Below, one piece after another: positions 1-64,000 of a stretch of DNA of 64,000 bases. The DNA lies in contig CAWDUQ010000002.1 in NCBI GenBank assembly GCA_963805495.1, positions 1,453,828-1,517,827 on the forward strand. The letters run 5' to 3'. A program made the translations under genes and the position numbers. The DNA comes from an uncultured Acidobacteriota bacterium. GTDB lineage: Bacteria; Acidobacteriota; Thermoanaerobaculia; UBA5066; Gp7-AA6. Position 1 is the first letter of the stretch, and every line of letters begins with the position of its first letter. The notes under the pieces were generated by a model. It made no database searches. It was given only the letters and a program-made list of their open reading frames with translations, and was not told the DNA's origin.

Positions 1-3000
1 CGATCGGCTGGGAGCTCTCGCTCGGCGCGATCAAGACCTGCCGCCACGGGACCACGACCGCGCCGTGCTACGTCGCGCCGGACGGCAGCCAGCACCTCTT
101 CATCCGGGGCCAGGGCAACGGGAAGGTCACGGGCGACGGGACCCAGTACTTCCTGAAGGGCACCGGCCCCTACGAGATGTGGGACGGCGACGGGAACCAC
201 TTCGTGTTCGACAAGCAGGCCGCGGGATTCGACGACCCGCTGACCGGCGGGTTCACCCATGACTTCGGCCGCGGCCGTGACGGCTGGTACCTCGGCTCGC
301 TCGCCGATCCTCACGGCAACGGCTACAGCGTCACCTACTGGGCGGGGTCCCACCCTCGCTGGACCTACGGCGTCTCGACGTGCAGCGCCGTCACCGCGTC
401 CTTGATGCAGATGCGCGCGCCGTCCGGCACGGGCGGATGGGTGCCGAAGGACATCCGCCTTCCCTCGGGACAGGCGGTCCACGTCGAGCGCGGCCACAAC
501 GGCTTCCTCGACGGCATGGTCCTCTCGGCGACGTTCCCCGTGTTCGCGAACGGCACCCTGACGACGCGGACCTGGACGCTCGGCTACGACACTCCTTACG
601 ACGGATACGCGCACTCCTGCGGGACGGGGCTGGTCTCCGTGAGCCTGCAGCGTCTCAAGGAACTCAGGCTTCCCTCGGATCTGACCGGCTCCCCGAAGTA
701 TCAGTTCGCCCAGGCGGGCCTGCTGACGGACCTGACACTCCCGACGGGAGCGAAGGCCGAGTACTGCTACGGAGGCTATACGTTCTTCCACGGCCGCGCC
801 GGGGCCGTCGCGGCAAACTGCCCCGGACTGCCTCCTCCCACGCAGGCGTTGACGGCGATCTCCCCGACCGCCTTCGTCTGCGGTTCCGCCGCCGCGGGAG
901 AGGAGCCCCCGATCGACGCCACGGCGACCTGCGCCGAAGACAACGAGGCCCGGTGGATGGACTCCGAGAAGGGAGTCCTGAAGCGCACGGTGACCGAGCC
1001 CTTGCGCGGCCGCGTCTCGACCACCACTTACACGCAGTACGCGTTTCCCTTCGGCGAGTCCGGGTCGGCGTCGTCGCCGGGAGAGCCCCAGACACTCACG
1101 GTCGTCGTCCTGCCGCCGACCGACCAGAACGCGGCCGGCTCCCCCGGCCGCTCGCGCGCACAGGCCACGCTTTTCCTCGCGAGCCCGAGGATCGCCCAGG
1201 CGCCCGTGGGAACCGCGCGGCCGAGCGTGCCCGGCGACCGCGTCGGGGCCGACATCGAGCAGCGGTACTTCGAGACCGACCCGAATGTCACGACGCCGGC
1301 CTCACCCGCCTGTCCCGGCACTTCCGCCGACGCGAAGTTCTGCTCGAGCCGGGCGCTCCGCACGGTCCGGCGGACCTTCGAGTACGACGACGCCGTCAAC
1401 CTGGAGGGCAACCGCCGCCTCCGGAGCGAGCGCGCGATCCACGGTCCGGGCAACTGCGCGAGCTGCCCCTATCACCTCGTCGCGTATTCCAACACCGCCG
1501 GCTCCTGGGAGGGAAATGGACGGCACTATGAGAACGAGGTCCACTCCGGCTCGCTCGGCAACGACGGGCGGACGACCTTCACCGACTGGGCGCCGGCCAA
1601 CTGGTCGACCGGTCCGGGAGCGAGCGGAGTCGTGCTGCCCAACCTCTTCATCGAGCGCCGCAGCGCCGAGGGGTCCTCGGTCCGCGACGAGTTCTTCGAC
1701 TTCGACACGGCGAGCGGGTTCCTCCGAGGGTCCTTCGTCTACGACGCGGTCCGGGACCTCGCCTTTCTTCGTTGCCGCTACGACGACGGCGCGGGCAACG
1801 TCGACAAGGAATTTTCCCGATCGTTTGCGGCGTCGAGCCCGCCGTCGCCAGCGTACTGCTCCAGCCATCATCCCGTCTTCCCTTCGTCCGTCGGCACGGA
1901 CGGCGACAGCTTCGGCAAGGACGACACGTGGCAGAACGGGGAGCTCGTCTCCTCCCGCTGGATCAACGGCTCGGTCGCAACGCCGACGTTTCCGACGCGC
2001 GGCTATGTCCGGGACGCGACCACGGGCTGGGTGACTTCCTCGAGCGACACCTCCGGCCTGACGACCCGCTACGCCTACGACGCGCTCGGCCGCGTCACCC
2101 AGGTCACGCCTCCGGCGGCCGGCGAGCTGAAGACCTGGGTCTGTTACGAAGGGCCGAACGCGACGACCGCGTACCGCGCCGCCTCGGCGCAAGCCTGCCC
2201 TGTCTCGCCCTCCAACGGGAACGCGAAAGCCTGGGAGCACTTCGACTACGACGGCCTCGGGCGGCTCGCGCGCGAGAAGGCCTTGCGCCCGGGCGCCGGA
2301 GTCTCCAAGCGATTCCATCTCTTCGACGCCGCCGGCAATGCCTACTTCCGGTCCGAGTGGGTCGCCGACGCCGCCGGCGAATCGATCACCGCCGATCTCG
2401 CAACGGCCTGCGTCTTTTCCGACGGCAACTTCGCCACGTCCCGCCCGGCTTCGGCTCCGGGAACCTACAGCCTGTGCTTCGATCCCTTCGGACGTACCCA
2501 GCAGATCGTGGGCTCGAAGCACTCGAGCCTCGCGACCGTCGACCGAAAGGACGGGTCCGCCTGGTACAGCGACACGGCCGACGCCGCGCGGACATACTGC
2601 ATCAACGCAACGTTTTCCAGCCTGCAGTCGGCGGCTTGCTCCGCAGGCGGCCTGAGCGCAACGACGCAAACCCGCAGGGACGCCTTCGGACGCACGACCA
2701 GCGTGACCGAGCCGACCGGTGACGTCACGACCTATTCCTACGACGTCAATTCGAGGCTCACCCGCGTCACCCAGGGCGCCCAATCCCGAAGTTTCAACTT
2801 CGACGCCGTGGGGATGCTGCGCGACGAGACGACGCCGGAGGGCGGGCAGGTCACTCACGACGCGATCGGCACCCTCGGTAACGTCCTTCGCGAAACGCGT
2901 CCGGGCAACCTCGTCCTGACGCGTCAGTTCGATTTCGCCGGCCGTGTCACCCGCGAGGATGCCGGAGGGTCGAAATACACCGTCCACTGCTACGACGGCG

Positions 3001-5426
3001 TCGGACCCTGTGCCGACGGTTCGCCTAACTTTTCGGGCGGATCGAGCCCCGCGGGCAAGCTGACCCGGCGCTACGGCTACAACTTCCTGCCCACGACGGG
3101 CCCCGTCGTCGACGAGACGTTCGAATACAGCGGCGCCGGCGGCCGGCTTTCGAGGCTGACGACCGCCGCGGGCAACGGAGGTCTCGCCGCGTCCGCCTCG
3201 CAGACCTGGTCCTACGACGCGCTCGGCCTGCCGTCTTCGCATTCGCACCCGAGGACCGCCGGCGCCGCAGCCTTCCCGGTGACATTCGGCTACGACCACG
3301 GCCTCCCGACCTCGATCGTCGCGAACGGACTGGGGGTCGTGCCCGCGGCCGCCTACGGACCGTCCGCCGCCCTGTCGTCGTGGACCGCCGGCAACTCCGG
3401 CGCGCCCGTCGCAACGGCGATTTCGCCCGACGCGAGCCTGTTGCCGAGGCCGGCCAGTATCTCGAACGCCCTGTGGAGCTCCGGGACCTACGCGTACGAC
3501 GGCGCCGGCGACATTCTCAAGGCGGGATCGGGCGACACCTTCACGTACGACTCCCGCGCCCGGCTGACCTCGGCGAAATTCGGATCGACGACCCGCGGGT
3601 TCGCTTACGACCGCTGGGGCAACCTCACCCAGAACGGTGGGACCGTCTTCACCCTCGACTCGCACACCAATCGCATCACCTCGGGCGGGGCGCTGTACGA
3701 CGCCCGGGGCAACATGATCGGCGGCAACGGTGAATCGATGTCCTGGGATCTCCTCGACCGCCAGTACCGCAATACCGGCCCGAGCGCCGACTGGGTCTAC
3801 CTTTTCGCCGGCTCCGGCGAGCGCGTCGGCAAGTTCCCCGCGAAAGCCGGGGTGCTCCGCCGCGAGATGGCCCGCTACGTCGCCGAGGCCAACGTGCTCG
3901 CGAAGGGCTGGGCGCTGCCGGCCTGCTCCGGGTCCTTCGCCGACGTGTCCTGTTCGGATCCCGACGCGCGATACATCGAGCTCGTTTACGGCCGTGGAAT
4001 CACCGCCGGCTGCAACGTCGGCCCGCCCCAGTACTGTCCCGACGCCTCGCTCACCCGCGCCCAGATGTCCGTTTTTCTCGTCAAGGGCTACAAGCCCGAC
4101 GGCTTCGCTCCGCCGCCGTGCGCCGGGACGTTTCAGGACGTGTCCTGCTCCGGCCCCTATGCCGGGTTCGCGCCGTGGATCGAGCAGCTCTACCGCGACG
4201 GCGTCACGGCCGGCTGCGGCACCGGCCCGCTCCGATTCTGCCCCGGCAACTCCGTCGGCGAATGGGAGATGCTCGTCTGGCTCGCCAGGGCCCCGGGCGC
4301 GACTCCGGGCTCGTTCCTCTGGAGCGCCTACCACCCCGTCCCGCGCGGCACGATCTATACTTTTCGCGACGATTCCAATCGTGTCGTGACCGAGATGGCG
4401 GGAGGCTCGACCGGGACTTCGACGGCCACCCTGTCGGTGACCCGGGACAACGTCTTCCTCGGCAACCTCCTCGTCGCCTCCTACATTGCCTCGCCCGCCG
4501 GCTGGCAGTACACGACCTCGGACCATCTCGGCAGCCCCAGGATCGTGTTCAACCAGGCGCGCCAGGTGGTCGAGACCCACAAGTACTGGCCCTACGGCGA
4601 AGACACTACGACGGCACCGCCGTCCCAGCGCCTCGCCTATTGTTTGATGGAGCGCGACGCCGAGTCCACGCGCTTCTACGACCATGCCCGGACGCATGAT
4701 CACAACCTGGGCCGATTCCTCTCCCCGGACCGCGTGGGAGGGACGGCGCAGGATCCGCAATCGTGGAACCGCTACGCGTACACCCTCAACAACCCGATGA
4801 AGCACGTGGACCCGGACGGTCGGCTGACGATCCTCGTCCACGGGACTTGGGCGGCGAGCAACCCGACGTTCCAGCCGGGCGGAGCCTTCTTTGGAAGCGT
4901 CAAGGGAATGCTGCCTGACCGAGCGTATGTGTCACTCAAGTGGTCGGGTGGGAATACAAGAGCGGACCGTCACGCGGGCGCCGAAGCTCTTGCGCGTTAC
5001 ATCCGCAACTATCAGTTTGCACCTGGCGAAGGCCTTTACCAGGTCGGACACAGCCATGGCGGCAACGTGATCATCGAAGCGATCAACATGGGCCTCGGGC
5101 GGAAGACGGACGCCCTCGTGTTGCTGGGAACACCGTCTCGACCTGGATACAGACTGGAATCCGCCAATTCGGTGGGAACGTTCGCCACATTCGCGAAAGC
5201 GAACGATCTCGTCCAGATCCTCGGCGGCTTGATGAACGTGATACCCCTTCTCGGAGAGATCGGTCTCGCGGGCAGAGAGCAGCCGGGTGCCATCAACTTT
5301 CAGTTCAGCGGAGGATCCATCTTCGGGGCTCACAGCGAGTTATACGAAGACCCACTCGTACTGGAGTGGATCGGGCGCGTACTCAAAGGCTCTACCGAGC
5401 TCGACAGGCCTCGGGCCACTGACTAA
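1..5426 (+). CDS. RHS/YD-repeat polymorphic toxin; 5'-partial (the ORF is open from the window start in the frame of 177..5426). It has an RHS core and a C-terminal alpha/beta-hydrolase (lipase/esterase-like) toxin domain.
   Basis: Many YD repeats (RYAYDALGR, TYSYDVNSRLTRVTQ, YDSRARLTSA). RHS core motif YDHARTHDHNLGRFLSPDRVGG...NPMKHVDPDGR. After DPDGR there is a ~200 aa domain with LVHG...GHSHGG (GxSxG) and a distal AHSELY His. In-frame translation upstream of 177 has no stop codon. Confidence 0.85.
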   Translation, partial: IGWELSLGAIKTCRHGTTTAPCYVAPDGSQHLFIRGQGNGKVTGDGTQYFLKGTGPYEMWDGDGNHFVFDKQAAGFDDPLTGGFTHDFGRGRDGWYLGSLADPHGNGYSVTYWAGSHPRWTYGVSTCSAVTASLMQMRAPSGTGGWVPKDIRLPSGQAVHVERGHNGFLDGMVLSATFPVFANGTLTTRTWTLGYDTPYDGYAHSCGTGLVSVSLQRLKELRLPSDLTGSPKYQFAQAGLLTDLTLPTGAKAEYCYGGYTFFHGRAGAVAANCPGLPPPTQALTAISPTAFVCGSAAAGEEPPIDATATCAEDNEARWMDSEKGVLKRTVTEPLRGRVSTTTYTQYAFPFGESGSASSPGEPQTLTVVVLPPTDQNAAGSPGRSRAQATLFLASPRIAQAPVGTARPSVPGDRVGADIEQRYFETDPNVTTPASPACPGTSADAKFCSSRALRTVRRTFEYDDAVNLEGNRRLRSERAIHGPGNCASCPYHLVAYSNTAGSWEGNGRHYENEVHSGSLGNDGRTTFTDWAPANWSTGPGASGVVLPNLFIERRSAEGSSVRDEFFDFDTASGFLRGSFVYDAVRDLAFLRCRYDDGAGNVDKEFSRSFAASSPPSPAYCSSHHPVFPSSVGTDGDSFGKDDTWQNGELVSSRWINGSVATPTFPTRGYVRDATTGWVTSSSDTSGLTTRYAYDALGRVTQVTPPAAGELKTWVCYEGPNATTAYRAASAQACPVSPSNGNAKAWEHFDYDGLGRLAREKALRPGAGVSKRFHLFDAAGNAYFRSEWVADAAGESITADLATACVFSDGNFATSRPASAPGTYSLCFDPFGRTQQIVGSKHSSLATVDRKDGSAWYSDTADAARTYCINATFSSLQSAACSAGGLSATTQTRRDAFGRTTSVTEPTGDVTTYSYDVNSRLTRVTQGAQSRSFNFDAVGMLRDETTPEGGQVTHDAIGTLGNVLRETRPGNLVLTRQFDFAGRVTREDAGGSKYTVHCYDGVGPCADGSPNFSGGSSPAGKLTRRYGYNFLPTTGPVVDETFEYSGAGGRLSRLTTAAGNGGLAASASQTWSYDALGLPSSHSHPRTAGAAAFPVTFGYDHGLPTSIVANGLGVVPAAAYGPSAALSSWTAGNSGAPVATAISPDASLLPRPASISNALWSSGTYAYDGAGDILKAGSGDTFTYDSRARLTSAKFGSTTRGFAYDRWGNLTQNGGTVFTLDSHTNRITSGGALYDARGNMIGGNGESMSWDLLDRQYRNTGPSADWVYLFAGSGERVGKFPAKAGVLRREMARYVAEANVLAKGWALPACSGSFADVSCSDPDARYIELVYGRGITAGCNVGPPQYCPDASLTRAQMSVFLVKGYKPDGFAPPPCAGTFQDVSCSGPYAGFAPWIEQLYRDGVTAGCGTGPLRFCPGNSVGEWEMLVWLARAPGATPGSFLWSAYHPVPRGTIYTFRDDSNRVVTEMAGGSTGTSTATLSVTRDNVFLGNLLVASYIASPAGWQYTTSDHLGSPRIVFNQARQVVETHKYWPYGEDTTTAPPSQRLAYCLMERDAESTRFYDHARTHDHNLGRFLSPDRVGGTAQDPQSWNRYAYTLNNPMKHVDPDGRLTILVHGTWAASNPTFQPGGAFFGSVKGMLPDRAYVSLKWSGGNTRADRHAGAEALARYIRNYQFAPGEGLYQVGHSHGGNVIIEAINMGLGRKTDALVLLGTPSRPGYRLESANSVGTFATFAKANDLVQILGGLMNVIPLLGEIGLAGREQPGAINFQFSGGSIFGAHSELYEDPLVLEWIGRVLKGSTELDRPRATD
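3930..4295 (+). other. Two tandem SLH-like (S-layer-homology-like) repeats embedded in the RHS protein, each with conserved Cys residues.
   Basis: FADVSCSDPDARYIELVYGRGITAGCNVGPPQYCPDASLTRAQMSVFLVKGY and FQDVSCSGPYAGFAPWIEQLYRDGVTAGCGTGPLRFCPGNSVGEWEMLVWLARA match the FxDV...GIxxG...TRAEma.fL SLH pattern. Confidence 0.45.
4824..5426 (+). other. C-terminal toxin domain of the RHS protein (alpha/beta hydrolase, lipase-like). This variable tip has lower GC.
   Basis: Starts right after the DPDGR autoproteolysis-type motif. GHSHGG nucleophile elbow. GC drops to about 55% from ~4900 to ~6300. Confidence 0.6.
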
Positions 5427-5431
5427 TCGAT

Positions 5432-5758
5432 ATGGACACTCCAGCAACAACCAACGATCGAGAGCTCGGCATCTGTTACTCCTTGATCGCGCTCCAGGCT
5501 CTCCTTTACATCGTCGCCCTTCGGATCTATCTGGGTACTACAGGTACCTGGTCCGACGTCGGGAGTAACTTCATCGCGTTCTGGATTCTGGCAATCGTCC
5601 CTGGTTCGCTCGCGCTCGCCTGGTTGCTGAAGCTTGCCTATCGGAGCTGGCGACGGGCTGCTCGGCCGAAGATCGCTTTCTTTGCCGGCGCGCTGCTGCT
5701 GGACGCGATCATTCTTCTCTTGTCGTTCAATTTCTATGCGAGCTACCTTCACCGCTAG
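5432..5758 (+). CDS. Small 3-TM membrane protein; putative cognate immunity protein of the RHS toxin.
   Basis: Starts 6 nt after the toxin stop. Three hydrophobic helices. Same low-GC compositional island. Confidence 0.6.
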   Translation: MDTPATTNDRELGICYSLIALQALLYIVALRIYLGTTGTWSDVGSNFIAFWILAIVPGSLALAWLLKLAYRSWRRAARPKIAFFAGALLLDAIILLLSFNFYASYLHR

Positions 5759-6325
5759 CTCTCATGTCGCTGGTGCTCGCCACCGTCACCGGTACTGGAG
5801 GGACGCTTGCAATGCTCAATTGGATTGTGTCGCTCGCCCTGGGCCTTGGACCCGGAAACATTGCGCCACCGTCGCTCACAGAGTCGCTCCGCATCCTTGG
5901 CCTGACGTCCGCCCTGGTTCTGAAGTCGCAGGCCGTTGACGAGCATCCTGTCTGGTCGCCCGACGGCAAGCACCTCGCAGTCAATGTCGATGAGACATGG
6001 TCGCAGATCGACCTCGGAGACCTGTCGCTGAAAGAGGGTACCTGGCACAACGGAGAGGGGATCGGCGTGGTCGATCCCCCGCCTCACCTCGTCCCCGTCG
6101 CCGAGTCCCAAGTACGCAGGTGGGAGAAGTCCACGACCTACGCGTCGCGACGCGTCGCAACCAAGACCGGAACCGTCGTCGAGCTCCAACAGGAGGGCCT
6201 CGGCACGCTCTTCCGGATCACCCGCAAGGATCAAAAGCCCGTCGTGCTTTGGAGAACGTCCCTCGAGAACTGCCACAGTCTCGCGCTTGCGCCCGACGAG
6301 TCACTCGTCGCATTCGTGTGCGAGC

Positions 6326-7585
<1,260 letters not shown>

Positions 7586-9156
7586 CCGAAAGGACTACGA
7601 AGTCCGCGAGCTTTCCGATCTCGAGGGACCCCTTTTCTTTTTCCTCGAATGCGGCGTAGGCGGCCGAGACGGTGTAGGCCCGGAGGGCCTCCTCGGCGCC
7701 GATCTTCTGCTCCGGCACCCACCCGCCGGGCTGCTTGCCGTCGATCGTCGCGCGGGTGACGGCCGCGGCGATCCCGAGGATCGGCGAGAGCGGCGCCACG
7801 TCCCAGTCGGAGCCGAAGGCGACTTTCGCCTTCGCGTCGAGAAGCCACCGGAACGCGTAGGTCCCGAGGCTGCGCTCTCCCCCGCCCAGCCGCCGGTCCG
7901 CCCAGCGCCCGTCGTCGACCGCGTGGTACGGCTGCATGGAGGCGATGACGCCCTGCTCGGCGAACCGCGGGATCTCCGCCCGGCGCATGTGCTGCGCATG
8001 CTCGATGCGGAACCGCCGGTCGCGCGGCCCGTTCTTTTTCGCGACCCGGGCGTAGATGTCGAAGAGCTCGGCGATCGCCCTGTCGCCGATGGCGTGGACC
8101 TCGACCTGGAGCCCGGCGGCGTCGGCCCCGGTGATCCGGTCCTCGATTTTCGAGAGCGGAATCGCCTCGGCGGCGTAGACGCCGGTGTTGCCGGGATCGT
8201 CGGTGAAGGGCTCGAACATCACGGCCGTCCCCGCGCCCAGGGCCCCGTCCATGTAGCCCTTGACGCCGCCGACCTTGAGCCAGGCGTCCTGCTTCATCGT
8301 CGTCTGCGCCTTCTTCGCGGCCGGCCAGTCGGCGATCGAGGGCCGGTAGTTCACGCGAAGGGTCTTGAGTTCTCCCGCCCTGCGGATCGCGTCCCAGGCC
8401 TCGAGGTCGAGCGCCCAGCCCGGCAGGTCCTGGACCGAGGTGACGCCGTTCTGCGCGGCGTGCTTGATCGCGGCGCGCAGGCCCTCGACGATCTCCGTCT
8501 TCGTGCGGGGCGGGCGGACCTTCCAGACGAGGTCCATGGCCGCGTCCTTGAGAACACCGGTCGGCTCGCCCGACGCGTCCTTCACGATCACGCCGCCGGG
8601 CGGGTTCGGAGTCGCCTTCGTGATGCCGGCGAGCTTGAGCGCGAGGCTGTTGCAGACCATCATGTGGCCGTCCTGGCGCCCGAGGCAGGTCGGCCGGTCG
8701 CCCGTCGCAGGATCGAGCAGCGCCTTCGTCGGAAGCTGCGGCGGCGTCCACTGCTCGTGGTCCCAGGCGCCGTCGGTCAGCCACCGGCCGGCCGGCTTCG
8801 TCTTCGCGAACGCCGCGACCTGGCGCGTGAAGTCGGCCGGGTCCTTCGTCTTTCGCAGGTCGAGCGCCAGAAGGTTCAAGCCTCCCATCGACATGTGCGT
8901 GTGGCAATCGATCATTCCGGGAACGACCCGTCGGCCTTTGCCGTCGACGACGACCGTGCGCGGGCCCTTCAGCTTCCGGACGTCGGCGTTCGTGCCCACG
9001 GCGACGATGCGCCCGTCCCGGGCGGCCAGGGCCTCCGCCTCCGGACGCGCGGGATCTCCCGTCCAGACTTTCGCGGAGACGAGGATCAGGTCGGGCGGCG
9101 CCGCCGCCCGGAGCGAGACGCCATGACGGCCGACGCCGCGGCGAAGAGAAGGATGC

Positions 9157-11877
9157 TCATGCCGTCGACGCCACGCCGACGCTCTGCTCGGCGAGCGAGG
9201 CCCGCGCCGCCGCCAGGCGTGCGATCGGGACGCGGAACGGCGAGCAGGAGACGTAGTCGAGCCCGACGTGATTGAAGAACTCGATCGAGCGCGGATCGCC
9301 CCCGTGCTCGCCGCAGATGCCGACCTTGAGCTTCGGCTTGACCTCGCGGCCGCGGCGCGTGCCGATCGCGACGAGCTCGCCGACGCCGTACTGGTCGAGG
9401 CTCGCGAACGGGTCCTCGGGGAGGATGCCCTCGGCAATGTAGACCGGGAGAAAAGTTCCCATGTCGTCGCGCGAGTACCCGTAGGTCATCTGCGTGAGGT
9501 CGTTGGTGCCGAAGGAGAAGAAGTCGCAGTTCAAGGCGATGCGGTTGGCGCGGAGCGCCGCCCGCGGCACCTCGATCATCGTCCCGATCTTGTACGGAAT
9601 GTCCATCCCCTTCTCCGCGATGACGCGTTTGGCCGCCGCTTCGACGACGACGCGCAGGCGCTCGAACTCGCCCCGCGCGCCCACGAGCGGGATCATGACT
9701 TCCGGCTGGGCCTTCCCGCCCTCCCCGATCACCTGGGCCGCGGCCTCGAAGATCGCGCGGACCTGCATCTCGTAGATCTCGGGGTTCGTGATGCCGAGCC
9801 GGCACCCGCGGTGGCCCAGCATCGGGTTGGCCTCCTTCAGGGCGTGCGTCCGGTCCCGAACCTTCTCGGCCGGGACCTTCAGTTCCGCGGCGGTGCGCTG
9901 GATCGTGTCCTCGTCGTGGGGCAGGAACTCGTGGAGGGGCGGATCGAGGAGCCGGATCGTCACCGGGCGTCCGCCCATCTCGCGGAAGATGCCCGCGAAG
10001 TCCTCGCGCTGCATCGGCAGGATCTTCTCGAGCGGCACCCGGCGCTCCTCGGCCGTCTCGGCGAGGATCATCTCGCGCACCGCGACGATGCGCTTCTCCT
10101 CGAAAAACATGTGCTCGGTACGGCAGAGGCCGATCCCCTCGGCTCCGAAGAGCCGCGCGACCCGGGCGTCCTTCGGCGTGTCGGCGTTGGCGCGCACGCC
10201 GAGGCGCCGGCGCTCGTCGGCCCACTTGAGGATCCGCGTGAACGCGCGGGTCACAGCCGAGTCCTCGGGCTTCATCGTGCCCTCGATCAGGACCTGGAGG
10301 ACCTCGGAAGGCTGCGTCGGAAGCTGGCCCAGGATGATCTCGCCGGCCGTTCCGTCGATCGAGATCCAGTCGCCTTCTTTGACCTTCAGGCGCGCCGAGC
10401 GGACTTCCCCGTGCGAATTGTCGACCGTGATGTCGCCGGCGCCGACGATGCACGTCTTGCCCATGCCGCGCGCGACGACCGCCGCGTGCGACGTCATGCC
10501 TCCGCGGGTCGTCAGGACCCCGACCGCGGCGTTCATCCCGGCGATGTCCTCGGGGGACGTTTCTTCGCGCACGAGGATGACGGTTTCGCCCTTCGCGGCC
10601 ATCGCCACGGCCGTCGGCGCCGTGAGCGCGACCCGGCCGCAGGCCGCGCCGGGGCCCGCGGGCAGGCCGTGGCCGAGCAGCCGGCCCTCCTTGACCGCGG
10701 CGGCCTTCTCCTTCGTCGGAAAAATGGGGGCGAGCAGCTGCACGAGTTGTTCCGGCTCGACCCGCGCGACGGCCTCGTCCGCGTTGATGAGTCCCTCGTC
10801 GACCATGTCGGTCGCGACGCGGACCGCGGCGAAGCCGGTCCGCTTGCCGTTGCGGGTCTGGAGGAGGAAGAGCCGGCCTTCCTCGATCGTGAACTCGAGG
10901 TCCTGCATGTCGCGAAAGCGCTTCTCGAGAAGCTCGCGCACGCGCTGAAGCTCATCGTAGGCCTTCGGCATGGTCTCCTGCAGCGACAGGCCGGAGCCGT
11001 TGGCGTTCAACGGCCGCGGCGTCCGGATGCCGGCCACGACGTCCTCGCCCTGGGCGTTCGGCAGGAACTCGCCGTAGAAAATCTTCTCGCCCGAGGCCGG
11101 GTCGCGCGTGAAGGCCACGCCGGTCGCCGACGTATCGCCCCGGTTGCCGAAGACCATGGCCTGGACGTTGACCGCCGTCCCCCAGTCGTCGGGGATGTGG
11201 TGGAGCTTGCGGTAGGTCTTGGCGCGCTCGTTGTCCCAGGACCGGAACACGGCCCCGATGGCGCCCCAGAGCTGCTCGCGCGGATCGTCGGGAAAATCGT
11301 GTCCCGTTCGCTGGCGGACGATCTGCTCGCCGCGCCGCACGATCTCGGCGAGATCGTCCGCCGAGAGGTCCGTGTCGGAGACGAGCCCCTTCGCCGCCTT
11401 GATCTCCTTCATGCCCTTCTCGAACTCGTGCCGCGGCACCCGGAGCACGACGTCGCCGTACATCTCGAGGAACCGCCGACGGCAGTCGAACGCGAAGCGG
11501 TCCCCCGAGCGCCGGGCGAGGCCCGCCACCGTGCGCGAGGTCAGGCCGAGGTTCAGGATCGTGTCCATCATGCCGGGCATCGACGAGCGGGCGCCCGAGC
11601 GCACCGAGACGAGCAGCGGGTTCTCCGGGTCGCCGAACCGCCGGTCCGTATCGTGCTCGAGCCTGACGAGCGCCGACTCGACCTCGCCCCGGATCGCGTC
11701 GAGCGAGGCCCCGCGCGAAAAATCCGCGCAGACCGACGTCTCGATCGTGAACCCGGGCGGGACCGGAATACCGAGGGCCGTCATTTCCGCCAGGCCCGCT
11801 CCCTTGCCCCCGAGGGTCTCCTTGCCGAGACCGGCCCCCTCGGCCACACCGTTGCCGAATGAGAAAACGCGTTTCAT
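9157..11877 (-). CDS. ppdK: Pyruvate, phosphate dikinase.
   Basis: MKRVFSFGNGVAEGAGLGKETLGGKGAGLAEM N-terminus, GGMTSHAAVVARGMG phospho-His motif and C-terminal GICGEHGGDP. 906 aa. The upstream part of the 1343-aa ORF is R/G/P-rich non-coding translation. Confidence 0.93.
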   Translation of the reverse strand: MKRVFSFGNGVAEGAGLGKETLGGKGAGLAEMTALGIPVPPGFTIETSVCADFSRGASLDAIRGEVESALVRLEHDTDRRFGDPENPLLVSVRSGARSSMPGMMDTILNLGLTSRTVAGLARRSGDRFAFDCRRRFLEMYGDVVLRVPRHEFEKGMKEIKAAKGLVSDTDLSADDLAEIVRRGEQIVRQRTGHDFPDDPREQLWGAIGAVFRSWDNERAKTYRKLHHIPDDWGTAVNVQAMVFGNRGDTSATGVAFTRDPASGEKIFYGEFLPNAQGEDVVAGIRTPRPLNANGSGLSLQETMPKAYDELQRVRELLEKRFRDMQDLEFTIEEGRLFLLQTRNGKRTGFAAVRVATDMVDEGLINADEAVARVEPEQLVQLLAPIFPTKEKAAAVKEGRLLGHGLPAGPGAACGRVALTAPTAVAMAAKGETVILVREETSPEDIAGMNAAVGVLTTRGGMTSHAAVVARGMGKTCIVGAGDITVDNSHGEVRSARLKVKEGDWISIDGTAGEIILGQLPTQPSEVLQVLIEGTMKPEDSAVTRAFTRILKWADERRRLGVRANADTPKDARVARLFGAEGIGLCRTEHMFFEEKRIVAVREMILAETAEERRVPLEKILPMQREDFAGIFREMGGRPVTIRLLDPPLHEFLPHDEDTIQRTAAELKVPAEKVRDRTHALKEANPMLGHRGCRLGITNPEIYEMQVRAIFEAAAQVIGEGGKAQPEVMIPLVGARGEFERLRVVVEAAAKRVIAEKGMDIPYKIGTMIEVPRAALRANRIALNCDFFSFGTNDLTQMTYGYSRDDMGTFLPVYIAEGILPEDPFASLDQYGVGELVAIGTRRGREVKPKLKVGICGEHGGDPRSIEFFNHVGLDYVSCSPFRVPIARLAAARASLAEQSVGVASTA

Positions 11878-13952
11878 TTTTCCACCACGATTTCGGAAAA
11901 GTCCGCCAGTCGAGAGAATTCTTGCTGAATCGAGGCGAGCAGCGCCAGCCGGTTCCGCCGCAGATCCTCTTCCGGGGCGTTGACGAGGACGTCGACGAAG
12001 AAGCGGTCGAGCGAGGGCGCGATCGAGGCGATCGTCTCCATGGCCTCCCGGTAGTGCCGGTCGGCCGCGAAGCCGTCGATCGCCTGCCGGGCCTGAAGGA
12101 AGTCCGAAGCCAGGGCCCGCTCGGCCGGCTCCCGGTAGAGCTCGGGCGCCGGGGCGCCGGCCTCGGCGTCGCCGACGATGTTGCGAATCCGCTTGGCGGC
12201 GAGGACCAGGGAGCGGAAGTCCATGTGCCGCCGGGCGTCCGAAAGCGCCCGCGCGCGATCGGCGACGTCCGCGAAGTCCCAGACGCCGACGTTCAGCACC
12301 GCCGAGATCTCGTCGTAGGCCGATCCACGCCGCTCGAGAACGCTCCTCAGGCGGTCCGAAAAGAAGCGCTCGAGCTCCTCGACGACGGCCTCGGGTTCGA
12401 GGCCGACCGCCTGCGGGGGATACAGCGACAGCGCCCGCCGCACGACCGGCCGCCAGTCGGTCCGCCAGTTGCGGCCGATCACGATCGACACGACGCCGAG
12501 CGCCGCGCGCCGGAGGCCGTAGGGGTCCTTCGAGCCGGTCGGGACGAGACCGACCCGGAAGAGACCGCAGAGCGAGTCGAACCGGTCGGCGAGCGAGAGG
12601 ATCGCCCCGGACGCCTCGCGCGGCGGATCGTCCGAGCCCGAGGCCGGACGGTACTGATCGTAGATGGCCTTCCAGACCGAGTCGGGACGGCGCTCGCGGC
12701 GCGCATAGAGGCCGCCGATGACGCCCTGGAGGTCCGTGAATTCCTTGACGACGAGGCTCGTCAGGTCCGCCTTGGAAAGAAGGGCCGCCGTGCGCACGGC
12801 CTCGACGAGCTCCGCGCGGCCGACCTCCACCGCGATCGTCTCCGCCAGGTCCTGCAGCCGCGCGGTCTTCTGCCGGTAGTCGCCGAGCTTCTCCTGAAAA
12901 GTCAGCCGGGAAAGTTTCGGCAGCTGCGCCTCGAGCGATTCCCTGGCATCTTCCTCGTAGAAGAAGCGGGCGTCGGCGAGGCGAGCGTTCAAGACCCACT
13001 CGCAGCCCTTGGCGATGAAGCCCTTCCGGTCGGAATCGTTGTCCATCACGGCGACGAAGTGCGGAAGAAGTCCCGCCGGCCCGCGCACCGGGAGGAACTT
13101 CTGGTGGGTCCGCATCACGGTGACGGTGATCTCCTCGGGCAGCTCGAGGAACTCGGGGGCAAAGGCGCCGCGCACGAGGCCCGGCCACTCGACGAGATCG
13201 GCGAGCGTGTTCGCCAGGTCCGCGTTCGCCTCGATCTGACCACCGACGGCCGAAGCGAGGGCGCGGGCCTTCTCGAGAATCGTGATCCGGCGGACTTCGG
13301 GGTCGGGCTCGACGAAGCTCTCGCGGAGCTTCGAGAGATAGTCGTCGGGGCCGGTGACGACGATCTCCCCGTCCGCGAGGACCCGGTGACCCGTGGTCCG
13401 GTCGCCCGCCGGGACGCCGTAGAGCTCGAGCGGAACGACCCGGCCGCCGAGCACGGCCACCACGCCGCGCACCGGGCGCACGAACGAGCGTTCGCCTCCG
13501 CCCCAGCGCATGGTCTTCGGAAAAGAGAGGCCCCCGACGACCCGCGGGATCACCTCGGCGAGGACCTCGGCCGCGGCGCGGCCGGGAATCGTCTTTCGAG
13601 CCGCGACGGTGCGACCGCGGGGCGAGTCGACCACGACGAGGTCGGCGACCTCGACCTTTTGCGCCTTCGCGAAGCCCTCCGCGGCTCGCGTGGGCTTGCC
13701 GTCCGCGTCGAAGGCGTTGGCCGCGGGCGGCCCGAGGACTTCGGCAAACCGGTCCTCCTGGCGCTCGGGCAGGCCCCGGAGAACGAGCACGAGACGCCGG
13801 AGCGTCGCGTACGCCTCGATCGCCGCGGGCGCGAGACCTTCGCCGGCGAGGGCGTCTCCGGCCGCGCGCGAAAGCTCCAGGCGCGCCGGCAGCAGCGCCG
13901 GGGCCGGGATCTCCTCCGTCCGGATCTCGAGTAGAAAGTCTTGGGCGTTCAC
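11874..13952 (-). CDS. glyS: Glycine--tRNA ligase beta subunit.
   Basis: GTG start gives MNAQDFLLEIRTEEIPA, the canonical GlyS N-terminus. 692 aa. The stop overlaps the ppdK ATG (ATGA). Confidence 0.9.
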   Translation of the reverse strand: MNAQDFLLEIRTEEIPAPALLPARLELSRAAGDALAGEGLAPAAIEAYATLRRLVLVLRGLPERQEDRFAEVLGPPAANAFDADGKPTRAAEGFAKAQKVEVADLVVVDSPRGRTVAARKTIPGRAAAEVLAEVIPRVVGGLSFPKTMRWGGGERSFVRPVRGVVAVLGGRVVPLELYGVPAGDRTTGHRVLADGEIVVTGPDDYLSKLRESFVEPDPEVRRITILEKARALASAVGGQIEANADLANTLADLVEWPGLVRGAFAPEFLELPEEITVTVMRTHQKFLPVRGPAGLLPHFVAVMDNDSDRKGFIAKGCEWVLNARLADARFFYEEDARESLEAQLPKLSRLTFQEKLGDYRQKTARLQDLAETIAVEVGRAELVEAVRTAALLSKADLTSLVVKEFTDLQGVIGGLYARRERRPDSVWKAIYDQYRPASGSDDPPREASGAILSLADRFDSLCGLFRVGLVPTGSKDPYGLRRAALGVVSIVIGRNWRTDWRPVVRRALSLYPPQAVGLEPEAVVEELERFFSDRLRSVLERRGSAYDEISAVLNVGVWDFADVADRARALSDARRHMDFRSLVLAAKRIRNIVGDAEAGAPAPELYREPAERALASDFLQARQAIDGFAADRHYREAMETIASIAPSLDRFFVDVLVNAPEEDLRRNRLALLASIQQEFSRLADFSEIVVEK

Positions 13953-14046
13953 TTCTGCTGATTGCCGCCGCGAGGGCGCCGCCGGATCCACCGTTGACAG
14001 CTGCGAGAAAAACTCTCCGCTCCCGTCGGGCGCGTCGAGCGCCCGC

Positions 14047-14934
14047 TCAGACAGCCGCGGGCTCCGGCTGCGCGGCCGGTGTCCGCTCCCCTTCCTTGCC
14101 CGAAACGTAGGCCCGCGCACACGCGCAGGCGAGATCGCGAATCCGCCGGATGATCCCGACGCGGTCGGTCGCCGAGACCGCGCCGCGGGCGTCCAGCACG
14201 TTGAACTGGTGGGAGCAGACGAGGGTCGCCTCGTACGCGGGAATCACGAGACCGGCGTCGAGACACCGGCGGGCCTCCCGCTCGTGGCGGTCGAGCATGA
14301 GCTGGGCGAGCTCGGCGTCGGCAACCTCGAAGTCGTACTTCGAGAGCTCGACCTCCTCGCGCCGCCGCACCTGCCCGTAGGACAGCGTCTCGTTCCACAT
14401 CACGTCGTAGACCGAGTCGAGCTTGTTCAAGAACATCGCGATGCGCTCGAGCCCGTACGTGATCTCGGCAGTGACCGGAGAGAGGTCGATGCCGCCGGCC
14501 TGCTGGAAGTACGTGAACTGGGTGATTTCCATGCCGTCCATGACGACCTGCCAGCCGACGCCCCAGGCGCCGAGCGTCGGGGACTCCCAGTTGTCCTCCT
14601 CGAACCGCACGTCGTGCTCTTTGAGGACCACGCCGAGCCGCTCGAGGCTCCGCAGATAGGTCCGCTGGATGTCCTCCGGCGAGGGCTTCACGACGACCTG
14701 GAACTGCAGGTGCTTGCCGAGGCGGAACGGGTTCTCGCCGTAGCGGCCATCGGCCGGTCGGCGCGAGGGCTGGACGTAGGCGCACTTCCACGGCTCGGAC
14801 GTCAGCACCTTCAGGAAGGTCGCGGGATGCATGGTCCCGGCCCCGACCGGCAGGTCGTAGGGCTGCTCGATCAGGCATCCCTCGCCTTCCCAGAAGGCGG
14901 TCAGCTCGGCGATGAGCCGCTGCAAGGTGAACAC
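14047..14934 (-). CDS. glyQ: Glycine--tRNA ligase alpha subunit.
   Basis: MFTLQRLIAELTAFWEGEGCLIEQPYDLPVGAGTMHPATF is highly conserved GlyQ. Confidence 0.93.
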   Translation of the reverse strand: MFTLQRLIAELTAFWEGEGCLIEQPYDLPVGAGTMHPATFLKVLTSEPWKCAYVQPSRRPADGRYGENPFRLGKHLQFQVVVKPSPEDIQRTYLRSLERLGVVLKEHDVRFEEDNWESPTLGAWGVGWQVVMDGMEITQFTYFQQAGGIDLSPVTAEITYGLERIAMFLNKLDSVYDVMWNETLSYGQVRRREEVELSKYDFEVADAELAQLMLDRHEREARRCLDAGLVIPAYEATLVCSHQFNVLDARGAVSATDRVGIIRRIRDLACACARAYVSGKEGERTPAAQPEPAAV

Positions 14935-15097
14935 TGGCTAAAGCTTACCGCATGCAACCGGGCGATCTTCGGCCCGGACGAATGAGCACGGTCCGTCGGG
15001 GCGGGACTCGCCCCCGCCCCCCCTGTCGCCGCATCGGGCGGCGTGTCGTGTCTCCGATTCCCGAAGGAGGGGGCTTCCGGGACGAGACCGTCGAACG

Positions 15098-15835
15098 TCA
15101 TCCAAAAATGTCCGCGAGGACCCGCTGCGACTTCAGCTCGTGGCCCAGGAAGTGGCGGCGGGCTCGGCGGGCGATCATGGCGATCTCGGCAAGGCCCTTC
15201 GGACGCGTCGCCGGATCGAGGGGTCCGCCGAGGAATCCGCGGAGCGTCGCGTGGGCGTCGGCCGAGATGCGAATCGCCTCCGATCGCCGGCACTCGGCTC
15301 CGATGAAGCCCGGCCGCCCCTCGTCGAAAATCAGGGGACCTGTCTCCTCGAGCGGCCGGCCGCAGCCGGCGCACTCGCGCGGCGTCGGGAAGAGGCCTGA
15401 CAGCTTGAGGATCCAGACGTCGAAATAGGCGGCGACGAGCGGCGCCGGGCCGCCCGCGAAGAGGGCGTCCATCATGTGCCGTGCCAGCCGGTAGAAGGGC
15501 TCGGCCGGATCGGACTCCGAGACGAAGGTTTCGAGGCTCTCGGCGAGCGTCGAGAGGAGCAGGGCCCGGTCGAGCTCCTTCGACAGCGCGAAAGAAGGGC
15601 GGATGGGGTCGACGGCGTTCAGGGACACGAGCTCCCGCCCCTCCTTCTCGAAGTACACAACGCGCGCCTCCGTCATGGGCTCCAGCGCCCCCGAGAAAAC
15701 GCTCTTGGCACGCCGCGCGCCGCGCGCGACGCCGCGTTTCTTGCCCGCGTCACGGGTCAGGAAGGAAACGATCCGGTCGGTCTCGCGCAGCGAGTACGTC
15801 GCGAGAATGAAGGACTCGGAAGTGTGAAGCTTCAC
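15098..15835 (-). CDS. recO: DNA repair protein RecO.
   Basis: LRETDRIVSFLTRDAGKKRGVARGARRAKSVFSGALEPMT matches the RecO N-terminal OB-fold region. It lies upstream of glyQS on the same strand. Confidence 0.8.
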   Translation of the reverse strand: MKLHTSESFILATYSLRETDRIVSFLTRDAGKKRGVARGARRAKSVFSGALEPMTEARVVYFEKEGRELVSLNAVDPIRPSFALSKELDRALLLSTLAESLETFVSESDPAEPFYRLARHMMDALFAGGPAPLVAAYFDVWILKLSGLFPTPRECAGCGRPLEETGPLIFDEGRPGFIGAECRRSEAIRISADAHATLRGFLGGPLDPATRPKGLAEIAMIARRARRHFLGHELKSQRVLADIFG

Positions 15836-15914
15836 GAGAAGCGATTATGATCAGGACGCAGCCGGACGCATTCCTAATACAATCATGAATTTAGATAATT
15901 TTTCCTAATCTTTT
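15836..15914. promoter_or_regulatory. AT-rich divergent intergenic region between recO and the MFS gene; probable promoter(s).
   Basis: Local AT island (ttcctaatacaatcatgaatttagataatttttcctaatcttttATG) in a ~70% GC background. TAGATAAT -10-like element 15 nt upstream of the MFS ATG. Confidence 0.3.
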
Positions 15915-17126
15915 ATGGCAAACATCCAGCCCTACAAGATGAATTCCGGGGTCGTCAAGCTGGGCTGGATCTCGTTCTTGTCGGACGTGGCCTCGGACAT
16001 GATCTTCCCGCTGCTCCCCGACTTCCTGACGCGCACGCTCAAGGCCGGCCCGGCCGCCATCGGTGCGATCGAGGGCGTCGCGGAGGCCACCTCGTCGTTC
16101 ATGAAGATGGTATCGGGCAGGTTGTCCGACCGCGTCCGCCGCCGCAAGCCCTTGATCGTCGCCGGCTACTCGATCGCCGCGCTCGCCCGGCCGCTCATCG
16201 GGCTCGCCGCGAACTGGACGCAGGTCCTCGCGATCCGGTTCACGGATCGGATCGGCAAGGGCATCCGTACCTCGCCGCGCGATGCGCTGCTCGCGGACCT
16301 CGTGCCGCCCGAGAAGCGCGGCCGCGCCTTCGGTCTGCAGCGCGCGATGGACAACGCGGGCGCCGTCGTCGGGCCGCTGCTCGCGGCCGCGCTGCTCAGG
16401 TTCGTCTTCGATGACGAACGCTCGATCTTTCTGCTCGCAGCGGTCCCGGGGCTCGCGGCCGTCGCACTCCTCGTTTTCGCCGTCAAGGAGCCCCCGAAGG
16501 CCCCGCGCGACCCCGCCGCGGCGCGGCCGCCCGGCGGACCGTTGCCGCGGAGGCTCAGGATCGCCATCGGGATCTTCGTCCTCTTCACGCTCGCGAGCTC
16601 GACCGACGCTTTCCTGATCCTCCGCGCGAGCAACGCGGGTGTCGCGCTCTGGCAGTTGCCGTTGCTCTGGGCCTTCTTCAATGGCGTCAAGGCCGTGGGC
16701 GGCGTTCCGGGAGGAGCGCTCGCCGATCGCCTGGGGCGGGTGCCGGCGATCGTCGCGGGCTGGACCGTGTACGCCATTTCCTACGTGGGCTTCGCCTTCG
16801 TGTCGAGCCCCGGACCGATCTGGGCGTGGTTCGGCTTCTACGCTCTCTTCTATGCGATGACCGAAGGGGCGGAACGGGCGCTCGTCGCCGATCTCGCGCC
16901 CGCCCGCCTGCGCGGGAAGGCCTTCGGCGCCTTCCACGCGTCGGTCGGCTTCGCTTCGCTGCCCGCCTCGATCCTCTTCGGCCTGTGGTGGAAGGCCTTC
17001 GGTCCCCGCGGCGCCTTTCTCATCGGGGCCGGCATCGCCGTCGCGGCCACTGCCACGCTCCTCGTCTTCCGGTCGCGCTCCGGTCCCCTGCACGCCGTCG
17101 AGGATCGCGAAACCGCTCCGGCGTAG
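15915..17126 (+). CDS. MFS transporter.
   Basis: 12-TM profile, GRLSDRVRRRKPL loop motif and a typical MFS repeat architecture. Confidence 0.8.
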   Translation: MANIQPYKMNSGVVKLGWISFLSDVASDMIFPLLPDFLTRTLKAGPAAIGAIEGVAEATSSFMKMVSGRLSDRVRRRKPLIVAGYSIAALARPLIGLAANWTQVLAIRFTDRIGKGIRTSPRDALLADLVPPEKRGRAFGLQRAMDNAGAVVGPLLAAALLRFVFDDERSIFLLAAVPGLAAVALLVFAVKEPPKAPRDPAAARPPGGPLPRRLRIAIGIFVLFTLASSTDAFLILRASNAGVALWQLPLLWAFFNGVKAVGGVPGGALADRLGRVPAIVAGWTVYAISYVGFAFVSSPGPIWAWFGFYALFYAMTEGAERALVADLAPARLRGKAFGAFHASVGFASLPASILFGLWWKAFGPRGAFLIGAGIAVAATATLLVFRSRSGPLHAVEDRETAPA

Positions 17127-17186
17127 CCGGACACGCCGCCCCGGGCCCGCCGCCGACCTGATAGCATTTCCCGCGGGGGTGACGGA

Positions 17187-17411
17187 ATGGGCCCGGTCTG
17201 GCGCCTCATCAAGGGACAGAAGGACATGTGCCACCGGTGCGGCCGGGAGATCGTCGACTTCCCCGCCGTCGGTCGCGTGATCGACTTCCAGTTTCGACCC
17301 GAAGAGAAGTACTGCTGGGACTGTTACCGGTACCTGACGCCCTTCGTCGACGACATCGCCCCGGTGTCCCAGGACCCGTTCCAGCCGGTCACCAAGCCGG
17401 CGATTCCGTGA
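17187..17411 (+). CDS. Small zinc-ribbon protein (CxxC...CxxC).
   Basis: GGGGTGA Shine-Dalgarno sequence 5 nt upstream of the ATG. CHRCG...CWDCY motifs. The stop TGA overlaps the GTG start of the next gene (GTGA). Confidence 0.5.
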   Translation: MGPVWRLIKGQKDMCHRCGREIVDFPAVGRVIDFQFRPEEKYCWDCYRYLTPFVDDIAPVSQDPFQPVTKPAIP

Positions 17412-18544
17412 CGGACCTTCTCTCCTCCTTCCGCCGGTCCGATCTTCTCCCCCTGGCCGAGAAGACGCTCGCGGGGGAACGCCTGTCCTTCGAGGACGGG
17501 GTCCGCCTCTTCGAGACGCGCGACTTCCTCGGGCTCGGCCGCCTCGCCAACCACGTCCGCGAGGCGCGCCACGGGAATCTCGCGTTCTACAACGTCAACC
17601 GCTATCTGAACCCGACGAACCTCTGCTGGGTCGACTGCGCCCTCTGCGCCTGGGCGAAGAAGGTCAACGAGCCGGGCGGCTACGAGATGGCGATCGACGA
17701 ATGTGTGGCCGAGGCCGGCCGCGGCTACAGCGACGCCGTGACCGAGCTCCACATCGTCGGCGGCCTCCACCCGACGTGGCCCTTCGAGTACTACACGGGC
17801 CTGCTCCGCGCACTCAAGTCGAAGTTTCCGGGCGTGCACCTGAAGGCCTGGACGATGGTGGAGGTCGACTGGATCGCGAAGATCGGGGGGCGGGCGCTGC
17901 CGGACGCCATTCGGGAGTTGAAGGCCGCGGGGATGGACTCCTGCCCCGGCGGCGGCGCGGAGATCTTCGCCCGGCGCGTCCGCGACATCATCTGCACCAA
18001 CAAGATCTCGGGCGAGCGCTGGCTGGAAGTCGCGCGCGAGTGCCACCGGCAGGGCGTCCGGACCAACGCCACGATGCTCTACGGCCACGTCGAGACGGTC
18101 GAGGAGCGCGTCGACCACCTGCTGCGCCTGCGCGCGCTGCAGGACGAGACCGGCGGAATCCCGGGTCTGATTCCGCTGGCCTTCCATCCCGAGAACACGC
18201 CGCTTTCGCACCTGCCCTCTTCGACCGGGCAGCTCGACCTGCGGGTGATCGCGGCCTCCCGGCTCCTGCTCGACAACGTGCCGCACATCAAGGCCTACTG
18301 GATACAGATCGGCACGAAGCTCGCCCAGGTCGCGCTCTTCTTCGGCGCCGACGATCTGGTCGGCACCGTCGTCGACGAGATCATCACGCACGCGGCCGGC
18401 GCGACGACCGCTTCCGGGCTCACGCGCGCCGATTTCGAGCGCATCATCCGCGAGTCGGGCCGCGAGCCCTACGAACGGGACTCGGAGTACAGGCGCGTCG
18501 AAAGGCGCGGGCCCCGCGCGGAGCCGGTTCCGGCGCTCGCATGA
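17408..18544 (+). CDS. Radical SAM menaquinone-biosynthesis enzyme of the futalosine pathway (MqnC/MqnE family).
   Basis: NVNRYLNPTNLCWVDCALCAW CxxxCxxC cluster and overall MqnC/MqnE-like layout. 378 aa. Confidence 0.7.
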   Translation: MTDLLSSFRRSDLLPLAEKTLAGERLSFEDGVRLFETRDFLGLGRLANHVREARHGNLAFYNVNRYLNPTNLCWVDCALCAWAKKVNEPGGYEMAIDECVAEAGRGYSDAVTELHIVGGLHPTWPFEYYTGLLRALKSKFPGVHLKAWTMVEVDWIAKIGGRALPDAIRELKAAGMDSCPGGGAEIFARRVRDIICTNKISGERWLEVARECHRQGVRTNATMLYGHVETVEERVDHLLRLRALQDETGGIPGLIPLAFHPENTPLSHLPSSTGQLDLRVIAASRLLLDNVPHIKAYWIQIGTKLAQVALFFGADDLVGTVVDEIITHAAGATTASGLTRADFERIIRESGREPYERDSEYRRVERRGPRAEPVPALA

Positions 18545-19470
18545 CCCGGGGCCGCCGGCCCGGCGCCGCGGCCGGCGCGCTGGCGGCGGCGCTCTCGATC
18601 GGCTGCGCGGGCGGCGGCTACGAAGGCAAGCCCCGGGTCGCGGTCGTCGACGGCGACCCCATCGTCCAGATGACGCCGCAGGACCGGGCCCCGGGTCTCG
18701 ACTCGCCGCACCTCGTTCCGCTCAGGCAGCACACGGATCCGCCGTTTCGCAACGAGAAGGTCCTCGGCCTCGCGCTCGGCGCGCCCGAGCGCATGTACCC
18801 GATCGGCCTGCTCGACGACGTGGAGGTCGTCGACGACGAGGCCGGCGGCGTGCCGTACGTCGTGGTCCGTTCCCCGCTTGCGGGTCTCTCGACGGTTCTC
18901 GACCGCCGGGTCGGCGGCCGGACCCTGACGTTCGAGAACTCGGGCGCCGCCTGGCGGGACGTCCTGGTATTGCGCGACCGGGAAACCGGGACCTACTGGG
19001 CGCCCGCGACCGGGCGCGCGCTGGCCGGCCCCCTCGCCGGCGAGTCACTGACGGTCCTTCCGGCCGCGGTCACGACGGCCGAGGCCTGGAGGGAGCTCTA
19101 CCCGTCGACAATCTGCCTGGACACCGGCAAGCTCTCGGCTGTCTCGCTGAGCCTGCGGGCGTACGCCGCATCCTCCCGGGAAGGCGTTTCGGGAAAGAAG
19201 ACATCCGATCGCCGGTATCCGCCGAAGGAGACGGTCTATTTCGCCGCGGGCGGGAGCGAGACGGTCGCCTTCACCGCGGAGTACGCCCGCGGAAAGAAGG
19301 CGTTCGAAGCGGAGCTCGACGGGCGGCCACTGACGGTCGAGTGGGACGGCGCGGTGCGGGCCCCCCGCGCCTTCCGTCCGGCGGCGGGCCCACGGCAGGA
19401 GATCCCGGTGGTCCCGATCTACTGGTTCGCGCTCGTCGAGCAACTCCCCGGGGTCAGGGCGATTCCCTGA
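18541..19470 (+). CDS. Lipoprotein of unknown function.
   Basis: ATG overlaps the mqn stop (ATGA). Lipobox LSIGCAGG. ORF of ordinary composition. Confidence 0.6.
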   Translation: MTRGRRPGAAAGALAAALSIGCAGGGYEGKPRVAVVDGDPIVQMTPQDRAPGLDSPHLVPLRQHTDPPFRNEKVLGLALGAPERMYPIGLLDDVEVVDDEAGGVPYVVVRSPLAGLSTVLDRRVGGRTLTFENSGAAWRDVLVLRDRETGTYWAPATGRALAGPLAGESLTVLPAAVTTAEAWRELYPSTICLDTGKLSAVSLSLRAYAASSREGVSGKKTSDRRYPPKETVYFAAGGSETVAFTAEYARGKKAFEAELDGRPLTVEWDGAVRAPRAFRPAAGPRQEIPVVPIYWFALVEQLPGVRAIP

Positions 19471-20446
19471 GCAACCCCGGCCCATTCGGGCCAGTCCCGG
19501 CGGCCGGAGGCGACGGGCTGAAATCCGACGAGCCCAGCCCCGGACCCGCGGGGTGGACTTCCTCCTCGGTGCCGACCGAAAACTTCTTGTAGTCGAAGTA
19601 TCTGGAGTGAATTTCGACGCGGCTGCCGAACACGAGAAGGACCCTCGCCTCGCCGCGAAAGTGGGCCTCCGAGGGCAGCCAGATCTCGCCGTTGACCTTG
19701 CGGCGCTGGATGAAAGCGGTCGAGCCCTTCTGCAGCCGCGCCAGGCGCATCGGACCGACGCCGAGGCTGTCGAGCAGCTTCGCCTCGAGACGGACGAGCT
19801 GGCGGTCCTTCTCGTCGACCCATGCTTCGCCGGCCAGCTTCTGGGCCACCTTGCCTCCCCGCGTCACGGGCTCGAAGCCCGGGCGCGGGACGAACGCGAC
19901 GACGATGGTCGGCCGGCCGTCGATGATCTCCCGCCGGACGATCCGGAACTCGTCCATGCGGAAGATCTCATCGACGGCCTCCTCGTCCTTGCGGCGGTTC
20001 TCCTCCTCCCGGGCCAGTCGCTCCCGGCGCGCTTCCTCGTCCTCGCCGACCCGGTTCCGCGCGCGTTTTGCGGCCTTCGCCTCCTGCTTGCGGTCCTGCT
20101 CGCCGAGCTCCTCGGCGCTCAAGGGATGCCCGTCGCGGGCGACGAGCCGCCGATAGAGCTCGCCGGGCTCGGCGGACGGGTAGACCTCGTAGGTCTCGGT
20201 CTTCGTTTTCTTGATCGCTCCGTTCGCATCGAGCTTGCTCTGCGTATACGTCTCGTTGAACGTATATTGCTCAAGAAGCGAATTGTCGCCTCTCAGGTTC
20301 CGCCGCACTTCCTCCAGGAACGCCCGGGTGTCGGGCAGGTCCGGCGCGGGCGCCGGGGCGTCCTGGGCGGCCAGGGCGCCCGCGACGAGCGCGGCGAGGA
20401 GGGCGGCGAAGAGCGCGCGAGCCTTCCTCATCGATGGCTGCAACAA
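19454..20446 (-). CDS. Secreted hypothetical protein with a central charged (K/R/E-rich) segment.
   Basis: Signal peptide MRKARALFAALLAALVAGALAAQDA. Clean ORF convergent with the lipoprotein gene. Confidence 0.55.
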   Translation of the reverse strand: MLQPSMRKARALFAALLAALVAGALAAQDAPAPAPDLPDTRAFLEEVRRNLRGDNSLLEQYTFNETYTQSKLDANGAIKKTKTETYEVYPSAEPGELYRRLVARDGHPLSAEELGEQDRKQEAKAAKRARNRVGEDEEARRERLAREEENRRKDEEAVDEIFRMDEFRIVRREIIDGRPTIVVAFVPRPGFEPVTRGGKVAQKLAGEAWVDEKDRQLVRLEAKLLDSLGVGPMRLARLQKGSTAFIQRRKVNGEIWLPSEAHFRGEARVLLVFGSRVEIHSRYFDYKKFSVGTEEEVHPAGPGLGSSDFSPSPPAAGTGPNGPGLLRESP

Positions 20447-20479
20447 TCCGCGCGCGAAGCTGAATTCCCGGCCGACGGA

Positions 20480-20510
20480 TTGCGGAGCGCGGGCCGCGCC
20501 TGCATATAAT
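20480..20510 (+). promoter_or_regulatory. Sigma70-like promoter for sdhCAB-fumC (TTGCGG-19nt-TATAAT), giving a near-leaderless transcript.
   Basis: Perfect TATAAT at 20505..20510, 10 nt upstream of the sdhC ATG. -35-like TTGCGG at 20480..20485. Confidence 0.4.
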
Positions 20511-20520
20511 CCCGGATTGG

Positions 20521-21183
20521 ATGGCTCAGCCGCCAGGATTCATCGGATCGTCCATCGGCCGGAAGGTCGTCATGGCCGTGACCGGGATCGTTCTCGTCGG
20601 GTTCGTCATGGTCCACATGCTCGGCAACCTCCAGGTGTATCTGGGCCCCGGGCCGATGAACGCCTACGGCGAGTTCCTCCGGCACCTCCTCCACGGGACC
20701 GGGCTCTGGATCGCCCGGGCCGTCCTGCTGACGGCCGTGGTCCTCCACATCTGGGCGGCGACCTCGCTGACCCTGACGAGCCGCCGGGCCCGCCCGATCG
20801 CCTACCGCGAGCAGAAGTGGAAGGAGTCGACCTACGCCTCCCGGACGATGCGCTGGAGCGGGGTCATTCTCTTCTTCTTCATCATCTATCACCTGATGCA
20901 TTTTACGATCGGCAACGCCCACCCGAGCTTCATCGAGGGCGACGTCTACCACAACTTCGTCGCCGGGTTCCGGAGTGTCCCGGTCTCGATCGTCTACATC
21001 GTCGCGATGGTGCTGCTCGGCCTCCACCTCCGGCACGGCGTGTGGAGCATGTTCCAGACGCTCGGCGTCTCGCACCCCCGCGCGATCGCGGCGGCGAAGA
21101 CGGGCGCCTGGATCTACGCCTTGATCGTGGTGCTCGGCAACATTTCGTTCCCCCTGGCCGTCCTGGCGGGAATCATCCGGTGA
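20521..21183 (+). CDS. sdhC: Succinate dehydrogenase/fumarate reductase cytochrome b558 subunit.
   Basis: 5-TM b558-type SdhC with [11 protein letters not shown] and haem-ligand His residues. First gene of sdhCAB. Confidence 0.85.
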
Positions 21184-21202
21184 CCGGAGGAGCACCCAAG
21201 CC

Positions 21203-23112
<1,910 letters not shown>

Positions 23113-23116
<4 letters not shown>

Positions 23117-23895
23117 AGATCACGCTGAAGGTCTGGCGGCAGAAGGACGCGAAGGCCCCGGGCGGCTTCGTCACGTACGAGGCGCCCGACGTGAACGAAG
23201 AGATGTCGTTTCTCGAGATGCTCGACGTCGTCAACGAGGGCCTGATCGGGAAGGGCGAAGGGCCGATCGCGTTCGACCACGACTGCCGGGAGGGCATCTG
23301 CGGCACCTGCGGGGTCATGATCAACGGGCGCGCCCACGGCCCGCGGGCGAAGACGACCGCCTGCCAGCTCCACATGCGAAGCTTCTCCGACGGTGACGTC
23401 CTGACGATCGAGCCCTGGCGCGCGGGGGCCTTCCCGGTCGTCAAGGACCTGATCGTCGACCGCGGGGCATTCGACCGCATCATCGCGGCCGGCGGCTTCA
23501 TTTCCGCCGCAATCGGCGGAGCACAGGACGCCAATACGATCCCGATCCGGAAGGAGAACGCCGACCTCGCGATGGACGCCGCGGCCTGCATCGGCTGCGG
23601 CGCGTGCGTCGCGGCCTGCCCCAACGCCTCCGCCATGCTCTTCGTCTCGGCCAAGATCTCCCAGCTGGCGCTGTTGCCGCAGGGCCAGCCCGAGCGCGCC
23701 GACCGGGCGCGGAACATGGTCGCCCGGATGGACGCCGAGCGCTTCGGCACATGCACCAACCACGGCGAGTGCGAGGCGGCCTGTCCCAAGGGCATCCGCA
23801 TGCAGTTCATCGCCATGATGAACGCGGACTACGTGAAGGCGAAACTGACGGAGGGGCGGCGCCCGAGCGAGCTCTCCGACGGCGGCTCGGGGTAG
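23113..23895 (+). CDS. sdhB: Succinate dehydrogenase iron-sulfur subunit.
   Basis: [10 protein letters not shown] (2Fe-2S), [12 protein letters not shown] and [12 protein letters not shown] cluster motifs. ATG overlaps the sdhA stop (ATGA). Confidence 0.9.
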
Positions 23896-23898
23896 ACC

Positions 23899-25302
23899 GT
23901 GGCAGACGCGAAGAAGACCCGTACCGAGTCCGACACCATGGGGCCCGTCGAGGTCGCGGCCGACCGCTACTGGGGCGCGCAGACCGAGCGGTCCCTCCAC
24001 CACTTCCGGATCGGCCCCGAGCGTTTCCCGCGGGAGCTCATCCGGGCGCTCGGCATCCTCAAGAAGGCGGCGGCCGTCGTCAACCGGGACCGCGGGGCGC
24101 TGCCCGCGGACAGGGCCGACGCGATCATCCAGGCGGCCGACGAGGTCATCGCGGGAAAGCTCGACGACCATTTCCCCCTCTCCGTCTGGCAGACCGGCAG
24201 CGGCACGCAGACCAACATGAACGCCAACGAGGTCATCTCCAATCGCGCGATCGAGATCCTCGGCGGCGTGCTCGGCTCGAAGAAGCCCGTCCACCCCAAC
24301 GACGACGTCAACAAGAGCCAGTCCTCCAACGACACCTTCCCGACCGCGATGCACATCGCCGCGGTCGAGCAGACCCGCTTCCGGCTGATCCCGGCCGTCC
24401 GCAAGCTGCGCGACACGCTGGACCGGAAGGCGAAGGAATTCGCGGGCATCGTCAAGATCGGCCGCACGCACCTCCAGGACGCCGTCCCGATGACACTCGG
24501 CCAGGAGATCTCGGGCTGGGTCTCGCAGCTCGACCACTCGATCGTCCACCTGGAGGATTCCCTGCCCCACCTCCAGGAGCTCGCCCTCGGCGGGACAGCG
24601 GTCGGCACGGGCCTGAACGCTCCCGCGGACTTCGGCCAGAAGACCGCCGCCGAGATCGCGAAGCTGACCGGGATCCCCTTCGTCTCCGCTCCCAACAAGT
24701 TCGAGGCGCTGGCGGCGCACGACGCGCTCGTCGCCGGGCACGGCGCGGTCCGCACGCTCGCGGCGTCGCTGATGAAAATCGCCAACGACGTCCGGTGGCT
24801 CGCCTCCGGCCCGCGCTCGGGTCTCGCCGAGATCCGGATTCCGGAGAACGAGCCGGGCTCCTCGATCATGCCGGGCAAGGTCAATCCGACGCAATCCGAA
24901 GCACTGACGATGGTCTGCGCCCAGGTCTTCGGCAACGACGTGGCCGTCACGATCGGCGGCGCGTCGGGCAACTTCGAGCTGAACGTCTACAAGCCGCTCA
25001 TCATTGCCAACTACCTGCGGTCGGTGCACCTGCTGGCCGACGCGTGCGAGTCCTTCGAGGAGCACTGCGCCCGCGGCATCGAGCCCGATCTCGAGAAGAT
25101 CCGGGAGCACGTCGGCCGCTCGCTGATGCTCGTCACGGCGCTCGCTCCGCGGATCGGCTACGACAAGGCCGCGGCGATCGCCAAGAAGGCGCACAAGGAA
25201 GGAACCACCCTCAAGGAGGCGGCGATCTCCCTCGGCCACGTCACCGCCGATGAGTTCGACCGCGACGTCCGTCCCGAGAACATGGTCGGGCCGGGGAACT
25301 GA
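23899..25302 (+). CDS. fumC: Fumarate hydratase class II.
   Basis: [25 protein letters not shown]-terminus and [16 protein letters not shown] signature. Confidence 0.93.
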
Positions 25303-25304
25303 GC

Positions 25305-25778
25305 TTGCCCGAGCCGGTCCCCGTCTTTACGTCCCTTCACCTCGAGTTTTTCCTGCTGGCCGCGGCACGTCTCGCGTTCGCGGCCTTTCTCGGCGCGGTG
25401 CTCGGCTTCCAGCGCGAGCGCGTGCACAGCGCCGCCGGTCTCCGGACGCACATCCTCGTCTCAACAGGGTCGGCGCTGATCGTCCTTTCCGGGATCCAGT
25501 CCGGGTTCGGTCACGACGCGTCGAGCCGGGTGATCCAGGGCATCGTGGCCGGGATCGGCTTCCTGGGCGCCGGCACGATCCTCAAGATCGGCGACCGCGT
25601 CGAGGTCTATGGCCTGACGACCGCCGCCAGCATCTGGCTGACGGCCGGTGTCGGCGTCGCGGCCGGCCTGGGACATCTCTGGCTGCCGGTCGTCGCCACC
25701 CTCATCGGCTGGCTCGTCCTCGGGCCCCTCGGGCGGCTGGAAAAGTCGCACCCGGGCCCGGGACCGCCGCGCGGCTGA
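25305..25778 (+). CDS. mgtC: MgtC/SapB-family membrane protein.
   Basis: GFQRERVHSAAGLRTHILVSTGSAL and GIGFLGAGTIL motifs. TTG start is inferred. Confidence 0.65.
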   Translation: MPEPVPVFTSLHLEFFLLAAARLAFAAFLGAVLGFQRERVHSAAGLRTHILVSTGSALIVLSGIQSGFGHDASSRVIQGIVAGIGFLGAGTILKIGDRVEVYGLTTAASIWLTAGVGVAAGLGHLWLPVVATLIGWLVLGPLGRLEKSHPGPGPPRG

Positions 25779-25784
25779 GCCGGA

Positions 25785-26519
25785 TCAGCGCAGCAGCGAC
25801 GCGAGCTTCGTCTCGGCCTCGGCGTGCAGAGTGGGCGGAGCCCCGTAGAACGCGCCCGCGGCGCGTCCCTCCGCGTCGAAGACGAGCAGCGTCGGCACGG
25901 CGCTCACGTCGCCGAAGGCGCGGACGAGGTCGGGCTGGCCGAGGACCCAGGTCAGCGGGAGGTTGAGCTCGCCGACGAGCTTTCGGACTTTCGGCTCCTC
26001 GGACTCGATCGCGACGGCCGCGACGACGAGCTTCTCCCCGTACTGCTTCTTGAGCTCGCCGAGCCAACCGAGCGTCCGGCGGCAGGGCGGGCACCAGGTT
26101 GCCCAGAACTCCACCAGCACGACGCGGCCTTTCAGGTCCCCGCGCGAGACCGTGCGGCCGTCGAGGTCGGTCAGCGTGACCGCGGGAAACGCCGCCACCT
26201 CCGTGCCCTTCGACGGCGACGCCGCGGCGCGCGCGTCGGCCTTGCGCCCGGCCAGCAGGAGCTCGATCATGCGGGTCAGGTCGGCCTGGAACCGCTCGTG
26301 CGCGGCCGCGCTCTTCAGCGGCGCGTAGCGACCGCCTTCCCCCTTCTCCCCCTTCCCGTAGAAGCCGAAGTCGTTGGGAGTCGCCACCAGCACGTCGTCG
26401 ACGAAGATCGCGGGATAGCGGGTCACGCCGAAGCGCTTCGCGAGGGCCGAGTCACCGTAGTTCTCCGAGATGAAGCGCGCCTTGCCTCCGAACTTCTGAA
26501 CGACGCTCTGGGCCAGCAA
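25785..26519 (-). CDS. TlpA-like thiol-disulfide oxidoreductase (thioredoxin fold, WATWCPPC) with an extra N-terminal thioredoxin-like half-domain. It is in-frame with the upstream gene across a single TGA.
   Basis: VVLVEFWATWCPPCRRTLGWLGELKKQY TlpA/ResA motif. The N-terminal 100 aa (ARFISENYGDSALAKRFGVTRYPAIFVDD) look like the C-terminal half of a thioredoxin fold. The annotated start is a TTG. Confidence 0.65.
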   Translation of the reverse strand: MLAQSVVQKFGGKARFISENYGDSALAKRFGVTRYPAIFVDDVLVATPNDFGFYGKGEKGEGGRYAPLKSAAAHERFQADLTRMIELLLAGRKADARAAASPSKGTEVAAFPAVTLTDLDGRTVSRGDLKGRVVLVEFWATWCPPCRRTLGWLGELKKQYGEKLVVAAVAIESEEPKVRKLVGELNLPLTWVLGQPDLVRAFGDVSAVPTLLVFDAEGRAAGAFYGAPPTLHAEAETKLASLLR

Positions 26520-26540
26520 ACTTGCCGGATCGGAGAGGTT

Positions 26541-27698
26541 TCAGGTGTAGGGCCACCGGACGAGGGTGACGGTGACGGTCGCGGGCACCGCGGCGGGGCG
26601 CGGCCGGGCCGGCTCGAGCGCCGCGAAGTAGCGGGGAAGGACCTCGGCGACAACCGCCGAGGCCTGCGCGGGAGAGGCTCCGGACGCCGCGGATGCGGCA
26701 TCGGCCTCGCCCGCCTCCAGGAAGATCCGGCCGATGCTCTGGTCGACCCCGCCGGTCTCGGAGAGGCGGGGCCGAAGCTCCGCCAGCTTCGCCTTCGCCT
26801 GCTCGATCGTGAGCTCCGGGACCCTTCCCGTCAGGGGCGCGGCGCGCAGCACCGCCTGGAGGTACCGGAGCATTGCGCCGTAGGAGAGGCCGGCCGCATC
26901 GAGCTCGCGCGCTTCCTTGAGCGTCGAGCTCGCCGTGATGAACTCCCGGTGCCGGTCGATCGAAGCCGGCGGCCTGTACGCGGACAGCAGTTCGCCCTCG
27001 AGCACGTCGAGCTCGGCCCGGAGGCTGCGCACCGGCGGCGGCCGCAGGCTCGACGGCTCGGACAAGGTTCGACAGAAGGCGCCGAGTTCGCGCTGCGCCC
27101 GGGCGACGCCGAGGTAGTAGAAACCGACCTCGGGCATCGTGTTGCGCTCGTAGTCGAGGCTCGCCTCGTAGAAGACCTTGACCGCCGGAACCGAGGCCTC
27201 GCCGACCGCCCGCACCGCCGCGGGCGTCACGCCCTCGAGCGCCTTCGGCGAAGGCGCGCCGAGTGTCTTCCCGAGGTCCTGCCCCATGCGCTTCCAGGCG
27301 GCCTCGAACGCGGCGTCGCTGTTGCGGTCGGCCGGTGGCAGCGACCCCAGGTACCGGGAGGCTTCGAGGTCCGGCTGTACGCTCGCGAGACGCTGCAAGG
27401 CCAGGAGCCGATGCCGGCCTCGCATGGCCTCTTCGACGCGTTCCATGGCCGGCAGGGCGCCTTTCTTGATCTGGAGCCACATCTCGTCCGTCGACGCGTT
27501 CGACTTCAGGTAATCCGACCAGCCCCGGATCTCGGCGGCGAGCGGGTCGGCCTGCGGCGGCGCGGCGGCGATCGAGGCGAGAAAGGCCGTGGCGACGGCC
27601 GCGGCGGCGAGAAGGACGAGACGGCCCGGGCGCATCGCGGCCCGGAGCATGACACGGGGCGCCGAGCCGAATCGCCGGGCGACCCGTGAGGATCTCAT
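26541..27698 (-). CDS. Secreted hypothetical protein (signal peptide, ~350-aa mostly helical domain). The C-terminus runs into a TGA that is in-frame with the downstream thioredoxin gene.
   Basis: ATG at 27698 overlaps the upstream gene stop (ATGA). Signal MRSSRVARRFGSAPRVMLRAAMRPGRLVLLAAAAVATAFLASIAA. The upstream 188 codons of the long ORF are R/G-rich non-coding. Confidence 0.55.
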   Translation of the reverse strand: MRSSRVARRFGSAPRVMLRAAMRPGRLVLLAAAAVATAFLASIAAAPPQADPLAAEIRGWSDYLKSNASTDEMWLQIKKGALPAMERVEEAMRGRHRLLALQRLASVQPDLEASRYLGSLPPADRNSDAAFEAAWKRMGQDLGKTLGAPSPKALEGVTPAAVRAVGEASVPAVKVFYEASLDYERNTMPEVGFYYLGVARAQRELGAFCRTLSEPSSLRPPPVRSLRAELDVLEGELLSAYRPPASIDRHREFITASSTLKEARELDAAGLSYGAMLRYLQAVLRAAPLTGRVPELTIEQAKAKLAELRPRLSETGGVDQSIGRIFLEAGEADAASAASGASPAQASAVVAEVLPRYFAALEPARPRPAAVPATVTVTLVRWPYT

Positions 27699-28618
27699 CG
27701 GGAAGTTATCGGCGTGCGACTCAGCCGCTCGAGCTCCACGACCTCGAGGGCGCGGGCCTCGGCCGGCGTGAGGTCGGCGAGCTGCTCGAGCGTGCGCGTC
27801 TTTCCCGCCTCGGTCGCGATCAGGTAGCCGAGGTAGTACCCCGAGCGCGACGGGATGTCGAGGGCGGCGGCGCCCCCCAGGAAGTACCGCGCGTAGTCCT
27901 CGCGCTTCTCGCTGTCCAGAAGCTTCAGGGCCTCCGGCGCGGTGCGGTCGAGAGCCGCCCGGGCCGGCCCGATGGGCGGGAGGCAGCAGACCTGCTGCTC
28001 CGGGACCTCCGGGTTCAGCCGGCGGCTCACGTAGGTCGCCAGGCCCTCGGCCCAGAGCGCCCAGCCGAAGGTCTCGGGATCCTCCGCCATGGCCTCGCCG
28101 TGGTAGACGTGGAAGAGCTCGTGAACGACGAGCGGCGCGAGATCTTCTTTCAGCCTGGCGATGACGTCGAGTCCGAACAGGAGCGCGGTCTTCCCGTCCA
28201 CCTCGCGCGTCGCGCCGTCGAACGCACCGGCCGAATAGACGAAGTACACGGGCGTCGAGCATCGGAACCGGGGGAACGATTTCCGGAACGCCCCGAGCTC
28301 GCCGGGCAGGTCCTTCGACAGTCGCGCGGACAGTTCCCGCATCGCCCCTTCGATCTCCGGCACCTTCTCGAGCGAGCGCGGAACGAACTCGGCCGGCGGC
28401 TTGGTCGCCTGGTGAAAGATGCCTTCGTAGACCGCCGCGCTGGGCCTCTCGACGATCTGCTGGAAGAGACGGTACTGCTCGGCACCGGGCTGGCTCTGCG
28501 CGGCCGCCCAGAACGTCCAGAACGCGGGCATGAGGTCCGTGGTGCGGCAGCCGGCCTCCGGAAGGGCGGGCTCCGCCAGGGTCGCGGCGAGCAACAGAAC
28601 CGGGCCGAGCGGAGTCAC
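27695..28618 (-). CDS. Secreted putative zinc metalloprotease-like protein (HExxH; DUF2268-like).
   Basis: Signal MTPLGPVLLLAATLA. HELFHVYH motif. Confidence 0.55.
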   Translation of the reverse strand: MTPLGPVLLLAATLAEPALPEAGCRTTDLMPAFWTFWAAAQSQPGAEQYRLFQQIVERPSAAVYEGIFHQATKPPAEFVPRSLEKVPEIEGAMRELSARLSKDLPGELGAFRKSFPRFRCSTPVYFVYSAGAFDGATREVDGKTALLFGLDVIARLKEDLAPLVVHELFHVYHGEAMAEDPETFGWALWAEGLATYVSRRLNPEVPEQQVCCLPPIGPARAALDRTAPEALKLLDSEKREDYARYFLGGAAALDIPSRSGYYLGYLIATEAGKTRTLEQLADLTPAEARALEVVELERLSRTPITSR

Positions 28619-28654
28619 GCCTTCACATACGACTCCACGGCGCGGAAGATCGGC

Positions 28655-28674
28655 TCAGGCGCCGTACGGCGCCA
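28655..28674. terminator. Perfect 16-nt palindrome ggcgccgtacggcgcc downstream of the SGNH hydrolase gene; possible terminator hairpin.
   Basis: Located in the 128-nt gap between two minus-strand genes. Confidence 0.25.
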
Positions 28675-28746
28675 GCCGATGGCGAAACCGATGGATGGCC
28701 GCGAGAGCATGGCCGAGCGAGGTCATCCTCTCCCGGAGTTTCGCGT

Positions 28747-29523
28747 TCACGGCGATTTCCACTTCGCGAGGGCCGCGGCCGCGCCCTCCTGCATCGTCCT
28801 GGCGGAATCCGCAGGAACGCTGAGGGCCTCGCCGCGCGCGAGCGGGAGTTTCGACGGCAGGCCCACCGGGGAGCGGCCGTAGAAGAGGCCGTAAAACGTG
28901 AGCGCCGCGACATAGGAGCCGGCGGGCGTCGGATGGAGACCGTCGGCCGAGTAGAGCGAGAGCTTCGGGTCTTTTTTCCAGGCTTCCCGCCACGCGTCGC
29001 CCGCCGGGCACAGCAGACCGCCGACGTCCTTCGCGGCGCCGGCGTAGGACTCGACCACGCCCTCGAAGTCCCGGGGCCGGCTGGTCGAGGGCCACACCAT
29101 GTAGAGCACGGGCCGTGCGCCGACGGCGCGGATCGCCTTCGCGAACCGTTCCGTGTAGGCGCGCAGCACCGAGATTCCGTCGGCCGAAGCCGAGGGGCCC
29201 TGCTGCAGAACGACGTAGTCCCAGCTTCCGACGGCGATCATCTTTTGCGCCTCGCCTCGGTTCCACTGGTCTTCGAGGCTCAAGCCGGGGCCCGTCACGG
29301 CGCGCACGAAGGGCCGCGACTCCCCCGCGGCCTCGGCGAGCGAGCGGAACATCGCGGGCAGATCGTTGGTGTAGGTCAGACTGTTGCCGATGAAGAGAAC
29401 GTGGATGGGCGCCGCGATCTCCTCGTCCGGGCGCTCCTGCCCGTGCGCGGCGGCCGCGTCGAGGCCTGAAGCGAGACCGAAGGCGAGGCCGAGGGCGAGG
29501 ACGCTCCGAAGCCGGCGACTCAC
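28747..29523 (-). CDS. Secreted SGNH/GDSL-like hydrolase.
   Basis: Signal peptide. Block I IHVLFIGNSLTY (GNSxT). GTG start overlapping the next gene's stop (GTGA). Confidence 0.6.
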   Translation of the reverse strand: MSRRLRSVLALGLAFGLASGLDAAAAHGQERPDEEIAAPIHVLFIGNSLTYTNDLPAMFRSLAEAAGESRPFVRAVTGPGLSLEDQWNRGEAQKMIAVGSWDYVVLQQGPSASADGISVLRAYTERFAKAIRAVGARPVLYMVWPSTSRPRDFEGVVESYAGAAKDVGGLLCPAGDAWREAWKKDPKLSLYSADGLHPTPAGSYVAALTFYGLFYGRSPVGLPSKLPLARGEALSVPADSARTMQEGAAAALAKWKSP

Positions 29524-31385
29524 TCCGGCGCCTTGACGAGCACCGGGATCGCCACGTGCGAGGGATGGCGGGGCGAACGGTAGACGCGGTGGGTCGCCGC
29601 CCGGAAGTCCGCGGCCTTCGCCTCGAAAATGTTGGGTACGAAGGTCTGGGGATTGCGGTCGATGATCGGGAACCAGCTGCTCTGCACCTGCACCATGATC
29701 CGGTGGCCCTTGCGGAACGCGTAGCTCTGCGTGTGCAGACTGTACGCGTACTCGAGGACGGCGTTGGGAGCGATCGGCTCGGGCTGCTCGAAAGACTTCC
29801 GATAACGCCCGCGGAAAACCTCGTTGGAGACCATCAGCTCATACCCCGCCAGGTCCCAGTTCTCGGGGTACCGCTCCGGATAAACGTCGATGAGCTTGAC
29901 GATCCAGTCGGCGTCGCTGCCGGTGGTCGAGGCGAAGAGGCGCGCCGCCACCTCGCCGGCGATCGTCACGTCCTCGGTCAGCGGTTCCGACTCGTAGGTC
30001 AGGACGTCGGCCCGATCGTCCACGAAGCGCTGGTCCTCGACGAGCCAGGTCGGCCACTTCGAGCCGCCCGGAAAATACGTCGTCTGGATTGGGCGCCGCC
30101 GATACGGGACCGGGTGCGCGGGGTCGGAGACGTACGCGTCGAAGGCCTCGGCCTCCCCGGACGGGCCGGGTACGGGGGCGTCGAAGGAGAGCGAGCCGTC
30201 CGCCCCGAAGTAGAGGTTGCGGACCTGCGTGCGCGCGGCCGGCGGCCAGGCCTCCCACCGCCGCCACCGGTTCGTTCCGGCCTCGAAGGTCAGGGCCTCC
30301 GGAAGGACGTCGGGGCCCCGATCCTTGAGGTAGTGCGCAAACCACGGCGCCTGGATCTCTTCCCGGAAATACTTCGCGGTCGCGCTGTCGAAGGGGATCG
30401 CGCCGAGCCGGTCGCCGTCGCCGTGCGTCCAGCCGCCGTGGTTCCACGGCCCGACGACGAGGCGGTTGAGGTCCTTCGGATCGTGCTTCTCGAGCGCCGC
30501 GTAGATCTGGAGCGGGCCGAAGAAGTCCTCCTGGTCCCACCAGCCCGCGACGTTCAGCGTCGGGACGGCCACCTCGCGAAGATGCGGGATGAGGGTCTGC
30601 GCCTTCCAGAACGCGTCGTAGTCGGGGTGCGCGACGAAATCGTTCCAGGTGGGGATCTTTCCGTGGAAGAAGAGGGCGTTGACGTTCGACAGCGGCCCCA
30701 GCGCCAGGTACCACCGGTAGGTGTCGTAGCGGTCGAAGCCGAAGGGCTCCAGGTTCTTCCCGCTCTCGAGCCAGTAGGCGTACTCGAGCCCGTAGCTCAG
30801 GCGGAAAGCGCCGTTGTGGTGAAAGTCGTCCCCGAGCCACATGTCCGACGGCGAGGCCTGCGGAGAGATGGCCTTGAGCGCCGGGTGGGGCTCGAGTGCG
30901 CCCATGATCGTGGTCCAGCCGTCGTAGGAGACCCCGAGCATCCCGGCGCGACCGTTGTTCCCGGGGACGTTCTCGAGGAGCCAGGCGATCGTGTCGAACG
31001 TGTCGGTGCCTTCGTCCAGACTCTTCGTGTCGCCCGGCGGGCGCGCCGGCCGCTGCATGACGAAGACGCCTTCCGAGCCGAACTTTCCTCGCAGGTCCTG
31101 GAAGACGAAGACGTAGCCGTCGTCGGCGAGCGCCTTGAGCGAGCCCTCGAGCCGCTTGCCGGACTCGGCGACCCCGTAGGGCGTGCGCTGGATCAGGATC
31201 GGGAGCGGTCCGTGCTCGCCGCGGGGCGTGAAGATCTTCGCGTGGAGCTTGACGCCGTCGCGCATCGGGATCATGACGTCCCGCTCGAGGTACGGCTCCT
31301 CGACCGTACCGGCCCGAGGGGCGGCGGCGATCGCCGCGAGAGCGAGGCAGAGAGCGGCCGCGGCCGGAACGAGGCGCTTTTTCAT
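29520..31385 (-). CDS. CocE/NonD-family hydrolase (X-Pro dipeptidyl-peptidase S15-like), secreted.
   Basis: Signal MKKRLVPAAAALCLALAAIAAA. LIQRTPYG, GVSYDGW nucleophile region and a C-terminal beta-sandwich domain. 621 aa. Confidence 0.8.
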   Translation of the reverse strand: MKKRLVPAAAALCLALAAIAAAPRAGTVEEPYLERDVMIPMRDGVKLHAKIFTPRGEHGPLPILIQRTPYGVAESGKRLEGSLKALADDGYVFVFQDLRGKFGSEGVFVMQRPARPPGDTKSLDEGTDTFDTIAWLLENVPGNNGRAGMLGVSYDGWTTIMGALEPHPALKAISPQASPSDMWLGDDFHHNGAFRLSYGLEYAYWLESGKNLEPFGFDRYDTYRWYLALGPLSNVNALFFHGKIPTWNDFVAHPDYDAFWKAQTLIPHLREVAVPTLNVAGWWDQEDFFGPLQIYAALEKHDPKDLNRLVVGPWNHGGWTHGDGDRLGAIPFDSATAKYFREEIQAPWFAHYLKDRGPDVLPEALTFEAGTNRWRRWEAWPPAARTQVRNLYFGADGSLSFDAPVPGPSGEAEAFDAYVSDPAHPVPYRRRPIQTTYFPGGSKWPTWLVEDQRFVDDRADVLTYESEPLTEDVTIAGEVAARLFASTTGSDADWIVKLIDVYPERYPENWDLAGYELMVSNEVFRGRYRKSFEQPEPIAPNAVLEYAYSLHTQSYAFRKGHRIMVQVQSSWFPIIDRNPQTFVPNIFEAKAADFRAATHRVYRSPRHPSHVAIPVLVKAPE

Positions 31386-31394
31386 GGGGCGAGT

Positions 31395-31847
31395 CTACGT
31401 CTTCGGGTTGGCCGTCAGCGCGCAGGCGGCGATCCGCCACTTTCCGTCGGCTTCTTTCCTCCAGACGATCAGGAATTTCGACGTCGACGGCGGACCGGAG
31501 GCGTTCGGCAGGGTCACGGCGGTCGACCCGGTCTCCCAGGCGAGGTCCCCTCCGGAAGCGACCTGGATCGAGTCGGTGGTCGCACGGAACGTGTCGAGGC
31601 GAGGCAGGCGCTCGGAGTACATCTTCTGGATCGCGGCCTTCCCCTTCAACGCGGCCTCTCCGTTGAAGTGGACGACGGCGTCCTCGGCCCAGAACGGCAT
31701 CACGGCGATCGCGTCTTTGCGCGCCTCCGCGTCCGCCACGCCGCGGCTCGCCTCCCGGACTTCGGCCTCGGCGCCGGCCGTCGAGGGCCGCCGGCAGGCC
31801 GCTGCTAGGAGCAGGAGTCCCAGGATCGCCGCGGTGCGAAGCTTCAT
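31395..31847 (-). CDS. NTF2-like (SnoaL/DUF4440-like) lipoprotein.
   Basis: MKLRTAAILGLLLLAAACRR lipobox. ~130-aa cone-fold domain profile. The rest of the long ORF is non-coding. Confidence 0.55.
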   Translation of the reverse strand: MKLRTAAILGLLLLAAACRRPSTAGAEAEVREASRGVADAEARKDAIAVMPFWAEDAVVHFNGEAALKGKAAIQKMYSERLPRLDTFRATTDSIQVASGGDLAWETGSTAVTLPNASGPPSTSKFLIVWRKEADGKWRIAACALTANPKT

Positions 31848-31867
31848 GCGTTCTCCCCCGACGCGCC

Positions 31868-32440
31868 TCAATGCTTGAGGATGTCCTCGACAGCCCCGGT
31901 GTTCGCGTTGACGATGACCGAGAGACCGCCGTCCTTGCCGTCGGCCTTGCTGTAGTTGATGTACCAGGTCGCATGCCGATCGCTCGGAGCCGCGGCCGTT
32001 CCGAGCGACACGGTATAGCCCTGCTGGAGCAGGTCCTCGCCGTGCTTCTTCGCGAGCGCGTAGAGCGCCGCGCCGTCGCGGTCGAAATCGGGCTTCAGAT
32101 CCGGGAGGCGGCCGGCGGGCCCGGCCTGGGCCCAGCAAGTCAGCGACCCGCGGAACGTGTTGATCGCGACGCTCGCGTTCGCCTGAGCCGAGAAGAACAT
32201 CAGGCTCCACGCCGTCGAGGACCCGTCGGGCTGGAGCGGTCCGAGGCTCGTGTTCGTGATGCGGGCCGGGACCGCGTCGGGCTTCCAGGCCTTCGCGTAC
32301 TTGTCCGCCATCGCGTACATGTCGGACAGCTTGACCGCCGGGTTCTTGAGTTGGACCGTCTTGCAGGCCTCCTGGCCCGCCGCCGCGCGCCCGAGCGCCA
32401 GGGTGGCGAGGACGACCCACAGGACCGTTCGTCTCTTCAT
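31868..32440 (-). CDS. Secreted hypothetical protein.
   Basis: Signal MKRRTVLWVVLATLALGRAAAG. ATG overlaps the stop of the next gene (ATGA). Confidence 0.5.
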   Translation of the reverse strand: MKRRTVLWVVLATLALGRAAAGQEACKTVQLKNPAVKLSDMYAMADKYAKAWKPDAVPARITNTSLGPLQPDGSSTAWSLMFFSAQANASVAINTFRGSLTCWAQAGPAGRLPDLKPDFDRDGAALYALAKKHGEDLLQQGYTVSLGTAAAPSDRHATWYINYSKADGKDGGLSVIVNANTGAVEDILKH

Positions 32441-32841
32441 TCCTGCCCCCATGCAATGGATCTCGTCGTTCGGGACGTCCGCGGGCCACCCTCCGAGGGC
32501 CGCCATCGGAAGCGCTCGAGCGGGATCGCTCCCGTCTCGCCGAAATGCACGCCTTCCTTCTCGAGGAGAAACCGCTGGATCCGGTCCATCGGCCGGCCGT
32601 CCGAGCGCAGGCTGATCTTCCCGGCCGCGTTGACGATCCGGTGCCACGGCACGCGGCTGCCTTCGGCGAGGGCCGACAGCGCGTAGCCGACCATGCGCGC
32701 GTGGCCCGGAAGTCCCGCCGCGCTCGCGATCTGACCGTAGGTCGCGACGCGCCCCCGGGGCACGCGCGCCACGGCCGCGTAGATACGGGCGTACGTCGCG
32801 CGCGGGGCGGTCGGGGTCCTCGGGATCGATGCCTCCTGCAA
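32437..32841 (-). CDS. Alkyltransferase-like protein (ATL; MGMT DNA-binding domain with Trp replacing the active-site Cys, PWHRIV).
   Basis: YGQIASAAGLPGHARMVGYAL...VPWHRIVNAAG matches the MGMT C-terminal domain with PCHR replaced by PWHR, as in ATL proteins. Confidence 0.65.
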   Translation of the reverse strand: MQEASIPRTPTAPRATYARIYAAVARVPRGRVATYGQIASAAGLPGHARMVGYALSALAEGSRVPWHRIVNAAGKISLRSDGRPMDRIQRFLLEKEGVHFGETGAIPLERFRWRPSEGGPRTSRTTRSIAWGQE

Positions 32842-32884
32842 TTTCCCGCGGATGATACGCCTCAGCGAGATGAGCGTTGCGGGC

Positions 32885-33133
32885 TCAGAAGTGGGCCGGT
32901 GTCACCGCCTGGCGCGGAACCATCGCGAGCCGCTCCTTGAAGCAGCGCCCGTGGCAGAACCAGGCCTGGGTCATTCCTTCTTCGGTCTCGACGCGGACGA
33001 CGCAGGGATCGACCGCCGTGCGTTCGATCGCGTGCCCGCAGAAGCAACAGGGACCGCCGATCTCCGCCTCGCCCATCGGTTCTCCAATCCGCCCGGATGC
33101 GCCGGGCACGTGATGTTGATGGTGATGTATCAC
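32885..33133 (-). CDS. Small His/Cys-rich putative zinc-binding protein.
   Basis: MIHHHQHH...CCFCGH...DPCVV...WFCHGRCF. Short ORF in a gap between genes. Modest support. Confidence 0.35.
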   Translation of the reverse strand: MIHHHQHHVPGASGRIGEPMGEAEIGGPCCFCGHAIERTAVDPCVVRVETEEGMTQAWFCHGRCFKERLAMVPRQAVTPAHF

Positions 33134-33178
33134 AGGAACCGGCCGGAACCATGATGCCGTTGTCTCGGGAGAAGAGCG

Positions 33179-33709
33179 TCACACGGGGCACTTTGCCGCG
33201 ATCCGGCGCACGGTGGTCACGTTGCGGATCGTCGTCGGCATCCCGAGCGTCTTCTCGAGACGCGGCCCCGAAAACACGGAGTCCGCGAAGCTCGTCCGGC
33301 AGTGCCAATAGAGCTCGCGGCCGATGACACGGATGTCGTCGGTCGCCGTGGCGCAGTCGCGCAGCCGCTTCGTCGCGGCAGCCGCCGGCGCGTCCGAAAG
33401 GAAACCGATGTAGAGGCGATCGCCCTCGCCGAGCGCGAACGGCTCCCGCCGGGCGGCCGCCGCGAGCTCGGCCGGAGTCCGCAGAAACGTCGCGACCTCG
33501 TAGCCGAGCGCCTCCTCGAGGCTCGCCTCGAGCCGGGCCGCGAGCGCGGTTTCGGCCTTCGACGAAGAATCGAAGATCACGTTCCCGCTGGCGATGACGG
33601 TCGCGACGCCGGTGCACCCCGCCTTCTCGAAGATGCGTCGGAGCGCATCCATCTTCACGACGTGCCCTCCGACGTTGATCGCCCGCAGGAACGCGACGTA
33701 GCGCGGCAT
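33179..33709 (-). CDS. DUF1697-family protein.
   Basis: MPRYVAFLRAINVGGHVVKMDALRRIFEKAG is the signature N-terminus of DUF1697. Confidence 0.7.
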   Translation of the reverse strand: MPRYVAFLRAINVGGHVVKMDALRRIFEKAGCTGVATVIASGNVIFDSSSKAETALAARLEASLEEALGYEVATFLRTPAELAAAARREPFALGEGDRLYIGFLSDAPAAAATKRLRDCATATDDIRVIGRELYWHCRTSFADSVFSGPRLEKTLGMPTTIRNVTTVRRIAAKCPV

Positions 33710-33767
33710 TCGAGCCAAGAGTCTAACCCCCGGGACGACCCGATCGGCCGGGCGGACGAGACCCCGG

Positions 33768-34865
33768 CTACGGAGCTCGCGGTCCGACGAGCGGCGGGCG
33801 CCGGGCATCGAGATGGACGACGCTTCCGCCGGTATTGGCGTAGAGGCGCAGACAACCGTCAGCGAGGTCGAGCTGCCGCGGCGTCGGCGCCACCGTCAAG
33901 GTCTCCCAGGACCGGCCGCCATCGCGACTGACGCTGATCGATCCGTAATCGTTCCAGGGAGCCGCCGAGAATCCTGGGCCTTTGAGATCGGCCGCGTAGA
34001 TCGGCGACCCCTCGCAAGGATCGAACACGAGGTCCGAGACGTAAGCCTCGTGAAAATCGGCCGAGTTCCAGGTACGGCCGGCGTCCTCCGAGACGAATAC
34101 GCCGCCGCAGAGGAGTCCATAGCCCCGAATCGGCCCGGGGAAAAAGGACGTGAGCGCTCCCGTGCCGGCGACCATCCGATCGGGGTCCTCGGGGTCGACG
34201 ACGAGCGCGGTCAGGTGGGGACAGGCGGGCGGCGGCGACGCCACGAGGTCCCAGAAATACCCTCCCGTTCTGCTGCGAAACACGCCGTTGCCCGCGACTG
34301 CGAGAAGCGCGCCGCCAGCCTGGATGTCGAGCCTCACGTCGCCTGTGAACGGGGCTGGAAGTTCCCTCCACGTGTCGCCCCCATCATCGCTCCGCACGAA
34401 GCGATTGTTGGCGGACAAGGCGATGTCGACGGAACGCGGGTCGCCGGGGTCGAAGGCGATCGAGTGCTGGTGGACGTAGCCCGGAGAAAAGCTGGCCACG
34501 AGGGTCCATGTGGCCCCGGAGTCGAGCGAACGGTAGAGGAAGCTGTCTCCGACGTCGTTCGTCGCCGCGAACAGCCGCGCGGGATCGTTCGGATCGACCC
34601 GCAGGTCGCCGGGCCACTGGCCGTCGGGTCCCGTCGCCAGGCTGGTCCACGAAGCACCCGCGTCCGTGCTCTTGAAGACGGCGGTCCGTGAAGAATCCCA
34701 CCCGAGACCATAGACCGTCGCGTCGTCGTCGGGCGCCAGGGCGAAAACGCTCATCCACGGCGGGCCGCTCCACCGGAAAGCCTCCCCGGTTCGCTCCGGG
34801 ACCATCCGAGGATCGCCGGAGGTCAATCCGGCAGCAGAGAGCGCGAAGACGAGCCAGCAAAGCAA
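33768..34865 (-). CDS. BNR/Asp-box repeat beta-propeller protein (sialidase-like/Ycf48-like), secreted.
   Basis: Repeated SxDxGxTW boxes: STDAGASW, SLDSGATW, SDDGGDTW, SEDAGRTW, SRDGGRSW. Confidence 0.75.
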   Translation of the reverse strand: MLCWLVFALSAAGLTSGDPRMVPERTGEAFRWSGPPWMSVFALAPDDDATVYGLGWDSSRTAVFKSTDAGASWTSLATGPDGQWPGDLRVDPNDPARLFAATNDVGDSFLYRSLDSGATWTLVASFSPGYVHQHSIAFDPGDPRSVDIALSANNRFVRSDDGGDTWRELPAPFTGDVRLDIQAGGALLAVAGNGVFRSRTGGYFWDLVASPPPACPHLTALVVDPEDPDRMVAGTGALTSFFPGPIRGYGLLCGGVFVSEDAGRTWNSADFHEAYVSDLVFDPCEGSPIYAADLKGPGFSAAPWNDYGSISVSRDGGRSWETLTVAPTPRQLDLADGCLRLYANTGGSVVHLDARRPPLVGPRAP

Positions 34866-34946
34866 CCTGAAGGAGTATACGCAGGCGCTCGCCGGGACGT
34901 CGCAATCACACGCGACGGCGTCCGGCTCACCGCGGCCCGATCGGCC

Positions 34947-35372
34947 TCACCGCCTTTCGGCGACGTAGATCTTGTTGACGATCTTCCAGTCGTCGCCGAG
35001 CTTCAGGAGGTTCAGGTAGTCGGTGTAGGTCGACCCGGGGTAAGCCTCGACCACCTTCACCGCGGCGGCGGAGCCGGTCACGTCAACGCTGACGATGCGC
35101 AGGTCTCCCTTTTCCTCCTGGCCGGCGCTCTTCGCGAAGCCCTCGTACCACTGCTCCTGCGTGAGCTGGCCGAGAGTTCCGTCCTTCTTTCGGAAGTAGA
35201 GCCTCGCCTCGGGATAAAAGGCCTTCCGGAAACTGTCGACGTCGTTGAACTTGAGACCGTGCAGGTACGTCTCGACCGTCCGGCGGACCGCGGCGTCGTC
35301 GGACGCGGGCTCCGCGGCGCGAACCGCCGCCGCGCACGCCAGGACGAGACCGAATGCCAGGGCTCTCCTCAC
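34947..35372 (-). CDS. Secreted NTF2-like small protein.
   Basis: Signal MRRALAFGLVLACAAAVRAA. ~120-aa cone-like domain. Confidence 0.5.
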   Translation of the reverse strand: MRRALAFGLVLACAAAVRAAEPASDDAAVRRTVETYLHGLKFNDVDSFRKAFYPEARLYFRKKDGTLGQLTQEQWYEGFAKSAGQEEKGDLRIVSVDVTGSAAAVKVVEAYPGSTYTDYLNLLKLGDDWKIVNKIYVAERR

Positions 35373-35905
35373 CGTGCCTCCTTCTGTGCCTCCAGGCGCA
35401 TCGAGTCGAAGAACGCGTCGACCGCGGCCTCGTGGAGAATGTCCCGCGTCTCGGCCGTGTAGGTGATGCTGTAGAAGCCGTCGCCCGCGTCGATGATGAT
35501 GACGCGATGCGGCGGCGGCCGGTCGGGCTTCGAGCCGTAGAGTTCGACGCTCAGGTACCGGATCTTGCCGGGGTCGAGCCCTTTCGGCTGCCAGCGCTCC
35601 GCGAGCATGTCCGGGAAGGACTGGCGCGTGACGGCCATGTCGGCTCGGACGAACGACTCGAGGTCGGCGAGCGCCGGGACGTTCGGGTCCTTCGCCTGGT
35701 ACGCGATCGCAATCGCGCGGTCGGTGTTCTCCGGAGTCCTCCCCTTCGGGAGAAACATCAGCTCGACGCCGGCCTTGCGGGCCCCGGGCGCATCCATCAC
35801 CCAGCCCGGAGGGACGTCGTACGCGAGCGTGGCGGGCGCCGGCTTGCCCGCGGCCGTCGCCGCGAGGGCCGCCGCCAGGACAAGGCCGCGCCGGAGGGCT
35901 CGCAC
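35369..35905 (-). CDS. Secreted hypothetical protein.
   Basis: GTG start 2 nt after the argF stop. Signal VRALRRGLVLAAALAATAAG. Well-behaved ORF. Confidence 0.5.
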   Translation of the reverse strand: MRALRRGLVLAAALAATAAGKPAPATLAYDVPPGWVMDAPGARKAGVELMFLPKGRTPENTDRAIAIAYQAKDPNVPALADLESFVRADMAVTRQSFPDMLAERWQPKGLDPGKIRYLSVELYGSKPDRPPPHRVIIIDAGDGFYSITYTAETRDILHEAAVDAFFDSMRLEAQKEAR

Positions 35906-35907
35906 GG

Positions 35908-36915
35908 TCAGCCGAGGGTCGCCACGAGAATGGCCTTGATCGTGTGCATCCGATTCTCGGCCTGGTCGAAGACGATCGACGCGGGCGACTCGAAGACTTC
36001 CTCGGCCACTTCGAGGCCCTCCAGGCCGAACCTGGCGTACAGCTCCTCGCCCTTGGTCGTCTCCCGGTTGTGGAAGGCGGGCAGGCAGTGCATGAACTTC
36101 GCGCTCGGGTTGCCGGTCGCCTTCATGAGCGCCGCGGTCACCCGGTACTTCCTGAGCGCCTGAATGCGCTCGCCCCAGGCGGCGGCGGGCTCGCCCATCG
36201 ACACCCAGACGTCGGTGTGGACGAAGTCGCAGCCCTTGACGCCCTTCCTGGGGTCCTCGGTCAGCGTCAGCCGGGCGCCCGAGTCCTTCGCGAGAGCACG
36301 CGCCCGCGCGACGACGTCGGAACCTGGCCAGAGCGCTTTCGGCGCGGCAAGGCGAACGTCCATCCCCATGCGGGCCCCGACGAGGAGGAGCGAGTTGCCC
36401 ATGTTGTTGCGCGCGTCGCCGAGGTAGCAGTACGCGACCCGGTGGAGCGGCTTCTCGGAGTGCTCCTCCATCGTCAGCAGGTCCGCGAGCATCTGCGTCG
36501 GGTGCGACTCGTCCGTGAGGCCGTTGTAGACGGGCACGCCCGAGGAACGCGCCAGCTCCTCGACGACGGTCTGCCGGAAGCCCCGGTACTCGATCGCGTC
36601 GTACATCCGCCCGAGAACGCGCGCCGTGTCCCGGATCGACTCCTTGTGGCCGATCTGCGAACCCGACGGGTCGAGGTAGGTGACGCCCATCCCCTGGTCG
36701 TACGCGGCGACCTCGAACGCGCAGCGCGTGCGGGTCGAGGTCTTCTCGAAAATGAGGCAGAGGTTGCGGCCTTTCAGCCTCGCGACCTCGGTGCCGGCGT
36801 ACTTGGCGCGCTTGAGGTCCTTCGACAGGTCGAGCAGAAAGCGAATCTCGTCCCGAGAGAAGTCGGACATCTCCAGGACGCTTCGGTTCTTCAGGTTCAC
36901 TGGCATGAGCGTCAT
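35908..36915 (-). CDS. argF: Ornithine carbamoyltransferase.
   Basis: [11 protein letters not shown] carbamoyl-phosphate motif, [18 protein letters not shown] and HCLPAFH motifs. Confidence 0.93.
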
Positions 36916-37039
36916 TCTCTCCCGAGTTCAAAGCGGGCGGGGACGAGCCGTCCACCGAAGGCAAGCCACCGGCATTAGGCAACGCCGGGCGAAGCCCGGC
37001 GGTAACCCGCCCCTACGACCGAGGGCTTCGCACCCGGTA

Positions 37040-37702
37040 TCAATCGACCGGCTCCCAGGGCGGAGGCGGGTGAACACCGGCCGCCCGGTCGACTTCCCGG
37101 GTGATCGCATCGACCGCGGCCCCGATCTTCGCCAGCGCCTCTTCGTCCGGCATCTCCTCCGGAATCGCGAAGGGCTCGCCGTACCCGACCACGCAGCGCG
37201 AAAACGGCTTCGGAATCATGTAGCTGTCCCACGACCTCAGGAACAGCGGACGGGTGCAGGAATAGGTGTGCGGCAGGATCCAGGCGCCGGTCTCACGCAC
37301 CAGGCGCAGGACCCCCGGCTGGACGACACGCGGCGGCCCCTTCGGACCGTCGACGGTCAGGGCGGCGGTATGCCCGGCCCGCACACGCGCGATCATCTGC
37401 TGCAGCGCCGTGCCGCCGCCCTTTCCGGTCGAGCCCCGCGCGGCAATGTAGCCGTGCCGGACGAGCCACCGGGCGATGAGCTCGCCGTCCTTCGAACGCG
37501 AGGCCATGGTCACCATGCCCTCGCGGACATGGATCATCGCCGGCAGGATCAACCGGCCGTGCCAGAGCGTGTACGCGATCGGGACCCTGCGCGCGAGAAG
37601 GGACGTCTCGTGTTCCGGGTGAAGCGTCTCGATCCGAAGCGTGGCGCGCAGGCCGAAGACACCGGCGGCAACGAGGCCGGCCTTGAAGCTCGCGCCCGGC
37701 AT
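37040..37702 (-). CDS. Lysophospholipid acyltransferase-family protein (DUF374).
   Basis: Single N-terminal TM. IAARGSTGKGG..TVDGPKGP motifs characteristic of the DUF374/LPLAT family. Confidence 0.6.
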   Translation of the reverse strand: MPGASFKAGLVAAGVFGLRATLRIETLHPEHETSLLARRVPIAYTLWHGRLILPAMIHVREGMVTMASRSKDGELIARWLVRHGYIAARGSTGKGGGTALQQMIARVRAGHTAALTVDGPKGPPRVVQPGVLRLVRETGAWILPHTYSCTRPLFLRSWDSYMIPKPFSRCVVGYGEPFAIPEEMPDEEALAKIGAAVDAITREVDRAAGVHPPPPWEPVD

Positions 37703-37708
37703 CGAACT

Positions 37709-38839
37709 TTACGGGCGACCGGCGGCCGCGAAGTGGGCCGCGACCTTTTCGTAGACGCTCGGAATGACCTCGGGCACCTTCTTGACGCCCTGGGTGAAGA
37801 CGGCCACGATGAAGTCGGACCCGTTGGGGAGTGCGACCCGCGCCACGAGGTGATGGAAGTCGTAGGCGTCGCCGGACTTGGCCCACACGCGGCTGCCCTT
37901 CGGCAGGTTCTGCCCCGCCAGGCGCGCGTCCTCGAGCTCGAGGTCCTCGAGGGCCTCGCTCCCGGTGATGTCCCGCGCGAGGAGCATGAGCATCTGGTCG
38001 GTCAGGGCCTCGCCGGCCACCTCGCCCCGGACGATCTCCTTGAAGATCCGGGCGGCCTCCGCCGCCGTCATGCGGTTGCGGTTCTTTCCGCCGTCGCGAA
38101 ACGCCTGCTCCCGCCCGTAGGCGTCCTCGCAGAAGGTTTTCTGGTTGGCGTTCAGGTTCGCGTACCCGCGCCCGCGGTACCAGTCGTTCACGACGTTGCG
38201 CTTCGACTTCCAGCGTTCCCACTCGGCGCCCGAAAGCTCGGGGCCAGAGGTCGTGCCCGTGATCGAGTCGACCACGAAGCCCGTCGCGTCGTTCGAGGAG
38301 ATCGTGATCATGTCCCGGACGGCCCGGACGAGCTCCGGCGTGTCGTCGAGCTTGCCGGCCTGCTTGCGCGACTCATAGTAGGAGAGGAAGCACAGCTTCA
38401 CGACCGAGCAGGGGTAGTAGGAGGCGTCACCCCGGTATGAGCCGGCGGGGAACGAGGCGTCGGGAACCGGCGCCGTCATGTCGATGACGGCGATCGAGAG
38501 ACCCTGCTCGGTCAGGCCGCGGCCGGCGAACTGCTCGACGGTCTCGGCGGCGATCTTCGCCAGGGCCGCGTCGAGCGCGGGGGACGGGTCGAGCTTCGAA
38601 ATCGGCGCGGGCCCTTCCGCCGCCGACAGCGCCGCCGCGAGGCCGAGCGCGGCGACCGTTCCGGCCGCAAGCCTCAGGAGCGCGCCTCCCGCGACCCGGG
38701 GAAGGAGAGCGGCGCCCGGGCCGGGGGAAGCGAGGCCGCGTTGCGCTTCCGGGCGCGCAGGACCAGAAAAACCAGGGTCCCGGCCATGGAGAACGGCACC
38801 GCGATCATCAGCAGGATCGACAGGTACATCCCGCGCCAC
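37709..38839 (-). CDS. Class A beta-lactamase-like serine hydrolase (SxxK). The start is uncertain; it is probably near 38677 (CTG overlapping the upstream TGA).
   Basis: SVVK (SxxK) and SSNDA (SDN-like) motifs. Signal-like LRLAAGTVAALGLAAALSAA. The longest ORF overlaps the small CPLC gene by 166 nt. Confidence 0.6.
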   Translation of the reverse strand: MARDVPVDPADDRGAVLHGRDPGFSGPARPEAQRGLASPGPGAALLPRVAGGALLRLAAGTVAALGLAAALSAAEGPAPISKLDPSPALDAALAKIAAETVEQFAGRGLTEQGLSIAVIDMTAPVPDASFPAGSYRGDASYYPCSVVKLCFLSYYESRKQAGKLDDTPELVRAVRDMITISSNDATGFVVDSITGTTSGPELSGAEWERWKSKRNVVNDWYRGRGYANLNANQKTFCEDAYGREQAFRDGGKNRNRMTAAEAARIFKEIVRGEVAGEALTDQMLMLLARDITGSEALEDLELEDARLAGQNLPKGSRVWAKSGDAYDFHHLVARVALPNGSDFIVAVFTQGVKKVPEVIPSVYEKVAAHFAAAGRP

Positions 38840-38964
38840 ACTCCCGCACCGCCGTCGTCCGCCTCGCTGCAGAGCGGACAGGCCGACGCGACGGCCGCCA
38901 GGACGACCGCTCCCAGGGCCGCGATCGCGACGATGCGGAGAAGCCTCTTTCCGGAAGCGCTCAT
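38674..38964 (-). CDS. Small membrane protein with a CPLC motif (two TM helices), downstream of DUF420.
   Basis: AAGGTGA Shine-Dalgarno sequence 6 nt upstream of the ATG. MSASGKRLLRIVAIAALGAVVLAAVASACPLCSEADD...LSILLMIAVPFSMAGTLVFLVL. Confidence 0.45.
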   Translation of the reverse strand: MSASGKRLLRIVAIAALGAVVLAAVASACPLCSEADDGGAGVWRGMYLSILLMIAVPFSMAGTLVFLVLRARKRNAASLPPARAPLSFPGSREARS

Positions 38965-38969
38965 CGCCT

Positions 38970-39410
38970 TCACCTTACCCGAATCGGGCCGGGATCGTAA
39001 AGCTGGTAGAGCATCAGGTAGATCACGACCCCGGTGACCGAGACGTAGAGCCACAGCGGGAACGTCCAGCGCGCCAGGCGCCGGTGCTTCTCGTCCCGGC
39101 GCTTCAGGCCCAGGTAGAGGGTCCGGAGGACCATCGGCACGATGGCGGCGGCGAGGATCGTGTGCGTGGTCAGGATCGTGAAGTACACGAGGCGCACGGG
39201 GCCCTGGCCCGTGAAGCGCACCGAACCGACCGCGGCGTGGTAGACGAGGTAGCAGACGAGGAACACGGCGGAGGTCGAGGCGGCGGCCAGCATCAGCGCC
39301 CGGTGCCGGTCGATCTTCCGGGCCCGGATGGCCCGGTAGCCGAGGACGAGCAGGACCGCGCTCGCCGCGTTCAGCGTCGCGTTGACGGCAGGAAGCTGGG
39401 TGATGTTCAC
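38970..39410 (-). CDS. DUF420-family membrane protein (associated with cytochrome oxidase operons).
   Basis: 4-TM protein. Resembles DUF420 proteins found in caa3/aa3 operons. Confidence 0.6.
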   Translation of the reverse strand: MNITQLPAVNATLNAASAVLLVLGYRAIRARKIDRHRALMLAAASTSAVFLVCYLVYHAAVGSVRFTGQGPVRLVYFTILTTHTILAAAIVPMVLRTLYLGLKRRDEKHRRLARWTFPLWLYVSVTGVVIYLMLYQLYDPGPIRVR

Positions 39411-39424
39411 GGGCGGCTCTCGCC

Positions 39425-39475
39425 CCCGGTCGTAGGGGCGGCCCTTGCGGCCGCCCGAGGGCGGGGACGAGCCCC
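39425..39475. repeat. GC-rich nested palindromic REP-like element (copy 1).
   Basis: ccccggtcgtaggggcggcccttgcggccgccc shares 32/33 nt with 57949..57981. GGGCGGCC/GGCCGCCC 8-bp stem. Outer gtaggggcgg/ccgcccctac arms. Confidence 0.6.
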
Positions 39476-39492
39476 GCCCCTACTCCGGAGAC

Positions 39493-40095
<603 letters not shown>

Positions 40096-40117
40096 GTCGT
40101 TGTTCGCTCCTGCTCTG

Positions 40118-40417
40118 TTACGGCCTGGGCAGAACCAGCTCGCCGATTCCGACCGACACGAGGATGCATCCCAGGATCAGCGTCGACGCGAAAAGGACGC
40201 CCATGATGCGGCGCTCGAACTTGAGGTGCATGAAGTACAGGGCGACGAGCACCGCCTTGATGATCGCGAGTCCCACGATCCCCCCGGCGAGCACGAGCTC
40301 GGAATGGTGCGGAATGATCGCCCACGCGATCTCGCCGATCGTGAGCCCCAGCAGCCACCAGAAGATGGCCATGTAGTTGGGTATCTGGTGCGTGTCGCTG
40401 TGTGCTTCGGACGACAT
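40118..40417 (-). CDS. ctaF: Cytochrome c oxidase subunit IV (bacterial CtaF-type small subunit).
   Basis: GAAGGGGGA Shine-Dalgarno sequence. 3-TM 99-aa protein. Position matches ctaF. Confidence 0.7.
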   Translation of the reverse strand: MSSEAHSDTHQIPNYMAIFWWLLGLTIGEIAWAIIPHHSELVLAGGIVGLAIIKAVLVALYFMHLKFERRIMGVLFASTLILGCILVSVGIGELVLPRP

Positions 40418-40427
40418 CGTTCCCCCT

Positions 40428-40535
40428 TCAGTGCGCTCGCGAGACGATGAAGAGAATCGACCCGAGGAAGAGACCCGCGCCGAGGCTCACGAGGATCCAG
40501 AGGACCCGGCGGTTGGTCGCGTCGGTCGCGGTCAT
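40428..40535 (-). CDS. 35-aa single-TM micro-protein translationally coupled to ctaB (ATGA overlap).
   Basis: MTATDATNRRVLWILVSLGAGLFLGSILFIVSRAH. ATG overlaps the ctaB stop. Its own stop lies 10 nt before the coxIV ATG. Confidence 0.35.
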   Translation of the reverse strand: MTATDATNRRVLWILVSLGAGLFLGSILFIVSRAH

Positions 40536-41425
40536 CGATCGAACACCATGAGCCCCAGAAGGGCCGGCAGGTACAGCACCGACGCGAGGAAGAGACGCCG
40601 CGCCGCCGGGACCGTGCGCTGCCAGGCGAAAACGAGGGTGAAGGCGAGGAAGGCCGTACCGAGCAGCAGCGCCCCCCAGAGGTAGCCCCGGCCCGCCGAG
40701 GCGAGGAACCCGGCCGCGAGGGTCACGGGCAGGAGAGCCGTGGCGTAGAGGACGGCTTGCCGGCCGGTCGAGGAGCCGTCCCGGTCGGTCACGGCGAGCA
40801 TCGGGAAGCCTCCGCGGGCGTAGTCCTCGCGGTAGAGCCAGCCGATCGCCAGGAAGTGCGGGAGCTGCCAGAGAAACAGGATGGCGAAGAGGCCCCAGCC
40901 GGCGGGGCCGAGGGACCCGCGCGCGGCGGCCCAGCCCATGAGCGGTGGCAGGGCCCCGGGTACCGCCCCGACGACCGTGCAGAGCGAGCTGACGCGCTTG
41001 AGCGGCGTGTACACGAAGACGTACGAGAAGATCGTCGCCGCGCCGAGCGCGAGGGTCAGCGGATTGACGGCCGCCAGCAGCGCCAGCCCCACGACGGAAA
41101 GGGCGATTCCGAAGGCGCGGGCGTCTTCGGGGCGGAGCCGGCCCGAGGGAATGGGACGGCGGCTCGTGCGGTGCATGAGCGCGTCGGTTTCCCGCTCGAC
41201 GTAGTTGTTGAGGGCCGAGGCTCCCCCGCACAGGAGCGCCGTGCCGGCCATGAAGATCAGGAAGGCCAGGAAAGAAAAGCTCCCCGGACCGCCGACGGCG
41301 TAGCCGACCCCGGCGGTCAGGAGGACGAGCATCGTGATGCGTGGCTTCGCGAGCTCCAGGTAGTCCCCGAAGCGCGGGGAAACCTCCCCGGCGGGCAGCG
41401 CGGCCGCGGCGGGAGCTACTTCCAC
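40532..41425 (-). CDS. ctaB: Protoheme IX farnesyltransferase (heme O synthase).
   Basis: GDYLELAKPRITMLVLLTAGVGY, NNYVERETDALMHRTSRRPIPSG and QLPHFLAIGWLYREDY motifs. GTG start inferred at 41425. Confidence 0.85.
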   Translation of the reverse strand: MEVAPAAAALPAGEVSPRFGDYLELAKPRITMLVLLTAGVGYAVGGPGSFSFLAFLIFMAGTALLCGGASALNNYVERETDALMHRTSRRPIPSGRLRPEDARAFGIALSVVGLALLAAVNPLTLALGAATIFSYVFVYTPLKRVSSLCTVVGAVPGALPPLMGWAAARGSLGPAGWGLFAILFLWQLPHFLAIGWLYREDYARGGFPMLAVTDRDGSSTGRQAVLYATALLPVTLAAGFLASAGRGYLWGALLLGTAFLAFTLVFAWQRTVPAARRLFLASVLYLPALLGLMVFDR

Positions 41426-42399
41426 CCGGCTGCCCTTCCCGGCATCGCGGGCCGGATCGGAACGACGTTGTTGCGGCGGCGGTCGAGGGCGAGCGCCGAG
41501 ACCGTCAGGGCGACGGTCGATCCCAGCAGCAGGGCGCCCGTCGCGACGTGCGCCGTCGTGAGAATGACGTCCTTCTTCGACAGCACCGTCAGCGCTCCGA
41601 GGGTGACCTGGACGGCGACGAGCCCGCACAACCCGGCGGCGGCGCGCGATAGCCCCCGGCGCCCCGAACGGAACGCGCGGACCGCCGAAGCGGCGACGAG
41701 CACGGCGATCGCGAGGGCCATGATCCGGTGAGCGAAGGCGATCGCCACGGGGAGGGTGCCGAGGGGCGGAACGATCCGCCCGAGCGCGAGCGGGAAGTCC
41801 GGAATCGCGAGTCCGGACTTCGTATGCCGCATCACGGCGCCCACCACAAGCTGCACGAAGATGACGGCGCCGGTCGCCCCGGCGAGCCGCGCGACGGGGC
41901 TCGCGCGGAACGCACCGGTGAGGCTCGCCGGTGCGGCCTCGCGGAAGCGGGGCGAAGTGGCGACGGCGATCGTGACGGTCAGGACGAAAAAGATCTGCGC
42001 CAGGCAACCGTGCGCCACGGAGATCGGCGTCGGGAGAAAGTAGATCACGGTCAGGCCGCCGAGGAGCCCCTGGGCGACGACGGCCGCGAGCGCGGCGTAG
42101 CCGAGCCTCCGCACCCACGCACGGTCTTCGCGGCGCGCGAGCCAGATCGCGAGGATGATCGTGAGAAAGCCGACGCCGGAGGCGATGAGCCGGTGCGTGT
42201 GCTCGAACCGGATGCCGCCGACCATCTTCGACAGCGGGAATGTGAACATGTTCCAGCCGTACGTGGTCGGCCAGTCGGGCACCGAGAGGCCGGACTCGGT
42301 CGACGTCACCAGCCCGCCCGCGACGATCAGCACGAGCGTCGCCGCGGCCACGAGGACCGCGTAGGCGTGGAGGCCGCGGGGACCGGGGCGATCAGCCAT
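41416..42399 (-). CDS. ctaA: Heme A synthase (COX15/CtaA).
   Basis: 8-TM protein with conserved His pairs (FEHTHRLIA, HVATGALL). ATG at 42399 overlaps the end of coxI. Confidence 0.8.
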   Translation of the reverse strand: MADRPGPRGLHAYAVLVAAATLVLIVAGGLVTSTESGLSVPDWPTTYGWNMFTFPLSKMVGGIRFEHTHRLIASGVGFLTIILAIWLARREDRAWVRRLGYAALAAVVAQGLLGGLTVIYFLPTPISVAHGCLAQIFFVLTVTIAVATSPRFREAAPASLTGAFRASPVARLAGATGAVIFVQLVVGAVMRHTKSGLAIPDFPLALGRIVPPLGTLPVAIAFAHRIMALAIAVLVAASAVRAFRSGRRGLSRAAAGLCGLVAVQVTLGALTVLSKKDVILTTAHVATGALLLGSTVALTVSALALDRRRNNVVPIRPAMPGRAAGWK

Positions 42400-44179
42400 G
42401 CGCCTTGGCGGGGGCCGGGCCCGTCGGGGCCTCGTTCTGGGGCCAGTAGTCCGCACCGTGCCCGGGGACGCTGTACTCGTAGGGCCCGCGGTGCACCGTC
42501 GGGATGCGCCCCGTGAAGTTCTCGTGCGGCGGAGGCGACGAGGTCTGCCACTCGAGCGTGTTCGCGTGCCAGGGGTTGGGTCCCGCGACCTTGCCCCGGC
42601 GCAGCGACAGGAAAAAGTTGAGGATGAGGATCAACTGCGCCGCTCCGAGGACGAAGAGCGAGATCGTCATGAACTGGTTCATCGGCTGGAGGTTCTTGAA
42701 CAACGAGTACTGGGTGTAGTCGTAGATCCGGCGCGGCATGCCCCGCATCCCCAGGAAGTGCATCGGGAAGAACACCAGGTTGAACGTGACGAAGGTGAGC
42801 GCCCAGTGAATCTTGCCCCACGTCTCGTTCATCATCCGGCCGAACATCTTCGGGTACCAGTAGTAGAGACCCGCGAAGGCCCCGAAGAGCGAGCCGCCGA
42901 AGAGTACGTAGTGGATGTGGCCCACGATGAAGTAGGTGTCGTGGATGAAGATGTCGACCGGCGTCGAGGCCATGAAGATGCCGGAGAGCCCTCCGATGAC
43001 GAACATGGCCACGAACGAGAGGGCATTCAGCATGGGCGTCGAGAAGTGAACGTCGCCGCCCCAGACGGTTCCGAGCCAGTTGAACGTCTTGATGGCCGAA
43101 GGCACGGCGATGACCATCGTCGAGATCATGAAGGTCGTGCCGAGGATGGGGTTCATGCCGCTCTGGAACATGTGGTGTCCCCAGACGATGAACCCGAGCC
43201 CTGCAATCCCCATCATCGAGTACGCCATGGCGCGGTAGCCGAACACGGGCTTGCGGCAGAAGACGGGCAGGATCTCCGAGGTGATGCCCATCGCGGGCAG
43301 GATCATGATGTAGACCTCGGGGTGCCCGAAGAACCAGAAGAGGTGCTGCCACAGGAGGACCTGGCCCCCGCCGGCGTTCGTCAGCGGCTGCCCAGAGATG
43401 ACGAGTCCGGCCGGCAGAAAGAACGTCGTGCCGAGCGTCCGGTCGAAGAGCAGCATGATGAGCGCGGCCGAGAGCACGGGCAGCGCGAGCAAAAGAAGAA
43501 CGGCCGTGATGAAGAGCGCCCACACGGTCAGGGGCATCCGGAAGAAGCTCATGCCGGGCGCCCGCATGTTGACGATCGTCGTGATGAAGTTGACCGACGT
43601 CAGGAGCGACGAGAGCCCCAGGATCAGGAGCGAGATCAGCCAGATCGTCTGGCCCCGCGGCTGGATCGCGGAGAGCGGCGCGTAGGAGGTCCAGCCTCCG
43701 GCCGCCGCGCCCCCGGTCACGAAGAAGGAGTAGATGATGAGGACCGCCGCGGGCACGGCCACCCAGAAGGACATCATGTTGAGCTTCGGGAAGGCCATGT
43801 CCCGGGCGCCGATCTGGATGGGGACGACGAAGTTGCCGAACGCGCCGATCAGGATCGGCATGATCGCGAAGAAGATCATGATCGTCGCGTGCATCGTGAA
43901 GAGCGAGTTGTAGAACTCGGGCAGCATCACGCCGCCCGGCATCCCTTCCGGCACGAGCTTGCCCATGAACGGCAGGGGCCGCCCGGGCCAGGCGAGCTGG
44001 TACCGGACGAGGGTCGCGAGCAGCCCCCCGATCACGAGCATCGTGAGCGCGTAGAAGAGGTACTGGATGCCGATCACCTTGTGGTCCAGCGAAAAGACGT
44101 ACTTGCGCAGGAACGTGGTCGGCGCGGCGTGTCCGCCGGCGTGGGCGTGCGCCTCCCGGGGCAGGGCGACCGTGCTCAA
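42392..44179 (-). CDS. ctaD: Cytochrome c oxidase subunit I.
   Basis: Canonical COX1 (HKVIGIQYLF, WFFGHPEVYIMILP, HHMF). 595 aa. Confidence 0.95.
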   Translation of the reverse strand: MSTVALPREAHAHAGGHAAPTTFLRKYVFSLDHKVIGIQYLFYALTMLVIGGLLATLVRYQLAWPGRPLPFMGKLVPEGMPGGVMLPEFYNSLFTMHATIMIFFAIMPILIGAFGNFVVPIQIGARDMAFPKLNMMSFWVAVPAAVLIIYSFFVTGGAAAGGWTSYAPLSAIQPRGQTIWLISLLILGLSSLLTSVNFITTIVNMRAPGMSFFRMPLTVWALFITAVLLLLALPVLSAALIMLLFDRTLGTTFFLPAGLVISGQPLTNAGGGQVLLWQHLFWFFGHPEVYIMILPAMGITSEILPVFCRKPVFGYRAMAYSMMGIAGLGFIVWGHHMFQSGMNPILGTTFMISTMVIAVPSAIKTFNWLGTVWGGDVHFSTPMLNALSFVAMFVIGGLSGIFMASTPVDIFIHDTYFIVGHIHYVLFGGSLFGAFAGLYYWYPKMFGRMMNETWGKIHWALTFVTFNLVFFPMHFLGMRGMPRRIYDYTQYSLFKNLQPMNQFMTISLFVLGAAQLILILNFFLSLRRGKVAGPNPWHANTLEWQTSSPPPHENFTGRIPTVHRGPYEYSVPGHGADYWPQNEAPTGPAPAKAHG

Positions 44180-45024
44180 GAGTTGCCTCCCTTTTCACTG
44201 ACGACGACGACCGGGGCCGCCGCGGGTTGCGCCTGCGGGGCGGCGGCCGGATTCTGTTCGGCGGCCGCCGCCGCGGCCTGCTCGGCCATCCACTTCTGGA
44301 AGTTCTCGGGCGTGTCGACCGTGACGAAGCCCTTCATCCGGAAGTGACCCAGGCCGCACAGCTCGGCGCACGCGATCTCCCAGTTCCCCACGCGGTTGCC
44401 CTCGAACCAGATGCGCGTCTTCATCCCCGGAACCGCATCCTGCTTGACGCGAAACTCCGGAAGGAAGAACGAATGGATGACGTCCTTGGACGTCAGCGTC
44501 GCGACGACCGGCTTGCCCACGGGGAAGTGCAGCTGGTTCAGCGTGACGACGTCGTCGGCCGTGTCGAACTTGCCGTCGGCGCCGGCGTACCGGATGTTCC
44601 AGGCGAACTGCTCGGCCGTCACGTGGACCTCGATCGCGTCCTTGGGCATCCGCTCCTTGATTTCTTCCCAGACTCGGCGCGAGAGCAGCGCGACCATCAC
44701 GCAGATCAAAGCCGGGACGATCGTCCAGATCACCTCGAGCCGGTTGTTGCCGTGCGTGTACACGGCCTTGCGCCCCTCGCGGTGCCGGTATTTCCAGAGG
44801 AAGAAAATCAGCAGGGCCTCGACGATCACGAAAATGACGCCGGTGATCCACGCGATGAGGTGCCAGATCGAGTCGATCTCGTGAGCGTAGGTCGACGCCT
44901 GCTCCGGCAGGTGCAGCCAGAACGGCAGGGCCCCCGCGGCGGCCGGCGCGAGGGCGGCCACGAAAAAGAAAAGCGCCGGCCGGAGAGCCCGGACGGCGCC
45001 CGAGAAACGCATTGTGTTGTTCAC
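44176..45024 (-). CDS. ctaC: Cytochrome c oxidase subunit II (CuA; no fused cytochrome c domain).
   Basis: CuA site HSFFLPEF...CAELCGLGHFRM. No CxxCH motif. Confidence 0.9.
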   Translation of the reverse strand: MNNTMRFSGAVRALRPALFFFVAALAPAAAGALPFWLHLPEQASTYAHEIDSIWHLIAWITGVIFVIVEALLIFFLWKYRHREGRKAVYTHGNNRLEVIWTIVPALICVMVALLSRRVWEEIKERMPKDAIEVHVTAEQFAWNIRYAGADGKFDTADDVVTLNQLHFPVGKPVVATLTSKDVIHSFFLPEFRVKQDAVPGMKTRIWFEGNRVGNWEIACAELCGLGHFRMKGFVTVDTPENFQKWMAEQAAAAAAEQNPAAAPQAQPAAAPVVVVSEKGGNS

Positions 45025-45043
45025 GGCGGGATAGATTACCGGA

Positions 45044-45841
45044 CTATCCCTTGAAGGTGAAGTCGAGCGTTTTCGACTCGTTGCCCGTGATCGTCACGTT
45101 CTGGGTCTGGGTGCCGTACTTCTCGTGCCACGCCTCGATCACGTAGTTGCCGGGCGGGAGATTCTTGATCTCGAAGGCGCCCTGGTCGTTGGTCACCGCG
45201 AAGAAGGGGTGGTTGAAAACGCCCGTGTAGGCGCCCATCCACTTGTGGACGTCGCACTTGAACCGGATCGGGACCTCGACCGAGTCGAACTTCTTGATCG
45301 TTTCCATGCCCTTGAAGGGCTGGCCGATGTTGAATTCGGCGTTCTTCTTCGGAAGGGCGTGGATGTTGTGCAGCGTGCCGTCGCTGTTGAGGACCTTCAG
45401 CGGCTGGCCCGCCATGATGCCGAAGACGTGCGGGTGGTACTGGCAGCCGTGCTGATCGAGGGTCACCGCCTCGGTCGGCACCGGGTAGTTGCCCGAGGCG
45501 CCTTCCTTGACGTAGACGAGCACCCACTCGAGGGTCTTGTTCGGGTTGACGACGACTTCCTCCTCGTGCACCGGCTCCTTGTGCTCGGACTTGCAGAAGG
45601 CGTCGGCGTCCATCTTGATGGTCGGCATCGCCGGGGCGGTGCCGTCGAAATTGACCTTGCCGGTCAGGGTCGCGCCGCCGGTCGCCGGGGCTGCCGCGGC
45701 GGCCGCCGCCGGGGCCGCCGACGTCGAGGTCGCCGGGGCCTCGTCTTCCATCAATGCGTCCTCGTCCTTCTGGCCGCCGCAGGCCAGGATCGGCAGGGAC
45801 GCGGCCGCCGCCAGAAGCAGAAAGAGAGCGCGCTTGGACAT
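45044..45841 (-). CDS. Lipoprotein with a cupredoxin-like (type-1 copper) domain fused to a carboxypeptidase-regulatory-like beta-sandwich.
   Basis: Lipobox LPILACGG. Candidate copper ligands ...LHNIH...FKCDVHKWM (His, Cys-x2-His-x2-Met). C-terminal GAFEIKNLPPGNYVIEAWHEKYG transthyretin/CarbopepD_reg-like motif. Confidence 0.5.
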   Translation of the reverse strand: MSKRALFLLLAAAASLPILACGGQKDEDALMEDEAPATSTSAAPAAAAAAAPATGGATLTGKVNFDGTAPAMPTIKMDADAFCKSEHKEPVHEEEVVVNPNKTLEWVLVYVKEGASGNYPVPTEAVTLDQHGCQYHPHVFGIMAGQPLKVLNSDGTLHNIHALPKKNAEFNIGQPFKGMETIKKFDSVEVPIRFKCDVHKWMGAYTGVFNHPFFAVTNDQGAFEIKNLPPGNYVIEAWHEKYGTQTQNVTITGNESKTLDFTFKG

Positions 45842-45964
45842 CGAAGTCTCCTTAACGTGAAATCCCGGTAGACCGTGCTTCCGGACCCGCGCGCTTCTGC
45901 GAAGGCGCCGCCAGAGCCCGGGCATCATACCCAAGCCGTTCCACGCTTTTCAAGCAGCGCTGGA

Positions 45965-46627
45965 ATGGTATCGTCAATCCACAGAGTGCTTTCGACGACG
46001 CTCCTCGCCGAGGACCTCGACAAATCGTTCGTGGGACCTCCCCTCTTCTCCGGGTTCTCCGCCCGGATAGAAGCCGGTCTGACCGCGGTCACCGGCCGGA
46101 ACGGCAGCGGCAAGACGACCTTGCTGAAGATCCTTGCGGGGTTGCTGCGTCCGACCTCCGGACGCGTGCGCGTCGAGCGGGACGGCCGGGTGCTCTCCGG
46201 CGACGAGCGGCGCCTGGCGATCGGCTGGGCCGGGCCCGACCTCGCCTTCTACGGAGAGCTGACCGGAGTCGAAAACCTGAGCTTCTACCGGGAGGCCGCC
46301 GGGCAGGCGCTTCCGGAAGCCGAGATCCGGCTTCGGCTCGCGGAAGTCGGCCTGGCGGAGTCGGCCGCCGACCGGCGGGTCGACGAGTACTCGACGGGCA
46401 TGCGCCAGCGCCTGCGCGTGGCGTTCGCCGTGCTTTTCGACCCGGCGATCGTACTCCTCGACGAGCCGTTCCTGGGGCTCGACGTCGAGGGTCGCGAGAT
46501 CGTGTACGCCCTCGTCGAACGGGCCCGGCAGCGCGGCGCCGTGGTGCTCGCCTCGAACGACGAGCGGGACTTCGCCCGGCCGGAGCAGCGCATCGAGCTC
46601 GGCGCGGGGCCCGGCCGCACCGTATGA
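45965..46627 (+). CDS. ccmA: Heme exporter ATP-binding protein CcmA.
   Basis: Walker A GRNGSGKTT, signature YSTGMRQR and Walker B LLDEP. Short (220 aa) CcmA-type ABC ATPase upstream of ccmB. Confidence 0.8.
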   Translation: MVSSIHRVLSTTLLAEDLDKSFVGPPLFSGFSARIEAGLTAVTGRNGSGKTTLLKILAGLLRPTSGRVRVERDGRVLSGDERRLAIGWAGPDLAFYGELTGVENLSFYREAAGQALPEAEIRLRLAEVGLAESAADRRVDEYSTGMRQRLRVAFAVLFDPAIVLLDEPFLGLDVEGREIVYALVERARQRGAVVLASNDERDFARPEQRIELGAGPGRTV

Positions 46628-47295
46628 GCCTGCCCGGGCGGATCTGGGTCGTCTGCGCCAAGGACGCCCGCCAGGAGCTGCGGAGTCGGATCGCCACCCT
46701 CGCGGTGCTCTTCTTCGCCGCGACGGCGCTGGCGCTCACTTCGTACTCGATCGGCCCGTTCGGCCTCCCGGCGGCGGACCGGCCCCCTCTCCAGGCGGCC
46801 CTGCTCTGGATCATCCTTTTTTTCGCGGCGGCGACCGGCCTGCCGCGCGCCTTCGTCCAGGAAGAGGAAACGGGGACCGGGCTGGCGCTGCGCAAGACGC
46901 TGTCGGGCTCGCTGGTGCTGGCCGGAAAGGCGCTCTTCAACTTCGGCCTCTTTCTCGCGATCGCCGCCGTCGTGATCCCCGGCTTCTTCGTGCTCCTCGA
47001 CTGGCGGGTGGCCGCCCCGGGCACGCTCGCCGCGACGATTCTCTGCGGCGGCTACGGGCTCGCGGTCGTTTCGACGTTCCTTTCGGCCCTGACGGCGCGG
47101 GCCGGCCAGAGGAACGTCCTCTTCGTGCTGGTCGCGTTCCCGCTCGTGCTGCCGCTGCTCCTCACGGCGATCTCCGCCACCCTCGCGGCGACGCGCGGAA
47201 CGGACGCCTGGTCGCCCCTGCGGGTCCTGATCGCCTACGACGGTGCGGCGTCCTGCGCGGCGTATTTGCTTGCGGAAGTGGCCTGGGAGGATTAG
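46624..47295 (+). CDS. ccmB: Heme exporter protein CcmB.
   Basis: 6-TM CcmB-like permease. ATG overlaps the ccmA stop (ATGA). Confidence 0.8.
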   Translation: MSLPGRIWVVCAKDARQELRSRIATLAVLFFAATALALTSYSIGPFGLPAADRPPLQAALLWIILFFAAATGLPRAFVQEEETGTGLALRKTLSGSLVLAGKALFNFGLFLAIAAVVIPGFFVLLDWRVAAPGTLAATILCGGYGLAVVSTFLSALTARAGQRNVLFVLVAFPLVLPLLLTAISATLAATRGTDAWSPLRVLIAYDGAASCAAYLLAEVAWED

Positions 47296-47324
47296 AAATC
47301 CGTGAGGCTTGGAGGCGTGAGGAC

Positions 47325-47987
47325 ATGAAATTCCTGAAGGCGCTGCTGCTCCCGTACATGGCCGCCGTCGTCGGCGCGGCCTTCCTGTGGCCGCAGCCCG
47401 CGTCCGGTTTCATCGGCGAATCGTCCCGGATCGTCTTCTTCCACGTCCCCTGCGCGTGGACGTCGACGCTCGCGTTCGTGTTCGCCGCCATTTATTCGCT
47501 CGCCTACCTTCGCACGCGCAACCCGTGGCACGACGAGATCGCGTGCGCCGCCGTCAAGATCGGCCTCCTCTTCGGCGTCCTGACGCTCATCACCGGGTCG
47601 CTTTTCGCAAACATCATGTGGGGCTCGTGGTGGAACTGGGACCCCCGGGAGTCTTCGTACCTCCTGCTCGTCTTCCTCTATGCGGCCTACCTGTTTCTCC
47701 GGGCGGCCGTCGACGACCCCGAGCGGAGGGCCAGGATCGCCGCCGCCTATGCCCTCTTTGCGGCCGTGCTGATGCCCTTCCTGGTGTTCATCGCGCCCCG
47801 CGTCACGGCCTCGCTCCACCCCCAGACCGTCATCAACCCGCAGGGCAAGATCCTGATGGACACGCCCACCCGGGCCGTCTTCTTCGGCGCGCTCGCCGGG
47901 TTCTCGGGGCTGTTCGCCTGGATGCTTTCGCTCGAGGCCCGGGCCGCGCGTCTCGCCCGCCGCCAGGGCCGGCGCCCCGGCGCCTAA
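47325..47987 (+). CDS. ccmC: Heme exporter protein CcmC.
   Basis: W-rich motif WGSWWNWDPRE and conserved His residues. GGAGG Shine-Dalgarno sequence. Confidence 0.9.
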   Translation: MKFLKALLLPYMAAVVGAAFLWPQPASGFIGESSRIVFFHVPCAWTSTLAFVFAAIYSLAYLRTRNPWHDEIACAAVKIGLLFGVLTLITGSLFANIMWGSWWNWDPRESSYLLLVFLYAAYLFLRAAVDDPERRARIAAAYALFAAVLMPFLVFIAPRVTASLHPQTVINPQGKILMDTPTRAVFFGALAGFSGLFAWMLSLEARAARLARRQGRRPGA

Positions 47988-48173
47988 GGGGACGGCGGGG
48001 CGGAAGGCAAGGGTCGCGGCCGGGGGGCTCTTCCCAACCGACGCGCGGGCCCGGCCCGGGACGGGGTCGAGGGGGTCGGAAGATGCCTCCGCCCCTGATG
48101 CATTCGCATCACAGGCCGCGACCTGTCCCCTGCGACAGTTGAACTCGATGAAGATAAGGGAGAGACTGAAGCC

Positions 48174-48284
48174 ATGAGCAGCCTCGGCTACCTGGCCGCC
48201 GTCAACGTGGTGATCTGGGTGGGACTGTTTTTCTACCTCTGGCGCCTTGACCGGCGCCTGACCGAATCGGAGCGCAAGTCATGA
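48174..48284 (+). CDS. ccmD: Heme exporter protein CcmD (36 aa; too short for the ORF track).
   Basis: MSSLGYLAAVNVVIWVGLFFYLWRLDRRLTESERKS: single TM followed by a basic tail. AAGGGAGAG Shine-Dalgarno sequence. The stop overlaps the ccmE ATG. Confidence 0.6.
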   Translation: MSSLGYLAAVNVVIWVGLFFYLWRLDRRLTESERKS

Positions 48285-48694
48285 AGAAGGGCTACTGGAT
48301 CGCCGCGGTGCTCACCCTCGCCTTTCTCGGCTTCGGCCTGACCGCGTTCCAGAAGACGCTGACCCCGTACCTGTCCTTCGACGAGGCGCGCAAGTCGACT
48401 GGGATCGTCCAGGTCATGGGCGGCCTCGACAAGCAGAGCGACCGCTACGACACGGGCAAAGAAGAGCTCTCGTTCGACCTGGTCGACCCGGCGGGCCACC
48501 GCATGCCGGTCGTCTACCGGGGCGTCCGTCCGGGCAACTTCAAGGACGCGATCTCCATCGTCGCGATCGGCCGCTTCGAGGAGGGCCGCATCGAGGCCGA
48601 GAAGCTCCTCGTGAAGTGTCCCTCGAAGTACCAGGGGGCGGAGGTCGAGAAGGCCTACTCGGCGCAGCCCGCGGCTCCGGCCCAAAAGAGCTGA
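48281..48694 (+). CDS. ccmE: Cytochrome c-type biogenesis heme chaperone CcmE (Cys-type CxxxY variant).
   Basis: TM anchor plus OB fold. LLVKCPSKYQG where the canonical form has LAKHDENY. Confidence 0.85.
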   Translation: MKKGYWIAAVLTLAFLGFGLTAFQKTLTPYLSFDEARKSTGIVQVMGGLDKQSDRYDTGKEELSFDLVDPAGHRMPVVYRGVRPGNFKDAISIVAIGRFEEGRIEAEKLLVKCPSKYQGAEVEKAYSAQPAAPAQKS

Positions 48695-51036
48695 TGTACA
48701 TCTGGCCCGGGGTGGCGGCGATCTGGGGAGCGCTCTTTGCGGGGATCGCCTCGGCGTTCGTCTACTTCCTCGTCGACCGGGGGCGCAAGGAACTCCTGCC
48801 GCTCGCTCGGACGACCTATACGGCGTTTGCGACCTGCGTCGTCGTCGCGTCGGCGATCCTCATGACTCTCCTTCTGCAGCACCGGTTCGACGTGGCCTAC
48901 GTCAACTCCTACTCGGCCACCGACCTGCCGCTCCACTTCCTAATCTCGACGTTCTGGGCCGGCCAGGAGGGTTCCTTCCTGCTGTGGTGCTTCTGGGGAG
49001 CGCTCATCGGGCTCTTCGTCTGGCGGAGCGCCAAGGAGCAGGAAGCGCCCGTGATGATCGTCTACATCGCGACCTTTCTCGGCATCATCGCGATCCTCTG
49101 CAAGCAGAGCCCCTTCAAGCTGCTGCCCCCGCCCGTGCCGCAGGACGGCGTCGGCCTGAATCCCCTTCTCCAGGACCCGTGGATGGTGATCCATCCGCCC
49201 GTGATGTTCATCGGGTTCGCGTCCCTCTCGGTCCCCTTTTCCTTCGCGATCGCCGCTCTCTGGAAGAAGCGCTGGGACGGCTGGATCACCCGGACGCTTC
49301 CCTGGGCGCTCCTGACCTTCCTGACTCTGGGAACCGCCATCCTCATGGGCGGCTACTGGGCGTACAAGACGCTCGGCTGGGGCGGATACTGGGGCTGGGA
49401 CCCGGTCGAGAACACGAGCCTCGTCCCCTGGCTCTTTACGGCGGCCCTCGTCCACGGCATGTTCCTGCAGCGCGCGCGCAAGCGACACCGCAAGGTCAAC
49501 CTGATCCTCGCCTGCACGGCCTACGCGACCATCCTCTACGGCACGTTCCTGACGCGCTCGGGAGTCCTCGCGGATTTCTCGGTGCACTCGTTCATCGATC
49601 TCGGGATCACGGGGTGGCTGGTCGGAATCCTCGGCACGTTCATCGGACTGTCCATCATCCTGATCGCCTGGCGGTGGCGGTCGATTCCCACGGCCTCGGA
49701 CGAGGAGGGATCGCTGCTCTCCCGCAGCGTGCTCTTGATTCTGGGGATCGCGGTCTTCTGCGCTCTCGGCCTCGTGATCCTCCTCGGCACGTCGGCCCCG
49801 ATCCTGACGCGGCTCTCCGGCACGCCCTCGCAGGTCCAGACCGCTTTTTACGGCCGGACGACCACCCCCGCGGGCTTTCTGCTCATCCTGCTGTCGGGGA
49901 TCGTCGGATTCGTGTCCTGGAAGGGCACGACGTTCCGGGAGCTCCTCAGGAACTCTTACCGGTCCCTCGCCGTCGCCGCCGTCGTGATCGTCACGGCCCT
50001 CATCCTGGGAGCGAGGGGGACCGAGCCGCTCGTTCTCATCTTCACCGCGGCCTTCGCGGCCGACATGAACCTCCGCGCCGTCCTGCGCAAGACCTCGAGC
50101 GGAAAGCTCGGCGGGGCGGGCGGATACCTCGCCCACGTCGGCGTGGGCATCATGCTCGCCGGCGTCGTCATCTCGGGGGCCTACGCGAAGACGCAGCGGC
50201 TGACCTTGCGGGTCAACACGCCGACCAAGTCGGGCGACGTGACGCTGACGTACCTGCGGGTCGTGCCCGGGAGCGGCCGCACCAAACAGGCCATGGAGGT
50301 CCGCGTCGTCACGGCGGCCGGGAAGACCTTCTACGCCTACCCCAAGATGTACGAGAACAGCCGGACCGGCCAGCTCATGGTGAACCCTTCGATCAGGAGC
50401 TCGGCCGTGACCGACCTCTACATCGCTCCGCAGCAGTACGACCCGGGCCAGCCCGAAACGGTCGGCCGCGACATCCGGCTGACGAAGGGAACGACCACCA
50501 ACATCGACGGCACCGGCTTCACGTTCCGCGACTTCAACGCCGACCGGTCGGCGATGATGCGGGGCGAGAAGACCGTCCTCGTCCTGACCGACCTGACGAT
50601 CACTCCGCCCGACGGCTCGCAGCACGACATGACCCTCAAGTACGTCTTTCACCTCGACGGCGGCGAGACCGAGGCCGAGGCCGTGCCGATCCCCGGCTAC
50701 CCCGACGCGAAGGCGCGCGTCCTCGCCGTCTCCCCCAACGACGGCGCCGTGATCCTCCGGTTGAACGGCGTCTCGAAGAACCCGGGCGACGAGTTCTCCC
50801 CGGCGACCGTCGAGTCGCTTTCGATCGAGGTGACGCGCAAGCCGCTCATCGCGCTCGTCTGGGGCGGCTTCTACGTCATGATGGCCGGGGGGCTCCTCGC
50901 TTTCATCAAGCGCACCGGCGAGGCGCGCCGCGCCGTCGTCGAGGCGGGCCAGGCGATGGTGGCATCCCGTACCGAGCCGCCGGTCGGCGCGACGGGGCCC
51001 GCCCTCCCGGCCCACACCCGCTCCCGCCTCGAGTAG
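48694..51036 (+). CDS. ccmF: Cytochrome c-type biogenesis protein CcmF.
   Basis: WGGYWGWDPVENTSLVPW WWD motif. Multiple TM helices. 781 aa. Confidence 0.9.
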   Translation: MYIWPGVAAIWGALFAGIASAFVYFLVDRGRKELLPLARTTYTAFATCVVVASAILMTLLLQHRFDVAYVNSYSATDLPLHFLISTFWAGQEGSFLLWCFWGALIGLFVWRSAKEQEAPVMIVYIATFLGIIAILCKQSPFKLLPPPVPQDGVGLNPLLQDPWMVIHPPVMFIGFASLSVPFSFAIAALWKKRWDGWITRTLPWALLTFLTLGTAILMGGYWAYKTLGWGGYWGWDPVENTSLVPWLFTAALVHGMFLQRARKRHRKVNLILACTAYATILYGTFLTRSGVLADFSVHSFIDLGITGWLVGILGTFIGLSIILIAWRWRSIPTASDEEGSLLSRSVLLILGIAVFCALGLVILLGTSAPILTRLSGTPSQVQTAFYGRTTTPAGFLLILLSGIVGFVSWKGTTFRELLRNSYRSLAVAAVVIVTALILGARGTEPLVLIFTAAFAADMNLRAVLRKTSSGKLGGAGGYLAHVGVGIMLAGVVISGAYAKTQRLTLRVNTPTKSGDVTLTYLRVVPGSGRTKQAMEVRVVTAAGKTFYAYPKMYENSRTGQLMVNPSIRSSAVTDLYIAPQQYDPGQPETVGRDIRLTKGTTTNIDGTGFTFRDFNADRSAMMRGEKTVLVLTDLTITPPDGSQHDMTLKYVFHLDGGETEAEAVPIPGYPDAKARVLAVSPNDGAVILRLNGVSKNPGDEFSPATVESLSIEVTRKPLIALVWGGFYVMMAGGLLAFIKRTGEARRAVVEAGQAMVASRTEPPVGATGPALPAHTRSRLE

Positions 51037-51051
51037 CTCCCGCAGGGCCGC

Positions 51052-51792
51052 TCAACGCGGCGCGGCGACCTCGAGCTCCAAACCGTCGCTGGCCCCGGTC
51101 ACGGAGCAGCCCGGCGGCTTCTCGGCCGAGAGCTCCTCGAGAGCCGCGCCGAGCGCCGCCTCCCCCATCTCGATCGGCCCCTTCCCGAAGTGGGAGAAGA
51201 TCGCGCGCAGCACGCCGAACCGCGAGAGCCAGCCGAGCTGCGCCCGCACGGTCGTATGCCCGAGGAGCACCCCGCTCGGGTGCCGACGCACGAGGGAGCC
51301 GCGGAGCGTCGAACCGTCGCCGATGTAGAGGTCGCAGCCCGTGAGCGCCGCCTCCGGATTCTCGAACGCCACGATGTCGCCCGCGTAGACGACCGTCAGC
51401 CCTCCCGCTTCGATGCGCGCGCCGATGCCCGGGCAGCGCACGGAGTGGATCACGGGGTGCGCGCTCAGGCGGAAAGGACCGATGTCGACGGGGGCCTCGG
51501 GCTCGAGCGTCACCCGCCGGGTCAGCGGCAGCTCGCGCAGGAGGTCGTGGGTCACGGCCGAGGCGTGCACGGGAAGGTCGGTGCCCTCCCAGAGTCCCCA
51601 GCCGTGGTCGGGGTGCGCGTGCGAGACGAAGATCGCGTCGGGGCGGATCTTCGGAAGCAGGCCTTTCCGGTTCTCGCCGAAGTCGCAGAGCAGCCGGAAC
51701 CCCTCGTCCTCCAGCACGAATGCGGAGTGGCCGGAATGCGCCTTCGACGTCTCCGCGACGTTGCCCTTCGTGCCGTAGAACCGGATGTTCAC
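51052..51792 (-). CDS. MBL-fold metallo-hydrolase.
   Basis: HAHPDHGWG motif. Ordinary composition. Confidence 0.7.
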   Translation of the reverse strand: MNIRFYGTKGNVAETSKAHSGHSAFVLEDEGFRLLCDFGENRKGLLPKIRPDAIFVSHAHPDHGWGLWEGTDLPVHASAVTHDLLRELPLTRRVTLEPEAPVDIGPFRLSAHPVIHSVRCPGIGARIEAGGLTVVYAGDIVAFENPEAALTGCDLYIGDGSTLRGSLVRRHPSGVLLGHTTVRAQLGWLSRFGVLRAIFSHFGKGPIEMGEAALGAALEELSAEKPPGCSVTGASDGLELEVAAPR

Positions 51793-52051
51793 ACGACCCA
51801 GTCTAGAAGCATTCCGGGAAATCCGAAGGTCCAGATTTTCCCAACCTCTCGGGCGATAGCCGAGCGCGAATCATTTCAGCCCCCCGGCAACGTCCGCTCG
51901 CGGCGCGAGGATTCTCCGCGAGCGCAGCGGAGGACGCCTCGCGCCGCGGGAGCGAGCGCGAAGCGCAGGGTCAGGCCCGCGGTCGAGCCCACAGGCGAGC
52001 CGCGGGCCGGTGCGCCGAAGGCGCAGACCCGCAGCGCAGCGCTCGCGACGG

Positions 52052-53227
52052 TCAGATTTCGCGCAGGGCGGTCGTGATCTTGAGGCGGGCGGCCCGCCAC
52101 GCGGGAGCGAAACCCCCGACGACGCCCATCGCGAGGGCGAAGCCGATGCCCCCCGCGATCAGCTGCGGCGTCATGCGGAAGTTGAACAGGACCTCGGAGA
52201 AGGTCCGGAAGTTCATGGTCCCCGTGGGCTTCGTCAGGAACAGGTTGAAGACCAGGAACGTGATGACGACGCCGAGGACCCCGCCGGCGAGGCACAGCAT
52301 GAGGGCCTCGATCACGAAAGACGCCATGATCGAGCGCCGCGAGAAGCCGATCGCCCGCAGCGTCCCGATCTCCCGGGTCCGCGCGGAGACCTGCGCGTAC
52401 ATCGTGTTCATCGCCCCGAATGCGGCGCCGATCGCCGTGAAGATCCCGACCAGGAACGCCAGGGCCTTGATCGGTGCGCCCGTGATCATCTGCTCGTCGT
52501 AGTACTTGCGCTCGGTCTTGCCCTCGAGCTTGAGGCGCTGATCGCCCTTGACCGTCTCGATGAAGCGGCTGGCGGACGCGTCGTCGGGCAGGCGGATGAA
52601 GACCGAGGAGTAGATGTTGCGCTTGGTCTGCTGCTGCAGGTCCGTGACGTCGGTCCAGATCTCCGACTCGTAGGCGCTGCCCTGCGCGTCGAAGAGGCCC
52701 ACGATGACCCACCGGAAGCTGCCGGACTTCAGCGTGTCGCCGACCGCCATGTGGGCGAACCGCTTCGCGAGATTGCGTGAAACGATGGCCTCGTTGGTCG
52801 CCGGGTTGAACATGCGCCCGTCGACGATCCGGACGCCCGGGCGGATCTCGACCCCGATCGGCGCCATGCCCCGGACCTGGACGTTCGAGTTCGTCTTGCC
52901 GTCGAAACGCGGCACGTTGATCAGGGTCAGGAGCTCCGGCGAGACATAGGGCTTCCCGGCGGCGCTGCGCTCGGGGCCGGGCAGGGCCTGGATCTGGTCC
53001 GCCTGCTCGCGCGTGATGACGCTCTGCATCTCGGCCTGGGACCCGACGCGCATGGCGAGCACGTTGCGGGTCGAGGCCGTCACCGACAGGGTCCGCGTCA
53101 CGCCCTGCACGAGCGCGAGGACGCAGAGGAAGACGGAGACCACGAGGCCGATGACGAGGGCCGTCATTCCCGTCGACGCCTTGCGGCCGACCAGGTTCCG
53201 GAGGTTGTACTTCAGGGGGATCGCCAT
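52052..53227 (-). CDS. ABC transporter permease, FtsX/MacB-like.
   Basis: N-terminal TM, large periplasmic domain and a C-terminal 3-TM FtsX domain. Confidence 0.8.
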   Translation of the reverse strand: MAIPLKYNLRNLVGRKASTGMTALVIGLVVSVFLCVLALVQGVTRTLSVTASTRNVLAMRVGSQAEMQSVITREQADQIQALPGPERSAAGKPYVSPELLTLINVPRFDGKTNSNVQVRGMAPIGVEIRPGVRIVDGRMFNPATNEAIVSRNLAKRFAHMAVGDTLKSGSFRWVIVGLFDAQGSAYESEIWTDVTDLQQQTKRNIYSSVFIRLPDDASASRFIETVKGDQRLKLEGKTERKYYDEQMITGAPIKALAFLVGIFTAIGAAFGAMNTMYAQVSARTREIGTLRAIGFSRRSIMASFVIEALMLCLAGGVLGVVITFLVFNLFLTKPTGTMNFRTFSEVLFNFRMTPQLIAGGIGFALAMGVVGGFAPAWRAARLKITTALREI

Positions 53228-53229
53228 GG

Positions 53230-54396
53230 TCACACCACCCGCCGCAGGCCGTCGACGATCTTCAAGCGCGAGGACTGGATGGCCGGCAGGAACCCGGCCA
53301 GGACGCCGACGCCGACCGAGACGGCGAACGCGAGCGCCAGCGTCTGCGGCGTGACCTTGAAGTTCACGAGCCAGATCGAGATCGACGTCTTGTTGCCGGC
53401 CGCGACGAGGGCGGGGATGAAGAAGAACTTCGCGAGCAGGACTCCGAGGATCCCGCCGAGGAGCGACATCAGCACCGACTCCGAGAGGATGAAGGCGAGG
53501 ATGTGGTGGCGGCCAAAACCGAGAGTCCGCATCACGGCGATCTCCGTAACGCGCTCGCGGGCCGACATCGCGACCGTGTTGGCCACGATCAGCGTCACGG
53601 CGAAAAGAATGATGAGCGAGATGCCGTTGATGAGGAACTTGACGTTGCCCATCATCTCCATGAACTGGAGCTGAAACTGCTTTTCGGTCAGGGTCTTGGT
53701 CGGCGCGTCGCTGTTCTGAAACATCTGGTCGATCGCGGCCGCGACGCGCGGGACGTCCTCGGCGGAGGCGACTTTCAGGTAGTAGATGCCGGTGTACTTG
53801 TCGGCGCCGAACCACTTCGACTGGTTGAGATACTCGTTGTGGAAGAAGATGTTCGTCTCGTCTCCGGCGCTGAACGGCCCGATGTAGACGAGGTCGAGAT
53901 TGATCGGGATGTACGTGCCGCGCAGGACGATGTGCTCGCCCTTCTTCCAGTGGAACTTGTCGGCGATCTTCTGGCCGGCCACGAACCCGTTGCGGGTCGC
54001 CTTCCATTCCTCCTTGACGGCCTGGTCGACGGTCGCGTCGTCGAAGACCTTGTCGAAGTAGATCTCGGGGTCGCACGAGAGCTGCCCGATCCAGTTCTCG
54101 GGCTTGTCGTCCTTGTAAACCCCGCCGAACCAGATCTGCGGGGAGACGGCGACGACGCCCGGGATCTGCTCGATCCGCTGACGCTGGGAGAGGGGCAGGA
54201 AGTTGCCGAGGCCGGTGGCGTGCTGCACGACCAGCCGGTTGGCCCCGCGGCCGCCCGACGGGTCCGCCTGCATCGCCTGCAGGAGCGAAGTCAGGATCAC
54301 GATCAGGACGAGGACGAGCACGATCGAGCTCGCCGTCAGCGTCGTCCGCAGCTTCTTGCGGAAGACGTTTTTCCAGATCAGGCGGAAGTACTTCAT
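53230..54396 (-). CDS. ABC transporter permease, FtsX/MacB-like (second copy).
   Basis: [20 protein letters not shown] start. Same architecture as its neighbour. Confidence 0.8.
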
Positions 54397-55115
54397 GCCT
54401 TCCTCCCGGCGCCGGCCTCCGTGCGCTCGTCGGTGTGGAGGACGCCCTTGTCGAGGTGGACCATGCGGTGCGCGCGGGCGGCGGCCCTGGGGTCGTGCGT
54501 GACCATCACGATCGTCTTGCCGAATTCCTCGTTGAGCCGCCGAAGGAGCTCGAGGATCTCGTCGCCGGACTTCGCGTCGAGGTCGCCCGTGGGCTCGTCC
54601 GCGACCAGGATCTTCGGGTCCGACACGATGGCGCGCGCGATGGCGACGCGCTGCTCCTGGCCGCCCGAGAGCTGCCGCGGATAGTGTTCCATCCGGTCGG
54701 CGAGGCCCACGATCGCGAGGGCCGTCTCGACGTGCTTCCGGCGCTCGGCCCTCTTCAGCGGCGTCAGGAGAAGCGGCAGCTCCACGTTCTCGAACGCCGA
54801 GAGCACGGGCAGGAGGTTGTAGAGCTGGAAGATGAAGCCGATGGTGTTCGAGCGCCACCTTGCGAGCTCGGTCTGGCCGAGTGTGGCGATGTCGCGGCCG
54901 CCGACCACGATCCGCCCGCGGGTCGGCGAGTCGATGCCGGCGATCAGGTTCAACAGCGTGGTCTTGCCCGAGCCCGACGGACCCATCAGGGCGACGTACT
55001 CCCCGTCCGGGATGTCGAGGTCGATGCCCGTCAGGACCGGGATCTCGATCTGGTCCCGGCGGTAGATCTTCTCCACCTTGTCGATGCGAATCAGCGGTTC
55101 GGCCATGTCGGTCAC
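54393..55115 (-). CDS. ABC transporter ATP-binding protein (MacB/LolD-type).
   Basis: [26 protein letters not shown] and [12 protein letters not shown] motifs. ATGA overlap with the MFP gene. Confidence 0.9.
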
Positions 55116-56269
55116 TCCTGCCCTTCCACGCGGACCCTGTCCCCGTCCCGGATCGAAAGCTCGCCGGCGCGCGCGATCAGGCGCTCGCCGCCCTGGAGCC
55201 CCGCCGTGATCTCCACCTGCCCCTGGACGTCGCCGCCCGCCGTCACGGGGCTGAACTTCGCCCGCCCGTCGACGATCCGGAAAACCCCGGTCTTCCCGTC
55301 GACCGTCGTCAACGTCCCCTTCCCCACGACGACTCGGGACTTCGCCTCGCGGCCCTGCGTCGGCTCGGCCGTGAAGCTGACCCGCGCCGAAAGATCCGGC
55401 AGCACGCGATCGTCGGCATCGAGAAACGCCACCTTGACGCGCACGGTGGCCTTCTGACGGTCGGCCGCCGGCACGATCTGGCGCAGGCGCCCGTGGTAGG
55501 TCTTGTCCGGCACCGCGTCGAGCGAAATCTCGGCCGGCTGGTTCTTCGCGAGCTTCGAAAGGTTGGCTTCGTTGACGTCGGCGCCGACGTACAGGGAGGA
55601 GAACTCGACGAGGGTCGCGATCGCTCCGCCCGAGCCGCCGCCCGAAGGGGACGAACCGAACGGCGACACGGCTTCCCCGACGAACGCCCGCTTGGCCGTG
55701 ATGACTCCGGCGAAGGGCGCCCGGATGATCGTGTAGTCGAGAAGCGCCTCGACGTAGCGCACCCGCGCCCGCGTGGCCGCCTCGCTCGCGACCGCGGCGT
55801 CGAGCGCCGAGCGGGTCGAAAGGCCCTGGTCGAAGATCGCTTTCTGCCGGTTGAGCTCGGCCTGGGCGTTGACCCAGTTGGCCTTCGCCTCGGCGAGCTG
55901 CGCAGCGATGTCGGTCGAGTCGAGGCGCGCGATGATGTCGCCCGTCTTGACGCGAGTCCCCTCGGTCACGTTGAGCTCCGTGATGCGGGAGGTGATCTTG
56001 GGAGAGAGGTCGGCCTTCCGTTCGGCCTCGACGTAGCCGGTCGCCGTCAGCACGGTGGTGGCCTGGCCTTCCGTGACGACGGAAGCCGTCACGGTCTCGA
56101 CCTTCCTGGGCCGCAGGCCGCGCCCCGCCAGGAAGTAAGCGGCCGCCCCCGCCGCGACCACCAGGGCCGCCCCGAGAAGGATCCAGCCCTTCGGACCGCC
56201 GCGACGCTCGGGCTCGCGGTGGATGCGGAGGGCGGAGAGATCGTTCGGGCGAGGCGCTTCCTGGCTCAT
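55112..56269 (-). CDS. Efflux periplasmic adaptor (MFP/HlyD family, MacA-like).
   Basis: N-terminal TM anchor, coiled-coil segment and a beta-barrel region. Confidence 0.8.
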
Positions 56270-56429
56270 GAGATCAATTTGAGTCAGTCATTCTATGCTG
56301 GAGACTTCCGGGGCGGGGGGGCCGTATCTCCTTCAAATCAGGCGACGTTGGCGGCGCTCGGGGGCTTCGCCGGCGCGGCGAAGATGCGCGCGCGTGATAA
56401 CCTGAAACGGTTCTCCGGGGAGGTGGGCC

Positions 56430-57131
56430 ATGCGGTATCGGTTCCTGGTCAGTGCCGCGATTCTGGCATCGGCCCTCGCACTCGAGGGTCAGGAAAACAT
56501 GTTCAGAATCGAGCTCGTGCCGACCGGCAGGATGGTTTCCCTCAACGAGCCGACCCTCGTCAATGGTTCCTACCTCTTCCAGGCCTGGCCCGACGGAGAA
56601 ACCACGCGGCTTCCGCAGAACGTCGTTCGCAAGATCACCCGCATCACCGGCAAGTACGAAGACATGACCGTCTACGAGGTGATGTTCTACGGCGGCGGCT
56701 TCGCGCTCGCCCGGGACATCCCGCTCTCCAAGGGTGGAATGTTCGTCTTCCACACCTGGCGTTCGAACACGCTCACGAGCGTCCGGAAGTCGGAGGTCGA
56801 GAAGATCGGCACCCTGACGGGCGACCAGGCGTTCTGGGTGGAGCAGGGGCAGGCGGGCGAAGCCCTCATCGGCAACCTCGCCATGGAAGGGACGGCCCAG
56901 GTCATCTCGATCGGCACTCCGCCGACGTCCGGAGGAAGCTCTCAGGCCGGCCGCAACAGCGCGAGCTCGCTCAACCAGGGGCCCCAGGGCATCAGCGGGG
57001 CCCCCCAGGGCAACTGGCTCTATCAGGGTACGCCCGGCGTCTCCGACGCCTATTCGCCCGCCAACGCCAACATGTCGAATGGCGTGCCGACGATGCCGGC
57101 AGCGACGAACGGCAGCAGCCCGCCCCAGTAG
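56430..57131 (+). CDS. Secreted protein of unknown function (paralog A), with a low-complexity S/G/P/Q-rich tail.
   Basis: GGGGAGGTGG Shine-Dalgarno sequence. Signal MRYRFLVSAAILASALALEG. Paralogous to the next gene. Confidence 0.6.
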   Translation: MRYRFLVSAAILASALALEGQENMFRIELVPTGRMVSLNEPTLVNGSYLFQAWPDGETTRLPQNVVRKITRITGKYEDMTVYEVMFYGGGFALARDIPLSKGGMFVFHTWRSNTLTSVRKSEVEKIGTLTGDQAFWVEQGQAGEALIGNLAMEGTAQVISIGTPPTSGGSSQAGRNSASSLNQGPQGISGAPQGNWLYQGTPGVSDAYSPANANMSNGVPTMPAATNGSSPPQ

Positions 57132-57165
57132 GCGAAGCGACCCCGATTTCGAGAGGAGGCGGCCG

Positions 57166-57753
57166 ATGAGGAAGTTCCTTGCACTGATCGTGATCGGACT
57201 GCTGGCGCCGCTCGCCGTGCCGGCGCAGCAGCCGCAACAGCCACCCGCTGCGCCGTCCGTTCTCTACCAGATCGACCTCGCGCCCACGGGCAAGATGATC
57301 TCCGTCGACGTGCCGCTCATCAAGGGCAGCACATACCTGTTCCACGCCTATCCGTCGGGCACGCTCCAGAGCCTGCGCAAGGCCGACGTCGTGCGGGTCA
57401 CGAAGGTCGCGGCGGCGGCGGCGACCCAGCCGGCCGACACGCTGGTGCAGATCGGCAACCTCGCGATGCAGGGCGGCAGCGCCCAGGCCGGGCCGACGAA
57501 CGCCCGGGCGGTGGTCCCGAAAAAGGGCGGCCCCGAGCTCGGCCAGGGGTTCTACAGCGACCTGAAGTTCGGCCAATCGCTCGCGGCCGACGCGGCGGCG
57601 TCCGGCGACTATCAGATCGGCCGCAGCTACGCGGCGCCTCCGAGCTCGGGGGTCCAGTCCTCCCCGGGCGCGCCTCCGACGATGTCTTCGGCGACGAGCG
57701 GTTCGAATCCGCCGACGATGTCTTCGGCGAGCGACGGAACGAATCCGCACTGA
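57166..57753 (+). CDS. Secreted protein of unknown function (paralog B).
   Basis: GAGAGGAGG Shine-Dalgarno sequence. Signal MRKFLALIVIGLLAPLAVPAQQ. Shares IDLAPTGKMISVDVPLIKGSTYLFHAYPSG and VQIGNLAMQGGSAQAG blocks with paralog A. Confidence 0.6.
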   Translation: MRKFLALIVIGLLAPLAVPAQQPQQPPAAPSVLYQIDLAPTGKMISVDVPLIKGSTYLFHAYPSGTLQSLRKADVVRVTKVAAAAATQPADTLVQIGNLAMQGGSAQAGPTNARAVVPKKGGPELGQGFYSDLKFGQSLAADAAASGDYQIGRSYAAPPSSGVQSSPGAPPTMSSATSGSNPPTMSSASDGTNPH

Positions 57754-57948
57754 CCGTCGCCTCCGCTTGCTTCGGGCTCTGCGCCTGCGGCGCACCGGCG
57801 CGCGGCTCGCGGACGGCGCTCGACCGCGCGCCTGAGCCCTTCGCCGCGCTTCGGCTCCCGCGGCGCGGACCTCCTCCCTCCCTTCGGTCGGGAGACTATC
57901 CGCGCCGCGAGCGGAGGGGACACGGCCGCGGAAATGAGGCTGCAGGAG

Positions 57949-57981
57949 CCCCGGGCGTAGGGGCGGCCCTTGCGGCCGCCC
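57949..57981. repeat. GC-rich palindromic REP-like element (copy 2), between convergent genes.
   Basis: ccccgggcgtaggggcggcccttgcggccgccc matches 39425..39457 with one mismatch. Confidence 0.6.
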
Positions 57982-58007
57982 TCCGGGCCAGGCAGCCGAG
58001 GGGCCGG

Positions 58008-59414
58008 CTAAATATGAATCGCGTGGCCGCCGACGGCTTCGGCGGCTTCATGGATGGCTTCGGACAGCGTGGGGTGGGCGTGGATGGTGCGGACGAGCTC
58101 TTCGGACGTGGCTTCGAGCTTCAGGGCCGCCCCGGCCTCCGCGATGAGCTCGGTGGCCGACGGCCCCACGATGTGGACGCCGAGGACCTCGTCGTACTTC
58201 TTCTCGGCCACGATTTTCACGAACCCCGAGGCGCGGTTGAGGATCCGGGCCTTGCCCACGGCCGAGAACGGGAACTTGCCGACGACGACGTCGTAGCCGC
58301 GCTCGCGAGCTTTCGCCTCCGTCAGGCCGATCGAGCCGACCTCGGGCGAGCAGTAGGTGCAGCCGGGGACCTGGTCGTAGTTGATCGGCCGCGTCTCCCG
58401 GCCGGCCATGTGTTCGACCGCAACGACGCCCTCCGCGGAAGCCAGATGCGCCAGGGCCGGCGTCGGCAGCACGTCGCCGATGGCGTAGATGCCCGGGACG
58501 TTCGTGCGCATGAAGGCGTCGACCTGGACGTAGCCCTTCTCCGTGGCGATCCCCATCGACTCGAGCCCGATCCCGTCGGTCAGCGGGCGCCGCCCCACGG
58601 CCATGAGCACTTTCTCGGCTCGGAAGGTCTCGGTCTTGTCCGAAGACGAGCGTGCCAGGATCTCGACTCCGGCGTCGCTCCGGGTCATCCGCTCCACCCG
58701 CGTGTCCGGGTAGATGGCGATTCCCTGCCGCTTGAACGACGCGGCGAGCTCCCGGGAGATCTCCTCGTCCTCGACCGGGACGATGCGCGGCAGCACTTCG
58801 ATGATCGTGACCTTGGCCCCGAAGCGGGCGTGCATGGACGCGAACTCGACCCCGACGGCACCCGAACCGATCACGACGAGCGACTTCGGCACCTCGGCGA
58901 GATCCAGCATCCCCGTCGAAGAGAAGACGGTCTTCTCGTCGATGTCCATCCCGGGCAGGGAGCGCGGCGTCGATCCCGTAGCGACGAGGACGTTCTTGCC
59001 CGCGTAGACCGTCTCCGCGCCGTCCGATCCCGTCACGGCGACGCGCCCGACGCCCGCCACCCGGCCGAAGCCGGCGGCCACGTCGATCCGGTTTTTCTTC
59101 ATCAGGAAGGAGACGCCGTTGGTCGACTGACGGACGATCTTTTCCTTGTGCTTCAGGGCGGCCGGCATGTCCAGGCGAACCTCGCGGGACGCCACGCCGA
59201 CCTCGGCCCCGTGGCGCGCATCCTCGAGGAGATCGGCCGTGTGGAGGAGCGCCTTGGTCGGGATGCAACCCCAGAGCGTGCAGACGCCGCCCAGGCGCGG
59301 CTCCTTCTCGACGATGAGGACGGACAGCCCGAGCTGCGCTGCCCGGATCGCGGCCACGTATCCGCCCGGTCCCGAGCCGATGATGATGAGGTCGTAGGAC
59401 TTGGTTGAGCTCAT
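58008..59414 (-). CDS. lpdA: Dihydrolipoyl dehydrogenase.
   Basis: YDLIIIGSGPGGYVAAIRAAQLG FAD motif, redox-active GGVCTLWGCIPTK and HAHPTLSEA. Confidence 0.93.
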   Translation of the reverse strand: MSSTKSYDLIIIGSGPGGYVAAIRAAQLGLSVLIVEKEPRLGGVCTLWGCIPTKALLHTADLLEDARHGAEVGVASREVRLDMPAALKHKEKIVRQSTNGVSFLMKKNRIDVAAGFGRVAGVGRVAVTGSDGAETVYAGKNVLVATGSTPRSLPGMDIDEKTVFSSTGMLDLAEVPKSLVVIGSGAVGVEFASMHARFGAKVTIIEVLPRIVPVEDEEISRELAASFKRQGIAIYPDTRVERMTRSDAGVEILARSSSDKTETFRAEKVLMAVGRRPLTDGIGLESMGIATEKGYVQVDAFMRTNVPGIYAIGDVLPTPALAHLASAEGVVAVEHMAGRETRPINYDQVPGCTYCSPEVGSIGLTEAKARERGYDVVVGKFPFSAVGKARILNRASGFVKIVAEKKYDEVLGVHIVGPSATELIAEAGAALKLEATSEELVRTIHAHPTLSEAIHEAAEAVGGHAIHI

Positions 59415-59478
59415 GTGCGGTCTCGCTCCGAAAAGGGGCGTTAGCCTATCAGACGGTCCCCGCGTCTAGAATGCCGGA

Positions 59479-60615
59479 ATGCGGCCGACGCTCCGATCGA
59501 TCCTGGGCGCCTCGTTCGCGCTGCTTTCCGCCTGCGGGGGCGAGACGGCCGTCGAGCGGCAGGGCATCAAGGTCGGGTTCTTCGGCGCGCTGACCGGCCC
59601 GACGGCGACCTTCGCCATCTCCGGGAAGAACGGAGCCACGCTCGCGGTCGCCGAGTTGAACGCCGCGGGCGGCGTCCTGGGCAAGCCGATCGTGCTTCTC
59701 GCGGAGGACGACCGCGGCGAAGCCTCCGAGGCCGCGTCTTCGGTTTCGAAGCTCATCACGCGAGACCACGTCGTGGCGCTCATCGGCGAGAACGCTTCGT
59801 CGCGGACCCTCGCCGCCGCGCCCATCGCGCAGAGCTACAAAGTGCCGATGATCTCGCCCTCGTCCACCAACGTCGAGGTCACGAAGAAGGGCGACTACAT
59901 CTTCCGCGTGTGCTTCATCGACCCCTACCAGGGCCGGGCGCTGGCGACCTTCGCGCGCCGGGACCTCAAGGCGAAGACGGCCGCGATCCTCGTGGACGCG
60001 CGAAGCGACTACTCGGTGGGACTCGCGGAGGCCTTCCGCTCCTCCTTCGAGAGCGCGGGCGGGAGCGTCGTCGCCGAGCTCAAGTACGCCGAGGGTGACA
60101 GCGACTTTTCCGCGCAGCTGACCGCGATCCGGCCGCTCCAGCCGGACGTCCTGATCGTTCCGGGGTACTACACGGACGCGGGCCTGATCGCGCGGCAGGC
60201 GAGGTCCCTCGGGCTGACCGCGATCCTGCTCGGCGCGGATGGCTGGGACTCGCCCAAGCTCGTCGAGATCGGCGGGGAGGCGATGGAGGGCTCCTACCTC
60301 TCGAACCACTACTCCGTCGACGATCCCTCGCCGGCGGTCCGCAGGTTCGTCGCGGCGTACGAGGCGAAGTACGGCAGCGAGCCGGACTCGATCGCCGCGC
60401 TTTCGTACGACGCCGCGCGGCTGCTGGCGGACGCGATCGAGCGCGCCGGGTCGACCGAAGGCCGGCGCGTCCGGGACGCCCTCGCCTCGACGAAGGACTT
60501 CGCGGGCGTCACGGGGACGATCACGATGGATGCCGACCGGAACCCCGTCAAGCCGGCCGTGATCCTGAAGGTGGAGAAGGGCCGGTTCCGCTTCGCGGCG
60601 GCCGTCGCTCCCTGA
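59479..60615 (+). CDS. ABC transporter substrate-binding lipoprotein, branched-chain amino acid (LivK/LivJ-like, type I PBP).
   Basis: Lipobox LLSACGG. IKVGFFGALTGPTATFAISGKNGATLAVAELNAAGGVLGKPI is typical of the Leu/Ile/Val-binding family. Confidence 0.8.
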   Translation: MRPTLRSILGASFALLSACGGETAVERQGIKVGFFGALTGPTATFAISGKNGATLAVAELNAAGGVLGKPIVLLAEDDRGEASEAASSVSKLITRDHVVALIGENASSRTLAAAPIAQSYKVPMISPSSTNVEVTKKGDYIFRVCFIDPYQGRALATFARRDLKAKTAAILVDARSDYSVGLAEAFRSSFESAGGSVVAELKYAEGDSDFSAQLTAIRPLQPDVLIVPGYYTDAGLIARQARSLGLTAILLGADGWDSPKLVEIGGEAMEGSYLSNHYSVDDPSPAVRRFVAAYEAKYGSEPDSIAALSYDAARLLADAIERAGSTEGRRVRDALASTKDFAGVTGTITMDADRNPVKPAVILKVEKGRFRFAAAVAP

Positions 60616-60628
60616 CGGAACGCCGGTC

Positions 60629-61312
60629 CTAGCGCGCGGGCGCGGCCTCGGCGGGATCGACGATGAACTCGTCGAACGACGCCTCCCCCGGGCCCTCGGC
60701 CGCGACACCGGCGCGCCCGGCGCCGGGTTTCGGATCCTTCGCCTCGAAGAGGGCCTTGTCGCCGAAGGTCACCGACAGGGTGGGCCCCTTCAGCCGCATC
60801 GTGAGTTTCTGCCAGGGTTGGGCGAACGGCGCCTGACCGCGGCCGATCTCCGACGCCTTCCCTCCCTCCCAGGCCGACAGCACGACGTCGCCCGTGGCCG
60901 TGTCGGCGAGGAGAAGGAGGAGATTCTTCTTGTCCTTCATTCGAAGGACCATCCCCGCGTGCCCCGGGCCCTGACGGATGAAGGTCGAAGCCGTTCCATC
61001 CTGGAACGAGACGTTTCGACGGAGCGCCGCGGCAATCGAGCCCGCGGGCAGCTTCGACTCGGTCTGCACCAGGCGATTGGGCGCCGACGGGGGGTTGGGA
61101 TCCGTGAGCACCAGCCACCGGGGCTGGCCGGTTTCGCCGAGGACGACGAAATCGAAGAACCCGGGCGGGCGCATCAGCGAGTCCGCGTCGAAATGATTCC
61201 GAAGCTGCTCGGCGGCGGCCGACGGGACGAGCGCGACGGCCAGGGCGGCCAGGGCGAACGCGAGCCGAGCGTATGGGCGAAGCGGTGCCAGGCCCCTGCA
61301 AACAAAGTTCAT
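60629..61312 (-). CDS. Secreted hypothetical protein.
   Basis: Signal MNFVCRGLAPLRPYARLAFALAALAVALVPSAAA. The upstream part of the long ORF is non-coding. Confidence 0.5.
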   Translation of the reverse strand: MNFVCRGLAPLRPYARLAFALAALAVALVPSAAAEQLRNHFDADSLMRPPGFFDFVVLGETGQPRWLVLTDPNPPSAPNRLVQTESKLPAGSIAAALRRNVSFQDGTASTFIRQGPGHAGMVLRMKDKKNLLLLLADTATGDVVLSAWEGGKASEIGRGQAPFAQPWQKLTMRLKGPTLSVTFGDKALFEAKDPKPGAGRAGVAAEGPGEASFDEFIVDPAEAAPAR

Positions 61313-61351
61313 GCCCGCCAAAAAACCCATCGGATGCCCTAAAATTCCCCC

Positions 61352-61642
61352 ATGGACATCAACTCTCCAAAACCCACCGAAACCTATCGAATGGACCGCG
61401 AAGGTTATGCCTTCCGGCTCGACCGCAAGGAAGTCGACAAGCTCAAGACGATGCCCGACTTCGAGGGTCGGGAGGAACCGGCCGTGGCGGAGGACTTTCT
61501 GAGGTACCGCGCCGAGGCCTGGGCGGACGTACTTTCCTCGGCGGGGGCCGAGCCGGGCGAGATCGCGGTGACGATCGATCCGCACCAGAAGAAGGCCCAC
61601 CTGACGAAGGCACAGCGGATCGTGATCACGGCCGACATCTAG
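61352..61642 (+). CDS. Small hypothetical protein (96 aa), paralogous to the C-terminal domain of the convergent gene.
   Basis: YAFRLDRKEVDKLKTMPDFEGR...EIAVTIDPHQKKAHLTKAQRIVI aligns with YRLRLDPPDLARLRELPGSRGR...EIRVVVDPYSRQAFLALENRI. Confidence 0.5.
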   Translation: MDINSPKPTETYRMDREGYAFRLDRKEVDKLKTMPDFEGREEPAVAEDFLRYRAEAWADVLSSAGAEPGEIAVTIDPHQKKAHLTKAQRIVITADI

Positions 61643-61678
61643 TGTCGGAGGGGGCGGCGGGACGTCGCGGGCCGCCTG

Positions 61679-62179
61679 CTAGAAGCTCAGGATCCCCCGG
61701 ATGCGGTTCTCGAGGGCGAGAAACGCCTGGCGCGAGTACGGATCGACCACGACCCTGATTTCCGAGGGTGTCGGGACGTCGTCGGCGATCGCCGAGGCAA
61801 GACGCTCCGCCTGGCCGTCGAAGAAGGCCTCGCCGTTCTCGTCGTCGGAGCGGCCCCGCGAACCCGGCAGCTCGCGCAGCCGCGCGAGATCCGGCGGGTC
61901 GAGACGCAGGCGGTAGCCCTTGCATTCCCGATAGAGCGGCTCGCGCCGGTCGATCAGGTCCGGCCGCGCGCCTCGGGCGGGCTGCGGTTTCCCGGCTCCG
62001 GTGACGGGTTCGGCGACCGGCGCCGGCGGCCCTTCGTCGAGGGCGACGCCGGGGGCGTCCACGACGGCGAGCTCGACGACCTCTTCTTCGACGACCTGGT
62101 CGAGTTCCTCGAGCTCATCCGCCTCCCCTGCACCGTCGACGGCACCGGGCGGCAAAGTGGGATCTTCGGGTTCCGTCAT
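61679..62179 (-). CDS. Hypothetical protein with an acidic N-terminal region and a C-terminal domain paralogous to 61352..61642.
   Basis: ATG 1 nt after the acyl-CoA dehydrogenase stop. The paralogy supports it as coding. Confidence 0.5.
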   Translation of the reverse strand: MTEPEDPTLPPGAVDGAGEADELEELDQVVEEEVVELAVVDAPGVALDEGPPAPVAEPVTGAGKPQPARGARPDLIDRREPLYRECKGYRLRLDPPDLARLRELPGSRGRSDDENGEAFFDGQAERLASAIADDVPTPSEIRVVVDPYSRQAFLALENRIRGILSF

Positions 62180-62180
62180 C

Positions 62181-63329
62181 TCACCGTCCCGCCAGCACGT
62201 TCTTGGCGATCACCATGCGCTGAATTTCGCTCGTTCCCTCGTAGATCGTCGTGACCCGGGCGTCCCGATAGTAACGCTCGACGGCGTACTCCTTCGAATA
62301 GCCATAGCCGCCGAAGATCTGGACGGCGCGGTTGGCGATCGCGTTGGCGGCTTCCGTCGCGTAGACCTTGGCCATCGACGATTCCTTGGAGAACCGTGCT
62401 CCGGGAATCTCGGACCGCAGCGCGGCCCGGTAGGTCAGCACGCGGGCCGCCTCGAGCTGGACGCGCATGTCGGCCACCTGGAACGCGATGGCCTCGTGCT
62501 CCGCGAGCTTCGCGCCGAAGGTCTCGCGCGTGCGCGCATACTCCGTCGCCGCCTCGTACGCCGCCTGCCCGATGCCGATCCCCTGGGCCGCGATGCCGAT
62601 GCGCGAGTGGTCGAGGGTCGTCATTGCGATCGTGAAGCCCTCCCCTTCCGACCCCAGACGCCGTTCCTCGGGCACGCGAACGTCCTCGAGGAAGATCGAG
62701 GCGGTCCGGGACGCCCGCAGGCCCATCTTGTCTTCGGGCGCGCCGACCCGCACGCCCTCGTCGTCCGACGAAACGAGAAAGGCCGTGATGCCGCGGGTGC
62801 CCGCCGAGGGATCGGTCATCGCCATGACGACGTACCACTTCGCCTCTCCGGCGTTGGTGATCCAGGCCTTGGTCCCGTTCAAAACGTAGGAGGCGCCGTC
62901 GCGCACGGCCCGCGTCTTCTGGTTGGCCGCGTCGGAGCCCGACTGCGGCTCCGTCAGGGCGTACGCCCCGAGGGCGCGACCGGACGCGAGCTCCTTGAGG
63001 ATCGTCGACTTCTGCCGCTCGCTCCCGAACTTCCACACGGGGTAGCAGGCGACCGAGTTGTTGACCGACACGATGACGGCCGTCGACGCGCAGACCCGCG
63101 CAAGCTCCTCGACGGCGAGGATGTAGGACAGCGCGTCGGCGCCCGCGCCTCCGTAGGTCTCGGGCACCATCATTCCGAGAATGCCCATCTCGCCGAGCCG
63201 GGCGAGGATCTCGCGGGGGAAGGTCTCGTTTTTCTCGCGCTCGGCCACACCCGGAGCGATCTCGGCCGACGCGAACTCCCGCACGGCGTCGCGGATCCGG
63301 ACCTGGTCCTCCGTCAGATCGAAGTTCAT
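62181..63329 (-). CDS. Acyl-CoA dehydrogenase (short/branched-chain type).
   Basis: MNFDLTEDQ..., GGAGADALSYILAVEELA and the C-terminal QIFGGYGY...YYRDARVTTIYEGTSEIQ catalytic-base region. Confidence 0.9.
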   Translation of the reverse strand: MNFDLTEDQVRIRDAVREFASAEIAPGVAEREKNETFPREILARLGEMGILGMMVPETYGGAGADALSYILAVEELARVCASTAVIVSVNNSVACYPVWKFGSERQKSTILKELASGRALGAYALTEPQSGSDAANQKTRAVRDGASYVLNGTKAWITNAGEAKWYVVMAMTDPSAGTRGITAFLVSSDDEGVRVGAPEDKMGLRASRTASIFLEDVRVPEERRLGSEGEGFTIAMTTLDHSRIGIAAQGIGIGQAAYEAATEYARTRETFGAKLAEHEAIAFQVADMRVQLEAARVLTYRAALRSEIPGARFSKESSMAKVYATEAANAIANRAVQIFGGYGYSKEYAVERYYRDARVTTIYEGTSEIQRMVIAKNVLAGR

Positions 63330-64000
63330 TCCGGCCGGCCCGGCGCTCCCGCGCCCGCGGGAGACGGTCCGCCCGCTCCGCCGCCCGGACCGCCCCGCCC
63401 GCCGCGGCGGCGGCGCCGGACCCGGCGGCGGCGCTTGCCTCCCGCGCCTTCACCCTGGGCCGCGGCGCCCCCGGCCGGGGAGCCTCCGCCGGCGGCCGGC
63501 AACGGACCCTCGGGCCGTGGCGGTCTCCGGCCGGCCGGGGCTCGGGGCGGTGGCGGCGGACGCTGCGGGCCGCCCGGCGGCCGTGGCGACGGCTGGGGAC
63601 GTCGTCCCGACGGGCCTCTCGCCGGCGAGCCTGGACGCCGCTCGGCGCCACCGCGCTCGGGCCCCCGCCCTCCCCGCCCGCCGCGCCGGCGGCGGCGCCC
63701 GCCGCCTTCGCGCCGTGGCTCGGGCGTATCGACCCAGCCCTCCTCGAGATGCCGGAATGTCACGACGATCTCCGGCCGCTCAGCGCGGCTGCGGATGAAG
63801 TCGACGATCTTTCGCCGCAGCTGAGCCGCCGGATCTCCCGTCAACGTCGGGATGCGCTCGGCGTCGAAGAGCACCATGCGCGTCCACGCGATGCGCCGCG
63901 TCGCGCCGTCCGCGGCCTGGAAGTCCATGACGAAAAGATCGCGCTCGTGGTCGAGCGCGTGGTCCCGGTACTCGTAGTCCGGCAACGCTTCGTTGCAGAG
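63326..64000 (-). CDS. Protein with a structured N-terminal domain (partial; continues beyond the window) and a ~125-aa Arg/Gly/Pro-rich (RGG-type) C-terminal tail.
   Basis: The stop overlaps the acyl-CoA dehydrogenase ATG (ATGA). The domain DYEYRDHALDHERDLFVMDFQA...IVVTFRHLEEGWVDT is followed by GGGRRRRRGGRGGRG...PPPPPRAPAGRRPPRP...GGRGGPGGG. Confidence 0.5.
   Translation of the reverse strand, partial: LCNEALPDYEYRDHALDHERDLFVMDFQAADGATRRIAWTRMVLFDAERIPTLTGDPAAQLRRKIVDFIRSRAERPEIVVTFRHLEEGWVDTPEPRREGGGRRRRRGGRGGRGPERGGAERRPGSPARGPSGRRPQPSPRPPGGPQRPPPPPRAPAGRRPPRPEGPLPAAGGGSPAGGAAAQGEGAGGKRRRRVRRRRRGGRGGPGGGAGGPSPAGAGAPGRPE

Follow-up and report, generated by a model that had tools for sequence, protein, structure and literature searches.

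The minus-strand interval 25785..27698 of the 64,000-nucleotide window (the whole stretch of DNA analysed here) is, with a probability that we put at about 0.9, a single gene for an exported selenoprotein of approximately 637 residues, whose in-frame UGA is recoded by means of a SECIS hairpin. Judging from the comparison of homologous sequences, the TGA at 26543..26541 almost certainly encodes selenocysteine (Sec), and the two genes annotated separately at this locus would thus be one gene coding for an exported redox protein. That the codon is recoded is shown by comparative evidence, and the case is carried by the conservation of the TGA, by invariant rare synonymous codons in the hairpin stem and by covariation. 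The original prediction had proposed a candidate secreted selenoprotein at this position and had named findings that would speak against it; all of the tests of this kind that were run came out in favour of the candidate.

Gene layout and conservation of the in-frame UGA

The original prediction had described two same-frame ORFs split by one TGA, and both the coordinates and the sequence bear this out. On the minus strand, ORF 27698..26544, which ends in ATVTVTLVRWPYT, and the TlpA-like ORF lie in one frame and are parted solely by the TGA at 26543..26541, after which the frame reads NLSDPASLLAQSVVQKFGGKARF, enters a Redoxin/TlpA domain (WCPPC) and ends with the terminal TGA (25787..25785). 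Counted from the start ATG at 27698 the product has 637 residues, and from the alternative Met17 (27650) 621 residues, which corrects the earlier figure of ~625 for the read-through product. Two Cys homologues of full length, P0002 (621 aa) and P0007 (743 aa), align with it end to end. The public records seen all annotate the locus as a "hypothetical protein" followed by a truncated "TlpA family protein disulfide reductase". The features are collected in Table 1. Genes for DUF2268, MgtC and FumC are neighbours, but synteny comparison shows them to be common to the closest 5-9 genomes only, and so the gene context gives no functional clue.

Table 1. Features of the selenoprotein gene and its putative SECIS element (window coordinates)
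Feature	Position	Strand	Remarks
Whole selenoprotein gene (proposed)	25785..27698	-	637 codons + stop; single frame, one internal TGA
N-terminal leader, predicted signal peptide	27558..27698	-	Read by eye
All-helical N-terminal domain, ~325 aa (predicted)	26583..27557	-	AF2 model of P0002: helices 38-345
Sec-containing thioredoxin/glutaredoxin-like domain (predicted)	26199..26582	-	Spans UGA; AF2 order + 40 invariant columns
In-frame UGA read as selenocysteine, residue 386	26541..26543	-	Motif RWPYT-U-NLSDPA (UxxS)
Outer stem, CUCU 26537..26534 / AGAG 26509..26506	26506..26537	-	In window, not conserved
Putative SECIS hairpin	26513..26528	-	CCGGCA 26528..26523, loop AGUU 26522..26519, UGCUGG 26518..26513
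TlpA/ResA/CcmG-like thiol:disulfide reductase domain, C-terminal	25788..26192	-	WCPPC at 26093..26082

A TGA occupies this position in 208 of the 208 relatives examined. It is the codon after RWPYT in 82/82 genome copies (from 80 species-level genomes and the window), is retained in 6/6 distant members whose N-terminal domain is only ~30-35% identical, and occurs in 120/120 metagenome matches, for which the search pattern allowed TGA, TGC or TGT at the position. The locus can also be read as carrying a genuine stop, which would leave two products, a secreted helical protein of ~385 aa and a TlpA-like reductase with a translation start of its own, the hairpin serving translational coupling, re-initiation or mRNA stability. 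Such a reading agrees with the way every public annotation splits the locus, with a TTG lying 7 codons after the stop in the window and with the absence of Sec machinery from the window and ~1.4 Mb of related loci. Yet a genuine stop should vary like the terminal stop of the same genes, which is freely TAG (45), TGA (27) or TAA (9), instead of being TGA throughout, and neither a start codon nor its spacing is conserved downstream of the UGA, the first in-frame ATG, GTG or TTG following 1 to 74 codons on. The residues directly after the codon are moreover conserved as protein: RWPYT before the UGA and N[LIV]SDPA after it are found in all relatives compared, V377, T378, V380, R381, W382, P383 and Y384, among the closing residues of the upstream ORF, are invariant, and N-[LIV]-S-D is retained at codons +1 to +4, which vary synonymously. 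According to the AF2 model described below, β1 of the downstream fold would be encoded upstream of the UGA and the remainder of the thioredoxin (Trx)-like domain downstream of it, again in conflict with a genuine stop. Homologues terminating at this position had been named as evidence against a selenoprotein; ORFs are indeed cut at the same TGA, yet the frame continues as conserved protein, and the stretch of ~100 residues that separates the UGA from the TlpA domain, for which conservation had been expected, is strongly conserved, with 40 invariant columns in alignment A4. Another alignment, A2 (full-length sequences and both kinds of fragment, MAFFT), wrongly interleaved the fragments and was left out of the analysis.

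Homologues with Cys at the UGA position, which the original prediction had suggested looking for, are P0002 and P0007. Both are uninterrupted, in frame and gapless, with the codon TGC, and read RWPYT-C-NLSDPA and RWPYS-C-NLSDPA, respectively; in both, the GU of the hairpin loop is lost. This too speaks against a genuine stop, and overall we consider that reading very unlikely. Just two Cys forms were seen, compared with 208 Sec forms; a 43-aa junction query, run in a word-indexed protein search to count Cys forms, returned no candidate and was uninformative. Two further readings are a pseudogene and a Cys-containing gene into which faulty sequencing or assembly has brought the TGA. Any one assembly may have a single erroneous in-frame stop, and nothing specific to this locus points that way. 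More than 200 independent assemblies, produced by different projects with different sequencing technologies, carry the same TGA and have intact frames on either side of it, and this number in practice refutes these readings, the probability of which we regard as negligible.

SelA, SelB and SelD were sought by tblastn with the E. coli proteins, together with a tRNA-Sec search, in the window and 170 related loci. No selA, selB, selD or tRNA-Sec was found in the 64-kb window, and no selA, selB, selC or selD in the ~1.4 Mb of the related loci, as would be expected if these genes are unlinked to the locus. Acidobacteriota are known Sec users (PMC12013277; PMC13582414). A scan of the window and related loci for further candidates combining an in-frame TGA and a hairpin found none.

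The hairpin downstream of the UGA

The hairpin CCGGCA-AGUU-UGCUGG, predicted to begin 12 nt after the UGA, was confirmed at 26528..26513, with its loop beginning 18 nt after the UGA. Published rules for bacterial SECIS elements (bSECIS) call for a loop of 3-9 nt with a G in its first two positions and then G/U, a stem of 4-16 bp and a spacing of 16-37 nt from UGA to loop (PMC13188914). The hairpin has this geometry (4-nt loop A/G-G-U-U/C containing the G-U, 6-bp stem, 18-nt spacing), in agreement with the original claim on spacing (PMC13188914). The minimum free energy (MFE) criterion for bSECIS is ≤ -7.5 kcal/mol; the 16-nt hairpin alone folds at -7.2 kcal/mol in the window and -7.9 kcal/mol in the CCA variants, and the MFE fold of the UGA plus 40 nt in the window reaches -11.5 kcal/mol by adding a six-pair outer stem that is not conserved. 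Relative to shuffled sequences the folding energy is unremarkable (z = -0.13) and was therefore dropped as evidence. The outer CUCU/AGAG stem of the original prediction is present in the window, but it is not conserved in the family: only 81% of its cells are paired, and of its four pairs one is disrupted in 33/78 sequences and another in 23/78. A gathering scan of the window with Rfam and a permissive scan of 26380..26620 gave nothing relevant. A second GGUC hairpin at 27983..27998 was considered as a SECIS and rejected, being neither conserved nor associated with an in-frame UGA.

What singles out the hairpin is its conservation. The family consensus is CC[G/A]GCA-[A/G]GU[U/C]-UGCUGG, and it is kept even where the identity of the N-terminal domain drops to ~30%. 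Across 78 distinct sequences the stem bases pair without exception (100%), and positions 1 and 4 of the loop covary, being G..C in 40 sequences and A..U in 38 and never unpaired; on a neighbour-joining (NJ) tree this coupled change arose at least 8 times. Zero synonymous variation was seen in just 2 of the 84 conserved columns of residues with at least 4-fold degeneracy, both of them in the hairpin (GCA in 81/81 and CUG in 81/81), and GCA makes up 5.6% of the Ala codons gene-wide. Codon +7 is solely GGU (42 sequences), which makes up 9% of the Gly codons, or AGU (39), which makes up 3.3% of the Ser codons. In the two Cys forms the hairpins read CCAGCA-GCUC-UGCUGA (L081) and CCGGCG-AGCC-UGCUGG (L082), with GCA changed to GCG and AGU to AGC.

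The hairpin resembles the SECIS of E. coli fdhF, the sequence of which was verified. Both are short hairpins downstream of a UGA, with a 4-nt apical loop that exposes G-U and starts 18 nt after that codon. GGUC-loop members, about half of the family, share with fdhF the 10-mer GCAGGUCUGC in the same reading register, and their codons +6 to +8 (GCA GGU CUG) are identical to those of fdhF at the same offset, whereas in the window copy, which has the AGUU loop, the likeness is limited to the GCA arm, the UGC arm and the GU of the loop. The two elements differ in the lower stem (CCR/UGG here, GGU(U)/ACC in fdhF), and the bulged U present in E. coli is missing here. The proteins are unrelated, a Trx-fold redox domain in one case and a molybdopterin enzyme in the other. 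By analogy with fdhF, we propose that the UGA is recoded to Sec by the standard bacterial route and that the hairpin acts as its SECIS: SelB-GTP-Sec-tRNA(Sec) would bind the exposed G-U of the apical loop while the UGA stands in the ribosomal A site. To our knowledge, the SelB partner has not been studied in Acidobacteriota.

The codon could conceivably be read through or recoded to another residue, for example by near-cognate insertion of Trp or Cys stimulated by the hairpin, which would yield a selenium-free protein of full length. Sequence comparison demonstrates that the codon is translated but does not directly identify the inserted residue, and the lack of Sec machinery in the window and the related loci searched would fit this as well. 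Insertion of a residue other than Sec is nevertheless difficult to reconcile with the observations. The homologous residue is Cys, forming the classic Sec/Cys pair, the hairpin fits the SECIS model, with the apex to which SelB binds in fdhF recurring at an identical offset in GGUC-loop members, and the residue sits at what is predicted to be the redox-active position of a Trx-like fold. TGA is also an ordinary and frequent stop in the genomes carrying the gene, and the code is thus not reassigned. We therefore hold recoding without Sec to be very improbable, and return below to the protein in its Sec form.

Domain architecture and proposed function

The predicted product comprises a signal peptide, a helical domain of ~325 aa, a glutaredoxin-like domain of the Trx fold containing Sec, and a TlpA-like CPPC domain. 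The signal peptide was assigned by reading the sequence by eye, from a basic n-region, a hydrophobic core LVLLAAAAVATAFLASIAAA (27561..27620) and small residues preceding DPL; the leaders of distant homologues follow the same pattern (...VLPASA-QN, ...FPVAA-QD and ...LPAIA-QD). The N-terminal domain, of which there are 607 representatives at 50% identity, has conserved motifs that include YRPPxSIDRHxEFI...LKEARELDxxGL.YGA.LRYLQA, and profile searches gave no sequence match for it in Pfam, NCBIfam or the PDB.

The original prediction had also placed a glutaredoxin/thioredoxin-fold order around the UGA, and such an order appears in the AF2 model of the Cys form P0002, itself a prediction (E359-365, Cys370, H375-385, E391-397, H402-406, Y412-P413, E414-417, E420-423 and H448-466). 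Transferred to the Sec form, the order would be β1 (VTVTLVRW), Sec386, α1, β2, α2, the cis-Pro loop RYPA (26420..26409), β3, β4 and α3, so that in the model the middle domain has the Trx/Grx arrangement, in which the redox residue is flanked by β1 and α1 and β3 is preceded by a cis-Pro loop. The pLDDT is ~73-89 in the elements of the Sec domain and below 50 at residues 370-372, the loop of Cys370; single-sequence AF2 of the middle domain gave a pLDDT of 43 and was unusable. Profile searches of Pfam, NCBIfam and the PDB returned no significant match of the middle domain to any of the curated families of Trx, Grx or ArsC. Its best matches were DUF1525 in Pfam (E = 0.028, below the cut-off), TIGR03757 in NCBIfam (E = 0.01) and thioredoxins in the PDB (E = 0.2-1), and weak local matches to the Trx/Grx cis-Pro region were in register. 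The Sec had been aligned with CPYC in the form WPYT-U, but it is better read as opening the motif U-N-L-S (UxxS), in which U takes the place of the first Cys of CxxC. The C-terminal domain combines a Trx fold of the Redoxin/AhpC-TSA type with WCxxC, as in TlpA/ResA/CcmG; its CPPC is intact in 79/81 copies and CxxC is kept in 81/81, and the Sec lies ~150 residues upstream of this CPPC in a separate domain.

We infer that the protein acts as a periplasmic oxidoreductase. Sec386, between β1 and α1 and opposite the invariant R-Y-P cis-Pro loop, would provide a lone selenol as nucleophile, there being no resolving Cys in the Sec domain, and the fused CPPC domain may recycle a selenenyl-sulfide or oxidised selenium intermediate, drawing its electrons from a membrane shuttle of the CcdA/DsbD type. 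Neisseria PilB/MsrAB offers a parallel, its TlpA-like domain recycling the catalytic Msr domains to which it is attached. That protein, too, is exported and has several domains, a CxxC domain of the TlpA/DsbE type being joined to a redox module with a single nucleophile, but the catalytic modules are unrelated (MsrA/MsrB as opposed to the Sec domain) and the analogy would be a functional one only. Monothiol glutaredoxins (CxxS) and ArsC/Spx-type UxxS selenoproteins (arsenate reductase, TIGR00014) likewise have a single nucleophile directly after β1 of a glutaredoxin-type fold, with x-x-Ser beginning α1 and no resolving Cys in the domain. No relationship to them is detectable in sequence, the Sec domain giving no ArsC or Grx match in Pfam or NCBIfam at E ≤ 1-10, and its architecture and extracytoplasmic location differ.

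Relation to listed selenoproteins and significance of the family

Predicted periplasmic Trx-fold selenoproteins listed so far include a thiol:disulfide interchange protein (UxxC) and DsbA-like and DsbG-like proteins, besides a "Redoxin family protein" (UxxC) and a "UGC-containing TlpA disulfide reductase" (PMC13188914, Table 1). Like them, the protein described here appears to be an exported redox protein with Sec at a Trx-fold active site, Cys homologues and an intragenic SECIS. In the listed families, Sec replaces Cys inside the CxxC of a recognised Trx, TlpA or Redoxin domain, whereas here the TlpA domain keeps its CPPC and the Sec stands ~150 residues upstream, as UxxS, in a domain without a Pfam match behind a 325-aa helical domain. 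By their descriptions, the "Redoxin family protein", "UGC-containing TlpA" and "thiol-disulfide isomerase-like" families have Sec within CxxC and are set apart from ours. No match was found among the 119 listed selenoprotein families, and the strings WPYTU, RWPYT and WPYTC had zero occurrences in the literature searched. A further difference from the listed Trx-fold families is the rarity of Cys forms (2 vs 208). Most selenoprotein families have many Cys homologues, and this near-absence of Cys in place of Sec is therefore unusual.

In Acidobacteriota, members of the family occur in 228 species-level genomes, from Thermoanaerobaculia, Holophagales, Vicinamibacteria and lineages further removed, and fall into 607 clusters at 50% identity. 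Selenoproteins that pair a Trx fold with a SECIS resembling that of fdhF are already well known as a general kind, and the function proposed here for the family is our inference. Reading the gene as one corrects a systematic annotation error, since it is split in every public record seen, and extends the inventory of bacterial selenoproteins by a large, well-supported family whose soil phylum is abundant and has received little study. The hairpin, with its repeated compensatory changes, provides a clean natural acidobacterial SECIS with which the remaining selenoproteins of these organisms can be sought. Tentatively, and with rather less than even confidence, we suggest that these proteins are a previously unrecognised family of exported selenoenzymes, almost wholly Sec-dependent, which perform an undescribed periplasmic redox reaction across Acidobacteriota. 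If so, the 325-aa helical domain and the UxxS Sec domain would together carry out a reaction not yet described, the 16-nt hairpin, unchanged at ~30% protein identity, would define the SelB recognition element of the phylum, and selenium would be a significant micronutrient for a dominant soil phylum.

One reading frame across an in-frame UGA

The gene at 25785..27698 (minus strand) had been predicted to encode selenocysteine (Sec) at an in-frame UGA, with a SECIS in the hairpin 3' of this codon. All the underlying coordinates proved correct when checked on the minus strand, and comparison of relatives supports both the interpretation and the reality of the feature; we put the probability that this is a selenoprotein gene at about 0.9. 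Profile searches assigned no Pfam or NCBIfam family to the first 385 residues or to the ~125 residues around the UGA.

Features of the selenoprotein gene and other elements of the window
Feature	Coordinates	Strand	Details
Upstream ORF	27698..26544	-	ATG at 27698, 385 codons, ending ...PATVTVTLVRWPYT (sequence reading)
In-frame TGA	26543..26541	-	directly after PATVTVTLVRWPYT
Hairpin	26528..26513	-	CCGGCA-AGUU-UGCUGG, twelve nt 3' of UGA
Downstream continuation		-	NLSDPASLLAQSVVQKFGGKARFISENYGDSALAKRFGVTRYPAIFVDD..., same frame, unbroken, 251 more codons
Terminal TGA	25787..25785	-	
TlpA/Redoxin domain		-	last ~135 residues, WCPPC, Pfam Redoxin 9e-18
DUF2268 stop/selenoprotein ATG overlap	27695..27698	-	ATGA
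Second hairpin	27983..27998	-	GCAGCA-GGUC-UGCUGC, codons Q-Q-V-C-C
RHS-repeat protein, 3' part	3..5426	+	>1,800 aa within window
Cytochrome c oxidase cluster	39493..45093	-	COX1, COX2, COX3, COX4_pro, CtaA, DUF420
CcmF-like cytochrome c assembly gene	48262..51033	+	

A protein query with Cys placed at the UGA position retrieved over 100 homologues, each 360-385 aa long and terminating exactly at ...RWPYT. Two full-length homologues, P0002 (621 aa, RWPYT-C-NLSDPA) and P0007 (743 aa, RWPYS-C-NLSDPA), run uninterrupted across the position and carry Cys there, in agreement with the prediction of Sec. Throughout the related loci from genomes and metagenomes (L001-L170) and the public protein records, annotation wrongly splits the gene into two, one for a 'hypothetical protein' of ~365 aa and one for a 'TlpA family protein disulfide reductase' of ~213-251 aa. 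The start of the latter is placed arbitrarily by gene callers because no start codon is conserved 3' of the UGA, the first in-frame ATG, GTG or TTG lying 1 to 74 codons downstream. The sequence 3' of the UGA is evidently translated: codons +1 to +4 encode Asn-[Leu/Ile/Val]-Ser-Asp and are kept with synonymous variation (TCC/TCG/TCU, GAU/GAC). On the other side, no part of the upstream ORF is better conserved than its last nine residues, also where overall identity is down to ~30%. Such conservation would be unusual at a true C-terminus but is natural in a strand that leads into an active site.

Scanning one genome per species, with the codon in question left out of the search patterns, we found relatives in 228 genomes and fetched the best 80 of these, nearly all Acidobacteriota MAGs (Thermoanaerobaculia, Holophagales, Vicinamibacteria and Polarisedimenticolia). 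All 82 copies in these genomes and the window have TGA, with no TGC/TGT and no TAA/TAG, as do all six distant members (N-domain, the helical region 5' of the UGA, ~30-35% identical; 57-59% GC). JGI metagenome contigs, for which the pattern permitted TGA, TGC or TGT and TAA/TAG lay outside it, gave at least 120 TGA and no TGC/TGT among the matches listed. The codon that truly ends these genes served as an internal control: in the same genomes it is TAG in 45 cases, TGA in 27 and TAA in 9. Genuine stop codons drift and, judging from these copies, the RWPYT-TGA position does not. With all data sets pooled, Cys forms are near absent (2 versus at least 208 Sec forms). One Thermoanaerobaculia contig (L064, JBKKAU010000575.1) has the RWPYT-TGA junction twice, at positions 147 and 1933, ~1.8 kb apart, which suggests tandem selenoprotein gene paralogues.

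Comparative evidence on the hairpin

The folding energy of the hairpin region is unremarkable (z = -0.13) and Rfam returned nothing for it, so that the case rests on comparison. The consensus in 81 Sec-form genes is CC[G/A]GCA-[A/G]GU[U/C]-UGCUGG. Synonymous variation was zero in only two of the 84 conserved columns whose amino acid has at least four codons, and both lie in the hairpin stem. Ala +6 is GCA in 81 of 81 genes, a codon used for 5.6% of the Ala residues they encode, and Leu +9 is CUG in 81 of 81; codon +7 is only GGU (9% of Gly codons) or AGU (3.3% of Ser codons). At Pro +5 the codon is CCG or CCA in every gene and never the common CCC, which leaves a purine in the third position, opposite the U with which it pairs. 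Over 78 distinct sequences, the six stem pairs were 100% paired, one alternating between G-U and A-U, and the first and last loop bases were G..C in 40 and A..U in 38, with no other combination. This coupled loop change (Gly-GGU/Leu-CUG to Ser-AGU/Leu-UUG) took place at least eight times on a neighbour-joining tree, which argues for repeated compensation and not one inherited state. The 16 nt of the hairpin did not change even as protein identity fell to ~30%. By these patterns, selection acts on the hairpin at the RNA level, and the element resembles a SECIS.

The hairpin fits the published bacterial model, with a loop of 3-9 nt that starts with G followed by G or U and whose flanking bases often pair, on a stem of 4-16 bp at 16-37 nt from the UGA (PMC13188914). 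Its energy is -7.2 to -7.9 kcal/mol when bare and -11.5 in the MFE fold of the UGA plus 40 nt in the window, which includes a six-pair outer stem; the outer CUCU/AGAG stem of the original prediction is present in the window but is not conserved. Both Cys-form genes, which have TGC in place of the TGA, carry changes at sites invariant in Sec forms: L081 (CCAGCA-GCUC-UGCUGA) has lost the loop GU and its closing pair is broken, and in L082 (CCGGCG-AGCC-UGCUGG) GCA became GCG and AGU became AGC. Such signal loss is the pattern expected if the hairpin serves the UGA.

Variant hairpins occur in Sec-form metagenome loci (L091 onward): CCAGCC-GGGA-UGCUGG in 2 copies (alternatively a 5-bp stem with the 6-nt loop CGGGAU), a GGUU loop in 2 and a UGCUGA 3' arm in 3. 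These could be alternative SECIS forms or sequencing errors. With up to 2 mismatches, the hairpin motif occurs twice in the window against 0.25 expected, and a second perfect hairpin, again with a GGUC loop, lies inside the upstream DUF2268 gene. This one is probably due to chance, since the closest TGA 5' of it is in another frame and the homologue P0005, a metagenome protein, has ESQICC there.

Protein architecture and genomic setting

The AlphaFold model of the Cys form P0002 (mean pLDDT 73.6, from an alignment deep for the C-terminal half only) has helices from residues 38 to 345, followed by β1 (359-365), Cys370 in a low-confidence loop, α1 (375-385), β2 (391-397), α2 (402-406), an invariant Tyr-Pro (412-413), β3, β4, α3 and the TlpA domain. 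The middle domain is thus modelled as a glutaredoxin-type thioredoxin fold, and because β1 is encoded 5' of the UGA and the rest 3' of it, neither 'gene' alone can form this fold. Its profile gave weak but in-register thioredoxin/glutaredoxin matches in PDB (E = 0.2-1), and RYPAIFV lines up with two cis-Pro strands of reference sequences, TVPQIFI and GIPTLLLF. Extending the thioredoxin alignment without gaps places U on Cys32 and the Ser three residues on at Cys35, so that we read the active-site motif as U-x-x-S. There is no other Cys in the Sec domain, and distant members do not keep Cys209 of the N-domain; Sec and the CPPC are the sole redox residues that never vary. By eye, the N-termini of the window protein and its homologues resemble ordinary signal peptides. 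The TlpA-type domains studied so far are, as far as is known, all extracytoplasmic.

The gene neighbourhood is not conserved among relatives. The DUF2268 gene (predicted Zn-protease) is found upstream in the closest relatives only, and in P0005 (654 aa) the two genes are called as one fused protein. Between 13 and 25 kb separate the selenoprotein gene from the cytochrome c oxidase cluster and the CcmF-like gene, and this linkage is not conserved; TlpA-type reductases serve cytochrome maturation pathways in other bacteria. A very large RHS-repeat gene extends past the window start. No selA, selB, selD or tRNA-Sec was found within the 64-kb window or ~1.4 Mb of related loci, which says little either way given the unconserved neighbourhood. 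Sec users exist within Acidobacteriota (PMC12013277; PMC13582414).

Decoding and relation to known selenoproteins

At the level of sequence, the comparison shows a UGA that is evidently decoded and a hairpin selected together with it. By analogy with fdhF, SelB with Sec-tRNA(Sec) would bind the exposed loop G-U with the UGA in the A site. Over GCAGGUCUGC, the GGUC-loop variant and the E. coli fdhF SECIS have the same sequence, and in both the loop codon GGU is the seventh after the UGA; the window copy, whose loop is AGUU, matches fdhF in just the two arms, GCA and UGC, and the GU of the loop. The fdhF sequence was confirmed against 5,419 E. coli genomes. From the architecture, the product would be exported, the selenol of residue 386 would be the nucleophile, and the fused CPPC domain would resolve and re-reduce Sec with electrons from a CcdA/DsbD-type shuttle, while the helical domain may bind substrate. 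We regard this catalytic scheme of selenol attack and CPPC recycling as tentative and less likely than not to be right.

A 2026 inventory of 119 prokaryotic selenoprotein families has several Trx-fold and TlpA/Redoxin entries, with Sec within the CxxC of a recognised domain (UxxC, UGC) (PMC13188914). In contrast, CPPC is intact here and the domain that carries Sec is a separate, unclassified one. The listed 'Redoxin family protein' was compared by its published description, and overlap with a database entry seems unlikely. None of the many curated NCBIfam selenoprotein models matches either novel domain, and the active-site motif strings of the family have zero occurrences in the searchable literature. 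By these comparisons, this is a new family of a familiar type, Trx-fold selenoproteins with a SECIS like that of fdhF. It stands out in that it is widespread in Acidobacteriota, has almost no Cys forms and has kept its 16-nt SECIS hairpin constant.

Follow-up and report, generated by a model that had tools for sequence, protein, structure and literature searches.

The open reading frame at positions 48281..48694 (+) of a 64-kb window, by which we mean the whole stretch of DNA analysed here, encodes a genuine CcmE heme chaperone in which a cysteine occupies the position equivalent to the heme-binding histidine H130 of the E. coli protein. The host is a Thermoanaerobaculia-like acidobacterium, and we consider it highly probable that the protein works in heme delivery as a Cys-type CcmE of the System I* kind within an acidobacterial ccmABCDEF operon. 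As such it is an ordinary member of the described CPSKY/System I* subfamily, and of a type that is already known. The Cys-type variant was described in 2006 (Allen et al., as cited in PMC3601427 and PMC3884852) and is referred to as System I* (PMC3601427). A 2011 review gives CPSKY as its majority motif and records it from some bacteria including Desulfovibrio, with later genomes adding delta-proteobacteria, Chloroflexi and Firmicutes (PMC3601427). System I* was originally defined by the absence of CcmH, and yet about one third of the genomes with a Cys-type CcmE do have CcmH (PMC3601427).

Identity and Predicted Structure of the CcmE Protein

The ccmE gene begins with ATG, codes for 137 amino acids and has a GC3 of 0.93. 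Its translation contains EKLLVKCPSKYQGAEV, just as it was quoted for 48281..48694 in an earlier, sequence-only reading of this DNA, and the product matches the Pfam CcmE model PF03100 with 60.4 bits, above the curated threshold of 24.6. The heme-binding motif is of the CxxxY type, C113-P-S-K-Y117, and is encoded at 48617..48631 (+), with a TGT codon for Cys113 at 48617-48619 and the codon for Tyr117 at 48629-48631. In a phmmer search of the PDB sequences the segment 'llvkCpskYqgaeveka' lies opposite 'vlakHdenYtppeveka' of E. coli CcmE (1SR3, 8CE8), such that C113 is aligned with H130, Y117 with Y134, and K112-C113-P-S-K-Y117 with K129-H130-D-E-N-Y134, residue for residue; the same search places the query opposite 'lmtkCp' of the Cys-type CcmE of D. 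vulgaris (2KCT). A family alignment had been proposed in the sequence-only reading as a check on its claim of a cysteine at the H130-equivalent position, and in our MAFFT alignment with an E. coli CcmE sequence C113 is likewise found in the H130 column. The claim had been described as vulnerable to a displaced cysteine with a histidine nearby, and the protein shows no such arrangement: it has a single Cys (residue 113) and a single His (residue 73), the latter located in a variable loop and not conserved in an alignment of 39 family members. Where a canonical His-type System I CcmE has its histidine, this protein has a cysteine in the same column.

None of the eight NCBIfam CcmE equivalog models comes near its cut-off (the highest score is 45 bits versus 126), and we take these models to be based on His-type proteins. 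Their failure indicates that there is a large CPSKY subfamily for which NCBIfam has no dedicated equivalog, and which is recognised by the Pfam domain model only.

An AlphaFold2 model built on the 39-sequence alignment (mean pLDDT 90.8) consists of a helix at residues 3-26, which is the predicted membrane anchor, followed by a six-strand beta-barrel spanning residues 42-112; the CPSKY segment comes directly after the last beta-strand, which ends at residue 112. When the model was compared with the PDB using Foldseek, the four best matches (8CE8_E, 1J6Q, 1LM0 and 1SR3) were all CcmE structures, and 2KCT was found at rank 9. The protein therefore has the topology of the family, with a single N-terminal anchor and then an OB-fold barrel, periplasmic by family definition, and with the predicted heme-binding residue placed right behind the barrel and followed by xxxY. 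The alignments, the PF03100 match and the Foldseek result together bear out the claim of a CcmE with cysteine in place of H130.

The ccmABCDEF Operon

The operon comprises six genes in the order ccmA-B-C-D-E-F, with ccmE in fifth place. Its description in the sequence-only reading as complete, and as belonging to a bacterium of high GC, is upheld by Pfam and NCBIfam matches and by the GC content of the window (68.6%). The first gene, ccmA (45965..46627, +), encodes the ATPase of the heme-handling ABC complex and is matched by Pfam ABC_tran with 78 bits, with NCBIfam TIGR01189 giving 110.8 bits, under its cut-off of 131.6. Its longest open reading frame runs from a GTG at 45875, and the ATG at 45965 (MVSSIHRV...) is the more likely start. 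The ccmA stop overlaps by 4 nt the start of ccmB (46624..47295, +), which encodes the permease subunit of the ABC complex (Pfam CcmB PF03379, 66.6 bits, cut-off 24.9). It is followed by ccmC (47325..47987, +), coding for the heme-presenting WWD protein (Pfam Cytochrom_C_asm, 102.7 bits; TIGR01191 ccmC, 115.6 bits), in which the WWD motif WGSWWNWDPRE at residues ~99-109 is flanked by His40 and His165. The small ccmD gene (48174..48284, +) encodes a single-helix protein of 36 aa that belongs to the CcmD_alt family according to TIGR04391 CcmD_alt_fam (41.4 bits, cut-off 24); the Pfam CcmD_alt model scores 20.5 bits, under its cut-off of 23.5. The ccmD stop overlaps the ccmE start (ATGA), and the ccmE stop in turn overlaps the ATG of ccmF (TGATG). 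The ccmF gene (48694..51036, +) encodes a holocytochrome c synthase of 780 aa that is matched by Pfam Cytochrom_C_asm and CcmF_C and by TIGR00353 (272 bits), and that aligns with the T. thermophilus CcmF 6ZMQ with 212 bits. It carries the WWD motif WGGYWGWDPVEN and has a histidine at all four conserved 6ZMQ positions (IHPP, LVHG, SVHSF and LAHVG), and no CxxC is present among its 780 residues.

The overlaps between ccmA and ccmB, ccmD and ccmE, and ccmE and ccmF imply that these genes are translationally coupled. The operon terminates at ccmF, and the next gene is a convergent one encoding a metallo-beta-lactamase (MBL)-fold protein. The association of ccmE with ccmABCD and ccmF is also kept in related loci.

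We note that the spacer between ccmC and ccmD (47988..48173, +), a G-rich segment of 186 nt, is unusually long amid genes that otherwise overlap. Its conservation is limited to the last ~80 nt and to the closest relatives, and a longer ccmD frame reaching into it was considered and offers no plausible extension. An Rfam scan of the whole 64-kb window, including this spacer, gave no match, and a scan for promoters and terminators inside the ccm operon gave nothing over shuffle expectation.

Proposed Mode of Heme Attachment and Transfer

In the mechanism that we propose, helix 3-26 would anchor CcmE in the inner membrane such that the OB-fold faces the periplasm, and CcmABCD would present heme to CcmE via the WWD domain of CcmC. 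By analogy with homologous proteins, and in keeping with the thioether-like covalent chemistry put forward in the sequence-only reading, the heme would then be attached through Cys113, most likely by a thioether bond that joins the sulfur to one of its vinyl groups, and Tyr117 would probably act as an axial ligand of the iron. The resulting holo-CcmE would pass its heme to CcmF for ligation to the CXXCH of an apocytochrome, possibly without CcmH, and the homologues suggest that neither CcmH nor CcmG may be needed.

The E. coli protein (1SR3, 8CE8) has in common with the window CcmE the PF03100 domain, the N-terminal anchor, the OB-fold and a conserved tyrosine four residues past the heme-binding residue, and its operon neighbours CcmABCD and CcmF are the same. 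The two are ~25% identical, and they differ in the motif itself, KHDENY in E. coli versus KCPSKY here, and in the bond, which is His-N to vinyl in E. coli, whereas Cys-S to vinyl is presumed for the window CcmE. Furthermore, E. coli needs CcmG and CcmH.

Closer parallels are provided by Desulfovibrio, the Cys-type CcmE of which is the subject of work by Allen et al. 2006, Goddard et al. 2010 and Aramini et al. 2012 (as cited in PMC3601427 and PMC3884852). The Desulfovibrio System I* protein (2KCT) is, like that of the window, bacterial, with a Cys for H130, a K-C-P... start to its CxxxY motif and an OB-fold, and both operons include ccmD and are without ccmH and ccmG; no ccmI is seen in the window's ccm operon either. 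The resemblance is weak in sequence, with a single-sequence phmmer E-value of 0.16 over 47 residues of the 94-residue OB-fold construct, and the hosts are of different phyla, Acidobacteriota versus Desulfobacterota. They also differ in lifestyle, in that Desulfovibrio is a sulfate reducer and the window host, with an aa3 oxidase cluster beside its operon, is probably aerobic or facultative. As summarised in PMC3601427, the ccm operon of D. desulfuricans, with its Cys-type CcmE, supported cytochrome c maturation in E. coli in the absence of both CcmH and CcmG.

The archaeon M. acetivorans also has a CcmE with CxxxY, and the requirement for the cysteine is known genetically: C120 of its CXXXY motif is needed for a heme-stainable CcmE and for holocytochrome c, and replacement by histidine (C120H) is not tolerated (PMC9084895). 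Its CcmF works without CcmH (PMC9084895). The archaeal systems are nevertheless distinguished by the lack of CcmD, a split CcmF and dispersed ccm genes, whereas the window has a ccmD, a single 780-aa CcmF and one operon.

The main rival to thioether attachment is a sub-case of the same CcmE function, in which Cys113 binds heme non-covalently, as a ligand to the iron or within a pocket, such that CcmE acts as a non-covalent carrier with no thioether intermediate. The account in PMC3884852 has the D. vulgaris Cys-type CcmE, which belongs to the 2KCT family and shares the KCP motif, binding ferric heme non-covalently in vitro through its conserved cysteine, and covalent attachment in the window protein is therefore not guaranteed; a thioether is, besides, chemically hard to break for onward transfer of the heme, which makes its reversible use awkward (PMC3601427). 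The D. vulgaris result was obtained, as reported there, with an in-vitro construct lacking CcmABCD, however, and two findings argue for a covalent bond: D. desulfuricans CcmE is reported, in the summary given in PMC3601427, to bind heme covalently in vivo, and the heme-stained band of M. acetivorans CcmE persists on denaturing gels in a C120-dependent manner (PMC9084895). We therefore regard non-covalent carriage as rather unlikely, and favor a Cys113-linked heme, probably held by a thioether, as the form in which it is delivered.

CcmH, CcmG and Cytochrome Substrates

A CxxxY motif in CcmE, here KCPSKY, is one hallmark of System I*, and a ccm operon without ccmG is another that is seen here. 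In a regular-expression search of the 64-kb window, none of the coding frames contained an LRCxxC motif of the CcmH type; every match to the shorter RCxxC was discarded, as it lay at a known gene but in a frame that is not its coding one (opposite the MBL gene and in the region of CtaB, for instance). Pfam scans of ~55 open reading frames from across the window detected no CcmH, no CcmI-like TPR protein and no DsbD/CcdA protein. Among the best 80 of at least 561 related loci, no genuine LRCxxCQ motif of CcmH is present within 8 kb on each side of ccmE (two CcmH-motif matches in related loci proved to be spurious high-GC frames), and a thioredoxin motif occurs near ccmE in only one of these 80. 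The CcmH and CcmG pattern across the window and the flanks of the 80 related loci fits System I*.

We also note that, 22 kb from the ccm operon, a gene at 25785..26519 (-) encodes a Redoxin protein similar to TlpA/ResA, with the active site WATWCPPC. Of the proteins encoded in the window, it is the sole one of thioredoxin fold that might act as a CcmG-like reductase of apocytochromes. No gene for CcdA or DsbD adjoins this gene, and upstream of it lies a gene at ~26541..27680 (-) for a secreted protein with no Pfam match.

Immediately upstream of the ccm operon, and on the opposite strand, is an aa3-type heme-copper oxidase cluster (38970..45024, -) that encodes COX2, COX1, CtaA (COX15; heme A synthase), a UbiA-family heme O synthase, COX4_pro, COX3 and a DUF420 protein. 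Its position beside ccm suggests an aerobic or facultative life for the host of this Cys-type CcmE. COX2 is without a fused cytochrome c domain, and a six-frame search of stop-free stretches of at least 80 aa found no CXXCH in the 64-kb window, from which it follows that neither the surroundings of the ccm operon nor those of the oxidase cluster encode a c-type cytochrome substrate.

These data bear on a second alternative, that the operon is an NrfE-like system dedicated to the maturation of one unusual cytochrome rather than a general one. CcmF does match the NrfE model TIGR03145, with 254 bits, but this is far under the cut-off of 927; the generic CcmF/NrfE model scores higher, and both NrfE models are far under their cut-offs. 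Neither nrfA nor any other CXXCH gene adjoins the operon, and a full ccmABCDE set with a cytochrome c oxidase cluster alongside it also argues against a dedicated role. An Nrf-type system is thus very improbable and can be treated as effectively excluded, leaving general heme delivery by a System I* operon as the favored reading.

Conservation and Distribution of the Cysteine Motif

The KCPSKY motif is present in all of the 120 closest homologues found in a search of 5.8 billion proteins, among which the named ones are annotated as 'cytochrome c maturation protein CcmE [Thermoanaerobaculia bacterium]'; relatives are in this way already recorded as CcmE in public databases. An exhaustive search of 50%-identity cluster representatives returned 1067 clusters at E <= 1e-3, and in the best 150 of these, which extend down to ~32% identity, the cysteine is present in 130 and KCPSKY is exact in 113, with the others being mostly fragments. 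In the alignment of 39 diverse sequences (31-73% identity), G97, K112, C113, P114, S115 and Y117 are invariant. Conservation of K-C-P-S-K-Y on this scale (39 sequences, 120/120 and 130/150) indicates purifying selection on the motif. An error of sequencing or assembly, or a mutation that has recently inactivated a CcmE of the His type, has next to no chance of accounting for Cys113 and is effectively excluded. The sole point in its favor is the probable origin of the window in a metagenome-assembled genome. Against it stand the recurrence of KCPSKY in those 120 homologues from independent assemblies and a core that is invariant down to 31% identity; moreover, the entire motif differs from KHDENY, well beyond one residue, and the reading frame is uninterrupted and coupled in translation to the adjoining genes.

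The motif [LYI][VIT]KCPSKY[QEV] was also sought in one genome per GTDB species, with matches then confirmed as CcmE relatives, and at least 561 species genomes, from about eight phyla, were found to have a confirmed motif-bearing CcmE. The best 80 of these at least 561 loci come from Thermoanaerobaculia and other Acidobacteriota, Holophagales, Zixibacteria, Eisenbacteria, Ignavibacteria, Calditrichaceae, Armatimonadota, Sporomusa/Selenomonadales (Negativicutes) and one deltaproteobacterium, and in most of the 80 the ccmABC(D)EF layout is the same. To judge from these sequences, the Cys type is the norm for the Thermoanaerobaculia-like lineage and is phylogenetically broad; it is the rule in Thermoanaerobaculia and Holophagae, and is also encountered in Zixibacteria, Eisenbacteria, Ignavibacteria, Calditrichia, Armatimonadota and Negativicutes.

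The sequence-only reading was correct in treating the Cys type as a described variant (PMC9084895, PMC3884852, PMC3601427), and its attribution to Desulfovibrio and archaea agrees with the literature for both groups. As a summary of the distribution this shorthand falls short, given the delta-proteobacteria, Chloroflexi and Firmicutes listed in PMC3601427 and the at least 561 species genomes in about eight phyla reported here; the taxonomic increment consists of Acidobacteriota and several candidate phyla. The Cys-for-His swap, the CPSKY motif and a CcmH-less System I* were all published between 2006 and 2011, and genetics exist for a bacterium and an archaeon, leaving little discovery value in the variant itself. 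The value of the present locus is modest and descriptive, and it offers no special handle on the reversal of a thioether or on the dispensability of CcmH.

Two wider propositions can be put forward only tentatively, and we think it doubtful that they will hold. The acidobacterial lineage, probably aerobic in view of the adjacent aa3 oxidase, may have no CcmH, CcmI or dedicated CcmG/CcdA genome-wide, in which case CcmF alone would resolve the thioether between CcmE and heme in an oxidising periplasm; or, on a wider view, System I outside the Proteobacteria may have the CPSKY type as its phylogenetically most widespread and possibly ancestral form, with the His type derived.

Neighbouring Genes

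Between the cox subunit II gene and the divergent ccmA lies a gene for a predicted lipoprotein of 266 aa (45044..45844, -) with the lipobox LPILAC|G, for which the only Pfam match is a CarboxypepD_reg domain at the C-terminus. The central part of the protein contains a conserved His (LHNIH) and a segment, KCDVHKWM, whose Cys-x2-His-x2-Met spacing we take to resemble that of amicyanin-type blue-copper sites. Both the gene and these residues recur in the same place beside ccm in 12 close relatives (loci L001-L012, L046), and two distant homologues keep C..H; a PDB sequence search with this putative copper lipoprotein returned nothing significant. It may be a cupredoxin that donates electrons to the aa3 oxidase.

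Elsewhere in the window, a radical-SAM protein with a CofH/MqnC C-terminal domain by Pfam is encoded at 17228..18544 (+), in line with a futalosine pathway to menaquinone, and after it come genes for succinate dehydrogenase (20521..23892) and fumarase (23899..25302). Near the left end, an open reading frame of 1749 aa (177..5426, +) contains RHS repeats (Pfam PF05593) and is possibly a polymorphic toxin or a cell-surface protein; downstream of it is a short open reading frame (5764..6372) with no Pfam match.
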